A stretch of 63,847 nucleotides of DNA, filler included, from Reticulomyxa filosa (Eukaryota > Protista > Foraminifera): NCBI GenBank assembly GCA_000512085.1. It is 18 parts of 18 records of this genome, joined end to end, with 100 filler letters (N's around TTAATTAATTAA, not from the genome) between each part and the next. Parts side by side here need not be neighbours in the genome. Positions count along the whole stretch, not along the records: positions 28,128 to 49,196 come from ASPP01020041.1; 17 more parts are not named here. The stretch is one strand, 5' to 3'. Made by a program: the position numbers and the translations under genes. Shown one piece after another: positions 1 through 63,847 of this stretch; positions within the stretch are counted from its first letter, which is position 1; every line of letters begins with the position of its first letter. The notes under the pieces are model-generated. The model made no database searches and had not been told where the DNA came from. It worked only from the letters and a program-made list of their open reading frames with translations.

Positions 1-1188
1 ACAATTATAAGCATTTACTGCACGCTGTAATTTATGATAATATTGCCTGATCAAATTTTTTTGTTTGTTTTTTCCGCTCAAATACATGCATGCTTGATTG
101 AAGTCAGATACAATCATATTTGGAAATGTATCATGTTCAATATTATTGTCAGCTAAATCTTTTAGGAAAGCACCATTACCTTCATCTTCTGTGAAACCAA
201 ACCAGCTTACCATTTGATCGTCTACATAAATAGTTTCATCATCGTTTTTTGAATCGATACAACTAAATAATTTGTTTATAATTAATTGATGATCATCTAA
301 TATTATTAAATTTGTTTTAACAAATTCATTAAGTGTTAAATTTTGGTTATTTTTTGCCAGATCATTCAAATCAATGCCATTGAAAAAAGTATCATTATCA
401 GCATCCAAATCTTTGACAAGTGTTTCATTATTATCATTTAATAATAACTGATCTAATGGATTGTCAATTTGTTCATTACCAGAATTATGATCATGATTAT
501 TATCATTATTAATACAATCGAAAGAAAGATTTAATTTTTTTTGTTTGGATGCAGATAATAATGAATTAGGTCCTTCTATGTCCATATTTCTTTTTTTCCA
601 AATAGTTTTCTCTTGTTTATCAACTATCACTAACTGAATAATATCATCAGAAGATTCAAAATCTTTTTCAGTTAGCTGTTGCATTGGATATTGGTAAAGT
701 TGGAAGTTTATACAATTCGCATTTCCAATATGCATTTGCTTGCTTGACCATTTACATCCATTTGATATTAAAGGATTGAAAACAACATATTTATTACTAT
801 TATATAGATGTATGAAACCTTCAAATGTCATATAACACGAACCACAAATCAATCGAAGATTCTCAGATTTTTTGCCACTTGTATCAAATTGAACATTATA
901 AAGTTTGTGATAATTAAATATCACGAAATCTACATCTTTTATTTCATTTTTCTGCAATTTGCAAATTAAATCTTTTTTTTTGTCATCACAATGCCTTGTA
1001 CGAAAGTATAACATTTGAAGCATTTGCAGCTTTGACCTCTCGCTGTATGGCAAAGAATACTCCTTCAAAAAAGACACTAATTCATTGTTTTTAAGACCCA
1101 CAATGGCGGACCAAGACAACGGCGGCGGACATTTAAGAATGGAAACATTACCATTAACTTCATCATCACTATGATTGGATTGCGACAT
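1..1188 (-). CDS. Intronless ORF (at least 396 aa, runs off the window) with an N-terminal SAP/HeH-like motif and a C-terminal MSV199-like (virus-type DNA-binding) domain
   Basis: Manual translation from ATG at 1188 (MSQSNHSDDE...) has no stop down to base 1. It is absent from the ORF track because it lacks a stop. Motifs: LKNNELVSFLKEYSLPYSERSKLQMLQML, and LTLNEFVKTN...IYVDDQMVSWFGF...FLKDLADNNIEH...DFNQACMYL...NLIRQYYHKLQRAVNAY. Confidence 0.7.
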   Translation of the reverse strand, partial: MSQSNHSDDEVNGNVSILKCPPPLSWSAIVGLKNNELVSFLKEYSLPYSERSKLQMLQMLYFRTRHCDDKKKDLICKLQKNEIKDVDFVIFNYHKLYNVQFDTSGKKSENLRLICGSCYMTFEGFIHLYNSNKYVVFNPLISNGCKWSSKQMHIGNANCINFQLYQYPMQQLTEKDFESSDDIIQLVIVDKQEKTIWKKRNMDIEGPNSLLSASKQKKLNLSFDCINNDNNHDHNSGNEQIDNPLDQLLLNDNNETLVKDLDADNDTFFNGIDLNDLAKNNQNLTLNEFVKTNLIILDDHQLIINKLFSCIDSKNDDETIYVDDQMVSWFGFTEDEGNGAFLKDLADNNIEHDTFPNMIVSDFNQACMYLSGKNKQKNLIRQYYHKLQRAVNAYNC

Positions 1189-2069
1189 CTAAAAATGAAT
1201 GCTTTTACAAATCTTTCTCTTGATCAATACAAAATGAATGAACTTCAGTTCCCTGTAAAAAAAAAGTCCTTTTATATAAAAAAAGCTGTCTTTTATGTGA
1301 AAACTTATTTCTTTTCCAATGGCACTTCATAAGTTCGAAAGTGAGATTGAACTAGTTGCTTTGAATATCAAAGGCTAAGCATCCTCCTAAACAATTTCCT
1401 TTTTTTTTTGGTAAACCACCCAGTCGAATTGGTGATAACTTTATTTAATTTCTCGAGTTGAACTTGTCAAGATTCGAGTATGTGCAAAATCAAAAAGAAA
1501 AATGATCCTTTTTTTATTAGATAAATATTTCTCAATATGTGATGCCAAAGCGGCAGTGAAACTCCAATTTGATTTGTGAAATAAAAACAGTAAGGAGTCC
1601 AATAATAATAAGTCAATAGAAAACAGACCCAATGCGAATAACCAGTCATTCAAGTTTAGATTATTTGGAGGGGATAGTTTCATAAATCCAGTTTATTTTT
1701 TTTTTCCCACTCCCCTTCAAAAATTCTTTCTTCAAAATTCAAAAAACCCAGACAAATAATCTTCTCAAAGGAGTAACACAAAGCATAAAAAAAGAACACT
1801 TGTTTGATTTTGTAGTTTTTCGAAATTCTTTGCGAAATTCCAAATGTTTCATAAATATTTAATGCTGTTCTCCAGACCAAATCTGATGTAGGGATCAACG
1901 GATCACTATATGCAATTTCAGCGTATAGTAATTAGCTGATTGCATGAGCTCACCCACGTAAGGGGGAAAGCATCCAAAATTATACCGCCTGTGTTTTATC
2001 GTGTTATCAATGGTTTTCTGTTCTCTTGCTTGGATCAAACATTCAACACTCAAAAAGACCAAAAAAAAA

Positions 2070-2169
2070 NNNNNNNNNNNNNNNNNNNNNNNNNNNNNNN
2101 NNNNNNNNNNNNNTTAATTAATTAANNNNNNNNNNNNNNNNNNNNNNNNNNNNNNNNNNNNNNNNNNNN
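2070..2169. other. Artificial contig spacer N44-TTAATTAATTAA-N44 (first of 17)
   Basis: Identical 100-nt linkers with stops in all frames start at 2070, 3641, 6422, 8419, 16598, 19230, 20546, 26041, 28028, 49197, 50391, 55096, 56537, 57668, 59540, 60716 and 62683. Confidence 0.99.
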
Positions 2170-3640
2170 CAATTGCATAATGTCCAGTTCTCTATTTTTG
2201 GAAAAATCAATCGGACGTGTCTGAGTCGAGGACACAAAATCAGCCCATTTTCGGTGGTAAGAGCATAGCATTGCGGTGGAAGTGTTGAACCAAACGTCAG
2301 ATATACGACTACCGCAATACCTGCACCACATATTCGAGTTCGTTTTAAATCCCGGAGGCCCTCCAGCTTCTTTTCGGCAGGACCATTTCGACATCAGACA
2401 AAGCCGCCCAGCCCATTTCCTTGCATTTCTATTCATCAAACAAACAAACAAACAACTATACAAAAACAATAACAAATCAAAAGGAAACAAATTTTCTTTT
2501 AAAAAAAAATATTAAAAAAAAAATAAAAAACATTTTTTTTTCCAAAACTTGATGGAGAGGCCACCACACCATTATACAAAAAGAAAAAGTGGGTCAACTT
2601 GAAACACGCTTTGCAGCCACAAATTTGCCGATGATTTCGCACTCACGTCGCTATGTTCGACACAAGTGTCGATGGGTTTATCTTTGTGTTGAGTGTCCAA
2701 GGCGGTGTCACCTTCGTCGTGGCTTTCCCCCCCAGTCCGAACTATCGCAAATGTCCAATGTGTTGTCAACGTTGACAATAGTGATTGTGTCCATGACGCT
2801 TTCGTAGCAGGGCATTCCTGAGCTGTCATGCTCATTTCTCGTGAAATACGTGCCGGTGCTTCCCTGATACGACTCGCCGCTCTTTTGCTCGAGCAACGTT
2901 GATTGCAACCTGCTCGTCCATGTTTTCTCTGTATTTGCGACGTCACGCTCTGGTTGCATGCAGCTGCTGCTGGGCTTTACCAATTCCAAATCCGATATTT
3001 GCACTTTTCGACGCTTGGAAGGCGTTGATCTGGTATTGCTATCACCGCTCTCTTCAGCTAATACGAATAGCAATAACAATCACAACAATTGACAAAAAGA
3101 AGAAGTTGCAAAGCGAGAGAGCAAGCGAGCGGGAGAGAGAAAGAAAAAAACAAACAAACAAAAAAAGTGTTAACCTTCACGAGCTCTTTTGGATCCGGTT
3201 ATGCAAAGGTGATGAAGATGCAATGTTTGGGACAGTGCAGCACTAGTGCCGGAATGAGATTGAGATTGAGGTTGAACTTGAGGTGGAGGTTGAAGACTGC
3301 CATACGTCATGGACAAAGGGGTGCTATTGGCCATTGTCGGATGGCTTGTCTGCGGATTGACTGGCGTCACAAAATCGGGTCGGCAATTTCCGACGGGAGA
3401 TTTGTTTGCAGCTCTCTCGTTCGGCCAAGTCAAGTGTTTTGGATTTGCGTTGTCAATTGTCTGCGTTGTTTCAGGCATCTCTCCTTCTTCGAGTACTATG
3501 ATTTCTCTTTCTTCTGTTTCTACTGTTGGTCTTGGTTCTGATTCAGGTCTTGCTTTTGTATGTTGTTGTTCTTGTTGTTCTTGTTGATGTTGTTGTTCTT
3601 GTTGATGTTGTTGTTCTTGTTGTTCTTGTTGTTCTTGTTG
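2170..3640 (-). CDS. Hypothetical multi-exon protein (partial) with a Q/E-rich N-terminus and a Cys/His cluster (CRYCG...LCSYH)
   Basis: GC-richer exons (ORFs 3170-3478, 2708-3079, 2572-2946, 2122-2490) are separated by T-rich GT-AG introns. Probable frameshift at the G7 run near 2726-2733. Confidence 0.55.
3561..3640 (-). repeat. Coding microsatellite (CAA/GAA/CAT)n encoding QQE/QHQ repeats
   Basis: TGTTGTTCT-type tandem units run up to the contig end. Confidence 0.85.
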
Positions 3641-4459
3641 NNNNNNNNNNNNNNNNNNNNNNNNNNNNNNNNNNNNNNNNNNNNTTAATTAATTAANNNN
3701 NNNNNNNNNNNNNNNNNNNNNNNNNNNNNNNNNNNNNNNNCTATTTTGGAGACATTCACTAATAATACATATTATAAAAATGACATAGTGCTACGAGACA
3801 TAAGAGTTGGAAGTATGTGTCGCGAATCGCGAATCGATGGAATCAAGTGCTTTGGCAGAAAAGAACGGACATACACTGGAGCAGGCGAACGTCATCAGCA
3901 GGTTCTTGTATGTGCATTACTCGCGAAGCTTGATCAAGATCAACACTGGACATGTGCATGTGTATGCGCGCAAGTGGAAGTTCACGCTGACACGCAGCTA
4001 TCGCAACAACGAGCAGGTGTGGATCGACGACAAACTCTACGTGCTCGCTCGCTCGCCGAATATGCAGCCCCGGAGTGGTCGACACGAGCGCGCCTATCAT
4101 CGACCGATGGCTTATATTTGTAACATGATTGGGATGGGTACTATAATTAGACGAGAGAAATGAATGAATTCAATACAAAAGATTATGTCAAAGACAAATC
4201 GTAAAAGGTGCTGATAGCCAAATAGTTTAAATTTATATATTTTTTGGTTTGAAAATAAGTAAAAGGTCTAGTAACTCAAGAAAAGAGCATGTGTTTACCA
4301 CATAGATGTGAGTGTAAGTCTCACCTAGACTCATTTCAATAATAGTCAAAATAAATTTATGTATCACCATTTCCAACATTTTTTCAAAAAATTTTTAAGG
4401 AAACGGTTAATTAAAATTACAGAGTTGACAGGCATGTAATCCAAATCAATGAAAATTGC

Positions 4460-5160
4460 AAAAAACAGTTGAAGATGGAGAGATCTCATCAACAGCTTAT
4501 TTTCAATCAGTTGTAATCTTTTTGTTTATTCATCATTTATTTAAAAAAAGCATTAAATATAAAAATAGGTTTAGAATAATTACCAAAAGAATATCGTGAA
4601 ATATAGATTGGATACATTCAAATGTTGAAGTAGTGAAAGCAGTTGAATAAATGATAAAAAAAAGATGAACGTGAATTAATTATTGTCAATGATAAAATTG
4701 AAAAAAAACAATTTAGAAATTATGGATTGCATATAATAATAATAAAAATTAATAAAGCAAATGAAACAAATGTCGATGGAAATATATACAACTAATGTGA
4801 AATTCAGTACAAAGGAGATATCAATGGAATAAAAAAATACATTATGATATTTTAGTTCAAATTCAAGATCTCCATAATGATGCAAATAATGGACTTGTTA
4901 GCGTGGACTGCTAATGTATATAATAATTTAGGACTTATTTACAGTAATGATTATCATGGCAAAGCAGTTTAGTGTTTTGAAAACGCATTAAAAATTAGAT
5001 TGAATACTTTTGGAGATAATCACCCATTCATTGAAGATTCATATAGAAGATTAGGATTTATATGCAGGAGTTGCAAACAATATAATCAATCTAATAGTAC
5101 CAAAAAGAAATGTACTAATTATTTATGGTGGTTTTGCATCTGTCTTTGAAGAAACATGAG
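4460..5160 (+). pseudogene. Decayed TPR-repeat gene (kinesin-light-chain/TPR_12-like repeats)
   Basis: 4904-5095 reads WTANVYNNLGLIYSNDYHGKAV*CFENALKIRLNTFGDNHPFIEDSYRRLGFIC with an in-frame TAG. YLKKALNIKIG occurs near 4540. Confidence 0.7.
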
Positions 5161-5964
5161 AAAAAGGATCTACATATAAACATTATGAAGTGAAGCTTAA
5201 TAAAAGTAATAAAAACACAAATGAAATCACTTTGTGTCTTTTAGTGGACGGTAATAAAAAATCATATACAATAAGTAATTATATGAGTTTTGGAATGATG
5301 ACATTGACAATAAAAGCACAAATCATTTGAACAAATGGTCCTCTTTCACTGATAATGGTAATAATCCAGTTTGCATTGGTAGACGAGATAATTATAATGT
5401 TGGCAGAGCAAAAGATATTTACAAATATTCCACAACAGAGAATAAGTGAACAAAAACGATTATATGTTACTTATTTTGTTGAAAGGTTGGTTGGAATTCT
5501 AAATGTTGATAATACAAATGGCTTATATCATTACCATCAATTAAACCAATATTATTACTTTTATTATTGCACTTGCTATTGCTGAAAAATCATTTACTCG
5601 CACTTTTATATTTGATGCTGTTCCATGCCTATCTTGTAACATTTTTTGTACGTTGTTGCTTATATATTATCAATGTACATTTAAAATTCAATTTAAATCT
5701 TATAATTATCCATTTAGTACATTTCAAGCATTTAAAAAAAATACAAAAATATCTTAAAGCATTATAAATTTTCTTCTTTTTTTTCTCATTATCAAAATCA
5801 CATATACATTTCAACTTTTTCCAACATTAGAAAGTCATTATTATGTCTTCGATGGATAATAATAATAGTAAATATCACATTTTTTAATTGATATTTTAAA
5901 TTGAAATAGAAATATTGATAAGAAAATGTGAAGGAGTTATTGTTTGTTTTGAAAAATAGAAAAA

Positions 5965-6421
5965 CTATAATGTGCACTTTTTATAAGTGTTTTTGAATAT
6001 TTTCAATGAAATTAGTCCACACATAAGTTTTATTCTTATTTCTACTTTCATGTTCACTAACACTTTCATTTTTAGACACTTTTTTACTGCTTCATTCTTT
6101 TTATCATCGTTGTTGTTGTCGTCCGTCACTCTATTTCCACTTTCAGATTTTTTGTCTTTGCTTTTGTTATTTTTTTTACTATTGTCTTCGCGTTTATTAT
6201 CTTCTTCTTCAGTGTTTCTTTGGGCTGTCTCCTTCATACTATCTTCGTTATCACTCTCTCCTCCTTCTGTCTCTTTTTCAACCACATTCAACACAAACGA
6301 ACATGATTGCTCATCACCATATCGGTCACTCCATATTTTTTTTAGATCATTCCACTTTTCAATATTTTCTCCATCCGATATTTTTATCATTTTTATCAAA
6401 TCTTCCAAATGTTTATCCAAT
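5965..6421 (-). CDS. Hypothetical acidic/low-complexity protein, 5'-partial
   Basis: 151-aa E/D/N/K-rich ORF open to the contig edge. Confidence 0.4.
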
Positions 6422-6894
6422 NNNNNNNNNNNNNNNNNNNNNNNNNNNNNNNNNNNNNNNNNNNNTTAATTAATTAANNNNNNNNNNNNNNNNNNNNNNN
6501 NNNNNNNNNNNNNNNNNNNNNTGCTTCAAACATGCCGAAAAAGAAAGTTGTAAATTGATCGCTCTTGAAGAGAAACCTCAAGCATCACTGAATGACGAAC
6601 TAGAAAACAAGGTTGTGTCACAAACTTAGGTTTGTATCAATAAAATCACTAAATAATTGTGTTCTTTCTTGTCTTCAATATCTCTGTGCTGTAATGTATT
6701 GCAAAAAAACAAACACGTACATCAAACCTTGATAATTCACCACAACAAGAAGTGAACAAAAACGGCGGGCCATCTGTTTATGATCAAAAAGCAATACTAT
6801 AACCAAAGACTGCAAAAGAATAAAGCAAACAAAACTTTAATTGGTCTTTTTTAATTCTATTTTGGAAAAGTGACAATTTATTAATTTATGTTGC

Positions 6895-8215
6895 GTTATC
6901 TCACTCTGGTAGAGAGAGTGTAAATATGTCCCTGTTAGGCAAAATCATAATAATGATTCAAATGTGTAAGCACAAATTGATGAGCGATTTTAATTTTAAA
7001 AAAAGATTGACATACCCATTTTGTTTGACAACGAACTCTTGACTGGACAATGATGCTAAATAAAAATGGACATGACTCCCATGAACGTTAAATTGATAAG
7101 GTACATTTTCTTGACAACGTGCCAAAACTTGAACAATTTCAATATATTTTTGAGATGGTTCAGTGATTTCTTTATCGCATAACTTCAAAGCATGATAAGA
7201 TAACTTGTCAATCATGAGCGTATGAATTGATGTTTGTTCACTTTCATCAGAAGCCATAGTGAATATATTTCCATCTCCTTCAACATTGCCAATGATAAGC
7301 GAAGAGATGTTAGCATAGGGATAAGCCTTCAAATAAGCTTCCAGTTGTTGCGCTTTATTCAAAAATGTGCAGCCACCTCTCTCGGCAAGGATCACATAAG
7401 GTGTGTGTACATTCTCGACTTTACTTTTCTGCGAATATGCTTGTTTCAAGGTACGTGGTATCTCACAGAAGTCACTTGGCGCCTCACTGAATAATAAGAC
7501 GCCAGAGGCAAGTGTTTTTTGGATGTTGCAGTTTTGTTTTAGGTGAGTCTCTCTCCCATCTTCTTCTGTTTTTATTTCGTGATGTAGCTCATGTTCTTGT
7601 ATCATTGCCGGTTTGGGACCAAAATAGGCTGCGGCTGCACGAATGTACGGTGTTGTTTTGTGCTTTCTATCTTTGTCACAGCTGGCTCCATCTTTGTCTA
7701 CATTCACATTTCTCAATGGAACAAATAAAAGATTCGATAATTGTTGGTTGAAGCACTCTTCTAAGTGAGGTGACTTTATTCGAATTTCATATCTTGTAGC
7801 TAAACAATTGACCCCCACCACAAAAAAAACAAACAACAAACAAACAGAAGGCCAAAGTGTCTATTTTCACGTATATAAGGGCCAGTACAACGAATAGCAT
7901 ATCACTTACAAAACACTCAATACATACGTCCTAAATGAGCATGCAAATAAATGAGTGCAACATCTTTTAAGTTATGATAAGTAGGATGAACGGAAGGTAA
8001 ACTCGTGTTTGACTGCGACAAATTGGCACGTAAGGAATACTTGCTATTGATGAAAACGGAGTTGGAAAGTTCTACCCAATCCGTTCCCAAGTAGAGTATT
8101 TCAAGAACTTCATGGTGTTCCCAAAATCTTATAGTAAATTGCCCCTTTACCAAAGATATCGCAATATACCCTCCATTCTGCAATTTCCATATCACATCAT
8201 TTTCCTCAAATGAGC
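6895..8215 (-). CDS. Protease-associated (PA) domain protein, multi-exon, 5'-partial
   Basis: VILAERGGCTFLNKAQQLEA...SLIIGN...IFTMASD...IHTLMIDK and AAYFGP match the PA-domain pattern. Upstream exon at about 7928-8215. Confidence 0.75.
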
Positions 8216-8518
8216 TCTGTCATACACATATGATATACATACATATATATTAGTAGATATGTCAATAATTTATTATGTGTATATTCCACATCGTCTTTTA
8301 AATCCGACGTGCATATATTGCAATTTTTTTTTTTTTTTTTTTTTTATTCACATTCATCAACTTTAATGTGTCTCTCAAGATCGAACCTCGGTTGTTTTTT
8401 TTTTTTAAAAAAAAAAAANNNNNNNNNNNNNNNNNNNNNNNNNNNNNNNNNNNNNNNNNNNNTTAATTAATTAANNNNNNNNNNNNNNNNNNNNNNNNNN
8501 NNNNNNNNNNNNNNNNNN

Positions 8519-10567
8519 AAAAAAAAAAAACAGGGAAAAAAAAAAAAAAAAAAAAAAAAAAACTTGATTGGTATCCAAAAAATCAGAACGAATAAGTCCT
8601 CGTTGTGCGATTTCTTTTTGAGAAGGCCGCTGTTGAAACTTGCGAATAAAGCTTTTTTTTGCAGTTGCAGCGATTGCCTTTGTTTGTTGATAGCTTCGAT
8701 GGGATTGTCCCAGTATCCCCGAGGGACGATATGCCTGGCCTCCATTTCCTTGGGGTCTATTCTGCGTTGCAAGAACGTGTCGAGCGTTTTCAGCTGCTTA
8801 TGTTGTTGACGTTTGACTTCCGAGTCATTCAAGTACTTGTTTGAATGAAGAGACGATTGATTGGCACTTCGACGGCCGCCCGACTCCACATGCAAGTCGG
8901 CGTCGGCATCGGCGTCCTCGTCACTCGCGTCTTCATCCAAATGTCGCAGTTCAGACACCTGACCGGGCTTTGGTCGCTGCTTCATTTTTTCGCCCAATTG
9001 CGCCGTCACTGCACGTCGATGCTGCTTCTTCGAAGACAGCACTTCCTCGTGGTCCTTGTTGAATTCCTGCTCGTCCACTATCGCCCGCTGCACTATCTCT
9101 TTGCGATTGGGCCGTTCCGACACACGTTGGATCAGTTTATTCTTCAAGGCTGATCGTTCTTCTTTTCGTATCTCTTTTACTTTTTCGTGGTCCTTTTTTT
9201 TTTTTTTTTTTTTTATTAAAAAATATGTATGTATATATATACATATATATTTATATATTTATATATGATAGTAGTAAAAAAAAAAGATTTCACACCTTTT
9301 CAAACTCTTCTTTGTCAACGATGTTCCTTTGAATGGCTTCGTCTTTACCCATTCGTTCACGATACTTCTTCGCAAACTTTTTTCGAATATTCCGTCGTTT
9401 TGCTTTTATTCGATCCACTATTTCCTATTTTTCCATCAAAAAAATACAATACAATGGCTTTTTTTTTTTTCATTGCAAAATATCATTTACACGATATTCT
9501 CTTATGTGTATCACTATAATCTCCTCCCCCTTTTTTTTTAATGTTCCTCTCCCTCCCCCCCGCCCCCCCTTTTTTAGTTCATACCGGGTCACTCAAAGAT
9601 GGCTCCACTAACACTCCTCTTTGAAACAGCTCTTGTGGAGTCGGCCTCGTCTTCAATTCCATCTTTCGCTGGAGCTTCTCTTCGGTGGACAAAAAGTGAC
9701 TTTGCTTTTCTTGCTCTGCGGCGGCGTACTCTTTTTCCGTGTTAATCGTCGGAATGTATTCTGCGGGGATGATCGAACGTGCTGCCATTTCGTTGAGGGT
9801 AATTCGCTGTGCCAACTTCCATTCCAAACGGTCGATGCTTCGACTTCGAGGCTTCAAATGCTTGGCTCGTATCTTGTCTCGACCATTGTGGGTCGACTCC
9901 GCCTCTTTGCCATCGTTCCATTTCTTTTCCTCGGCTTGGCCGTCGTTCGACACGAGCTTGTTATAAAATTCCATAAATTTCAAAAGATCTGTCGCCACTT
10001 CCTTCTGTGGAGATGCACTTATCAAATCTGGAGTTAGTCTCGATTGCAGCGCCGCACGTAACTGCAGGCTTGTTATTCGCCGCTCTTTCGTTTGATTCTC
10101 CATTGAGCCCCACTTTTTATTTTTATTTTTATTTTTTTTTATGTATTGCGTTTTATTTACATATATGTATATTTCATATATGCATATATGAAATATATAT
10201 ATATATATATATACCATATGCACTATGCACTATGCATATGTCTATGTATATGTATATTAGATTTTTTTTTTGCAATTACTAACTTCATCAGAAAATACAT
10301 CACGTGGAACAATATTTCTTTGCTCCAAATCTTGCTGAGAAGGTCGCATTTTTGGATGCAAACGCTGTTCCAGGAGTTGACTAATGCGCTTCTTTTGTTT
10401 TTTTGCTTCGGTCAATTCTTTCTTTTTACGTTTTCGGGGCTCACTTGGGGTTGTCGGAACGCTTGCAGAAAACGTTTGAGTGGTCTACCACACATGCACT
10501 GGGTTACAAGTGATTTTTTTTTTGGACATAGTTCGTTACAGAAAACACTTACTGGTGCTGCACTCAT
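8519..10567 (-). CDS. Multi-RPEL-repeat (G-actin-binding) protein, 3'-partial
   Basis: Spliced model MSAAP|TTQTF... contains RPEL-like units: LHPKMRPSQQDLEQRNIVP, LAQRITLNEMAARSIIP, LKTRPTPQELFQRGVL, YRERMGKDEAIQRNIV, VSERPNRKEIVQRAIV, LQRRIDPKEMEARHIVP. Confidence 0.8.
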
Positions 10568-10847
10568 TTATTCTGTTGATTTTAATGATGAAGGGGATTC
10601 AGGGACACAAGAATGTGCAATTTTTCTTTTCGTGTTGTCTCGCACTCCTATAAACACATTGGTGGCTCTTATGCTGCGCACTAGCACAAACCGTATCTTT
10701 ATTGTTTGCAAAGTTTTACTAAAGCGCCTTCAATTATTAATCACTCAAATAAGATGAAAAAAATTTGTGCACACATTTATTCTCCAATTACAGAAACTTC
10801 TAATTTTTGTAGGAAGGAGACAACCAACCCAAAAAATAAATTTCATC

Positions 10848-11392
10848 ATGTCCTACTTCGGTGTTCCTGGCTTGAGGAAACTCGAAATCCTTTATTGCCA
10901 TCATTCATTTCCCAGTCAAAATTTGAGAAAATTGATTCATGATGGAAGGTTTCTTTACTTGTTTGCAAAGAAAAACCGCACGTTCAAACGATAGTATCGA
11001 TGGACTCAGGCAAGCCACCCTTGCTTATTGCCACGTATTTGCCCAATACAGTGGGAGTTTATCCACATGAACATATTGTTGAATTATCACATTGCACTCC
11101 CCGAGAAATTGCCAACAAAATTATGACACTCCGCTTTCGTACTGGAAGATATGTAGGGAGCAAGAGATGGCCATTAGGAGTGGAATCTCTTAACTATAGT
11201 TTGCAAGGGCGATGGTATCCTGGAATTTGGAAGGACAAAAAAATTTCACACAGTTCTTTGATAGAAAACCACAGACACATTAGCACTCCCTATGACTATG
11301 AGCATCTACCCGAAAAAAGAACTTTCCCTCGTCGAGCAACTGTTCTTGCCAGAGCCTCGAGAAAAACTCGACTTCGACGACACAAGCTCTGA
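10848..11392 (+). CDS. MRPL43: Mitochondrial ribosomal protein mL43 (one apparent frameshift near 10976)
   Basis: GVPGLRKLEILYCHHSFPSQNLR...FAKK(N)PHVQ...PLLIATY...SLQGRW matches the mL43/L51-S25-CI-B8 pattern once one base is restored. Confidence 0.75.
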
Positions 11393-12226
11393 TTCCCTGT
11401 TTGCTTTTGTATTCTTGACATTGCCATTATCTTGTGGGAAAAAAAGATTTTCGAAAATCTCGTCTATAATCTATGCTTTATCATTCTTTCAATTTCATTG
11501 CAATCTTTTTTTTTTTTCCACTTCATATTTTCACTTTTGTTAACAAATTTTTTTTTTATTCAGAAATTTAAACTTTTACCAAAAAATTTTTTGTCGCAAA
11601 GGTAGTGAGGGTATACTTAAATCAACAAGAACTTTTTTTAGCATCAGCTTTACACGTTTATGACAATAATTCCATGTCGAGGAAATTTAAATTTCTAGAA
11701 AGTTCTTTATGATTGAAATGTACAAAAAGAATATGATAAACATTTTCCTATGTCAAACGTGCTACATCTAAAAACAGTTTGCTATTTTAAAAAAATGAAA
11801 AGTATACAAAAATTAATATAAACATAATAAGGACGCACTATCAATCAGTAAATGACACTTGAACAACAGAAAATTGATTTGCATGTTGGATACATGATAA
11901 TATATTATTGTCTCAAAGTACTTCAATGATCTTAAGAATCATCAGTAATCCAGAGTGATTGTATTGGTCAGTATTGATGGAATATGTAAAATATTTTGGA
12001 AGTGCTACTTTATGTACAATATTACAAAGCATTTTATCTATAAAAATAATAAAGAGCTGTTTTTTTTTTTTTTTCTTTTTTTGCACTTAGAACGTTTAAA
12101 CTTGCGAAATCAATAATTGGAAAGGAGAAAAAAGATAGAAGTAGTAATAATAAAAAGTTGACAACAATGTCATAAATTTAGAGATTTGTAAAAAACCTGC
12201 AGTAGATACACAAGAAAGAAATGAAG

Positions 12227-13951
12227 TCACTGGCAAAAAGCCTGAACAATCCATCGAAAGTTGGTTTCGGGAATGACATGCATAATGCCCGTGACAGAGC
12301 GATCATTGGTTAGATGCGTGTTCAAATGTCTCAAATCGACCATAAAATCAAACACAATAATGTTTTCATGGACCAATTCGTTGGGTTCGTCGATAACCAT
12401 TACCGTTCCAAAGTCAGCTGTTTTTCCAATAGGAATAGGTTGACGTCCCCGTTTCCGTGCAGTTTTATTGGCCTCCAGTTCTGTTTGGGAGTCATCTGAG
12501 GAATCGGACTGTGCAAGATCGCGTTGTAAGCGGACAATTTGGACTTCGACGCTTTGAAATAAGCACTTCCACACTAAGATATCCTTCCACTCTTTTTCTT
12601 TGTTTATTTGGGAATGATACAGAGAATATTGATCCACAAACAATTCATTCCTGTTTAGATTGACTCCAGTCATATAAATCCAGTTGTTATAACGATTTTC
12701 TTCCGTAGTGCCTTTGTAAATTTATTTTTTATTTTTTTTTGGTTGTCAGCTTTCATATGTCATTTCAAACACTAATTCATCACGTATACCATATTACCTT
12801 GGAACAAACTTCTCGAGCCATCTTTAGGAAATATACACTTGCGTATTTCATGAATATAACACAAAGCAAAAGGAAGCTCTTCTTTTTGTGAAGAAAAAGG
12901 AACAATGTGGTTGACTTGTGGTTGCAAGCAATACATAAATTGTAATGCCCTTTCGATTTGCTGGGGTTTGACAGAGATGGGTACAACAGACTCCAAACTT
13001 GGTGGAGCAGTTTTTTTGCTGATTGGTGCTCCAGGGTTGTTCAAGTCAGAAGACACATTTTTTTGTTTGTTTTGCTTTTTGGCCTGATTTTGGAGTAGTT
13101 TAAGTGACTGTTGATCGAAAAATTGAGAAAAGTCATAAGCTTTCAAAAAATCAATTAAGTGATCATTTCGTATACTCTTTTTGTCCTCCATTGTAATGTG
13201 GAATAAGATATAATCACCATCTTGGATATCATTGGCACAAATCAAAAAATTTTGTGGCAAACTGACGAAACCAATCTATTTGATACTTTTTATTACCCAA
13301 TTCTTTCGCTTTGCTATTGATCACCATTGATCTGTCTATATACCCCTTTTGTAATCGATATAAAAAATAATCAGTATTATCTATCTTATTATTTGTGCCA
13401 TGGAATCCTTTCGCTTGTTTAAATGCAGCTGTATTCTCTGCTAACACTTTGGATTTGAATCTCTCGACTATTTGGTAATGTGATGCTATCTGAAATTTGT
13501 TATTTCTTTTGGTATTACACTTTTCCATTAATAATGGAACCTGCTGCGGTAGAGTGGGGCTTATGCTGCTGCTGCTGCTCTCTCCGCAATAATTTAACAC
13601 TGGATTTATATAGTAGTTCTTTAGATTCGATACATGTCCCATCCATTCTTTTTCTTCCTTCATTGCTTCTTTTGATAAGTAAAAGATGCGCTGATAGTCC
13701 ATATGCAAGTTTTTTTCATCTCCTTGCTCGCCTTCCATCAATACCTTCTGTGCTTCATATAGGGCATTACACTCTCGGATACATAATGATCTCCAAAACC
13801 AATCAGCTTTTATTGTCACCCTAGTTGCTCCGAGGCAACTATATCTTCGTAAACAACAGAGCAAATTTATGCAATCTTCTAATAAACTATACTCCACAAT
13901 TATTTGCAATAAAACTGGCTGCAAAATGGAATGTCGAATTTGTTTTTCCAT
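12227..13951 (-). CDS. F-box-like protein (frameshift near 13250, intron near 12712-12788)
   Basis: N-terminal LQPVLLQIIVEYSLLEDCINL...DWFWRSLC resembles an F-box. Three consecutive ORFs join via a T6 run and a GT-AG intron. Confidence 0.5.
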
Positions 13952-14283
13952 CTTTCAAATTTTCCTGTTTATGCACACAACAAACCTGCCCTTTCAACCC
14001 CGAACTCTGCACAGTCTAACTTTTAACTTTTTCCGAAAATATTACAGATTTTCATTGAAAGTCCACGTTAAGTTAGATTAAACACTTATCGATCATCATT
14101 ACGATTTTACATGCATTGCAATAACATAAATAATTAAAAGGCAGATTAAGGATTCTTAATTATTTTATATTATTACTACTTGTCATTAAAAAACTGCACA
14201 GTTTTGACTTGCGAACTAGCAAAGCTGTTATCATGACCAGTTTTAAAAGAGTGGAAAAAGTCTTTATATTCCTCCCCAGAAAT

Positions 14284-16559
14284 ATGGGTATTCAAAATCT
14301 TTTGAAGATTCTTTCGTCTATCACACACAACATTGATGTTGCCCGTTACAAAGGGGAAAGTGTTGGAGTAGACGGGTATTGTTGGTTGCACAAAGGAGCT
14401 TATTCATGTTGTTACGAGTTGTGCAACAATATACCCACGCGGAAGCATGTTGATTATTTTACGGACTTAGTCAGACTTCTGTTATATTATCAAATCAAAC
14501 CAATCATAGTTTTTGATGGATGTTATTTGCCCTCCAAGCAAAGTACTGAAAAAAACCGTGCGCAAAAACGAGAAGAAAATTTGAAGCTTGCACAAAGTTT
14601 GCAGCGGGAAGGGCGCAAGACTGACGCGCTCCAGTATTACGCCAAAGCTGTTGATATAACGCCTTATATGGCTTATCAATGCATACAAGTGAGTTTTTTT
14701 TTTCCCAAAAAATGAATAAACGAGAGGAGGGGGGGGGAGGGGGGAGGGATTGACAGGATGAATAGTTCTATGTGTTGGCAAATTTTGCGGATTTTAAAAG
14801 AAAAACAAAATTTACAAATTGTAATACGAGTGTCAACCAACATAAAAATATGTGAAAGAAAAAAAAAAAGAGGATAGGAGAGTTAAATAGTCTCCAACTA
14901 AAAAAATAAGACTTGATTTACATTAACACGGACAAATCGAATTGAGCATTGCTTTTTTTGTTGTTGTTGTTGTTGTGTGTTGTTTGTAAAAATGCTAAAC
15001 AAATCGGAATTACGACTGGAAAGGTATTGAAAGAATTAAAAGTAGAATATGTTGTTGCCCCTTATGAAGCCGACGCACAACTTGCGTATCTATATCGCAC
15101 CCACAAAATATCGGCCGTAATTTCAGAAGATTCTGATCTCTTAGTATTTGGTGTTGGAAAAGTTAAAGAAGAGCGTTTCTTGATTGGTTGCTTTTTTTTT
15201 TTTTTTGTCACATTTAAACTGTTTTTGTTTTTTTTTTTGGCAATAAAATATAAATGAAAGACATTGTTTAAATGGAAGCGGAATGATGGCAAAGGTGACG
15301 AAATTGTGTTGCAAGACCTCGGATCCAACCATTTACCAAAGTACTTTCGGCTGAAATATACACACAAAAACAGCAATTATATATGTATGTATATCATGAA
15401 AAAAAAAAATACAATAACAAAATGAAGGATTTGTTTTATTTGAAAGGTTTGTGAATTGGACCCACGACAAGTTTATGGACATGTGCATACTGAGCGGATG
15501 TGATTACTTAGAATCAATCCCTGGTTAGGAATTAAAAAAGCACATCAGTTAATCTCCAGTCGTGGAACTTATCAAAAAGTGATTCAACAATTGCGCTTTG
15601 AAGGCAAAGCCAAAATTCCCAACGACTACGCGGGCCGATTCCAAAAGGCTAAATGGACATTTTATCATCAAACAGTTTATGACAAAGATTTAAAACAACT
15701 GGTCCATTTGAATCCATTACCTGCGGAATTGCAAAACCAAGATATATCTTTTTTGGGACCGTATGTTTATGTTTGTGTTTGTGTCTATTTATTGTCATTG
15801 GATTTTGTTTGGTATATATATATCACAACGCAAATCATTGACAACAACAAAAAGTGACATTGACATGCTGTGTGTCTTGCTTTGACTGGGGTGCGAAAGT
15901 GCAGAATGTTTGAACATGAAATTGCACAAAAAATTGCCGAGGGCGTAATGGACCCCATTTCAAAGTGTCCTTTTGAAGACAAGTCCTCTGACCTCCACTT
16001 GTCTGTTCAAGGTAATCTTCAAAACAATGGTATGCTGACAACCCTCGCACAACATTACGGTCCAATGAAAAACATGAAACCACGTCAAACCAATTTCAAG
16101 CCAAAATACAAGCACAAACCTAAAGACAAACCGCAACAAAATACATTGTTCAATTATTGCATACGAAAAACAAATGACGGGTTAGCCAAATCCATGACAG
16201 AGCTTTCTCCCAATCAAGAAAAGAAAAACAAACACAATTCAAATGAGAATGTTTGTTCTGGCCAGCTTCCACCGTTCTCAGGAACAAGAACAGAACATCC
16301 CGAAAGTTTGCGGCAGTTGAAAGCAAACACCGAAACTGTTAACACAGACAATAACTCCAATCAAATTGACAAATCCATCATTTCAACGGAAACGAAGAGT
16401 TTAGACAAATATTCAAACTTGGTTATATATGTATATATGCTATGTATACGTATGAATTTCAACTTTGCAAAAAAAAAAAAAAAAAAAAAAGTGTCTTCGT
16501 GTTGAATCTTTCTTATTTTATTTTTTACCGTGTTAATAATCATATAGGCAATCTGTATA

Positions 16560-16597
<38 letters not shown>
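14284..16597 (+). CDS. EXO1: Exonuclease 1 (XPG/Rad2 family), multi-exon, 3'-partial
   Basis: MGIQNLL...[47 protein letters not shown] and [14 protein letters not shown](L)GIKKA (H3TH motif). One base is missing near 15525. Confidence 0.93.
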
Positions 16598-16744
16598 NNN
16601 NNNNNNNNNNNNNNNNNNNNNNNNNNNNNNNNNNNNNNNNNTTAATTAATTAANNNNNNNNNNNNNNNNNNNNNNNNNNNNNNNNNNNNNNNNNNNNAAA
16701 AAATTTGCCCTTTAATTGCTCTTTTCTTCTTAAAAAAAAAAAAA

Positions 16745-17068
16745 TTACTTCCAAAGTGGGTCAAAATATGGTCTTTTTTCTTCTCTTTTTTTTTTTTGGA
16801 AGTCGTCGGAGAAAAGTGTGCAAAATATCAATGGCCTCCAATCTTCTTTGCTGTTTTTGATAACTGTTCGATTCTTACCATTGTCAAGTGTTACGTCTTT
16901 TTCATCGTGATCAATGTCAATGCTTTCTTTGTGATTGAAGCACATTGAAAGAGAGTGTTCGCTTCGTGGAGAGGCTGCATTTGTATCGTCTTTCATAGGA
17001 CTTGTGGGAGCAGATGTATCGCCTCTATCACCATCTCCGTCCTGCTTTGCAATATTTTTTCCATTCAT
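16745..17068 (-). CDS. Hypothetical protein, first exon
   Basis: ATG-initiated 107-aa ORF with coding-like composition, running towards the contig edge. Confidence 0.4.
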   Translation of the reverse strand: MNGKNIAKQDGDGDRGDTSAPTSPMKDDTNAASPRSEHSLSMCFNHKESIDIDHDEKDVTLDNGKNRTVIKNSKEDWRPLIFCTLFSDDFQKKKREEKRPYFDPLWK

Positions 17069-19329
17069 AACAGCAAAATCAACTATTCTTTTCTGAAATG
17101 TGTAGAGGGCCTAAGCGCAAAAAGTCTTTTAGAACAATATACTAAAAATATGTTCGTGTATCTTCTGTTTGTATTTATTGATTAATAAGACAAATTATTA
17201 GCAAATATGTATTCTTTTTCCAAAAATTGTTATTACTAGTATATTTAGTCATTAATAGAAAATATTTCGTGGCGAACTAGATTTAGTGGCTGTTGTAAAG
17301 CAATCTCGTTTTTATCTTTCTCATATTTATCTGTTCTATTGTGTGCTGTTGTATATCAACCGTTTACTTTAACATAAAATATTTACATTTCAATTTTTGG
17401 ATAACCGTATCGTATTTGTTGACATTATACCGCAACAAATTAAAAATCTAGATATTTGCATGTTGTAGCCTCATTTTGGTTTTTTATAAAATCTTTACTA
17501 ATTATTTCAATATTTTATACTTTATTTTTTTTTAGCTAAATGCAATTCGATATTTGAGTTTATTAATTTTTTTTAAATGACTAAATGATTTGAGAATTTT
17601 AACAAAAGACTTGATGTTGATCTGTTGAGTCATTACTGGAGTTTGTGCAAAGTTGCAAAAAAATTTTGTGTAAGTCATGAATGTGTGTGTAAATTGAAGC
17701 TGGCGTTCAATCATAAAAACATCAAAAGTTGTTGGTATAAGCATAATCTTGTAGTCTTGCTTTGTAGTGTTATGACCTGTTTATGAATATAACATTAATT
17801 GATATGTCAATTCATATGTTTACAAAGAAATTCTATGTGATGAAATGCTCAAAAAGCATTAATTGGTATTTAGAATATAATGATTATAATGCTATCAAAG
17901 TATTGAATTTCAATATAAATTCTCCAGACATAAACCAAATCGAAAATCTGAATGTTCTATTTTTAATATTTTTGTTTTCAATATCTACCACAAATCAAAA
18001 GAAGAACTTTAGAAACAATTTGAATTATAATTGGAAAAAATTGATAAAAAAACATGCACAAACTTAACAAAGGCAATGCAATATAGAATCAAACAGTATA
18101 TAATGCAAAAATTGAGTTAACCAAATGGTAATTTTCACTAAAAACAATCTTACCACAAAAAAAATTTTAGTTTTCATGCTTTTGAATTAACTGTTTGTCA
18201 TTGGACAAAAAAAAGCAAAAAAACCAATGTAAGTAAAGACAAAGCAAACAGTAGTCAAAAGCAATCATGCTTTCACAATGTACAAACTTTGAAAATAACA
18301 TTAAATTCTGCAAAAAATTTTTTTGTTAACAAAAAATTGAGTTTTTTCAAAAACTACGCAACGTAGAAGACTAATTTTTTTTTACAAATATCTACGCATT
18401 TAGAACTTTCTGAAAATGCTTTAAAAAAGTTGGTAAATTTCATGGTTATGACACAGTCACGATTGTCAACTTTATTTTACATTTTATGTAAATGTAGGCA
18501 ATATTTAACTGATGTCAAATCATCACAATGCGGATCCACATCTATCAATACAAGCCACATGGCCGGCAATAGATAAGTTGCACTAACTGTAGTTGCCACC
18601 ACATTATCTATATGAGTGGATACTTTTACTTACAGAATTGTTGATACATTTGACTCAAAAAGATGCGAATACTTAAATCTTTTCTGGCCTACATGTGCGT
18701 GCACAAAACATTCTAAGATGTAATAATAAAGGAGCCTAATTAGAAAACGTTGCAGTGACAAGATAATAACATTACCATCATTATGTAATAAACTCAGCAA
18801 TCAATACAAATCAAATCCAAAAAAAAAGTTAACATCAACAACAAAAAAAAGGTCTTTAAAAAAAACCAATAAAAGGATAGAAAATAAATTCGCAGCAATT
18901 GCAAGGGGGACATAAATGTCCACAAATCAAGAAGAAAAATAAATAAACAAAGTAAAAAAGGAGCCATTACACCACATACGAATAATCGATTGATCGGTCA
19001 GTATTCCAATTAATAGCAACAGATAAACTATTAAAAGACAAGTCATTTGCAATTGATAAAAAACATGACTAGATTGTAAATAAATGAAATAATAACTTTC
19101 AAGCCATACGGAATGTATTCATAACGGCAATCGCAGCCAAATGATATGTAGGCATCATAATACAATAAATGTTTCTCAACATATTGTGTAGTTTTAAATA
19201 TCATTTTGGTTTTTTATTAAGTCTTTCAANNNNNNNNNNNNNNNNNNNNNNNNNNNNNNNNNNNNNNNNNNNNTTAATTAATTAANNNNNNNNNNNNNNN
19301 NNNNNNNNNNNNNNNNNNNNNNNNNNNNN

Positions 19330-20316
19330 AGCTGATTGGATAATGTTTCCAATATGCGTCGTTTTGTCCATTTGCCATTCATCAAGGCACAGCGTAATCA
19401 CACAATCTAATTTGTTTGTTTGTTTGCTTATTTTTTGACAAAAAAAAATAGAAATAAAAAAAAAAAAGAATTTAACATTGCAGTATTGGACAAAGCAGCA
19501 AGCGAACTTTGACAATATTTTTTGGACATGAAGTTGGAATTTGCAAAAGTTTGAATTGGGACACATGTATTAGACAGCGAAACGTTGAAAATAAATTTGC
19601 CAGATAGTATTGATGGCTGCATTCTTCTTTGTCGCGACGTTGTACCAAACACAACTGATCACAGACAATGTCTCCAATCAATACTCGCTTCTGAATGTTG
19701 GACGCTGTATTAGATGGTGGAGTGCTTATCATTACATCCGATTTGCAATTTCTCAATACACTGTTATTTTTATATTTTTTTATAAATGATATACACAATA
19801 CATCATCACATTTACTTTATTGTGATATACGTAAACTTCCTCTTTTCATGAACATTTTTTTTTAATTTAGTCTTTCCATCCATGTTATGTACCTGAGTAT
19901 TGCTGCTTTGATTTTCAATTTGTGCGTATTCTGTGTTATACTAGAAGTGGATCTGAAATTATTCATTGACAATGTTTTTGTGTGCAAATTATTACTGGAC
20001 TGCTTTGTATTATTAACAAAAGTGCTTTGGAGAATACGTATAATGTTATTTTTGATTGCATCGATTCTTTGCTAGAAATTTGCACTGATGCTCTTGCAAT
20101 GTTATTGTAAAATGTTAGATATTTTGCACATTTCCATATATAGTTGGCCGAGTGATTGAGTAACGTATAACGTGACATTATTATTATGTTTATATTGATG
20201 TGCTGATCGAAGTGTGTTTGTCCGTTTGTCCCGCTTGTATTGATCTTACTTGAAGTTAGCAGCAGCACGAATGCATTTATTACAAGCAGAGCCACCAACA
20301 CCAACGGAGATTTCAT
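19330..20316 (-). pseudogene. Disrupted type-II membrane protein gene (possibly glycosyltransferase-like)
   Basis: N-terminal anchor MKSPLVLVALLVINAFVLLLTSS is followed by several broken frames (VYVYHNK, YWRHCL). Confidence 0.35.
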
Positions 20317-21097
20317 TCTACTGCTTAAATAACTAAGCTCTTCACTCAACATTTTCTTCTCAGTTTGTCCCCTCCACTTTTACTAAGCAAACTGAAACGG
20401 AAGGACGTTCGATGAGAAATAAAGGCATTTTAAGGCAAAAATAAGAAAAATTTTATGGCAAATGAATGTATTTGTGAAATTATTCAAGTTGATTGAAAAT
20501 GCGATTTGTTTTGTTTTGTGTCTTTTTCTATCAAAAAATTATTTTNNNNNNNNNNNNNNNNNNNNNNNNNNNNNNNNNNNNNNNNNNNNTTAATTAATTA
20601 ANNNNNNNNNNNNNNNNNNNNNNNNNNNNNNNNNNNNNNNNNNNNGACCGCGATCAGTATTTTTGCAATAAAATTTACACTATAATGAAACCTTACCTAA
20701 AAAAAAATTTTTTTTTGATGTGCTTTTGTTGTGGCCTTTGTAATAAATAGTGTATTGTTTGTTTGTTTTACAAAGTGCAAAAAATTTGTGAAAAGAATGT
20801 AAAATATGATGCGATATTAAATTTTTTTTTGATTGAATTAATTAGTGGTTTTTTAATGTAGTAGTTATGTTTTTGTTTGTTTTTTTGTTAGATAATTCAG
20901 TTGTTAATTATATTTAGATTAAATTATTATTTTTCAATGTAGTTGTGCTTGCTGTTAGTGTTTTGATTGCTTTAATTTTTTATTGTTTGTTATTTATTCT
21001 GTGTTTTTTCCTTTTTTTTATCGTTTAGTTTACATTATTATGTTATTGTTTTATTTGTCATAAGTATATACACATAACAATGACAAATGATGTTTTT

Positions 21098-24000
21098 TTA
21101 AAGCGAGTAACTACGAAGATGATATTTGTCTTAAACGACCTAGTGTGGTTGCATAAGTAGTAGTCTTATGAATAATATTACTTTTGTAAGATGTAGTGGG
21201 GACGACTGCAATTAGTGTATCATATGCGTTGAAAGCGACAAGCACTACAATTTTGATCTTTGTACTTCAATTTGGGCAATCGCGCAGCTATGCTAATGAT
21301 TATTCATTTTTGTCTTTGTTACTCAAATATGTTTCTACAAAAGTTTTCTTTTAAAGTACTTTTTTATTTTTTTATTTTATGATTATTTCTTTGGACTATT
21401 GCGTAACCAGAAAAATATTGAATGTTTGACTATTTGTTCTGCGCACAACCAAAGAACATGTGAATTCCATGCTGTTGATAGAAGCGATATTAATGGAATA
21501 TTAGTTGAACTGCTAATGCTACTGATCAATGCTGGATAGATATCCATAGGCGCAACGGTTTTGAAGATTTGAAAGTTTCAAAATTGATACAGATTTAATT
21601 GCTGAGTGTTCATGTTTGCAAAGTTAGGCGTGCTATCTTCGATTATATGGATAATCCCTCTTTTGCGACTCCTGGCAATGATCCGAACACTATGTTGCTG
21701 TCAATGCCATTATTGTTTCTGGAGCTGCTGATTACATGTTCATGCATCCCATATTGCATTTTCACTCTCTGCTGTTGGCCGTGTTTGGTTTTATAAAGTT
21801 CAATAGGGCGCTTATCAAAAACGGCACGTGTTGATTGACATTCGACATCATACCAATCCCTCCCAATGCGTTCATTGAGACTGTGCTCGCGTTGCTCGTT
21901 GCGGTATACACGAGCGAGATCATTTGCAACGCTCCGTTGGCTCCTTGTTGCAAAGGATTGACGACTTGACAAGTACAATGAGTCTTGCCATCTTTCAATG
22001 CTCGCATGATGCACGTGGAAATACGCCGGTTTTTACCTTCGAAAAACATTTTATTTAATTACTCTGCGACCGCTGCACGTTGGTCTCTCAATTACTGCTT
22101 TTTTTTTACAAACATTACATTGCATTGCATTAAATATTATAGTATATTATATTTGATCCCTCTCGCAACGGCTTTCTCGTCAAAGCGCCAGTGCTAAATT
22201 CGCGCCGACAAACACTCCACAATATACGCTCCAAATGCATGGACCAAATGTCAAATTTTTCATAACTACCCAAATCTTCAATACATGTAGTGATTTACCA
22301 CAAATTCGATGTCTTTTTCGTCGTACCATGTAATGTTGAACTGCTCCAGAAATTGCTTGTACTACAATACATGTCTGCTGTATTTTGCAACGGCTCTAAT
22401 CGCGCCAATTCAAGATGACATCGATAGTATTTCGCCGTTAAGCGCTCTCCACAACTCATACATACAGACTATTGCTTTTGATTTCTTCGACTCATACTCT
22501 TGCACCACGTACATATCCTAATTTCTCCAGCTGCGGTGACAAAAGAGTGATGGAAAACATATATGAGTATAGGGGCACGTGAAGATCGCAAATTGTGATT
22601 TTTTTAGAATAGAATGTGTCCCATCCAAGATGATGATCGACATGGAGTGATTGGTCTGGCTTCAATACTCGCTTGTAGTCCAAAAGTAGCACAAAGTTGC
22701 CCAAAATGATTTCCAATGCATTGCACGTGAATGACTGGAGCTTCTGCACATCTTGCAACACCAATGAATAAAAGTATTGCACAACTTCTTGACTCGGAGC
22801 AACATTGGATCGCAGGTCTGCATAAAACAATGCTGTTGCCATCAATTGATATCTCCAATAGGTAAATGGATTCTTTTTATTTGAGATCTCTCTCTGCTTA
22901 TTTGCTCTCATCCTTATCCTTTTTCAGTTGCCACCTTTGGCAATTTGCATTAACTATTGTGACGAAACCTCGAGATCTTGATTTATACGGTTCATCGCTT
23001 CGATGACTTCGTCTTTGCAAGTTTCTTGATTTTATTTTATTTTATTTTAATTTTTCTACAAAAAAATATAAGTAACTGTCTTGACAGAACATATCTGCGA
23101 AGAAGATGAAGATCTGTTCCAAGTGCAATCAAAAGTTACTCAAAGTACGAGATATGATGATAGTGTGTAAAGTAGCATCGCGAACCTGGTGGAAGATGGC
23201 GTCCTGTCCGACGTAGGTTTTGGCAATAGCAAGGATCAACTTTTTGACATCCGTAGTGAATGTATTTTGGTGGAATAAGAAGTAGATGCGTTTTAATGTG
23301 AGTGCATGTTCCTGCTTGACGTATACCACTCGTTCGTTATTGCGCATGCCGTAAGACAGTCTTCAATCAACGACTTGCACTTGTGACCAAAGCACTTACC
23401 ACGTCCTAGTTCATGGCATCTTGATTTAGCAGCACTTGCGACAATTGATTTACGAATGTTAGCACTTTGCTTAATCCAAGGAACTCTCGATTAATTCAAT
23501 CTTTAATCTCCTCTTTTTCTTTGCTTTTCTTCTCTTCCGTTGGTCATTCTTGACTAGTCTCACTGAATTGCAACAACTTCGCATACAGGCAAATGATCAG
23601 TCTGGTCAGAGATATTCGCAGCGACACCTTTTAATCTTGGGCGTCAGTGGAGGGACTGTGCAAGACATTGCGAATCTGCGCGAGACAACCAGAGCAGGTT
23701 GCATCTCATCTTTTGGAAAGTAATACCAACATAACAAACTGGTTGTTGCATTCTTGGATGTAAACAAAGGCTTTCTTTTGACAACTTGCAACTACTGCGC
23801 ATATGTGTCGACGTCAAAGTCGCCCAAGTGTCCCACAATTTGATGGATCAAGCGCACGTACAAAGACAGATCGCGAGATGATAGCAACGTGGTAGATGTA
23901 AAAATATCTTCGTTGCTGTCGATAAAAGCATTGAGCTTGTCAATGTGTTGAGCTAACACATCGTCGATGAATTGTTACAAGTCCTTTGTAGTTTCGATAG

Positions 24001-25721
24001 TAGGCCCAGTCCATGGCAATTGCAAGTCGGGTTTCCAAAAGCGTTGAAACCCTTTCATTCCAACTTCCACAAACATGCCCCAAGTCTGCCAATGTTTCCA
24101 CCTTGTCGTTTGCTCCTCACTGCAAATAGCTCGATTCCGCAATACAGATGAAAATGGATGCACTTTGCTGGATCTATCATTCATCAACGAGACCGACACA
24201 CTTTCAAACAGACGCTCACCAAAGTTTTAAATTTCAAGTGACTTAGCACCACTAACCAAAGTGATGACAACTCCGAGCAATGACATGTAAGATATGAGAT
24301 TGTGATTTCCGTTGGACACAAGCACATCCGACACTTCCAAGTGATACAACAACACAGTCTTGGACCCTTTTCGTTTTAACTCATTTGTTTCGTATTCGCG
24401 CATTGTGCCATTGGTGCCAATGGAAAACCAAGAGTTGGTAATGTTCTGTCCTTGCTTCGTCTCAATCACTTTTTTGACGAGTTTGGCGAGCAATTGCGAT
24501 ATCGCAAGTTGTGGATTAGCACTTGTCATAGTGCCACATAAGACGCTACCAAACGACCCGCATTGCGGCGTGCTGCACACAACGTTGATCACTTTGGTGG
24601 CGCATTCTTTGAACAGTCGCCAGACTTAACGCAAACCAAAAGGTGATTCATACACTGTCGAAACACTTGAACAATGGCTTTGTATTTCATTCACGTGCGA
24701 CTTGTCAGTGTCGTCACTGTGGCGGACTTTAATCCAAATGCTTGTAATCGACTCATAAGTGCACCTTGGCGTTTCTCCTTCTCCGCCTCGGCGCTCTCGT
24801 TGGCGTTGGCAATGTCTTGGATAAACGACACGATCTTGTCCACAAATGCCAGCGCAAAGGCGTCCAACATTTGAGTCACCTCTTTTCGCACGTTGTCAAT
24901 TTCTGGCCAATCAATGTTGTCTTTGTTGCTATCGTATTTGATATCATTCACCAAATCCCCAACAACAACAGCAACGTCGACATCAATACCGTCACTATGA
25001 CGACTATCCTTGGACGAAGCAAAAGAGATAGTAGTGAGTAAGAACACCTTTCCGAAGATGCGCGATAACAGAGCCAGAGTTTGAATGATCTGGTTCGTCA
25101 ATGAGGCGTCGATGCCAAAGGTGATTGTCTGCAGAAGCCGCGGCAAGTGCGAGCTGAACTAGAGTCCCAAGTGCGGATTGAACAGTTTCATATGCACGGC
25201 AATGAAGACTTCGACGCCGATGAGCAGACGATGTGACTGACTCAACGCCATCAGACAGTCGTGAATTTTGTACAATAATTTGCGTAGCCATAGCTTTGAT
25301 AAACATAATAATGCCAATTCTACTGAACTTGGCCTAGTGATCTTGGAGTGGATTCACTACTTGACATGGCAACAACGTGTCTACCAATTGGTCGTCGGTC
25401 TTCAATCGTTGCGACGGGGTCACCTCGCGATACAATGGATGCTTTGTGTCTACCAACACATGCCATCGAAAAGCACTCAGCATGTCCATAGCCGAGGAGT
25501 AGTACCAATCAAATGGATTCAAGCATGGTAGCAGTTCGTCCAGCATCTCTTTTAATGACGATCGTTCAAGTAGTATCTTCGCAAAAACACAATTGTATTT
25601 TTTCTTATCTTAAAAAAAAATTATACCTTGCTTTGGAAATTAGCATAAACAATTTGACTCCATGCTTATTGACAGTGGAAGTAACGTCAAGTGGTGTTTT
25701 GCCAATGACTATGGTCAGATT
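21098..25721 (-). pseudogene. PSME4: Proteasome activator PA200/Blm10 (PSME4) pseudogene, near full length
   Basis: Collinear fragments resemble PSME4 as recalled: EMLDELLPCLNPFD; LPRLLQTITFGIDAS; DAFALAFVDKIVSFIQ; LLYHLEV..VLVSNG..LISY; WQTWG...LQLPWTGP; YWRYQLMATALF..LRS..PSQEVVQYF..LQD; and a C-terminal SY-x-stop remnant near 21100. Many stops and frameshifts. Confidence 0.8.
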
Positions 25722-26040
25722 ATCCAGATAATATTGTATTTAATAATTCGTTTGATCCACATTTTACACTATAAATCCAATTTTCATGTCCTTTAAATAA
25801 TTAATTGTTTAGTTGTTTCAATATCATATTCGAATAGTTTTATCAAATGATCCAGAACAAATTGTATCTAATTATATTATTATTATCATTGTTATTATTG
25901 ATTTGTATGGTAAAATATCAACACACCAAACATAATTTTCATGTCTATTGAAAATATGTAATGATGTTGATGCTTCAACGTCCTATAAACGAATAGTTTT
26001 GTCACCAGATCCAAAACACAAATATCTACCACCATTAAAT
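25722..26040 (-). pseudogene. Decayed WD40-repeat family fragment
   Basis: FNGGRYLCFGSGDKTIRL*DVE...HENYVWCVDI...TICSGSFDKTIRI* with stops. Paralogous to 60816-61050. Confidence 0.85.
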
Positions 26041-26176
26041 NNNNNNNNNNNNNNNNNNNNNNNNNNNNNNNNNNNNNNNNNNNNTTAATTAATTAANNNN
26101 NNNNNNNNNNNNNNNNNNNNNNNNNNNNNNNNNNNNNNNNCTTTTTTTTTTTTTAATTTAAAAAAAAAAAAAAAAG

Positions 26177-26424
26177 ACGAAGCTACTAGTGCTTTAGATA
26201 GCGAATCCGAAAGACTTGTAGATGAGGCTTTGAAACGGTTGATGGAGGGGAGGACTGTTTTGCTCATTGCACACAGACTGTCCACTGTCAAATCTGCACA
26301 GCAAATAATTGTGCTGAATAAAGGCCAAATCATCGAAAGGGGCACTCATGAGGAATTAATGCAATTAAATGGTTTTTATGCTTTTTTGTTTGATCGACAA
26401 ATGCAATTCACTGATGTTTTATAA
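26177..26424 (+). CDS. ABC transporter subfamily B (MDR/TAP-type) nucleotide-binding domain, last exon
   Basis: [12 protein letters not shown] (Walker B/D-loop), IAHRLSTV (H-loop), GTHEELM. Confidence 0.9.
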
Positions 26425-27592
26425 CCACCTCCTCCCCCCCCCCCTTTCAACACAATGCATGCAAAACTATTTTACTTATATCATTTGTCTTGTTCTCAAT
26501 AGCTAACTCAACTGCTTTTTAAAATGTCCAACAATATTGCTTCGATCAACTTCAATTCTTTATTCATTTATTTTTTTTTTTCCCATTTAAAAACAAACGG
26601 CCATCTCATTAAAGACTTGCTTTGCCCTGATCATATTTTTAATTTGCTATTGGCCAAATTGCCAGCTCAATCAGAACTTGGAATGACAGATAAATATTCG
26701 AAATTGTTTCGTTTTCTAATGTAATTTTAAAATGATATTATTTTACAACTTTTTCTATAATTGTATTTTATAAATTTCTATATTATCGTAAACATATATT
26801 GAATCCGAAAACAATTATTTATTCCTTTGTCATTTCATATGCTATCTTCAATTTTATTTTGTTTATGTAATATTAACAACATGTACAATCGAATATTTCA
26901 AAATTTAAAGGCTTTGCTGACTTCACTCTATCAGCATCAATGTGTGTCACACAAACATGAAAAACATAATAACTGAGTTATTCGTACGTTTGATTTTCGT
27001 AACAAGTTCTTTTTCTAAATAAAAAAATACATAATGTGATTTCAAAGGTAATGTTTTTTTTAACTTCGTTGTACTTCTTCACTTTTCAGACAATTTCAAA
27101 CATTAATTCCTTGCTATTTACGGAGCTATTAGTACATTTGTCAACTTACTACCACAAAACCGGTTTTGCTTTGTAATTTGCTTTTTTGACACGTTTTTAA
27201 AAAGGACAAGTTATATGCACATACTCTAAACACAACAAACCAAGTTTTGCTCTGTGTTTTATTCACAATAGGTATCTGAAGAAATCAAACCAAATTTTGT
27301 TTTGATTTTGGCAAAGAAGTTTTTGTTTTTTTACATCTCTATCGCGAAAGCGCATCTAACTTCAAAAAACTGTTATATCATTTTTAGAAAAGCTATGCAA
27401 TTGGGATACAACAAAGAAAATAAGATGAAATGCTTTGAGATTGGTTCTTTTTTTTATTTACATTTTCATAAGTTTTTTATACAATTGCAAATCGAATGGT
27501 TAATGAGAAAATGCTCAAAAACATATAATAATTAACAAACGGTAATTATTTCATTTCATTAATCAAATTTTTTTATTAGTAAAAACATGGCA

Positions 27593-28027
27593 TTATCCCC
27601 AAAAATGAATTGAACCATCTTTTGAACCATAACACAAATTAATACCACAACCACTATCACTATTGATTTTGCTGTTCTTTTTTAATTTTAGAAATTTAAG
27701 ACAAAATATTTCATTTTCTTTTTTGTTATCTCCATTAATCACATGCAATTCCTTCTTATTTGATCGAATATCCCAAAATCGAATTGTATTATCTTTTGAT
27801 CCAGAACATATTACATCCGAACAGCTACCAACTTCTGTGTTATGTACTGCAAATGGAGAATATTCAACAGCCCACACACTATTTTTATGCCCATCGAACA
27901 CTTGAATTTGTTTACCAGATCGAATATCCCACAAACGAACACTGTAATCATCTGATCCAGATAATATTATATTCAATAATTCGTTTGATCCATATTTTAC
28001 ACTCCTAATCCAAGCGTCATGTCCTTT
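27593..28027 (-). CDS. WD40-repeat protein (expanded family), C-terminal part
   Basis: SGSDDYSVRLWDIRSGKQIQVFDGH...ICSGSKDNTIRFWDIRSNKKEL...LCYGSKDGSIHFWG. Confidence 0.9.
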   Translation of the reverse strand, partial: KGHDAWIRSVKYGSNELLNIILSGSDDYSVRLWDIRSGKQIQVFDGHKNSVWAVEYSPFAVHNTEVGSCSDVICSGSKDNTIRFWDIRSNKKELHVINGDNKKENEIFCLKFLKLKKNSKINSDSGCGINLCYGSKDGSIHFWG

Positions 28028-28992
28028 NNNNNNNNNNNNNNNNNNNNNNNNNNNNNNNNNNNNNNNNNNNNTTAATTAATTAANNNNNNNNNNNNNNNNN
28101 NNNNNNNNNNNNNNNNNNNNNNNNNNNAAGTTATTTCCAAAATTATTTCCACTTCCAAGTTTCCAACTGGTATGTGTAATGCAATCTTAAATTTCTGTTA
28201 AGCTCTTTAACTTTTTTTGCCAAAGAAGTAGAGTGATATCTTTTCCGTTTATTTTCTTTTGATCACTAGAATTTTTTCTAAATTTTTCATTTAAATGATT
28301 GTAATGCTTGTATTCGTTTTCAAAAATATAATATGTAATATCTTTTCAACAATTTCTGCTAGTGTTTGATTGTTACAGTATTTATTGATACATATCATAA
28401 CTTACTGTTTTTTGTAATCGAAAATGAAGTATATACTACACGATAATGTTAATATATTTCTGTTCGTGAATCTAGTGATAGTTTTTGGTGTATTTGCATT
28501 AGATTTATTTTTGATTGTTTTCCAAATGAGAACACAATAATTGGAAATTGTTTTAATGTATAATTTACTTCTTTTTTGCGATTTGTAATAATGATTGTGT
28601 TTTCCATTAAAAATAACAATTGTTTTTCCAACAATTTCAAATTAGTAAAATTTTTAAAGAAATTTTTGAAACATTGAACAAAGCTCGGTTTTACCAGTGA
28701 ATTTTTGCCTTTATTTGGCAAAATAAGTTAAAAAAACAAAATTAAGTAAAAATTTTGCAGTTTTATTTTTAATACAACTTCTTTCATTGAATATCCATTA
28801 TAAAAATAGATTTTTTATAAATTTTTGGTATTTTTTTTCCATTGAAAATTTATGTTAAAGTAGCTATTTTGTGAAATATTATATTTATCAAATAAATAAA
28901 ATGAAATTAAAGTATCTGACAACATCGTCCTTAAATACTAAGAAACTGCTCTCGTTGGACAATAAACTTTTCCTCCCAGGTTGTCATTGCCA

Positions 28993-31757
28993 ATGTTGAG
29001 AAAAAGAAAATTGAAAGATGTCTTAACAAATGTGGAAAGTAAAAATGGCAAAGTGCCAGATGTATCAGATTTTATGAGAGAAGAATCGTCAAAGACAGCA
29101 CAGCAACCGTTGGCAAAAAGGCAACGAAAGAGCCAAGAAGAGACTGAAGAAGTTCACCAGAGCCCAGGTTTAGTATGTGTCAATAAATTGCAAAACACGT
29201 TGGATCCCCCTTTGAAAAAAAGAGTATCCTTGATTGTTTGAGGTTAGCTAATTTCTATGGCTTGAAGATTGGTCCTTTTGCATTAACCGCCAACGAGTTC
29301 TATTTGCGATCTTTTTTGGCGAATATGCGCATATATCCTTGTCATTGCAGTATCCTTTAGTTTAGTGTTTACACAACACTTTTTTCATAAAACAACAAAC
29401 AAAAAAGATATTTTTATCACAAAAGTCGACTTTCACTCCCCCTTTTTTTTTTTAATTAAAAAAGTAATAGAGCAAGTGAAGACATACATTTTTTGATTGG
29501 TTTGAAAACTTGGGAGGAAGTAAAGTTGGCAAGTAAATATTTGCAGTCACAAAAACAGCAATGGGCGACAAAGGAGACACAAAACAAGATAAACGTAACA
29601 GTGCTATCAAGTGACAAGATCCGAAATGCACTGCACACCGAATGGCAGGTGAATAAGAAAGAGTCCTTTGAACCGACAAGTTATCTGAAAATCTCAGGAC
29701 TAAAGTCATACGATCCAAAGCAACAAGGCAAAAGTGGTACAGATAGCAAAAAGAATTGGAATGAAGCAATGAGTTTGGAAATAAAGAATTTTGTGTGGCA
29801 ACACTTTAAAGACAATCTCACAGCAATCGATGATATCGAACAAGTGACATTGTTTCCAAACATTTTGAAGCCGCAAATCCACGGCTATGCCTATGTGAAA
29901 TTGAAGACGCCGCAAATGGCCATGGACATTGCCAAGGAGTTTGAGCGGCAATTTCATGCCCGTTATCACGTGAACGAAAAGATGTATCGCAATTGCTTGC
30001 AGGAATGGACAAAACAACAACACCAAATCGAACAGATTGCCGACGTAATCCGACAGCACATACCCTTAACACAGTCTAAATCTGTCGTCGACGACGCCAA
30101 ATCAAGTTTAGCTGCCAAAAAAAAAGGCTGCTCAAGATCAGTCTGCCTTTTGGAACAAAAAATTGGCACATTCCAAACAACGGATTGTTCAACTTCAAAA
30201 TGCACCCATCCCGTGGCCCCCTTCCATCGACTCAGCACTTTTTCTTGTCAATCCCTTTGACAATGCTTTTTGGGTTCAGTTCACTTTTGTGTCCTTTATT
30301 ACTTCAAAAAAAAGTGAGGCAATCTTTTTTTTTTTTTTGTCTTGTTTTTTTGTTTTTTTTTTGGAATTAGTTGGATCAGGCATCTGCTAATGAAATTCCT
30401 GAGTTGACACACCTTTTGAAATACTCGTGTCGACCACTTTTGAATGAGTGTACGAAAGAAATGGAAAACAGTGATCCACTTCGACGGCTTGGTCAAAAAA
30501 CGGGCTCAAACACCGCTTGCTCTTGCTATCATTACATTTTTATTGCAAATGTTCCCTGGTTTTTAGGAAAACAAACGCTGCGCCGCATACTGTTGGAACA
30601 GGAATGCCACTCTGCAAACGCACAACCGTGCGTTCCTATCTTGCATGCTCGAGTATCTGCTTCTTCCACTGGATTCCCTAAAGGGTATGATATCATATGC
30701 ATATTTGATAACATATGTTTATAGAATTATATTATATTGAATGCTATATGTATGCGTATGTATATTGCATATGCTGGAAATAAAATAATCAGATGTGGTA
30801 TGGTTGTTGTTGGATCTAAATCGGGGGCGGATGCACTGTGCAAGCAACTGAACACTATTCCTGTTGATCAAGCTTTGTTGCAGGTACAGTATGCATATGT
30901 GTAGAAGAAATGGGGATGAGTGGGAGAGAAAGAGAAAAAGAAGAGAAAAAAAAAAAAAAAAGAAACAAGATCAATGACATACAACAATTGTTTTGAAGGC
31001 AGTTGTAGTGGACGATGTCACATTGAACGAGAAAGAAAAGTTGTCTCTTGGCTCGTGTAATTCACATGCCACCGACAAAAAATCCAATGATGATCCTCAG
31101 GTTGGGAATGAAAAGATTGGAGACAAGGAGCTACAAAATTGGCTTACCATTCACGGTATATTGATAGCCGATGACGATGGCAATTTGTCCAATCTCAAGT
31201 TTGTTATCTCCTTTTGCTTATACAAATACACATAATAAATATATACATTTATGTGTATAATATGTGTTTATTATATGGTGCGAATGTCACATAGACAAAA
31301 CAAGAACGCTACAGCCGGCGCAAAAACAAAATCAACACAAGCTCTTGGCAAAGAAACTAAAAAGAGCACACAAAAAAAAGTAATAAATGAAATCCTACAA
31401 ACATTAGGAGAAAAAGTTGAAAGTAAAGAGGATGACGAAGAAGATGATGTTGAAGATGATGCTGATACAGAAACTGATTCAGGCTCAGCTTCTCGTTCAG
31501 ATTCAGATGAAAAATCTGAGAAGGGTTCGAATAATGACGATGACAGTGATGGATCTGAAATTGTGATACGTAAAGTACGTTCACGAGATGATCCACCCCT
31601 CATGGTCATTCGAGGAGGTACGTTAAGATATTCTAGAGGAAGAGGAAGTCGATACCAAAAAAATCAAGGAAGAAATCAAGGACAAAAAAAAGCTGTGGGT
31701 AAAGGCAATCGTGGACGAGGAAGAGGCAGAGGAGCTAAACACAGAAAGTCCAAGTAA
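28993..31757 (+). CDS. RRM-domain RNA-binding protein with an acidic region and an RG-rich C-terminus, multi-exon
   Basis: RNP motifs LKISGL/HGYAYVKL and IFIANV/KGCGMVVV. Tail GNRGRGRGRGAKHRKSK. Frameshift at the A9 run 30117-30125. Confidence 0.75.
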
Positions 31758-32394
31758 TAAACTATGAGTTTTTAATGTTAAATTGTTTAATTATTTTGCA
31801 TTAATTTTTCAGTTTGAAATTTATAAAAAGGGATTTTTAAAGATTAATAGAAAATCTTCTTTTAATGGAATTAATGGATGATTGCATAATTCTGATGGTC
31901 TTTTTTCGTCGATCTATTTCTTTTTTTGCTCTGATCGTTCAGAAAAGGGACATAATAATATTTTTTATAATACGGCGAATATCAGAAAATAAGTTCGATT
32001 ATTGTTCATCAAAATAAGCGAAGTTTTTGTTAAAGGTTGTACCCCTTTAAAATTTTTGTTGTGAATAGTTGCTTAATTTGTACCTCTAGACCAAAAACTT
32101 TACCAATGATATTAGAATGTCGTGCTATCGATTATTATTTTGATTGTCCATTTGATGAAGAAATATTTTTTCACATTGTTACACTTAATATTCTGAAGCA
32201 TTCAAAAGAGATATTTGTTGATATTTTGGCTGTGTGAATCATCACAAAAAGAATTAAAGCTAACTTGAAATTTTGAATTGCTTGAAATAAGGAAAAAATT
32301 GCTACATTTATTTATTAATTTTGATATTTTGCTTAATCAAAGAATATTAACGTTGATCATAAAATGACAACACAAACGGTCAAAGATTGTCGTT

Positions 32395-34353
32395 TTAAGT
32401 TTCTAGTGATATTTGTTTGATCATTAAACTGTTAACTTTTTGCGTCAACAAGATAGTATCCTGCAACAAGGACTCAAATTCGCTGTTCTTTTTTTCTTGT
32501 GAGAGGTTTTTTTCCATTAACTCAATTTCAGTTTTTAAATTTTCTTGTTTAGTAATAAGCTCTTTTAAATTATTTTGATAGTAAGAATTGCTATTCAATT
32601 GGTTAAAAGTTTCATCTAACTCTTGTTTTTGCTGTGCTAGCTGTTTTTGTAGCGTTTCTTTGTTGTTTGTGGAGGTCATTTTTTTGCTTGAACTTTTCAA
32701 TTTTCGCACTTTTGAATTCCAATTCTATTAAATCTTTATTGGCCATCTTTTCGTTCATGTGTTTAAGTTCCTCTTTATATGTTACAGTTAATTCTTCCCA
32801 CTTTTGCATTTCAGCAGGAATCTTCGTATCTAAAGACTTTAATTTTTGCAGCTCTGCCTCAGACTTGGCCAATTCATTTTGGACGTGTTTAAGAGTGAGC
32901 CCGCTTTCTTCCTTTTGTTTTTCTTTACAAGCTAACTCTCCCTCTCCTGTCCCATTAGGTTCTGTGGAAATGTCAACGTCTTGTTTTTGTAATTCATAGA
33001 CGCTCATATGTTGCAATAATTGGGTAATTTCTGTTTCAACAGCTGTTTTTTTTGCAAGCAAACTTTCCACTGTTTTTTCATAATTGTCAATAAACTGTGT
33101 CATTTTGTTATCTCTTTCAAACAATAATTCATATTTTTCTTGATTTTTTGCGAATGATTTCATAACATTTAAATCTTTTCTTTTTGTTCCAAAAGATTTT
33201 GCAGCTCAGTCAACTCGGTTTCCTTTTTTTCAATTGCTGCAGTCATCTCTTTTTCAAAATATTGTCTGTTTTATTTTATCCAATATATTAGATTTAATTA
33301 AATCCATATTTTTGGGGTCACTTCCAATTGCAATTTCGGTCTGATTTTCGTTTTTTTTACTTTTAATTCATTCAACTGTTTCTTCAGTTCCATGAAGTCA
33401 AAATAATTTGCGACATGCTTGTCCCCACTTTCACCCATTTTTTTTTTAAGCTCTCGATACTGTGTTTTGACATCATTTAGCTCCATTTGTGTTTGTAAGC
33501 TTGACAAACGAATAGCTTTGGATCTTTCGACCAACATGGAAAATTCGTCCTTCATGTGTGGAAACAGCTGCAGAATCTTTTCAATCTGTCCATACATGGT
33601 GTCAATCTCTGTTTCCAAGTTTTTAATATTTTTATCAATTTGCTTATTTTCCAAAAATAAAGCGTCCAAAGTTTGTTTTTCTTGCTTGTTTTTAATTGTC
33701 ATTTCTTGTGCAATGGTTTTCAGCTCTTGCACATCTACATTGGATCTCATTTTATCCAATGACAAATTGAAATCTGCTAGCTGTCCTTCCAATTGTCGAA
33801 TTGACTTCATTTGTTCTGCTTTTTTTTCTTCACATTTCTTTTTTTCATTTTGCTCCAATTGCGCATTTTTTATTTCTCCTGTCATTCTTTGTATCTCTTG
33901 CACTATCCCTGCTAATTTTTTTTTCATCTCATTCTCGTAATAGCTTTTATCAGCCACTCGTCTTTTCTCGGCATTGTCGAGCGTTTTTGTTTGGATTCCA
34001 GTCATTCCGTGTTGGGTCACCGGCTGATTTGTTATTTCTACTGTGGTTTCCAATCCAACTTTGCTTCCATCTTCTACAATATTTTGTTGTTCTCTATTTA
34101 ATTCTGGTCTTGTTTTTTCTATGATTTTTGTGAACAAAGCAAACGAAATTTAAACTTGAGGGTTCTCCATTGCTCGTATCTAGACGTCGAAACCCTGTTT
34201 GTGGACGGAGTGCTGTTGCTGGTCGGTATCCTGATATCGGCTATAATTGTAGGGCACTGTTTTTTTCATTTTTTTCCGTCAGTTGTATTAATTAAAGTTA
34301 TTTACCCTATATGCGGATCCAGGTCTTCTTGAACTTGGAGGACGGTAAGACAT
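32395..34353 (-). CDS. IFT74: Intraflagellar transport protein 74/72 (several apparent A-run frameshifts)
   Basis: Basic N-terminus MSYRPPSSRRPGS..RPATALRPQTG, then VGLETTVEITNQPVTQHGMTG..RRVADKSYY, QLEGQLADFNLSLDK, KYELLFERDNKMTQFIDNYE, and a long coiled coil. Confidence 0.88.
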
Positions 34354-34785
34354 TTGTCCTTTGGAGTCTGAAAAATTATGCAATTCTTTGTCTGGATCAA
34401 ATAATAGTTTTGTGATTAGATAACTACGTCATTGCTGTCATATTAAACAAATATTTTTTTAAAAAAGTAATAATACCAAAGTTTGCAGTTTTAACAACCA
34501 AATATTGGACGATGTTTTGACTTTTCAAAGTAATTTTTCTTTTCAAGTTGCGATGTAAGAGGAAAGACTTAACGATAGCCCATCCAAGGAAAAACAATTT
34601 TTTTTCTTTTTTTTTTCAACTAAACACTTTTTACAAGCAAAAGATTAACAACAAAACAAAAAAGAGCTGGCTTAGAATGCAGTTTGCACACTGTTACTTA
34701 CTAAACAAGTGAAGAAACGAAAATTTTGTAAGACCCTTTTTTTTTCCCAATTTGAACAAAATTTATATTTAAGGAAATATGGAAA

Positions 34786-37700
34786 TTATTCTTCTTGTGG
34801 TCCTGTGCTGGGTGTGGGTGTAGCTGTTTGTGTGGGTGATTGAACAGAAGTATTGACCGCTTTTCCTCGTCCACTTTTGAAAGCATTTCCCATGCTTGAC
34901 AACCGACTAATGCCTCTGCCATGTCCAAACGTTTGTACAACATCAGGATGAGCGTTATCGTATCTATACATACGTGTATATGTGTATATATTTTTAAATA
35001 TTTCCAAGTTGTTCAGCAATTTGCCCAGTTAAGATTGTTAAGTAAGAAAATCACATAACTTCTCAACAACGGCAGATAAGTCCACCTTTTTCACAAATTC
35101 CATGATTTCAGGAACCCGGAGACTAAGACGTTGTGCCCAAGACATAACCTGAAGCATGAACAATTCGGTTCCGTTTGCACGAGTTTGAGAGGAGTTGATT
35201 AACAATTGGGTCATCTTTTGCACCCAAATTTGCCAAGTTTTATCAAAGAACTTATCTTTTTGTTGCAACAGCCTTTCCATCAGCAACAACCATGGCATAA
35301 AATCGTTTCGTTGCGTATTGAATTCTTCACGTAGACATTTGAAGCACCAATCCAACACATAGTCCGCGAACTGAGCGTTGTTATAGCACCAATACAACAG
35401 TATATTACACACGCTATTTTCATGTGGACAGTCTCCATATTCGCCACTGCGATCACTGAACAAGCGTCCCAACAGTGCAGCTTTCATCAGTTTGCGAGGA
35501 TACAAGGAAAGCGGCTTTCGGTTGTATATTTCTTCCAGATCTGGAGGCAAAGGCACATTGCGATGCTCCTTTTGGAATTGCTGCAATCGCTTTTCTTCCT
35601 CTTGGTATTTGTCAAACTCCTCCGCACTTGGAAGCGGGTCGACTGCACGTGGGATCGTCCACAATGGCGGGTCTTCCAATGGATAGTTTGGATCGAATCC
35701 GCCCCACAATGCACTACGATCTTGCTCGTCCAGCACTGATGCAGACAAAGAGTACACATATATGTGTATATATATATATTTTTTTTTTTTTGGTAACAAA
35801 TGAAACAGTTTAGTTTTTCCAAAACTGATAGGAAGAGTATTTTTATCGATGGTATTCGGAGGACGATCGAATGTAGAGATAATCTCAATCTCTTTTTCTG
35901 TGAAGTCAAATTCGGAAGACACATTTAAGTTAGGAGTTGACTGTTCTTTTACTTCGTTTTCTTGGTACTTTGCTTCTTCGTCGATGAGTGGATTTGATTG
36001 TTTCAATTTGTCGTCTTCCTTCTGTGCTGTATCTGATGGTGGTGTGGCCGCAGTAGTAGTAGTAGCAGTAGCAGTAGTAGCTGCTGTAGAAGCAAGAGCA
36101 GTTGACGTCGGCGCAGATGATTCTTGGTTGGATGCAGGTACTTCGATTGGCTCTTTGTCTTGCTTGTTAGGTTCGGTCGTGGTATTTGTTGCGGGCGTCT
36201 GATCTGTAGGTGCGACTACGATAAGTGGTGGTAGATCAGGAGTCTCTTGCTGTGGTTTGCCATTTGCGTCCTGGGCATTGACTGCAGAATTGGGTTGGAA
36301 TTCGGATTGAGATTGAGGCTGGGGTTGTGTGGTTGCAACTGGATCGATTGTGATGGCCGTAGTAGACACTGTCGGCTTCAGAGTCACGCTGTTTTTCTTC
36401 GATGGTGCTTGTTGACTGGTGGCGTCTTGGAATTTGGCCAACTTATTTAAATCGGTTTGCAATGGGAATGTCGGAGTAGTGCACGAGCGGATGAGAATGG
36501 ACAGCAGATCGATTAGCTCGGACGTCCTTGGAGGGAGTATACGTTTGTATTGCTTCTTTCCACTATTATCCTTGCCTGCTACGCTGCGATTGAAATGCAA
36601 ATGGAACCAGTCATTTAAATAAAAGCCAATGATAGCTCGAATGGTGCCAATGCCTACCAGCAGCTGTCGTTCCTCGCGTCCGAGCAAGGCAATGCCTTTC
36701 AGCAATACGAAGAAGCTTTGATATTTTTGATGATATTCCGTGGTCATAGCCAAAAAGCGCACCATTTTGGTGATGAAGCGAGCACAGCAAAATTGGTCCG
36801 CATTCAAAATCTCTGCAGATGAAATGGTCGTTCCAGACGACGAGGACGCATTCTCCACATCGGGCCATTCCAAAATACTCTCCTTATAACTGTCATCGCC
36901 ATCGGAGCTGGTATCAACGGCAGCCTCTTCGGCCTTTACTTTCTCCACAAACTCGACGTAATTGTGCTTTTCATACTGTCGTTGGATCAGCAATACTCCG
37001 ACGATCAAGTCGGCAAAAGCCAAGCGTATGGACTCATGCGTACAGCGGAATATGATATTCACAAACCATTGGGGCTGCGTGCACACCTTGTACAGCAGCC
37101 AACGTCTGCCCGGCTGAGAGATGACAAACAATTGGTACAACTGTCTCATCCACGTCGGATACGAGGTGTTGTCTTTGCTTCGCACTAAAATCTCAAACAC
37201 ATACGACGTGGCGATTTGAATCGTTCGCAACAGGTCATCGGATGAGGGCGGGTTTTCGTCGCTTCTTTGTGTCGGCACCAGCGAAAATTCGTGGGCACTT
37301 TCTTTGTTTTGTCCAGGGTCAACGTGTCTTTGCAACGTGGTTTGCACAATATTCCATACAAAAGTGAGGTAATCAAAATCAAACACATTGCGATTCGTGA
37401 AGAACTCCAAATCGTCCTTCCAAATATTTTTTTCTACAGGCTCTGCAATTTGAAAGTTTATGTTCTTGTCTTGTCCGAGCTTCTTGTTGCCCTTGTGTCC
37501 GTTCACGTTCAACAAGGCCAAATCACCGTTTGTCATGCTATCGCTGCTATCATGGTACGCCGTTGTCACTGTCGCTGCTGTTGCCATTGCATGTGTCTCC
37601 GCATTCGGTTTGCTGTCGTCAAACTTGCGTCGGTACACTAACATGTACGCATTGTATGGTTTCTCCGCCTCTTTTTGGATTTTGTGCTCTGGGTTTTGTG

Positions 37701-40700
37701 GATCCTCAACCGTCACTACATGCGTTCCTCCGTATGTTTCTGCATCAATACTAATTTGTGTGTAATACGATTATGATACACATAAATTCTTATATACACA
37801 TATATAAACATAAAGTCTATCTCTTTCTTCATTGCTCTTTTAACTCTTTGGTATCAAATGGCAACACTTCCATGTCGTTGAATTCCCACCATTTGCCATC
37901 CGACGACTGGCCATAGGAATAGTAATGTCCACTATTGGCACTGCCGGTGTGCACCAATATACCTACCAATTGGTACTCATAATATTCTGGAGGATGCAAT
38001 GAGGTGAAAGTGTATTGACGTTGGTGTTGTGTCGGTTCGGGAATTTGGTCATTGCCATTGCCATTTCCATTGATTGTGGTGCTTGTTGTGGTCGCTGTTG
38101 CAGTGATATCATTACTGTCAAGATCAGCAGGCATATCATCTTTGGTTTCCATTTCATTCGCATCTTCGGTCGCAATTTCCTCCGGATATTTGGACTCTTT
38201 CTCTTGTCTTTCAATTTCTTCTTTATGTGCCAATCCTTCAGCAGTATATTTTTCCATGTTCAATTCCATTGGAAATTCAAATCTCGAGTTCAACTTGAAT
38301 CTCGCCATCGAATTGAAATCAAATTCAAAGCGCGACAAGTGCAATAACAAGTATTTGGGTAGAGTTTTGAAACATACCCGTCTCAATGCCAATATCTTTT
38401 CATTGCACTGACTGCAGAAATATTTGTTCTCTCCGTCCAACAAATCGCCTTGCACGTATAAATCTAACGATTCCCGCAGATTTGCTTTGTTTTTCACAGT
38501 CAAAGATGCCGTCAAGAATTTCTCTTCGCGCTCACTGCCATGCGTGCATTTATCGTCTTTTGAAATCATTTGATTGACCAAATATCCACCAAAACTATCT
38601 TTAATTGCATCTTTGTGGTCCGTTTTATTCAAGTCGTGTTCCAATTGATCGAACAGTCGATTGCAAAATTCATTGACATCTTGCTGTTCTCCCAAAGGCA
38701 TGGGGTTTCCATCGTAGCCCTTGAATGCCATACACAAGGGCATAGTATCATAAAACTTCTTTTGACTAATACTCAAATGCCCAAACAGCAATTGCATTTG
38801 ATACAATAAGCTATCTTTCGGAAGGATTCCGTGCTTAATTAACTCGACTGATTCTTCATCCAAATCTTCCTGTTTCTGGTCCCCTGAACGCTGCAAGTTC
38901 CCCCCCCCCGTCCACGTATACATACAAAACATATTTGCTATTTGTTTTTTTTTAAAAAAAAAAACAAAAAACAAACAGTATACGTATTTGTATAAAATGT
39001 TAAACTATCAAACGTGCTTCCAAAATATCCTTTGTGAAATTTTCATTGATAAACAACTGCTGCAACAATGAATTCATATAACATGTGGCACCTGGTTTTT
39101 CAAGCCGACGTACCGAATTGGAAATCTCTCTTCGTCAGTGGGATGATATTTCCATGTTGCTTCTTTCAAGTCTCGTGGACGGACATGGAACCAAATGGGA
39201 TCGGAATAAATCAACTTTTGCAACGACATCAGTGTGTCTGGATAAAATGTGGTCAACGAATGCAACAGCGCAAATGCCATTTGTCTGGATTTCACAGCTT
39301 TGCACTTGCTTCCGGGGTTGTTGTGCTGCGGTACATTGAACAAGCAGTCGGCATAGACATATTGGATTAACTCACCTACTGTCGCACTATCTTTGAACAG
39401 GCGATGTGCACTGCACAAACGCAGCAATTTCAGCGTACCGACCAAATATTCATCGGCTTTTTCCGGATCTGTATTGTCTTCCGTCGACACGTATTTTTGC
39501 AACACCTTCACAAACTCCTCGGCGTTGCCTTTCACCTGCGCGGAGACAGCTGTGTCCGCGTCTTTGTACGTGCGACAAACATGGTCAAACACATGTAAAA
39601 ACAATTGAAAGAATTCATCACTTTCTGGTTGTTGAGCATTGCTCATTTTATACACTCGCACCAATTCATTCATCAATCGAATTGATATCGCAACATTCCG
39701 TTTTTTTTTTTTTTTTTTTTTGTAACAAACAAAAAAAATCTGTTTGTTTCATCATAGAGTAATAACAATGTGTGCGTGTGTGTATGTAAGAAGATCATAT
39801 ATGTACAATATATGTGTATATATTATATGAATGTAATGTACTAACGTCAGCCAATGGAACACGTGATAACATTTGCAACGCCTTGCACATTTGTTCTTTA
39901 GTATTTGGATAGTGGTGGTTGAATAGAAGCTTTGTTAACCACTTTTGCAAATCTTTGGTTTTGAATAAAGTGTCGGCATAGGAAGGGAAGGTGCGAATAC
40001 ACCCAACCAAAATGAACATTGATTCCACCAAAATGTTTGCCCCGGCTGGCCCCATATCGTGTTGATTTACATTGAGGATGCTGACAGCGCGATTGACACG
40101 CAACTCCAACTGCCGCAATGGATTGGGCTCTTTGCCATTGGACTCGACCGGCCGTTTCGAGATCGTTTTGTCTGCTTTTTTTTGGTCATCCAATAGGTCG
40201 TGTCCAAGCGCGGATTTGTTTTTCGCAGCTTCACTGCCGGTACTTGGCAAAAGCAGTGTGTTGCCAAGAGCGGAAGAGCGCATTGGTGGATCGCCAATTT
40301 TCACCTCTGGTTCATGTTCGTTGTCATCATCATTGTCATGTGCACTTGGTGTCTTATCACACAAACAAACAAATTAGATTTTTTTTTTAAAAAAAAAAAT
40401 AGTTTCAATTGATATACAAAAATAAAACATAAAAACTTCTGGTTTGATATCATCTGGAGGTATATCTGCCCACTGCAAGATGACATCAGACACTTGCAAA
40501 GTCTTTTTCACCAATTTGTCTTTGTTGTCATTCCATTGTTTGGTTTTGAGGATGCTTCCTTCTGCCAATTTTTTGTCATTGTGTGGAATGACGGATTGGA
40601 ACATTGGCTCCATCGACAATAGCATGCTAATGATTTGAATGCAAAAGGCCAAGCACGAAGCTTTGATCTTACGTCCGACATCAGCTGTGCTGTTATTTGG

Positions 40701-42373
40701 ACTATCATCTTCATTGCCCAAGTCTTTACTCGCCAACGAGTCGGTCATCAGTTCGTCATTAAATAGTAATTCGCAAAGGAAGCCAAACCCACCAAAGTTC
40801 ACAAATCGCGCAATCCATTCGACATGAGTGACATTTCTGTATCTCTGCAGCAAATACTCGGGTCGATATTCTTCTCCAGATATTATCGCAGACAATATTT
40901 GTAAATAATATAGCATTCGATAAGGATCTTTGACATCAAGCAGTTGTGCAAATTGCTCAACATTGGCTTGGAACACCAAATTCAATACCCCTTGCACACG
41001 TCCAAAACTTGGTGGCAATAGTTCCAATATATCCCATACCAACGGCGCAATCTTTGGGTTTTTCAACAGTGGAAACAAGTAGTCATACGCGAGTTGTTCT
41101 TTATTGAAAAGCCGTAATTCGGTTATATGTTTAAAGCCTGTTAATTTTGGATGTTGTGGTGGTTGAGGATATGAGGATTCGATTGGATGAATGTAGCCAT
41201 CGGCAATTGGTTGGTTCATTGTACTATTCAATCAAAACAATTTTTTTTTTTTTTGCATACAAAGTTATATCTTATGTTAAATGCATATACATATATGTAT
41301 ACATATATATGCATATAATGTATATTATAAACTCTCCGTACCATCGTTCAAAATCCCTGACTAAGCTGTATTCAGTTCGGGACACATCTAAAACGTTGCT
41401 TTTATTCCATTCGAAATTGACCAAACGGACGTTATCATTGTTGGATCCAATAATAAATTTGTTCCATCTGATAATCATTTCGCTTTCCACCAATCCGTTG
41501 TGAATGTTATGGAGACGATTGAAAATGGTTTTTCGTAGATTACCAAATGAATCGTTGATTCTCACGACCAACTTGTAATTGGCCAATCGGAAGAATTTGT
41601 GCGGGCGGATTTCCAATTCAACTGTTTGTTTGGTATCCTCCTTTTGCACAAAACACTCCAAAAACGATTTCAATAAACGAATCATGCGTTTTACCACAAT
41701 ACGTCGATCCTCGCTCTGTTTTTCCGTCGCCAACCCTTGAGTCAAAAATCCCAGGCACCGTTGTACGTGTGCTTGGCGAATTTCAAATTGCTCCTTCGAT
41801 TTCAAACGCACGGTAAAATTGAAGTGCAATGCGTTTAATAACTCACTCGCTTGGTTGCCAACAATGGGCAAACGAGCTCGTAATACGACATCCCTTTCAA
41901 TTGCATGTTTTGTTTTTACTGTTGTCACTTGGCTTTTAAATGATATGTATGTATGTGTCAATACTATGCATATGTGTATGTGTGAATATAAGCCAACCAA
42001 AAGTAGTTGCGTCCTTCCAATTGCTGGTAATCGACAATGTGTAAAAGCTTTGGATCGACATAGTGATCATCAGGGTCAATCAAATACGAACTGCCATCTT
42101 CGTTCAACATATCATTGTCTAAACTGGTAATGTATTGTCCTAATACTTCTCGGGCTGCTTCAGTGGGGGACATTGGCGGTACTTTTTTGGAAAGATCTAA
42201 TCTTGGACTTGTCGACGCTGTTTTCCCATTTGTCGCTTGGCGAATCAGGTCTCTCTCTTCAGATGTCGGCAATTTCTTTTTCGTCCCTTTGATCAACAAT
42301 GAGCCATTTCGTTTATTTACTGAGCAGAAAAATGACACTACCAATAGATATCCCGTCTATTTATCAGCCAATA

Positions 42374-42409
<36 letters not shown>

Positions 42410-45400
42410 TATACACATACGTACATAAAGTTCGGAAGAGAACAAACAATCAACATGCCTCTGACAAGTGTGCTGCCGGTAATCTGCAAATGCAATTGTC
42501 AAACAAATACTTTTGGTCTTGGGTTTCATACAGTTTCAATTGTTCCGCATTAGTCAAGGAGGTAACATGTGGCGGAATAGAACCTCGCAATAGCCAGATG
42601 TAACACAGATCCATTTCTTCACGACACAAGGCGCCGGTCACAAAGTGGTCCCAAATTATTTTGTATTGCTCTCGGGTCAATCGCAATGAAGAATGGGTCA
42701 ACAGGTATAACAAAAAATCCAAGCGCGTTTTCAATTGGTCCAAGTATCCATACGAAGATTCATCCACACGCAACGTTTGGACTTCGATATTTTTCTGTTT
42801 GCATTACAACAATTTTTTTTTGTTTAATGTTAGTGGTAATGTGTTCTTCATCTAATCCCTGTGCATATTCGATAATTATATGTGTTTAATACAAAACTGT
42901 CTCTTGATGCAACGTCTGCAATTTGGATGTTACTTTTCCTTTGTAAAAAGTCAAATCTTGCAAAATGTGTTCGACGATGGCAAAGTCTTTTTCCAACTTT
43001 TCAATCATTCCAGCTTGTGTTTCTTGATGCTGTGTAGTGTTGATGCCCAACCATTTCTTCTTGGTTCGAGGATACGTTTGCACTAACTTTTGCAATAGTA
43101 TCATGTTTTGAACCACATTGGAACTTTCTTGGATATGCCAAATACATCTATTCCATCAAAGCAATTCATTGTTGTTATTATGTAATCTATCTATTTTGCA
43201 TTGCAAACGCACTCAACTTTTCAATATATCGAGACTTTTGCGAAGTGGCATATTCTGTCTCCAACAATTCCAAAAACATGTCAATCCTTCTTTGGCAACT
43301 TTTTCTGGAATCAAGCGACCGGCTTTGGTGCTCGTGACTTGATAAAAGAGAAAAAGACACAAGCAAACCCATCGTCAATTAAAACATATATATATATATA
43401 TATATATATAATGTGTGCGCAATGTATATTTACACAGTATATTTAGTTTGTGAATGTTAATCTTACAACCAAACCGTTTTGATTTGCAGCGACATCGGAG
43501 GCTTGCACAAACTTCCAAAGCATTTCCAAGCCAAACAAGTACTTTTCTTTTCGGCGTTGGATCGATCTTTCTGTTGCACTTGATAAGCAGTCAGTGTATA
43601 TATTTTAATCAACTCCAAAAGCTGGCTGTCAATCTGAATATGAGGAGTCTTTTCGATCTGTCGATACAGGTGCCTCAGTTGCGAGAATGACAGCTTGGGA
43701 CATATTTGAGCGACATGTTCATACACCATATGTCGAATGCTCTATCCATTTATTGTGTATTGTTATTATATATGATGTTATGTCATATTGCATGTAGAGG
43801 AGATGTTGTTTTGGTTGGAAATACAAAATAATGCATGTTGATTAATTTCATAGATTCAATCACCTCATGTGTTCCGCCTGTGGTCAGTTTCCATAATGGA
43901 TCCAAGTGTTCTTTGTTGTCGATTTGTTGATTGTGATGAAATAAACGATACATGGGAAGAATTCGGCGCACCAGTTCCAAATGCGTTGTTGTGCGATCCA
44001 AGATATAATCCAATACGCCATTTTTTTTAATCCACTCTTGCATCCACTCCGGCTCTGCCCATATGTTTTTAAATGCTTCCTCCTTTTCTGGACGCAATGC
44101 TTTTGGTGACTATTGATTAACACAGTGTATATGTTTACTTCCAATATTCGTTATTTGTCCTTTTCTGTTGTTTCAACATAAAAGGCAAACAAACAAATAA
44201 ACCTTTTCAGCCTTTTCAGACTTTTCATATTCATTTTTATCAATGACAAGATCAATGTGTTGCATCATCTCGGTCATACCAGCGATTCTCTTTTGTGCAA
44301 AGGGGCAACGAATTTGGCGAAACAAGGCATGGAGAATGACTGTTTCTTTCACTTCCATTATTTTAGATGTATGGCATCTCTGGTATTAAATGAATGGAGT
44401 CATATGTAAACAAGCAAACAAATAAATAAATAAATTAGTAAGTAAATGTATACACATATACATAATATATATGTATATATAAATGTTTTGTGATTGACAA
44501 GTAAATATATTAACATTGTTCATCATGTAATGGACATTCCTCAATACTTTTTCAACAACACCTCGATTTAGAGTCTTCACAATTTCGTCGGGTAGCTCAC
44601 TGCAATAGGATATCAATGATTTGGTTAGTTTCTCAATGCACTCATCGAAATATTCGTCATTAAATAGATCACGTAACTAATTTTATTTTTTTTTTTTAAT
44701 AAAAATATTGAGTTTTTTTTTTTGCAAAATTTAAAAAATAAAAACAAAACTTGTGCGAGAGGTCTTATAATATTGATTAGTTCATTGTGAGTGATTGGAC
44801 ATTGCCCATACTCAATGCGGTCCAAAATCGCGTTAAAGCCTTCAATGTGCCCAAAGTAGTTGATATTGTGCAATCGAAACCAAGAGGCAGATTGACAGGC
44901 CGACGTTTTGCCAACAAATACAAACTCTTCCAAATAAGACTGTTCCGTTTCAAACTCCCAAAGCAATTGTAACTTGGACAGCATGTCCTTGAGTTCCGTC
45001 TCAAACTCTTTGATTCGAATGTCCAATTCGGACATTTCAAGTGAGGTTTCCTCCTTCATTTCCGTTGCGGTAGTTGTTGCTATAGTTGTGGTTGTGGTTG
45101 TTGCTGTTACTGCTGTAGCCGTAGTTGCATTGTCTTTTTGTGTTTGATCCGACAAAGGTTCTTTGGATTCATTCACTTGTGTGGTTTCCACATTCGAATT
45201 AGGTTTGGTCACATTTGCACTTGCATCTGCATTTGCATTTGTATTTGCATTTATATTGTCCACCACAAGGAGAGGATCAGTTGGTAATGTGGTTGTTTCA
45301 TTGATAGTTAATGGGATACTGGCATTGGCGTCGTCAACCTTCTTTATTGCAATCGTACTTTCTCTTACTCGTTTTGTCAATTTTTGCTTTGCAATATCCT

Positions 45401-46760
45401 TCATGTCCTTCGCTTGCCGAAGCACGTCTCGTAACTCGGCTATTTTTTGCACGCTGTTCATAACACCGCCAACCATGCCGTTCGACGTGCGCAGTCAATA
45501 TTTAACAGTTTATTTTTATCAATGTTGTTGTTGTTATTATTGTTGTATTTATCGAATGAAGCAACTTGTGACACAAATACAAACATAAATACAAACGCAC
45601 ATGACAATTTCCCCAATTCCATATGATTCCGGGCTCCATTTCATACTCGCCCCTGGCAGTCCACAGCATTCATAAAATTGCTCGGGTCGTTTGCGATCCA
45701 CTGGCAAAAAGCCAAACAATTTCTCCAATGTTTTAAAGCAAGGGATATCCTGTTTATCCATTCATTTTTATGTGTATATATTTATATTTTATATTTTATA
45801 TTTTATATTTTTTTTTTTAATGGCAATTATGACAATGTATGTAGTTTGCATGTGAACCACTCATTTGGACATGTAAAGAATATTTGACACAAAGTGACAC
45901 CGGCAATATAAATAATAGGAAGGGGGGGAGAGGGAGGGAGGGAAAAAAAAAAAGAACAAGTGGAAAAAAATACGCACCAATTTGATAAGGGCCTTGCAAA
46001 GACGCAGTGACATTTTGAAAAAGCAGTTGATTGCAAATTCACTCGTCTTGGCAGGTCTCAAGTACAGAAAATATTCCAACAAATTCGGCACCATATTCTA
46101 TTGCATAGCAAGTCAATCACATTTCATTTCGCTCACACTTAAAAGTGTTTTATGCATGTTTTTTCATTCCCAATAAAGCCAACTTTATAAGTATATGTAA
46201 ATGTACATAAACATATACATATAAAAAAAAAAAAAAGGGGGAATAAACCAAGAAAAGAAAAAATTGTATACGTAGTATTATATGTTTATTGCAAAAAAAA
46301 AAAAAAAAAAAAATTTGACGCATATGTTCCATAGACATATAACGCAAATATAAATACGAATATGTACAAGTTAAACAAAACAAAAAAAAAAACTAAACGT
46401 TGGCAATATGATCTTGCTGTGGAGTTAACCGTGTTGGACGAGCAAATTTGCCATAATTGGATACATTTTTGTAAGGCAGTGGAAGGGCTTCTAACTCTTG
46501 CAAACAATGTTTAAAAAATTCACAGAAACGGTCCAACAGAGCTCTTGGATCGTTCGTTTGTACAATCAATGTCTGTAGGCTGGTTATTTGATGAGTGCAT
46601 TTTTGACTGTCATTTGTCCACAGCGCTTTTATCTCTTCATTGGATAGATTCCAGCCCTGTCACACAATTACAATCACAATGTAAATTGCAAAACAATTAC
46701 ATGAATATAACACGTGCACAACCCCAACTATCACTTTTTTTTTTTTGCTTTTTTTCGCAT
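34786..46760 (-). CDS. Large ubiquitin-specific protease (peptidase C19, USP9/USP24/USP34 type), many exons; start approximate
   Basis: Cys box VGLKNQ(G)ATCYMNSLLQQLF, QQDVNEF, YFCSQC, LHLSRFEFD, His box LVHTGSANSGHYYSY, WWEFND, NAYMLVYRR, plus a long helical N-terminal region. Confidence 0.92.
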
Positions 46761-47185
46761 TATTGTCAATATAGCTTTTTCTTTCAAAAAAAATATTTGA
46801 ACAGACAAACAGTTCCAACGTCACAGTCTGTTACAACTGAAATAAATGTTATCTATTAACATGAGCCATGGAAAATTCTCAAGAAATTTGATTAGATTGA
46901 TCAAGAATAGAAATCAATACTGAAAAATTCTGAAGTGCTTGCAAGGATATGATTGGAGAAGAATTTCTAAAAATCAAAAGGTCCTTTGTTATATTACTTT
47001 TCCTTCTTTCAATGGCTGGGAAAAAAATAAAAAGTAGTTTTGGGTTTAATAACTTTGTATCGTTCCATCGTCATTTTTTTTTATGTCTTACTGCAAATTT
47101 AGTACATAACCGTGCAGTGTTCCCGTGCAAGGGGGCACAGACCAAATTTTTCAAAATTAAAAAGAAAGCAATCGACTCTCAAGTT

Positions 47186-48850
47186 ATGTCTATGGATGTT
47201 GATCAACCACAACAACCAACTGAACCAAAGCCCAATGACACTGATCAAGACAAAGAAATGGCCGAAAAAGTTGTGAAAGAGGATAAGTCAACGAAGCAAA
47301 AAGAAGCACAGCAAAGCAAGGAGAAAACCCCAACAAAAACGCACAAAGGTCACAGCAAAGATAATAAAGAGAAAGGTGATCAAGGAAAGCAATCCCACAA
47401 GCAAAAAGACAAAGAGAACCGTGGTGGTTCAAGTTCTCGCAGTAGAAGTCATAGCCGAAAGCGAAGCAGCAAACTAGCCACAAGCAAAAAAAAGTGTGTT
47501 TTTTTTTTTTTTGGAAAAAACAACAATCCCGAAATTGCGCAAAAAAAAAAAAAAAGATCATCACACAAGTCACGTGGAAGTGGATCGAGTTCGCGTTCAC
47601 GCAGCCATTCTCGTTCGCATCATATTCGTTATAGTCTGGCGTCGATCAACGACAGTCACAGGTACCGAAAAGACCGTCGAAGAGACCGCAATCGCCACGG
47701 GAACAGCCGTAGTCGCAGCCGCCATCGAAGCCGCAGTAGAAGTAGGAGCAGAAGCAAAAGCAAGAACAGCAGCGGCAGCAGTGCGAGTCGAAGTAGCCGT
47801 CCTTCCAGGTCACACAAGGAAAGAAAAGAAAAAGGACACAAGCATAAATCCAAAGATAAGGAGAAAAACAAATCGAAAACCAGTGACAAAAAGAGAGAGA
47901 AAGACAAGGATAAAGACAAAAGAAAGGAATCAAAAGATGAAAGAAAAGGCTATGACCAAAACGTTACGAACAATGACGCAATAGCAAACTCCAATGGCAC
48001 TTTGGGAAATGAAAAAAATAAAGATGTGAACGGAAGTGACAAACATATGCCCAACTCTTCCAATGGCACAAGTAAAGATAATAAAGACTTGAATAATAGT
48101 TCCAATGCCAATGGTGGTAATACCACAAATAATAGTTCTGCTGGATCTTCTTCCCACGCGCTTCCACATAACCTCTTTAGTGCGGCTGCCAAGCCCGCTT
48201 TGCTGATGCCAAACCCGGCAACTCTTGCTGCCTTTAGTAATCCACTGCTTGGTAGCTTGGCTGGATTGAATATGGCCGCTGTAAACCCCTTTGGGTTAAT
48301 GAACCCTTTGCTCAATCCTCTTTTGTTGCTACAAAACTCCATGGCCAATCCTTTGGCTTCCTTACCCTCCACCGATGGCAATGCCTCAAATGCTCCAATG
48401 CCAGGTTTGTTGTTCGTCTCTTTGTGTTGATGACGCGGCTAGTTCGTTGTTTGCTATGCTTGGAATAGGGGTGGTAAAGGAACAAATGGAAGCAATGTAT
48501 CCACAAATGACAAGACCCGCCAGAAGACTTTATGTTGGAAATTTGCCAATTGATATGCCTTTCACAGAACAAATACTATGTGAATTTTTTACTCAATGCT
48601 GCAAAGGCCTAGGGGTGAAAACACCTAATCCAATATTGTCCATTTGGATTCATAGCGAACGTACGTTTGGTTTTATCGAATTGCGAAGTGTTCGTGACAC
48701 AACACTCTGTTTGTCGTTGTTCGAAGGCTTGCAATTAGGAGGGCGTAATTTGCGCTTTGGTCGGCCCATGGACTACAAATTGCCGAGCGAAGAGCTGCGC
48801 ACCTATTTGGTCCCAGGACCTGATTTAAATGATGAAAAAGATGGTGTGCA
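47186..48850 (+). CDS. U2AF2: U2 snRNP auxiliary factor large subunit (U2AF65-like), 3'-partial
   Basis: RS domain followed by QMTRPARRLYVGNLP...TFGFIELRS...LRFGRPMDY (RRM1). Confidence 0.85.
47494..47556 (+). other. 63-nt GT-AG intron with 5' T14 and 3' A15 arms
   Basis: Removing it keeps the RS-domain frame (AA|A TCA). Sequence GTGTG-T14...A15-G. Confidence 0.7.
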
Positions 48851-49296
48851 AACTTTCTTTTTTTTTTTTTCCTTTTTTTTATCTTTTTTTGTTTGTTTGT
48901 TTTTTTGTGTTTGTATTTTGTCTTTTTGAATATGACTTCACTCCCATGGAAGAGCCTCTAATGAATCCAACAAATTTTAAAAATATTATCGCACAACACA
49001 AACATTAAATATTACTTGCTTTCTTGATTTTTTTTCTTTTTTTGTCATGTCCCCTCGACACTCTTTTTGATCGGTGATGTGCCACTTTCAAAAAAAATTA
49101 TCAACGTAAAATGAAGGAAGAAAAAAAAAAAAGAATTATTTGCACTTAAACAACAACAATGGTTTTTTTTTATTTTTGTTTTTTTTTTTTTTTTTTNNNN
49201 NNNNNNNNNNNNNNNNNNNNNNNNNNNNNNNNNNNNNNNNTTAATTAATTAANNNNNNNNNNNNNNNNNNNNNNNNNNNNNNNNNNNNNNNNNNNN

Positions 49297-49660
49297 ACTA
49301 TGTTGTATATTGGCTACGTTATCATAGCCAACATAACAAAATGGTATTACACATGGCAGCCAATGCCAAATGACAATACAAATTACGATGGTTGTGATAA
49401 CAATGAAAGATATGAGCGCATATGCGTCAACAATAATTGTTATCCCATTCCGAATAAATATAATATGGGCATTTATTCTTTAGATGGACTTATATGGAGT
49501 GGCCTGATCAATTTTGTGGTTTTGAGCATTAGTTGTGTATTTTTGTTTTTATTTTTTTTATACAAAACAACGCTTTGATGTTGAGTATGTTCTTATAAAG
49601 TTGTATTACGTGTGTTTGCTCACATTGCCCTTTGCAAAAATTATTATCATACCTGTTTAT
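49297..49660 (+). CDS. Membrane protein fragment
   Basis: Hydrophobic segments flank a Cys-containing loop in ORFs 49300-49578 and 49535-49726. Confidence 0.35.
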
Positions 49661-50490
49661 GCCATGGGCAGAGTTGTTTTTTTTTTAATACTTAAATATA
49701 CAAAACTGTATTCTCCCTTTTCTTAATTCAGAATTTTTTCATACTAATTTTTAAAATTTAATTAAAAAATGGAGTCCTTTTCCCTCCCCTCACCCAAGTC
49801 GAAACGGAGTGGAGAAAAATTAGTTTAATTAAGGAAAAGTCAAAATTTTTTCCAAATCTTTGGCTTCAAAATCGTAGCCATAAATAGCAATCCTTCCAAG
49901 GCCTCCCTCACGCCAAGAGGTGCCATACTTGTAATCATTCCATCCTTCCGCTTTCAGTTCGATCTTCCAACACCACGCGCAACGAAAGCAAACCATTTCC
50001 TGAAAACGGCACTATTTCTCCTTCCTCCAACAGTCCGGCATGTTCCACTGCATCATTGTCTTGTTGCATGTTCGCATTCCCATTATAATTGTAATGCGGC
50101 ATATTTCGATTATTATCTTTCATATGTATATATTTTTTTTTTAATAAATTTGTAAATGCGAATTTTCGAAAAAGAAATAGTATGTAAAAAAAATTATTAT
50201 TTAATGTTTGTAACTGTTGACATAAGAAATCGATAGGATGATAGAATTATGGTATGGCTTGGTAATCCTGATCAGCACAGGCTTACAATGATTGACAACA
50301 GATTCACGGTACATGTTCGATCTAGTGTCGATGAGATTGTGTCCGGTCAATTCCTTTTCTACCAATCCTCGATATCTTGGATATCCCCCCNNNNNNNNNN
50401 NNNNNNNNNNNNNNNNNNNNNNNNNNNNNNNNNNTTAATTAATTAANNNNNNNNNNNNNNNNNNNNNNNNNNNNNNNNNNNNNNNNNNNN

Positions 50491-53454
50491 AAAAAAAAAA
50501 TTGATTTTTTTGTGCTGTATGGATATGTGTCCGTGTGTGTATGTGTAATGTTTGAACAATGCCAGCCTGGAATGGTATACATATTTTCCCATTGGCAACA
50601 GTCATATGACAACACCTGTGCGGACATTTTCAATCGCCATGTCCTCACGTATCGCTATGCGGATGTCCAGTGTACCATAGTCGGCAATGCCAATGACATG
50701 TTGCAAATGAGTAAAACTACATTTGTCAGCAGCTTCACCAAGTTCTTACGCGGGTCCAGCGATGCAATCACCACGTCGCTGACATGGGAGTGGCATTGTG
50801 TACGCTACGAATGGGTCACTCTCGACCAACAGTCTTCTAGGCAAGGATATTGGAACAACTCCCACTCTTGTGACTACTTGTTCCAGCCCACCAATGGTCA
50901 AAGCAGATATAATATTTCTTTTGTTAATGAGTCGGCCTTTCTTGAAAATGGACATATGTACTGGTATCAGTTTAGTGCTTTGGGCTCTTTTTTCGTACAC
51001 GCACACACAATGTATCCCATGTCCTCTGAATAGTATATACACATATGTACATATAAATTTTTATGTTTATACATGTGTATTTATGTATATACATATTTGC
51101 ATATGGACACACACACACATACGCACACAACATTAACGTATGGAAAGATTCTCAATGAAAGTGAGTGATTGGAAGGAAGCCTATCGCAGACCATGTTCGC
51201 AGAGTGTAGCCGTAAAGGTTATCTTGAATGACACTGTTGCAAGCCAATGGCTATCCGTTGCTTTAACAATACCTTCCTCTTCTTCTTCTTCTTCTTCTTC
51301 TTCATCGTCGTCCTCCTCCTCCTCTTCGTACGTCGTTTCCAATGATGCAAGGATTCGCATCCTTGGCAGTTTAGTTGGCACATCCTCTTCAGCCTCCAAT
51401 TACGTGTGCCAATGGCGCGAGCTCAATGGGTATCTCTCCAACCAAAACTTGGCGCTGTATCAAAGCAACACCGACTTATGCTTCAATTTGGTCCTCGACC
51501 CTTCTCTTGTTCCCGCGGTAAATAATGGCAAGTGGATCCAAGGCGCGGTCTATCGCTTCAGCATAGATGTATACACCACCGATTTTTCGAAGCACGGAAC
51601 CGCGACCATCGATATCACAATTGCAAAGTTGCCCACTGTTGTTCCAAATTCCTTTCAGCTTTCGCCACAATGTGGTTCTTTTAATCTTCAGTTCCCTTCC
51701 TAAAAAAAAAAAAAAAAAAAAAAAAAGTAACTTTGTTGTTATGTGTGTGTGATGTACATGCATTTATTTATTTATTAATTTAATACTACGTATATAAACA
51801 AAAGAAAATTCTTATGTATACATTGCACATGTAATGTGATAGATTTATTGAGGATGCATTGAATACGTCCTATGATATGACAGTAAGTAGTGAAACGGAT
51901 GACAGCGACAAAGGACAGTTGGAGTATTTGTATACGTATGTACTGAACAATTCGTCTGGCCAGTACAGAAGCAACTACTCGGAGACTGAACTCCCCTCGC
52001 TGTTTGTTGGGCCTTGGTTTGTGACAAGCAACACGTGGACCAATGTGTTACTACCAATGGTACTCGGCTTGGAGATTCAAGTCGTTGTGAAAAATAAGCA
52101 AACGAATGCCATTGTGTTGGAATCCCAAGCTTGCTTTGGAAAGGACAACAGCAGCAGCAGCAACAACAGCGAATGGAAGTTTAGTGGGTCGATTTGCGAT
52201 TGGCGATTCCGTTTGTTGCAGTTTTTGCAAAACGCCAACACCACATATCGCATCACGGACACAAACACTCGGCTGCAGTTGCTGCAGTTGTATACCAACG
52301 TCATTGTCACCGAATATTGGAACGAACGCATTATTTATAACGCGACGATACAATGCGACCAACGGAAATGGAGTAGACAAAACTTTTGGGAACAAACGCT
52401 GGAATGGTTATACCGAGACATTCAAGAGGTCATGACTTGCGATAATGCGGACTGGTTGGTACCAATGCTGACGCAGACCCTGTCCATTGGCACCTCCTGG
52501 GTCAATTCGCTGAACAACACAAGTTTGCAAAGATGGATTGAATTGATTACGTGGGTGTATGACCCCTGCAATATCTTGCGAAAAGTCAAAGATACCAAAC
52601 AATTGACCGTCAATGGTATGGACATTAGTTGGAGTTAAGTGATTTTTTTTTTATTTTATTTACATTATCTACAAATGCAAAAGTATATGTATAAGTTTGC
52701 TATGATCAAAAATAAAATAGACGGAACAGTGATTACAACAAAATTAACCCCGTTATTGCAAACAACAACGTATGTGGACTTGCTGTTGTATTGCATGGAC
52801 GCTACCTTTGGCTTGTTGCCAAGCGTATCAACAAAATTGCAACAAAATGCGACATCTCCATCTGCAAAGTTGCTTTTGCAAGAGATCAATCAATTGTCCA
52901 TGTTGCTGTTGAACGTCGTATATGTGTCCCAACTATTATTTTTATCCGAGTCTTTGCCATCCGAGTATTTCCTTTGGAACCGATCGAATTTCCAATTGAC
53001 TTCAACTTTATTTGGTCTTTTTTTTTTTTTTAAAGTGTTGAAAATGATAATAATAATAATAATAAAATGAATGACTTTAAATATTACATTTTAAAAAAAA
53101 AGTGGCAAGCAAAGATGTAAATATCGGCGTTGGACAAGGCGTGATAAGTGTGCCAGCATCATTTGCAGGAAGTGAGAAGGACAGCTACTATGTGGTGGCG
53201 ATGGACTACTCAGCGGAAGCGATGCAAGTGAATCAGACGAGCATGAAAGGCAAGTTGTTGTCATCGCAGTCGATAGAAGTGACGATAACCCAAGCAGATG
53301 GCAAGCCGTTGAATACGTCTGTATTAGCACATCCAATTCGCATTAACTTTTCACTGGACATCCCTATCGAGACAGCAACGAATTTGACTTGCGTGTGGTA
53401 TGATTGGAAGAATGAGACGTGGGAGCCGAGTGGATGCCATATCTATCAAAGTAT

Positions 53455-53487
<33 letters not shown>

Positions 53488-55000
53488 GTCTGTCTCTGAG
53501 ACTACAAATCATTGGGTGGTATGTGAATGTTCTCATTTGACCACGTTCAGTTTGCTGCAACAATTCACAACCAATAATAAAAGTAGCTCAGAAACACAAT
53601 TGGCGACCATGGAATACGAGTTGATACACTTGGCCTTTGCGATATTGTTTGGATGTGTATTTGTATATATGGTTGTATTACTACTGCCATTGTATCGACA
53701 AGGAGGGTTGCAATGCTCCACCATGACGCAGGGACTTTTGAACGTGTGTCTGCTTCCACTGCAAGCCTTGTTCCAGATCGCTTTAACATTGGAGTTCTAC
53801 TTGATTGGCTTGCTCAGCAAAAGTCGATCTCTGGACCTCACCACATGCGCCATCATTGCCATCATCATCCTGCTGCTCTCCACACTCCTTTATTTTGTCA
53901 TGCTTTGCATTATTGTATACACCTGGATTATGCTCTCCTCGCCGTTTCGAGGCCACTTTAACCAGAGTCCCCACGCCGGCGGACGACACAAGCATAGCAA
54001 CAGTCTGACCGAATGGCTGGGCGAAACCATTGTCCTGCGTCTCTTCATCATCGTCGCCGTCATGGTCGTGCTCTTGTTCATGAACTTTGCCTTCATCGCT
54101 TTGCGCTTGGATTACGCTTATGTGTGTGGCGAGTACGTGTGGACCATTTATGTCACCCTCTGTGCTTGCATCTTTAGTTATTATGGATACAAAATGGATC
54201 AGACCGTCAGTGGATCTATTTACATGATGAAAAATTTGTGGGAAATGAAACAAGTATGTACAATACACATTATATATATTTACATGTATGTATGCATATG
54301 TCAATGTATACGTGATTATTCATTCATACTCCGAAATATGTGTTTGTAGCAAAGACTCGCAGATGTGATCAATCGTGGCTCGTCGCTGAGTCCGAACGAC
54401 AAGTTGTCACAGCCGCAATTGCAGCTTGAAAATGTCCCCAGCAACAGCGCGCAAAAGACGTTGACAAAGCACTTGAGCGTTCGAAAACGTGGTTTCAGCG
54501 ATGATGCGAATGGGACAATAGATAATGAGAATAATGACGATGGCAATTGTAATTGTAGTGACAGTAACAATAAAACAAGCAATGATAACAAAAAAATAAT
54601 AATAATAATAATAATAATAATCAGTATCCGAAAGGTCGTTCATTGACACAAACATGGTCCTCGGGACACAGCAAACAAAAGTCGTCGATGGACAGCAAGT
54701 CTTTTGTGTCTGTCTTCTCGAGTGAAAAGGACAAAGAGCAGTTCAAAAAAGAAGAACAGGCTTTGGTGCGAACGCGCATTTCCGTCGTCGTAGTCGTGCT
54801 GTTCTTTGTCATTCAGTCGTTCTTGAGCATTTGGAACTTGGCTCATTTGAAGAGCGCCAAGCACATGTTTTCGATGTCTGTCTCCATCCGCGTTATTGAT
54901 CTGTCCTCTCACGCTTTCTTGCTCATCGTTTTGTGTTACATCTATACCGCTCACGTGCGCAAGCGCGTACGCGACCTTGAGCGTCTCAGGGCAGAGTACA
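50491..55000 (+). CDS. REJ/PKD-like ectodomain + GPS (GAIN) + seven-TM adhesion-GPCR-like receptor, partial
   Basis: GPS motif CVWYDWKNETWEPSGC...CECSHLTTFSLL. REJ-like LVLDPSL..GAVYRFSIDV..GTATIDITI. Five hydrophobic helices in 53610-54190 and two more in 54775-54945. Confidence 0.8.
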
Positions 55001-55195
55001 GTTTTGTTTTGTTTTGTTTTTTTTTTAATTATTATTATTCTTGGAAGACATTGCAATGCATTGCAAAAAATACCCCCTTTTTTTTTTTTTTTTTTNNNNN
55101 NNNNNNNNNNNNNNNNNNNNNNNNNNNNNNNNNNNNNNNTTAATTAATTAANNNNNNNNNNNNNNNNNNNNNNNNNNNNNNNNNNNNNNNNNNNN

Positions 55196-55893
55196 GTGGA
55201 TTAAAAGGAGTGAGATTGGAGAATATTAAAGAAATCAAACAAGGATTTTTCATAAGTCATGTAAGTACTTCTGATGATATAGAAGTCGCAAAAATGTACA
55301 GAGGTGATCAAGGATGTATTTTGCATTTTCATCCTTCTATGAGAAGAACATATAACATTTTTAGTTGTGATGTATCGTGGATATCTCCATTCAAACATGA
55401 ACGTGAAATTTTGTTTGCAAGGTCTTTTGTCAGTGGTTGTGATAAAGAAACAGCATGTAAAGAACAATTTGCATGGAGCGCAAAAATAGAGAGTGAAGAT
55501 GAATATACGCAAATGATATTATTGACATGGACAAGATATGATCAGTATATCCAACAAACTATGCAAATAAGTGAAAGGTCGAACCATACAATTGATCCTA
55601 ACATTATCTATATAATTTTACTTGAAGGAGGAATAACTCTGATCGATTTGTACTTACCTTTCTTTGAATCATGGAGAAAGCAATCAAATAATAATAAAAA
55701 ATATGAAGAAAAAAAAAAAGAATTTATGGAAAGACGTTGTTGCAATTGCAATATCAATTTATTTTCAATATTTACTGCAGAAATGGCACCTCAAGAATAT
55801 ACTAGTATTGAACTTGCCGCAATATATACTATCCATAATGGCTTACCATTTGTTGAAAAAGAGAATGAAAAATGGAAAATAACAAAAAAATAA
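55196..55893 (+). CDS. Mono-ADP-ribosyltransferase (ART, R-S-E clade-like) domain protein, 5'-partial
   Basis: FFISHVSTSDDIEVAKMY (STS motif) and DVSWISPFKHEREILF (E-x-E motif). Intronless in the visible part. Confidence 0.75.
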
Positions 55894-56102
55894 TACAATT
55901 TGTAAATCTGCCTTATTCAACATGTTTTTTTTTAAAATATGAATCTATAACAAAACAGTTGTTGAAATTATAACATCCAAGACTGTCACTAGATAATTAG
56001 GTAAATAGTTTTCAAATGCTACTTTAAAAATATTTTAATATTTGAATTTGACAGTTGCAGAAATTATAGCAAACTCAAAAAAAAAACTTCATTTGTATGT
56101 AT

Positions 56103-56536
56103 TTATCTCCAGACACGAATTAAACCTTTCTCTGAACCATAACATAAGTTAACAATACAATCATCATGATTTTTGTTTATTATCCTTTGTTTTTTTTTTA
56201 ATGATATAAATTTAAGACAATGTATTCCATTATCTTCGTTTTTGTCTCCATTGATCGAAAATAACTCCTTCTTATTTGATCGAATGTCCCAAAAACGAAT
56301 TGAGTTATCCTTTGATCCAGAGCATATCACATTTGAACTACCACTGACTTTGTTTTTTAACACAAATGGTGAATATTCAACAGCCCATACAATATGTTTG
56401 TGTCCATTGAATATTTGAATTTGTTTACCATATCGAATATCCCATAAACGAACACTTTTATCATCTGATCCAGATAATGTTGTGTTTAAACCACCAATAT
56501 TTACTAATTCGTTTGATCCATATTTTATACTATTCA
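56103..56536 (-). CDS. WD40-repeat protein (expanded family), C-terminal part
   Basis: SGSDDKSVRLWDIRYGKQIQIFNGH...ICSGSKDNSIRFWDIRSNKKEL. Very similar to 27593-28027 at the nucleotide level. Confidence 0.9.
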
Positions 56537-57394
56537 NNNNNNNNNNNNNNNNNNNNNNNNNNNNNNNNNNNNNNNNNNNNTTAATTAATTAANNNNNNNN
56601 NNNNNNNNNNNNNNNNNNNNNNNNNNNNNNNNNNNNATTAAAAAAAATATTCTCTTAATGGATGGGGAAAAAAATAGAATATCACACTTGGAATTGATCG
56701 AAACACAAATCTAGTTGATTTCTTTTTGGCCATCTTCTTCGAAGAGAGTTTTGCTACACTTTCTTTGCTCTGATTAATGAAGAGCTTTGACAATGGACAG
56801 CTTCACGGATTCAAAGTCTCAAAAAGATAGCGTAAACAAACTCAGTTATGTCGCTTTCAAAGTGTTGACGAAGAAAGGTTAAGTATGTAGAGAAACTAGA
56901 TCGATTAAAGATTGTCACACATGGAGAATCTTCCGAGCACAATGATCTTTTGGATGAAACTGTTACAAACTTTTCAAAGTTTAAGAACAAATTATTCATT
57001 TACAGTCATATCGGGTCTATTTCACAACTTTCAACTGTCTTTTTCAAAAAAAATCTTAAAAAACTTTTGGCTGTAATGAGCCAAGAAAATGCCACTGTTG
57101 ACAATAGATTGGCATAATTGTGTAAGAACCAATATTAAAATTCAGACCTTTCAAAACCCATAACACCAACAACACTTAGCACAGTGCTTAGATTTTCTTT
57201 ATGGATATGCAAAAATTCAATTCTCTATGAGAAAAGGTATTTCTATTTGGAAGCATTTTTATGCAAAAAAATTGAATGATTAATGATTTTTAAAAAAAAT
57301 CTTTGATAAGTTTTTTCATTCAAATAAATAATGACGCGATAACAATAATAGAAAAAATTTCTTTTGTTTTATTGAAGTTGGATAAATACCATTC

Positions 57395-57455
57395 ATTTTT
57401 ACAAATAGTGAATATTCAACAGCATTCACATAGATATAATTATTAAAACTTGAAG
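57395..57455 (-). pseudogene. Short WD40-family remnant
   Basis: ACAAATAGTGAATATTCAACAGC matches ACAAATGGTGAATATTCAACAGC at about 56362 (AVEYSPFV motif). Confidence 0.5.
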
Positions 57456-57867
57456 TACTGTTGTTGTCATTGCATCTTCAAAGAATATAGGGTATTAATA
57501 AATTTGAAAAGCGGAAAACAAAGTAAGGACAGTTCTTTCGATCAATAAATGTACTTTGAAAAGAATTGAATTCATTTTTGTAATTATTATAAAATTTTAC
57601 TCAAACAATTATTTAAAATTGAATTCGGACGGGTCAATAGCTTGTTGTTACATATTAAGTACAATAANNNNNNNNNNNNNNNNNNNNNNNNNNNNNNNNN
57701 NNNNNNNNNNNTTAATTAATTAANNNNNNNNNNNNNNNNNNNNNNNNNNNNNNNNNNNNNNNNNNNNTTTTTTTTTTGTTGGTTTTGTTTTTTTAATTGC
57801 TTTCATATTGCTTTGTTTGGCCGATCAAACACACGCCACCAAACTTTTTTTTTGTTTCCACTTTACC

Positions 57868-58050
57868 TCCATTCATTAACAACAGTGTAAAAAATATCAC
57901 TAGAGACAACTTTGGCATCCTTCCGCGAACGAAGGAACTGTCCCTCTCGCTCCAGTACCGCCGAACTTCGAATACACAAAATGGTATGAAACACACATAG
58001 TTTAGTGCGATCCAGCAAACTCCAATGATTTGCCAAATGCTTAATAACAT
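57868..58050 (-). CDS. Multi-pass membrane protein first exon (7TM/RGS1-like N-terminus possible)
   Basis: TM helix, then RRYWSERDSSFVRGRMPKLSLVIFFTLLL, then a GT donor. Confidence 0.45.
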
Positions 58051-58856
58051 TTCAATTTTTTGACCTTTTCTCGATAATTCGTTTTACTTCTTCCAGTTTT
58101 TTTCTGGTGGCTGGTCGTTTGCGTAGCCTCTTTGTTGTCTTGCCTCTCACACTTTTTCCGGTTGCAAAGAAAAACTGCAACAATGAAAATCCAAAATGCT
58201 GTCAATTGCACACGCATAAAAAACCTTCTAAAAACATTGACATTATAAAAAATATGGACATATCTCCGACACAAATTAGTTAAGATGAGCCAGAAAAAAA
58301 TACAATTTTGGATTAAAATTTATCATTCTTTAGGAATCCAATTAATGTGGCAATCCAGTACTTTAAAGAAAATATTGTCTTAACAAGTTATCAATTGCAT
58401 ATTTTGATGAGTTACGTTTATTACAATGAAAACATTGTATATTACAACTGCGTTTAACGTAAAGTAAGTTTTCCGAGTAGCAAAAGTGTAATACGAAAAG
58501 TAATTTTACTTTTACAGCAAAAAACGAAAAGGAATTAAACAGTAGAACAGACCAAAACAAGGACAGTTCGTGAAAGTAAAGTGAGGAAAGCTTAGAAAAA
58601 ATTTTCAAAGTTCCCTTGAACGTGAGAACCAGTGTCTTTCTACAAAACTATAATCGAAGCAATGGCATTCTTAAATTGAGAACTATGCAAAAAAATCGCT
58701 TGAACAAATATAAATTTTCTAAATTTTATTCAAAATAAAGCGCATTTGTCAGTACAAGTTACAAAGATTATTTTTTCAGGAAAAACAGTAACGTCAGTTG
58801 TTTACGTTCATTTTCGAGTTTTCCCCGCGTACGGTACCACAGATTGGTCTGCCATC

Positions 58857-59475
58857 ATGTCAACAGATAATGATAATGAAAAAGTAAAGCTCCTTCGCGA
58901 AAAATGCAACCACGACGTAAGTGTCTCAATCAGTGTATGATTATCCAAATTTTCGTTCCTACAAAAAAACACACTGATAAAAACAATAGTTGTTGAAATC
59001 AGAAGACGAGTACGTGAACATGTTGGAAGTACTCGTAAAAAATGTCTTCAGACCACTTTATGAAAATAGTGATAAACTTGGACTCAAGCCACAACATGTA
59101 TCAAATTTACAAAAAAAATAAAATTAATAAACAAGAGATTAAAAAAAAAACGTATACCAACAAAAGATGAGAAGAGAATTTTAAAAAAACAAAAAACATA
59201 GGTTCAATTTGTGTACTTGTTCTTGGAGCATATGTTACAATTTCATATGAACTTCTTGTCCGTCATTAACGACGCATTAAACATCGTGCCAGATTTTTCC
59301 AAATACAGCAATTTTGTGCAAATGTACGATGACTATTTGGGAAAATTTGATAGTGTGTTAAAAGTATTTGCCGAGTGGAGATCAATGGAGTTTCGTTCCT
59401 TTGTGAGCTTGAGATTAGAAAATGAAAAAGTCAGGAAACACATCGAAGCTCCTGTCCTTTGCATGCTGCCATGGT
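58857..59475 (+). CDS. RhoGEF (Dbl-homology domain) protein, 3'-partial
   Basis: Spliced LLKSEDEYVNMLEVLVKNVFRPL...|VQFVYLFLEHMLQFHMNFL...FVQMYDDY fits the conserved regions of a DH domain. Confidence 0.75.
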
Positions 59476-59501
59476 ATTCATTTGGACAATTTTTCATATT
59501 T

Positions 59502-59539
<38 letters not shown>

Positions 59540-59639
59540 NNNNNNNNNNNNNNNNNNNNNNNNNNNNNNNNNNNNNNNNNNNNTTAATTAATTAANNNNN
59601 NNNNNNNNNNNNNNNNNNNNNNNNNNNNNNNNNNNNNNN

Positions 59640-59675
<36 letters not shown>

Positions 59676-59677
59676 TA

Positions 59678-60252
59678 ATGGCAGGAGCAGCACAACTGTT
59701 ACAACACAAGCCAACGCCAGAAGAGGAGAACGCGCGAAAATATATGCAATCAGTGAAAAAAGCGCAAGACAAGTGTCCATCGAATTCGAAGAGATACTTG
59801 CATCAGGTGCATTACGTAGTGAACGACAACAATGAAACGGAGGCTTTTTTGGGATGGAGCGACGACATCCCAGCGGCGCATGTTGGACACGCGGTGAGTA
59901 CTGCAGGCAGTTCGGTCGCATTGCACACGATCGCGAAAGAATTGGACATCAACAACAACGCCGCCACCGCCACCGCCACCGCCACCGGACAAGACACGAA
60001 ATTATTGGAGGAAGAGTTGGATCAAAATTCAGCCCAACATCCTAACCCGAACCCCCATGTTCACACTCAACCACTCACACACATGCAATCGCCTCATCAA
60101 CACAAATCTCATCATCAGCAGTCTTCCACCACCCACTCTGACCTGTTGTTCGTGCCTCATCACGACTTTCCTCACCACGATGAAAAGGATGATCATCCAA
60201 AAGAAGCGCTTAACATCACTAATGCATTTGCTAAAGTAATATATACATATAC

Positions 60253-60293
<41 letters not shown>

Positions 60294-60650
60294 TATACGT
60301 ATATGTATATATGTATATAAAGGATATAAAGGGCAATTATTTGTTTAGCGAGAAGGAACGAACAGATTTTACCAAAACGAAGAAACGATCTCTGCGACGG
60401 ATATTGTTCATGGACGCAAAGATCAAACGTATGAGTGACATTGACACGACGCAGGAAACATTTCGTGCAAAGTTCCACTTTTATTTGACGTGGCTGGCCA
60501 CGTACGACGAAGTGCAAGAGTACTTGAAGTGGGAACACCAAGCGGAACAGCGCAAAAAAGTCTCACGCAAAATGGCACCGTGGGCGCCCGAGTGGGAACC
60601 GCAAATTGAGTTCACCAATGCCATTGATATTCACGACTACGATCGCACAT
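59678..60650 (+). CDS. Pentameric ligand-gated ion channel-like extracellular domain protein, partial
   Basis: IKRMSDIDTTQETFRAKFHFYLTW...EWEPQIEFTNA matches pLGIC beta1-beta2 and the loop A WxP motif. Confidence 0.65.
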
Positions 60651-60815
60651 GTTTTGTGTTTACGTTGTATGTTTTTTTTTTTTTTTTTTTTTTTTTCCCT
60701 TTTTTTTTTTTAAAANNNNNNNNNNNNNNNNNNNNNNNNNNNNNNNNNNNNNNNNNNNNTTAATTAATTAANNNNNNNNNNNNNNNNNNNNNNNNNNNNN
60801 NNNNNNNNNNNNNNN

Positions 60816-61750
60816 GTTTTATCAAATGATCCAGAACAAATTGTATATCCATTTCCACCAATCACACCAATATTATTCATTTTATTATTATTATCATTGT
60901 TATTATCGATTTGTAATGGTGAAATATCAACACAGAAAACGCCAGATTCATGTCCATTGAAAACATGTAATGATTTTGATGTTTCAACATCCCATAAAGT
61001 AATTGTTCCGTCTAGTGATCCAGAACATAAATATCTACCACCATTAAATGATGAAAATTCAATACCACCAACACAACTAGTGTGTCCATTTAATATTTGT
61101 AATTGTTTATTATGTTTGAAATCCCAAAAATGAATTGTATGGTCACCTAATGAAGAGCAAATGACATTTTGATGATGATTATGATAATGATATGATGAAA
61201 ATTTCACACAATACACATGACCTGAGTGTCCATTGAATGATTGAATTTGTTTGTTGCTATTAACGTCCCATACACGAACCGTACTATCACCTGATCCAGA
61301 ACAGATGAATTGACAATCATCAAATGTTGAATAATCAATACTCCACACAATGTCTGTATGTCCAATAAATGTATCGATTAATTTGGATGATGAACAAAAT
61401 GTGTCAAACATGAAGACAGATGCCTATGTTAAATAAATATTGTAATATTTTGGTTCATATTTAGAAAAAAAACAAATGAACTAACATAATTGACAACGAG
61501 TTTGTCAAAATCTTTGATCCATCCTAATTGAATGTTTAATATTCGAACCCAATGATGAATAATGATTTGGATCTCTTCTTCTTTTGACTGTTTTAATTGC
61601 ATGTAACAACGATAAATAAAAGAAATAATAAAAACGTAAAGACAAGTCGGGCTCAACTTTCATTGATAAGTTTAAGTTTACTTGCATTTCTTGTTTTATT
61701 TTTTGAATTTCGTTATCTTTTGATTCGATATCTTTTTGTAAATTTTCCAT
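60816..61750 (-). CDS. WD40-repeat protein (expanded family), N-terminal part
   Basis: EEEIQIIIHHWVRILNIQLGWIKDFDKLVVNY, an intron, then four GH...WD repeats and GNGYTICSGSFDK. Confidence 0.9.
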
Positions 61751-62782
61751 TTCACCAATGTTGTTTTCCGTTTAATTATTATTTTCTTGCTTGTGTATGA
61801 ATGATTATGGCGTTGTTTTTTTTGAAGTTCTTTTGAACTGGGAAATTTTTGTTGTGGTCAACTATAATTTTTTTTGTACAAAAATTACACCATTTGAAAA
61901 AATGTATGTTACAAAGTCGTTTTCATTTTAAAATTAAAAAATAACATATTCTAAATACTGAAATTACATGAGAAGTAGATAAAACATTTATTGTTAAGAT
62001 GGGATTTTATTTGTAAACTTTACGCAAAAAATAAATACAGCATATTTGTTCTTGCTTAAATGGTTTTGTTTTCTGACTTGGTTGTTCCCTACAAAAAGGG
62101 GAAGACTTTAGGACTTTTCAATTCAGATAATTAAAAAATTCAATTGCAAAAAAGGATTAAAAGTAAAAAAACTTGACATAGTACAATCTTTGCGTAATTT
62201 TTTCTTCTTAAAAATGAGACGAACATTGATCAATCATTTAAGAACTGTGAAAAGGAAAAAGAAGAATTGGGTATAAATGCATATTCGAGAGTGTCTCATG
62301 TGCAAATGATAACACCAAAAAGAGTTTAAATATCTTAGGTTATATCAGGAAATTCAATTATATGAATTTTATTGTTTATTATTTTTATTATGGTACTTTT
62401 GAAAGTATTCAAATTAATGCTGTGTTGATATTCCATCGAATAATTTTATTCTTAAAAAAACAAATGAAGATATACAATTTATTTTTGTTTTTAAAAAACT
62501 ACAACAAAATGGAGACAACATAAATATAAATACTCAAATAGGAAGCTTATACAATAAACATATCAACAATCTTTAAAGTATTTTTGACAATATGTTTAAT
62601 TTTTTCTTTTCTTCATTGTTGTAATTATTTTCTATTCAGTTAATACAGTAGATTGCAAAAAAAACCGCCATACCTAAATGGCNNNNNNNNNNNNNNNNNN
62701 NNNNNNNNNNNNNNNNNNNNNNNNNNTTAATTAATTAANNNNNNNNNNNNNNNNNNNNNNNNNNNNNNNNNNNNNNNNNNNN

Positions 62783-62819
<37 letters not shown>

Positions 62820-63490
62820 TGTGTATAAGCATAAACTTGTCGGCGTCAAAAAAGTAAGCCGAAGATTTGGTAGCAACGGCAACTGTTTTGCGATCACATG
62901 ACATGGTCATATTCGTAACAAAATCATTGGTGGGAACATAAGTGCCCGATGTGGAGGGCGTGCGAATGTCCCATACATAGACTCCGTTTTGCTTAAAATT
63001 AGTAAACCATATCGAATTGGGATTGTCTGCACTCCCAAAGGACACTCGCTCCACTGACGCCTTACCGGTAGATATCTTGTGCGAAACATCATCACCTCCA
63101 GTCCTGGCATTTGAGGGCATCTTACTAACCACAAAATGCAGTACACTACTTTGCTTTGTCACCTCTTTCGCGTCTATTTATTTTGATTATAGTTTATAAT
63201 GTTATGTATATACATATATATTACAATAATGATATGTGTAAATAGGATTTTTTTTTTTAAAAAAAAAAAAAACACCCGAGTATGTCGACACTGGAGTGCT
63301 AATTGTACTGGGATATGGGACTGTTTCAATCATGGCGACGAATTTGTTCAAGTCAAATACACGCACAATCTCTTCTCTTCCACCGGTCGCCAATTTGCTG
63401 GCATCGTTGCTAAAGTCCAAGCACTTGACATCCTTTTTGTGTTGAAACTGATGCACTTTATCTCCAGTGCTCCCATCCCACAATATACTG
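62783..63490 (-). CDS. STRAP: STRAP/UNRIP WD40 protein, internal exons
   Basis: ILWDGSTGDKVHQFQHKKDVKCLDFSNDASKLATGGREEIVRVFDLNK, and VYVWDIRT...VTNMTMSCD. Confidence 0.7.
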
Positions 63491-63805
63491 TCCAATTTTT
63501 TTTTTATTTTATTTTTTTTTTGAAACTTTTTTTTGTTTGCTCAAAAAAAAAAAAAAATAAGAGGCATTAATAAGCAAAACATGCAAACAAACAAAAATGG
63601 GCTCATTTCTGTCCCTGCTTTCCCCCTCCTTTCATCTTTTGGACATATATGTTTTTTTGATAAAATATGCGCGCACGTTTGAACAAAGGAGGTGCGTTGG
63701 ATCTTTTGAGGTATGCTCGTTGCAAAAACAAAAAAAAGAGTGTGTTTCAATTACTTTGGCTTTATCTAGAAAGTAGAGGAGGAACACATTTGCAAATGGG
63801 ACAAG

Positions 63806-63847
<42 letters not shown>

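What the first reader, a model, noticed from the sequence alone, without database searches (positions are those of the whole stretch)
1..1188. Hidden intronless ORF with a virus-type MSV199-like domain and a SAP/HeH-like motif: possible endogenous large-DNA-virus element
Seen: at least 396 uninterrupted codons without introns, whereas most neighbouring genes are intron-rich. The ORF track missed it. Knowledge: the last ~115 aa (EFVK...IYVD..MVSWFGF...F...L..NNIE...DF..ACM.L...IRQYY..L) follow the pattern of the MSV199 domain found in entomopox-, irido- and mimi-like viruses. The LKNNEL..FLKEYSL...K.QML segment resembles a SAP/HeH DNA-binding helix pair. Inference: a viral gene integrated or domesticated in a foraminiferan, or a contig from a co-sequenced virus.
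Basis: partly seen in the sequence, partly recalled or inferred. Interest (0 to 1): 0.75.

Follow-up and report, generated by a model that had tools for sequence, protein, structure and literature searches.

The report
Giant-virus-type DNA-binding gene in foraminiferan
A cut-off gene in a foraminiferan genome assembly encodes a strongly diverged copy of a domain (MSV199) otherwise found here only in large DNA viruses and unnamed metagenome contigs, and is likely a leftover of a virus integrated in the host, predicted to bind DNA.

Summary
The 396-codon open frame is real (minus strand, 1188 to 1), cut by the end of a 2,069-base contig. It is the gene deposited as Reticulomyxa filosa RFI_33892, whose model removes a 39-base 'intron' that is probably false. 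Residues 267-396 are a diverged MSV199 domain: top Pfam hit though below cut-off; 24.4 bits against a virus-only profile versus at most 8.9 for 500 shuffles. It groups with two unnamed metagenome proteins and giant-virus copies, not iridovirus-type ones, on a long branch, and lacks the central loop. The SAP-like motif beats a recalled-consensus null but has no Pfam or PDB hit. 'Intronless among intron-rich neighbours' is no argument: the window is 18 joined contigs and other frames are as long. Integration is inferred (host-like 4-mer content, published capsid genes in this assembly); no flank, expression or depth data exist. The scan had noted MSV199 genes in giant viruses and other viral pieces in this genome, but no look-alike of this gene. 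Verdict: real viral-type gene, new member of a known family, moderate-low interest.

The parts
1..1188 (-). Open reading frame, 396 codons, ATG at 1188, runs off the contig end; same gene as R. filosa RFI_33892 (partial)
   Evidence: GC3 0.23 against 0.33-0.58 for 12 other long frames of the window
1..390 (-). Diverged MSV199 domain (aa 267-396): N-terminal extension shared with P0004, P0033 and L210, core with W329, G331, N348-N349-I350, Y383-Y384; about 30 residues of the central loop missing
   Evidence: Pfam PF10553 E 0.0048, 17.6 bits, cut-off 22.4; virus-only profiles 24.4 and 22.0 bits; alignments; model pLDDT 76; Foldseek
159..197 (-). 39-base GT-AG stretch that the deposited gene model removes as an intron; probably coding
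   Evidence: in frame, no stop, 38% GC; encodes G331 and F341, conserved; removing it drops the profile score from 24.4 to 10.3 bits (that model also lacks the last 6 residues)
391..588 (-). Asn/Asp-rich low-complexity linker (aa 201-266); basic patches at aa 198-200 and 215-218 resemble a nuclear localisation signal (by eye, recalled pattern, untested)
   Evidence: sequence
589..1008 (-). Orphan region (aa 61-200), no family or relative found
1009..1104 (-). SAP-like two-helix motif (aa 29-60), suggestive only; both conserved glycines absent
   Evidence: recalled consensus, 13 of 19; no hit
1189..2069 (.). Upstream DNA to the contig end: no frame above 83 codons, no Pfam or Rfam hit, 7 A/T runs of 7 or more bases

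Best explanation
The frame encodes a protein with a diverged MSV199 domain behind a SAP-like motif and an orphan region, and it is likely a cargo gene of a large DNA virus or virus-like element integrated in the foraminiferan's genome, predicted to act as a DNA-binding protein. Shown: the frame, the domain homology, its position nearer giant-virus than iridovirus copies, the missing loop. Inferred: (1) the gene continues beyond the contig into a coiled coil and a DUF3627 or T5orf172-type tail, as its relatives do; (2) MSV199 and the SAP-like motif both grip DNA, so the product would tether its tail to viral or host chromatin; (3) it came with one of the DNA viruses known to have left capsid genes in this assembly, or with a larger giant virus, and has since drifted towards host composition while keeping its frame; (4) it has no host role yet.
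For: Only real hit among 1.84 billion representatives besides itself is P0004, an MSV199 protein at E 6e-13 (the third hit was a repeat artefact). Virus-only profile: 24.4 bits whole, 20.8 for aa 351-396, which lies outside the motif used to collect the viral genes; best of 500 shuffles 8.9; best other window frame 5.0. A second profile from 4 giant-virus copies: 22.0 bits, shuffles at most 8.3. Foldseek ranks 1-17 in BFVD: 7 named MSV199, 7 other large-DNA-virus proteins, 3 unnamed. Tree of 30 rows: P0001, P0004, P0033 and four giant-virus-contig copies form one side of a branch, 98/98; two of those sit beside a viral RNA polymerase Rpb2 gene. In 16 of 16 iridovirus-type proteins scanned MSV199 passes cut-off and 14 carry partner domains such as DUF3627, T5orf172, GIY-YIG, KilA-N or HTH; P0033 has MSV199 + DUF3627. 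4-mer model: upstream DNA scores above 70 of 70 viral chunks and within the host range (13 of 63 host chunks lower). Six capsid genes (cluster MMPC_14) are listed for this assembly in the supplement of PMC10120064; Polinton polymerases of R. filosa are cited in 10.1101/809541.
Against: No host gene or integration junction on the contig, so integration is not shown. The MSV199-coding 880 bases score at the host/virus border (2 of 63 host chunks lower, 2 of 70 viral chunks higher), and GC3 0.23 fits the viral genes (0.16-0.36) better than the window's other frames. By ORF cover the contig (0.69, longest gap 252) is not clearly sparser than viral loci (0.72-0.94, gaps 116-773). The viral reference set for composition is iridovirus-type only. 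The Pfam score is under the cut-off, no Foldseek hit reaches E 0.001, and the model was built on viral MSV199 rows, so the fold match is partly circular. P0001 is a long branch (1.64-2.55), so its place is unsure. An intact 396-codon frame argues against long neutral decay. No link to the MMPC_14 virus or the Polintons was tested.
Confidence: 0.5

Rival explanations
1. The contig is a piece of a free, unintegrated large DNA virus or virus-like replicon (or of another organism in the culture) that was sequenced with the host; the gene is an ordinary member of that virus's MSV199 family.
For: Intact frame, no intron, low GC3 like viral copies; nearest relatives are on unnamed metagenome contigs of 2.5 to 55 kb; no host gene on the contig; assembly described as highly fragmented (10.1101/2023.01.27.525846).
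Against: 881 bases upstream hold no frame above 83 codons and 7.9 A/T runs per kb, against 0.4-3.6 per kb in 18 viral loci and 2.0-9.4 in the other 17 contigs; upstream 4-mer content is above all 70 viral chunks.
Confidence: 0.25
2. The gene is domesticated: a viral MSV199 domain fused to a SAP-like chromatin anchor now works as a host nuclear DNA-binding regulator, in the way fungal APSES factors derive from viral KilA-N (recalled, not from a call).
For: Frame intact despite strong divergence; N-terminal 265 residues not seen in any relative fetched; the loop that carries an in-frame palindrome in 3 of 4 giant-virus-type genes is deleted and the other palindrome site is at background; host-like upstream DNA.
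Against: No orthologue or paralogue from any eukaryote in three protein searches and the representative search; no intron supported; GC3 below all 12 other window frames; N-terminal domain swapping is normal within viral MSV199 genes (PMC3493329).
Confidence: 0.2
3. It is an ordinary host gene, spliced as annotated, and the MSV199 likeness is chance or convergence.
For: Whole-protein Pfam scan gave nothing; domain score under Pfam's cut-off; Atlas gave no MSV199 cluster; the deposited model has GT-AG borders.
Against: Two collinear blocks match, including one outside the selecting motif; the 'intron' encodes conserved residues and aligns with P0004; no cellular relative found.
Confidence: 0.05

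Closest known systems
MSV199 domain proteins (Pfam PF10553) of large DNA viruses, e.g. Invertebrate iridescent virus 6 420R (cluster of P0012) and LbFV ORF101 (PMC5381508)
   Same: Conserved core residues, order of blocks and predicted helix pattern; modular protein with other domains around MSV199.
   Different: About 25-30% identity; central loop of about 30 residues missing; 265-residue N-terminal part unlike HTH, KilA-N, Bro-N or GIY-YIG partners; no in-frame palindrome at the site where 15 of 16 non-duplicate iridovirus-type genes have one; lies in a eukaryote assembly.
Giant-virus-contig MSV199 genes L210, L231, L239, L247 (IMG/VR, three from GVMAG records) and unnamed metagenome proteins P0004, P0033/P0036
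   Same: Share the extension before the domain and the I-x-x-D-D/N-x-x-x-x-W-x-G stretch; same side of the tree, 98/98.
   Different: They keep the long loop and have known tails (T5orf172, C2H2 fingers, DUF3627); the tail of P0001 is cut off; P0001 is a long branch.
Endogenous DNA viruses of R. filosa: capsid cluster MMPC_14 (supplement of PMC10120064) and R. filosa Polintons (10.1101/809541)
   Same: Same assembly, viral genes in a foraminiferan.
   Different: No physical link to this contig was tested; MSV199 does not occur in the main text of PMC10120064.
SAP domain (Pfam PF02037) / HeH motif
   Same: Helix-loop-helix hydrophobic spacing at aa 29-60 (recalled consensus).
   Different: Both glycines and the final arginine absent, one insertion; no Pfam or PDB hit.

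Membership tests
MSV199 domain (PF10553) | Score at or above Pfam gathering cut-off (22.4 bits) | tested here: not met
   17.6 bits, E 0.0048, sole hit for the last 120 aa; nothing for the whole protein
MSV199 domain (PF10553) | Homology to bona fide members over the length of the domain | tested here: met
   virus-only profiles 24.4 and 22.0 bits against shuffles at most 8.9 and 8.3; P0004 link
MSV199 domain (PF10553) | Same predicted fold as viral members | tested here: met
   Foldseek BFVD ranks 1-17, TMq 0.51-0.70, best E 0.014; partly circular because viral rows built the model
MSV199 domain (PF10553) | Partner tail (DUF3627, T5orf172, GIY-YIG) after the domain | not testable with these tools
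   contig ends at the last helix; genome not held, no runs listed
MSV199 domain (PF10553) | DNA binding | not testable with these tools
   only proposed in print ('may have DNA binding properties', PMC5381508); PDB fold matches weak, best Z 4.2
SAP / HeH | Profile hit to SAP, HeH, LEM or Rho_N | tested here: not met
   no such hit at E up to 10 for aa 1-103, 24-64, 24-82; no PDB hit for aa 22-70
SAP / HeH | Consensus residue pattern | tested here: inconclusive
   13 of 19 against at most 11 in 2,000 shuffles and in 810,556 residues of fetched loci; classes recalled and set after seeing the query
Endogenous viral element | Viral homology | tested here: met
Endogenous viral element | Junction with host DNA, host-level read depth | not testable with these tools
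   2,069-base contig without a second gene
Endogenous viral element | Host-like composition or decay | tested here: inconclusive
   4-mers host-range, GC3 viral-range, frame intact
Domesticated viral gene | Orthologues in related hosts, introns, expression, purifying selection | tested here: inconclusive
   no eukaryotic relative (few foraminifera sequenced); intron not supported; expression untested

The most novel reading that the evidence does not exclude
A foraminiferan has domesticated a giant-virus MSV199 domain, shed the loop that carries the viral gene's in-frame palindrome, and fused it to a SAP-like chromatin anchor, making a host nuclear regulator: a second case, after KilA-N/APSES in fungi, of this viral DNA-binding toolkit entering a eukaryote's own regulation.
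Probability: 0.15. Interest if true: 0.65.

Novelty: new member of a known kind. Interest (0 to 1): 0.32.

Why it matters
It adds a giant-virus-type marker to a protist group for which no large DNA virus is named in the papers my searches listed, and it shows how a false intron in a gene model can hide a viral domain from annotation. If integrated, it is one more trace of the DNA viruses already catalogued in this assembly. If domesticated, it would be a rare recruitment of a viral DNA-binding domain. As one truncated gene on a 2-kb contig it cannot yet decide between these.

Tried and rejected
Whole-protein scans against Pfam, PHROGs, NCBIfam and PDB sequences: nothing meaningful. P0003, second hit of the representative search, is a 70-residue tandem repeat artefact. 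Single-sequence model of the whole protein failed (pLDDT 33) and was not searched. ESM Atlas: no hit at 0.9 or more for aa 280-396, none usable for aa 22-200. Whole genome not held; no sequencing run was listed, which is no evidence either way. Searches for close relatives with genomic context found none: viral contigs, JGI metagenomes (scan 82 covered 11 of 64 parts), prokaryote genomes, phages. Viral records were not held for genome search. PDB fold searches gave only weak winged-helix-like rows (best Z 4.2, rmsd 3.7, 81 aligned) and nothing by Foldseek. A 6-base-arm, 14-base-spacer inverted repeat at 107-132 looked like the palindromes noted by earlier agents, but it is one of 15 such repeats in the frame and overlaps a conserved strand, not the loop: rejected as chance. 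A run of 10 purine-pyrimidine symmetric pairs at the iridovirus palindrome site is explained by the amino acids (11% of synonymous shuffles): rejected. No repeats of note, no Rfam hit on the contig. Iyer et al. 2002, which defined the domain, is not held. No complex prediction was run, as no binding partner is claimed.

Full report
Observation. The minus strand from 1188 to 1 reads as 396 codons without a stop and runs off the window; base composition gives about 1e-15 for this by chance. The window is not one locus: 17 linkers of N-runs join 18 contigs, and this gene lies alone on the first, 1-2069. A protein search returned one hit, 'hypothetical protein RFI_33892, partial [Reticulomyxa filosa]', 377 aa, on a contig of 2,069 bases. 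It is identical except for 13 residues removed as a 39-base GT-AG intron (window 197-159) and the last 6 residues. So the gene is in public data, but without a domain. Intron-free length is no mark of a virus here: four other frames of the window without linker reach 391, 422, 498 and 910 codons, and the 391-codon one is a ubiquitin hydrolase exon (2 of 11 long frames scanned had a Pfam hit).

The MSV199 domain. The whole protein hits nothing in Pfam, PHROGs or NCBIfam. The last 120 residues hit PF10553 alone, at E 0.0048 and 17.6 bits, under the cut-off of 22.4. phmmer over 1.84 billion representatives gave 3 hits: itself, a repeat artefact, and P0004 (E 4.5e-6), which is MSV199 at E 6e-13 and aligns through the supposed intron. 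A motif scan of viral contigs gave 52 loci; I scanned the 18 best-scoring non-duplicate frames and 16 were MSV199 above cut-off, 14 of them with DUF3627, T5orf172, GIY-YIG, KilA-N or HTH partners. A profile from 15 of these, without the query, scored P0001 at 24.4 bits in two collinear blocks. The part after the selecting motif (aa 351-396) scored 20.8 alone; the best of 500 shuffles was 8.9, the best other of 402 window frames 5.0, and the deposited spliced model 10.3. The alignment shows W329, G331, N348-N349-I350, Y383-Y384, L387 and Y394 conserved and about 30 loop residues missing. A model built on that alignment (pLDDT 76) found in BFVD, at ranks 1-17, 7 proteins named MSV199, 7 other large-DNA-virus proteins and 3 unnamed, best E 0.014; this is partly circular. 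PDB searches gave only weak rows.

Nearest relatives. A profile search returned 32 proteins, 31 with PF10553 plus the gene itself; the named cluster members are iridovirus 420R proteins, and one other carries a bacterial MAG label. P0033/P0036, unnamed, on contigs up to 28.6 and 55.1 kb, share with P0001 and P0004 a short extension before the domain and end in DUF3627. A second motif scan gave 50 loci, 5 with MSV199; four are of a giant-virus type, two beside an Rpb2 gene. A profile of these four scored P0001 at 22.0 bits, shuffles at most 8.3. In a tree of 43 rows (1 of 44 dropped) P0001, P0004 and P0033 were one side of a branch, 95/97, with a long-branch warning. In a tree of 30 rows (of 49 candidates; close iridovirus-type copies left out) these three and the four giant-virus copies were one side, 98/98, with P0001 unresolved among them on a branch of 1.64. 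Trees are unrooted, so no donor is named. Pairwise, two iridovirus-type copies (23.8, 21.4 bits) score above the giant-virus ones (18.1 and lower), so the placement is not firm.

Palindromes. Earlier notes of this scan describe in-frame palindromes in viral MSV199 genes. I confirmed one centred 7 codons before the conserved Trp in 15 of 16 non-duplicate iridovirus-type genes (8-12 of 12 pairs) and stems of 8-12 pairs in the loop of 3 of 4 giant-virus-type genes. P0001 has 6 of 12 at the first site, which is background, and lacks the loop. Two look-alike signals in P0001 were rejected as chance.

The N-terminal part. Residues 29-60 match 13 of 19 positions of a recalled SAP consensus; 2,000 shuffles and 810,556 residues of fetched loci reach at most 11. 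The classes were set after seeing the query, both glycines are absent, and Pfam and PDB give no hit. It stays a lead. Residues 61-200 have no relative or family; the single-sequence model failed.

Host or virus DNA. The 881 bases upstream have no frame above 83 codons and no Pfam or Rfam hit, with 7 A/T runs; 18 viral loci have 0.4-3.6 runs per kb and the other contigs 2.0-9.4. A 4-mer model places the upstream DNA above 70 of 70 viral chunks and above 13 of 63 host chunks; the domain-coding 880 bases lie at the border. Against: GC3 is 0.23, below all 12 other long frames (0.33-0.58) and inside the viral range (0.16-0.36), and ORF cover (0.69) is close to the viral loci (0.72-0.94). The genome was not held and no run was listed, so depth, flanks and expression are unknown.

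Literature. 'MSV199' occurs in 8 held papers (listing). [quoted passage not shown] None of these passages mentions this gene. For PMC10120064 I saw passages and supplement rows listing 6 capsid genes of cluster MMPC_14 in this assembly. 10.1101/809541 cites R. filosa Polinton polymerases (passages); 10.1101/2023.01.27.525846 calls the assembly highly fragmented (passages). Passages of PMC11980380 and 10.1101/2025.04.19.649669 added nothing. Searches were seen as listings only. The KilA-N/APSES comparison and the SAP pattern are recalled.

Verdict. The frame and its MSV199 domain are real and the deposited intron is probably false. The most likely reading (0.5) is a cargo gene of an integrated large DNA virus or virus-like element, coding for a predicted DNA-binding protein whose tail is cut off. 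A free co-sequenced virus (0.25), a domesticated host regulator (0.2) and chance likeness (0.05) are the rivals. It is a new, diverged member of a known viral family in a host already known to hold viral genes. Interest 0.32.

Noticed in passing
window, whole: The window is 18 separate contigs (1.0-21.1 kb) joined by 44 N + 12-base linker + 44 N; adjacency across linkers means nothing.
   Followed up: yes
window 35038-42356, minus strand: A large ubiquitin-specific protease gene (UCH and DUF3517 hits, USP9/24/34-like by recall) with exons up to 910 codons and AT-rich introns containing TA/CA repeats.
   Followed up: partly
L001-L052 and L217, codons -11 to -4 before the conserved Trp: In-frame palindromes at one fixed position in 15 of 16 non-duplicate iridovirus-type MSV199 genes, with different sequences; giant-virus-type genes (L210, L239, L247) have theirs in the later loop instead.
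   Followed up: partly
P0033/P0036: Unnamed 497-aa MSV199 + DUF3627 protein with a basic N-terminus and a Cys/His-rich motif, on 28-55 kb ENA/Logan contigs; a possible undescribed virus lineage.
   Followed up: partly
P0004; P0005: Source names look wrong: P0004 is called 'ribosomal protein L24' but is MSV199; P0005 (Bro-N + MSV199) is assigned to a Cetobacterium MAG, probably a mis-binned viral contig.
   Followed up: no
L210 30-1097: A DAHP synthase gene beside Rpb2 and MSV199 genes on a giant-virus-type contig.
   Followed up: no
L231 2494-4146, L247 2365-4182: MSV199 proteins with C-terminal C2H2 zinc-finger arrays in a GVMAG record.
   Followed up: no
window 955-978, minus strand (aa 71-78): A second stretch resembling the last helix of a SAP motif follows the first; may be a degenerate tandem unit.
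   Followed up: no
window 51835-54349, plus strand: Long frames ending in a GPS/GAIN-like Cys-Trp pattern (by eye); no Pfam hit at E 0.001.
   Followed up: no

What the first reader, a model, noticed from the sequence alone, without database searches (positions are those of the whole stretch)
47494..47556. Candidate structure-guided splicing system: introns with 5' U-tract and 3' A-tract instead of a polypyrimidine tract, including one in U2AF65 itself
Seen: this 63-nt intron is GTGTG-T14...A15-G, in frame and stop-free. The same polarity occurs at 9193-9295, 44677-44750, 52616-52720 and 53015-53102. Knowledge: U2AF65 normally binds a U-rich tract just before the AG, and in teleost fish complementary AC/GT repeats at intron ends can bypass U2AF2. 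Inference: a class of introns here may be defined by U:A end-pairing, and this intron could be an autoregulatory retained intron. Caveat: other introns in the window are T-rich at the 3' end or A-rich throughout, so it may only reflect relaxed, slippage-prone introns.
Basis: partly seen in the sequence, partly recalled or inferred. Interest (0 to 1): 0.7.

Follow-up and report, generated by a model that had tools for sequence, protein, structure and literature searches.

The report
Foraminiferan introns without a pyrimidine tract
This 63-base stretch is an intron that a close relative's transcripts lack, in an amoeba whose introns mostly end in A-rich rather than U-rich sequence and whose U-tract-binding splicing factor likely lacks one of its two RNA-binding domains, while the proposed pairing of U and A runs at intron ends is likely a by-product rather than a splicing signal.

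Summary
The segment is real and is an intron. The window's protein matches Reticulomyxa filosa RFI_15414 at 99%. Transcript-type contigs of a ~90%-identical relative lack exactly 63 nt there in 2 of 4 runs.

Among 53 hand-curated introns, 5' ends are U-rich, 3' ends are A-rich, and only 3 have a polypyrimidine tract. A paired class is not shown. T>=8 and A>=8 tracts co-occur in 4 introns (2.0 expected, p=0.10), and in 1 of 48 without the five named ones (1.0 expected). True ends pair no better than swapped ends (p=0.47; p=0.03 in the 28 surest). Retention could not be tested; 3 of 53 introns are in frame and stop-free.

The unexpected result is the protein. Its RRM sits in a 58-row clade whose named members are all rhizarians and whose complete members have one RRM plus UHM and no RRM2. 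A second, canonical U2AF65 in these genomes is not excluded. The scan earlier noted tract-less, A-rich acceptors in Bonamia, another rhizarian (unchecked).

The parts
47186..47493 (+). U2AF65-like exon 1 (likely start ATG; K/E/S-rich, start of RS region)
   Evidence: open frame; covered by relative's contigs from 47160
47494..47556 (+). Intron 1, 63 nt, GT..AG, phase 2, in frame, stop-free; no YTRAY branch motif, single AG
47499..47512 (+). T14 tract, positions +6 to +19 of intron 1
47541..47555 (+). A15 tract running into the terminal AG
47557..48404 (+). Exon 2: RS domain and low-complexity N/A/L/P linker; no Trp and no basic-[WF][DG] motif, so no recognisable ULM
48405..48468 (+). Intron 2, 64 nt, GTTTGT..AATAG, U/G-rich, no homopolymer tract
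   Evidence: joint GT..AG in 4 of 4 runs
48469..48843 (+). Exon 3 with the RRM (about 48504-48776), RRM1-like; Q147P, N196T, K225R, R227G, H230M in human numbering
48844..49196 (+). Intron 3 donor (GTGTGC, then T13 and T8 tracts) and unresolved sequence up to the assembly gap; the C-terminal exons are missing from the window
   Evidence: contigs leave the window at 48843 and go on for 579-708 nt in X1-X3
9193..9295 (-). Intron with T10 at +11 and A21-G acceptor (RPEL-repeat gene)
44677..44750 (-). Intron, U-rich start (longest run 6), A11 and A12 runs, AATTAG acceptor (USP gene)
52616..52720 (+). Intron, T10 at +28, AAAATAG acceptor; donor ambiguous (52616 or 52634)
53015..53102 (+). Intron with T14 at +4 and A9-G acceptor
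10113..10283 (-). Counter-example: A10 near the donor and A-tracts at the acceptor, no T tract
59098..59201 (+). Counter-example: intron A-rich throughout (68% A at both ends)
30314..30370 (+). Counter-example: intron T-rich throughout (T14 at the 5' end, T10 at the 3' end)

Best explanation
This is an ordinary GT-AG spliceosomal intron whose U run and A run likely arose separately by slippage on a lineage-wide intron layout (U-rich start, A-rich end, no pyrimidine tract), and that layout likely goes with a U2AF65 that has lost its second RNA-binding domain. Shown: the 63 nt are absent from a relative's contigs; the composition gradient; the lack of a tract; the single-RRM build of complete homologues; a branch-point-like motif enriched near 3' ends. 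Inferred: with only the promiscuous RRM1-type domain, and two uracil-contacting residues changed, U2AF65 no longer selects for a U tract; the 3' site is then found by intron definition over short AG-poor introns, a weak branch motif and an A-A-Y/A-AG end; the 5' U tract is the general eukaryotic donor-side element. Where both ends happen to expand, a weak A:U helix can form but is not needed.
For: 53 introns: first 25 nt after the donor T 43%, A 33%; last 25 nt before AG T 32%, A 43%. Pyrimidines >=70% in the last 15 nt in 3 of 53 (mean 40%, whole-intron 48%); polyT cover peaks at +8 to +17 (0.43-0.45) and is 0.09 next to the acceptor. CTRAY in the 3' window in 8 of 53 against 0 on the reverse strand and 3 in 5' windows; YTRAY 23 against 11 and 15. 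Tracts occur alone: 5 T-only, 8 A-only, 4 both; without the five named introns 1 both, 1.0 expected. T5 and A3 fractions do not correlate (rho -0.12). True ends pair at -5.91 against -5.89 kcal/mol for permuted partners (p=0.47). Runs >=8 are 3.3 times denser in introns than between genes. Intron 2 of the same gene has no tract and is spliced in 4 of 4 runs. Window RRM lies in a 58-row clade, SH-aLRT 98, quick tree without bootstrap; no RRM2 hit between RRM and UHM in 58 proteins, against 82 of 83 plant and animal controls with RRM2; linker under 75 residues in 27 of 51 measurable; the Nonionella model shows one RRM, a helix and a UHM. RRM2 is the U-stringent domain (PMC3616741 abstract); Q147A and R227A each cost about five-fold affinity (PMC4786784 passages). 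5' U tracts occur in 20-40% of introns across 22 eukaryotes (PMC2766253 passages).
Against: 3 of the 4 introns with A>=8 running into the AG also have a 5' T>=8 run. Adjacent runs inside introns are T-then-A 9 times and A-then-T once, but 2 and 2 between genes; a gradient and pairing both predict this. 12 of 17 assembly gaps touch a long run, so tract-rich introns are under-sampled. The 63-nt intron has no consensus branch motif. The window's own C-terminus is missing, so loss of RRM2 in this gene is inferred from its clade. Plasmodiophora has the single-RRM form, yet its few introns seemed to fit the 3' polyT pattern (PMC2483917 passages), so the protein change alone does not give A-rich ends. 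A canonical second copy is not excluded.
Confidence: 0.6

Rival explanations
1. A minority class of introns (under about 10%) is bridged by U:A pairing that brings donor and acceptor together and stands in for U2AF65, as the AC/GT repeats do in fish.
For: 4 of 53 introns have both tracts (odds ratio 3.5, interval 0.56-21); borderline signal in the 28 surest introns; 3 of 4 A-tract-AG acceptors have a 5' T tract; the MFE of 47494-47556 is a 15-bp end-to-end helix, -8.8 kcal/mol at 37 C and -14.6 at 20 C; 44677-44750 and 53015-53102 also fold end to end; the intron lacks a branch consensus.
Against: No excess without the five named introns; no excess over permuted ends in all 53; folding z-scores 0.17, -0.21, 1.74, -0.88, and -2.36 only for 9193-9295, whose centroid is unpaired; the helix would cover the bases next to both splice sites; fish exemplar -99.7 kcal/mol; T11A11-type junctions with no loop also occur mid-intron and right after a donor.
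Confidence: 0.2
2. The A-rich 3' end is a positive signal read by a protein: the single-RRM U2AF65, or another factor, has shifted to A-rich RNA.
For: A is 57% and 68% at positions -5 and -4 and 32% at -3; AATAG, AAAAG and GAAAG make 22 of 53 acceptors; R227G is in 41 of 57 clade members and Q147P in 10 of 11 on the foraminiferan side; tunicate U2AF2-beta has poor U affinity and binds A-rich intron ends (PMC13326754 passages).
Against: Some introns end T-rich (3 of 53 with a full tract); the RNP aromatic residues, R150, N155 and D231 are kept; no binding data.
Confidence: 0.15
3. The intron is a regulated, retained in-frame intron that lets U2AF65 control its own output by inserting 21 residues into the RS region.
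For: In frame, stop-free, no branch consensus, in a splicing-factor gene; a mononucleotide shuffle of its interior is stop-free in only 9% of trials.
Against: Unbroken spliced contigs at depth 17-21 in X1 and X2; 3 of 53 introns here are 3n and stop-free; no stop codon, so no NMD switch; the 3n length depends on unreliable homopolymer calls.
Confidence: 0.05

Closest known systems
Zebrafish (AC)m-(GT)n structured introns (Lin et al. 2016, PMC4691745; abstract, passages and one results part read)
   Same: Complementary simple repeats at opposite intron ends; weak or missing pyrimidine tract.
   Different: There the repeats co-occur and fold very strongly (-99.7 kcal/mol exemplar) and U2AF2 independence was shown; here co-occurrence is not significant, folding is -7 to -12 kcal/mol, and the tract is missing from nearly all introns, paired or not.
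Donor-proximal U tracts bound by TIA-1/TIAR, Nam8 (Gal-Mark et al. 2009, PMC2766253; passages)
   Same: U tract within about 20 nt of the 5' splice site, in 20-40% of introns of most eukaryotes; here polyT cover peaks at +8 to +17.
   Different: Elsewhere it coexists with a 3' tract; no TIA homologue was looked for here.
Displaced polyT pattern of Dictyostelium, Entamoeba, Ustilago and tract-less fungi (Irimia and Roy 2008, PMC2483917; passages)
   Same: No polyT tail next to the acceptor.
   Different: Their peak lies 15-40 nt before the acceptor; here the peak is donor-anchored and the end is A-rich, up to A22. Foraminifera are not among the species named in the passages seen.
Fritillaria borealis U2AF2-beta (Soo et al. 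2026, PMC13326754; abstract, passages, sections 21 and 27)
   Same: Divergent U2AF large subunit in a genome with purine-interrupted 3' ends; binds A-rich intron ends.
   Different: It keeps the canonical domain set, sits beside a conserved paralogue and serves non-canonical termini; the rhizarian form lacks RRM2 and the introns are GT/GC-AG.
Canonical U2AF65 / U2AF2 (TIGR01642; human structures 6xlx, 5ev1, 1o0p)
   Same: RS region, RRM1-like domain, C-terminal UHM in homologues.
   Different: No RRM2 in 58 clade proteins; no ULM-like motif in the window protein, 6 foraminiferan-side proteins or Plasmodiophora, while four other members keep a basic-F-D/G motif; scores below the family cut-off.

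Membership tests
Spliceosomal GT-AG intron | GT..AG ends and removal from the transcript | tested here: met
   Ends in sequence; 63 nt absent from contigs in 2 of 4 runs of a relative. The runs are RNA by the tool's guess and by the GT..AG skip of intron 2; absence of the intron from the relative's DNA is not excluded.
Spliceosomal GT-AG intron | Polypyrimidine tract before the AG | tested here: not met
   A15 precedes the G; 3 of 53 introns have a tract.
Structure-bridged, U2AF2-independent introns (fish type) | Complementary repeats co-occur at opposite ends above chance | tested here: inconclusive
   p=0.10 in 53, p=0.05 in the 28 surest, no excess without the named five.
Structure-bridged, U2AF2-independent introns (fish type) | Unusually stable end-to-end fold | tested here: not met
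   -8.8 kcal/mol, z 0.17; true against permuted ends p=0.47 in all 53, 0.028 in 28.
Structure-bridged, U2AF2-independent introns (fish type) | Pairing needed for splicing; U2AF2 not needed | not testable with these tools
   Needs mutants and depletion.
Autoregulatory retained or poison intron | Measurable retention | tested here: inconclusive
   Only contigs; the tool skips reads in the repeat.
Autoregulatory retained or poison intron | Premature stop on retention | tested here: not met
   In frame and stop-free.
U2AF65 / U2AF2 | RS region and RRM1 | tested here: met
U2AF65 / U2AF2 | RRM2 | tested here: not met
   Absent in 58 clade proteins; this gene's own C-terminus lies in an assembly gap, so inferred for it.
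U2AF65 / U2AF2 | ULM for U2AF35 between RS region and RRM1 | tested here: not met
   No Trp and no basic-[WF][DG] motif in the 403 residues before the RRM; motif search only.
U2AF65 / U2AF2 | C-terminal UHM | tested here: inconclusive
   Present in homologues; not in the window; no R. filosa UHM fragment among 120 listed hits.
Introner elements | Family of similar introns with terminal inverted repeats | tested here: not met
   All-against-all BLAST of 53 introns gave only 19-66 nt low-complexity matches.

The most novel reading that the evidence does not exclude
Rhizaria as a whole replaced the two-RRM U2AF65 with a single-RRM form, so a eukaryotic supergroup with intron-rich genomes recognises 3' splice sites without the pyrimidine-tract code; foraminifera went further, losing the U2AF35-binding motif and drifting to A-rich acceptors, in a subset of which U:A pairing may bridge the ends.
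Probability: 0.35. Interest if true: 0.75.

Novelty: new variant of a known kind. Interest (0 to 1): 0.5.

Why it matters
The U2AF65 tandem RRMs and the pyrimidine tract are held to be ancestral (PMC2483917 passages). A supergroup-wide loss of RRM2, seen here in a genome with tract-less, A-rich acceptors, would be a natural test of which parts of 3' splice-site recognition are dispensable in intron-rich genomes. It is quickly checkable in public rhizarian genomes. It also suggests why gene models of this organism go wrong: the public model of this gene skips part of the RRM and reads through intron 3. The pairing idea alone would be a second case of the fish mechanism and is not supported so far.

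Tried and rejected
No whole genome is held, so all intron counts come from this window. The run search listed no holder on record as RNA; four small-share runs were laid on the U2AF65 gene only, so only two introns and one donor have transcript support. A first protein search at near length found nothing. The first metagenome scan with foraminiferan motifs found no relative among 214 candidate stretches. The second gave 80 loci; of 14 examined, none was a foraminiferan-type genomic locus. L009, a single-RRM gene, has three introns by eye, none with T or A runs or a clear tract, and L007 has a 27-nt intron; too few to count. The Atlas search gave only RRM/U2AF clusters with no useful taxa. A profile search found no R. 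filosa UHM fragment and no rhizarian-named two-RRM protein among 120 listed of 159 hits; this is weak, as the search is word-limited. Two multi-RRM hits looked up had no names. Rows dropped before the intron counts: gene-model introns that are 1-nt frameshift artefacts (Exo1 15524-15579, GPS gene 54564-54634, most PSME4 calls, IFT74 32658-32709), introns with unclear ends (two in IFT74, 29341-29472, U2AF65 introns 3 and 4, the A21-CGG case near 39700) and six half-introns cut by gaps, among them a T13..A16-G end at 26142-26176 that would favour pairing. Curation and the tier split were mine and not blind. Introner origin rejected. Literature searches for a description of foraminiferan intron tracts or of RRM2 loss in Rhizaria found none (passages in PMC3079666, PMC10245619, PMC11347168, PMC13746701, PMC12730881, PMC11069148, PMC6823432). 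Not seen, and may bear on novelty: the 2014 R. filosa genome paper (not opened; subscription journal), Schwartz et al. 2008 (not held), the supplement and figure 2 of PMC10245619.

Full report
Source. The window is a 34.6% GC eukaryotic scaffold of 18 contigs joined by linker gaps. The RRM exon matches NCBI ETO21788.1, RFI_15414 of the foraminiferan Reticulomyxa filosa, at 99%. No whole genome was available.

The intron is real. 47494-47556 is GTGTG-T14...A15-G, 63 nt, in frame and stop-free. Four public runs of a relative, mostly under 90% to 95% alike, were laid on 47150-48900. They skip 48405-48468 at GT..AG in all four runs, so they behave as spliced RNA. In X1 and X2 a single contig aligns to 47477 and again from 47573 with 32 letters between, where the window has 95. 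The missing 63 nt match the segment, and the 32 letters match the two exon flanks of 16. The tool skips reads inside the homopolymer stretch, so the joint itself and any retained form were not seen, and the intron could be absent from the relative's DNA. The contigs leave the window at the next donor, 48844, and continue for 579-708 nt; those exons are not in the window.

Intron set. I predicted genes with a codon model and a strand-symmetric non-coding model that has no tract term, then curated by reading frame and protein continuity. This gave 53 complete introns, 28 with both ends firm; median length 102 nt. The curation was not blind, and dropped rows are listed under Tried and rejected. 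Protein motifs used to judge continuity in Exo1, the USP and the RhoGEF-like gene are partly recalled; Pfam supports Exo1 (XPG_N), the USP ARM repeat, RPEL, PSME4 and WD40.

What the introns show. The first 25 nt are T 43%, A 33%; the last 25 nt are T 32%, A 43%, pyrimidines 42%. The gradient holds in 38 of 51 untied introns (p=7e-4) and in 29 of 46 without the five named introns and the site cores (p=0.04). Only 3 of 53 have 70% or more pyrimidines before the AG. PolyT cover is highest 8-17 nt after the donor and lowest beside the acceptor. Acceptors favour A at -5 and -4; AATAG, AAAAG and GAAAG make 22 of 53. A CTRAY motif lies in the 3' window of 8 of 53 introns against 0 on the reverse strand, so a weak branch signal exists; the 63-nt intron lacks it.

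Test of pairing. With T>=8 in the first 30 nt and A>=8 in the last 30 nt the table is 4 both, 5 T only, 8 A only, 36 neither: p=0.10, odds ratio 3.5 with interval 0.56-21. Thresholds of 5, 6 and 7 give p=0.08, 0.26 and 0.37. True end pairs are no more stable than permuted ones in all 53 (p=0.47). In the 28 surest they are (p=0.028) and the table is borderline (p=0.05), but that set holds four named introns and a (TA)n intron. The reverse arrangement, 5' A>=8 with 3' T>=8, never occurs, as expected from the gradient. The 63-nt intron folds into a 15-bp helix of -8.8 kcal/mol, no better than shuffles (z 0.17; -14.6 at 20 C); the zebrafish exemplar is -99.7 (PMC4691745). All-A introns (10113-10283, 59098-59201), all-T introns (30314-30370) and tract-free introns (48405-48468, same gene, spliced) occur side by side. 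Against this, 12 of 17 gaps touch a long run, so tract-rich introns are under-counted. A minor paired class stays open.

Retention. Three of 53 introns are 3n and stop-free. Retention would insert 21 residues into the RS region without a stop. Homopolymer lengths are doubtful: several exons carry 1-nt frameshifts at short runs (read), and the public model implies other T-run lengths in intron 3 than the window shows. No support for autoregulation was found, and no proper test was possible.

The protein. The closest homologues have an RS region, one RRM1-like domain, a low-complexity linker and a UHM. In a tree of 164 RRM domains from the top hits, the window's RRM falls in a clade of 58 rows, all single-RRM, SH-aLRT 98; this is the quick tree, 98 columns, no bootstrap, and hits without a UHM and with one RRM were left out. 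Of the 28 clusters looked up, the named members of this clade are Reticulomyxa, Nonionella, Amorphochlora, Norrisiella, Paulinella and Plasmodiophora; the M6MM cercozoan protein is close but lacks the UHM and was not in the tree. An RRM2 profile finds nothing between RRM and UHM in 58 proteins, while 82 of 83 plant and animal controls have RRM2; the linker is under 75 residues in 27 of 51. The AlphaFold model of the Nonionella protein has one RRM (298-376), one linker helix and a UHM (461-550), both domains at pLDDT about 90. In human U2AF65, RRM2 is the uridine-stringent domain and RRM1 the promiscuous one (PMC3616741 abstract), and Q147 and R227 contact uracils (PMC4786784 passages). The window has Q147P and R227G; R227G is in 41 of 57 members and Q147P in 10 of 11 on the foraminiferan side. 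The window protein has no ULM-like motif before the RRM, nor do 6 foraminiferan-side proteins or Plasmodiophora, while four other members keep a basic-F-D/G motif. Limits: this gene's C-terminus is unseen, a canonical second copy is not excluded, and Plasmodiophora introns were reported, on few examples, to look like the 3' polyT type (PMC2483917).

How it likely works. The spliceosome likely defines these short, AT-rich introns across the intron: a GT or GC donor with a U-rich stretch behind it (a general feature, PMC2766253), a weak branch motif, and an AG in an A-rich context. With RRM2 gone there would be little selection for a U tract at the 3' end. Slippage then lengthens U runs near donors and A runs near acceptors, and in some introns both. 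I put this at 0.6, a functional paired subclass at 0.2, protein recognition of A-rich ends at 0.15 (precedent in tunicates, PMC13326754), and regulated retention at 0.05.

Novelty. The intron is a new example of a known kind, and the pairing system is not shown. Tract-less A-rich acceptors in a foraminiferan and the single-RRM U2AF65 of Rhizaria were not found in nine searches of the open library, but the genome paper and Schwartz et al. 2008 were not read. Earlier, unchecked notes of this scan describe A-rich, tract-less acceptors in Bonamia, another rhizarian, which fits a lineage-wide change and not a pairing class.

Noticed in passing
window 42357-42458 (-): GC-AG intron (donor GCATGT) in the large USP gene; the frame and recalled similarity to USP9X/24-type proteins need the GC donor.
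   Followed up: partly
window about 39701-39845 (-): Intron in the USP gene that seems to end in A21-CGG with no AG; either a sequencing error after the A run or a non-canonical acceptor. Left out of the counts.
   Followed up: no
window 35736-35825 (-) and 60236-60331 (+): Two more in-frame, stop-free introns, one with an internal A13 and one mostly (TA)n.
   Followed up: partly
window about 15526, 30117, 39092, 43270, 43541, 54590 and 21646-25600: 1-nt frameshifts in Exo1, an RRM gene, the USP gene, a GPS/7TM-like gene and many in the PSME4-like gene, often at short homopolymers; likely assembly errors, PSME4 possibly a pseudogene.
   Followed up: partly
window 46660-47185: About 500 nt between the divergently transcribed USP gene (-) and U2AF65 (+): likely a shared promoter region.
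   Followed up: no
window 26142-26176 (+): Gap-cut intron end T13-AATTT-A16-G directly before the Walker B motif exon of an ABC transporter; motif identity recalled.
   Followed up: partly
window 59474-59673: A donor followed by T33, an assembly gap, then A33-G and an exon; probably two different genes, so not counted as one intron.
   Followed up: no
window, all 17 gaps: Every gap is N44-TTAATTAATTAA-N44, an artificial linker with stops in all frames; 12 of 17 touch an A or T run of 8 or more.
   Followed up: yes
window, donors of 53 introns: Donors are very degenerate, T is commonest at +3 and +4 (51%, 53%), GTAAGT occurs twice; like the GTT donors noted earlier in Bonamia. U1 and U6 snRNAs were not examined.
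   Followed up: partly
L007:718-745 and L005 about 408-429: Very short (27 nt, and possibly 21 nt) GT..AG introns in single-RRM U2AF65 genes of unnamed organisms.
   Followed up: no
proteins P0025, P0029, P0043, P0046, P0066, P0106 and others: Many unnamed U2AF65-like proteins carry two RRM1-like domains in place of RRM1 and RRM2, suggesting other lineages replaced RRM2 by duplication.
   Followed up: no
window 56106-56534 (-) and 25700-26040 (-): Fragments of a WD40-repeat family with similar wording, one degenerate; likely members of an expanded repeat family.
   Followed up: no
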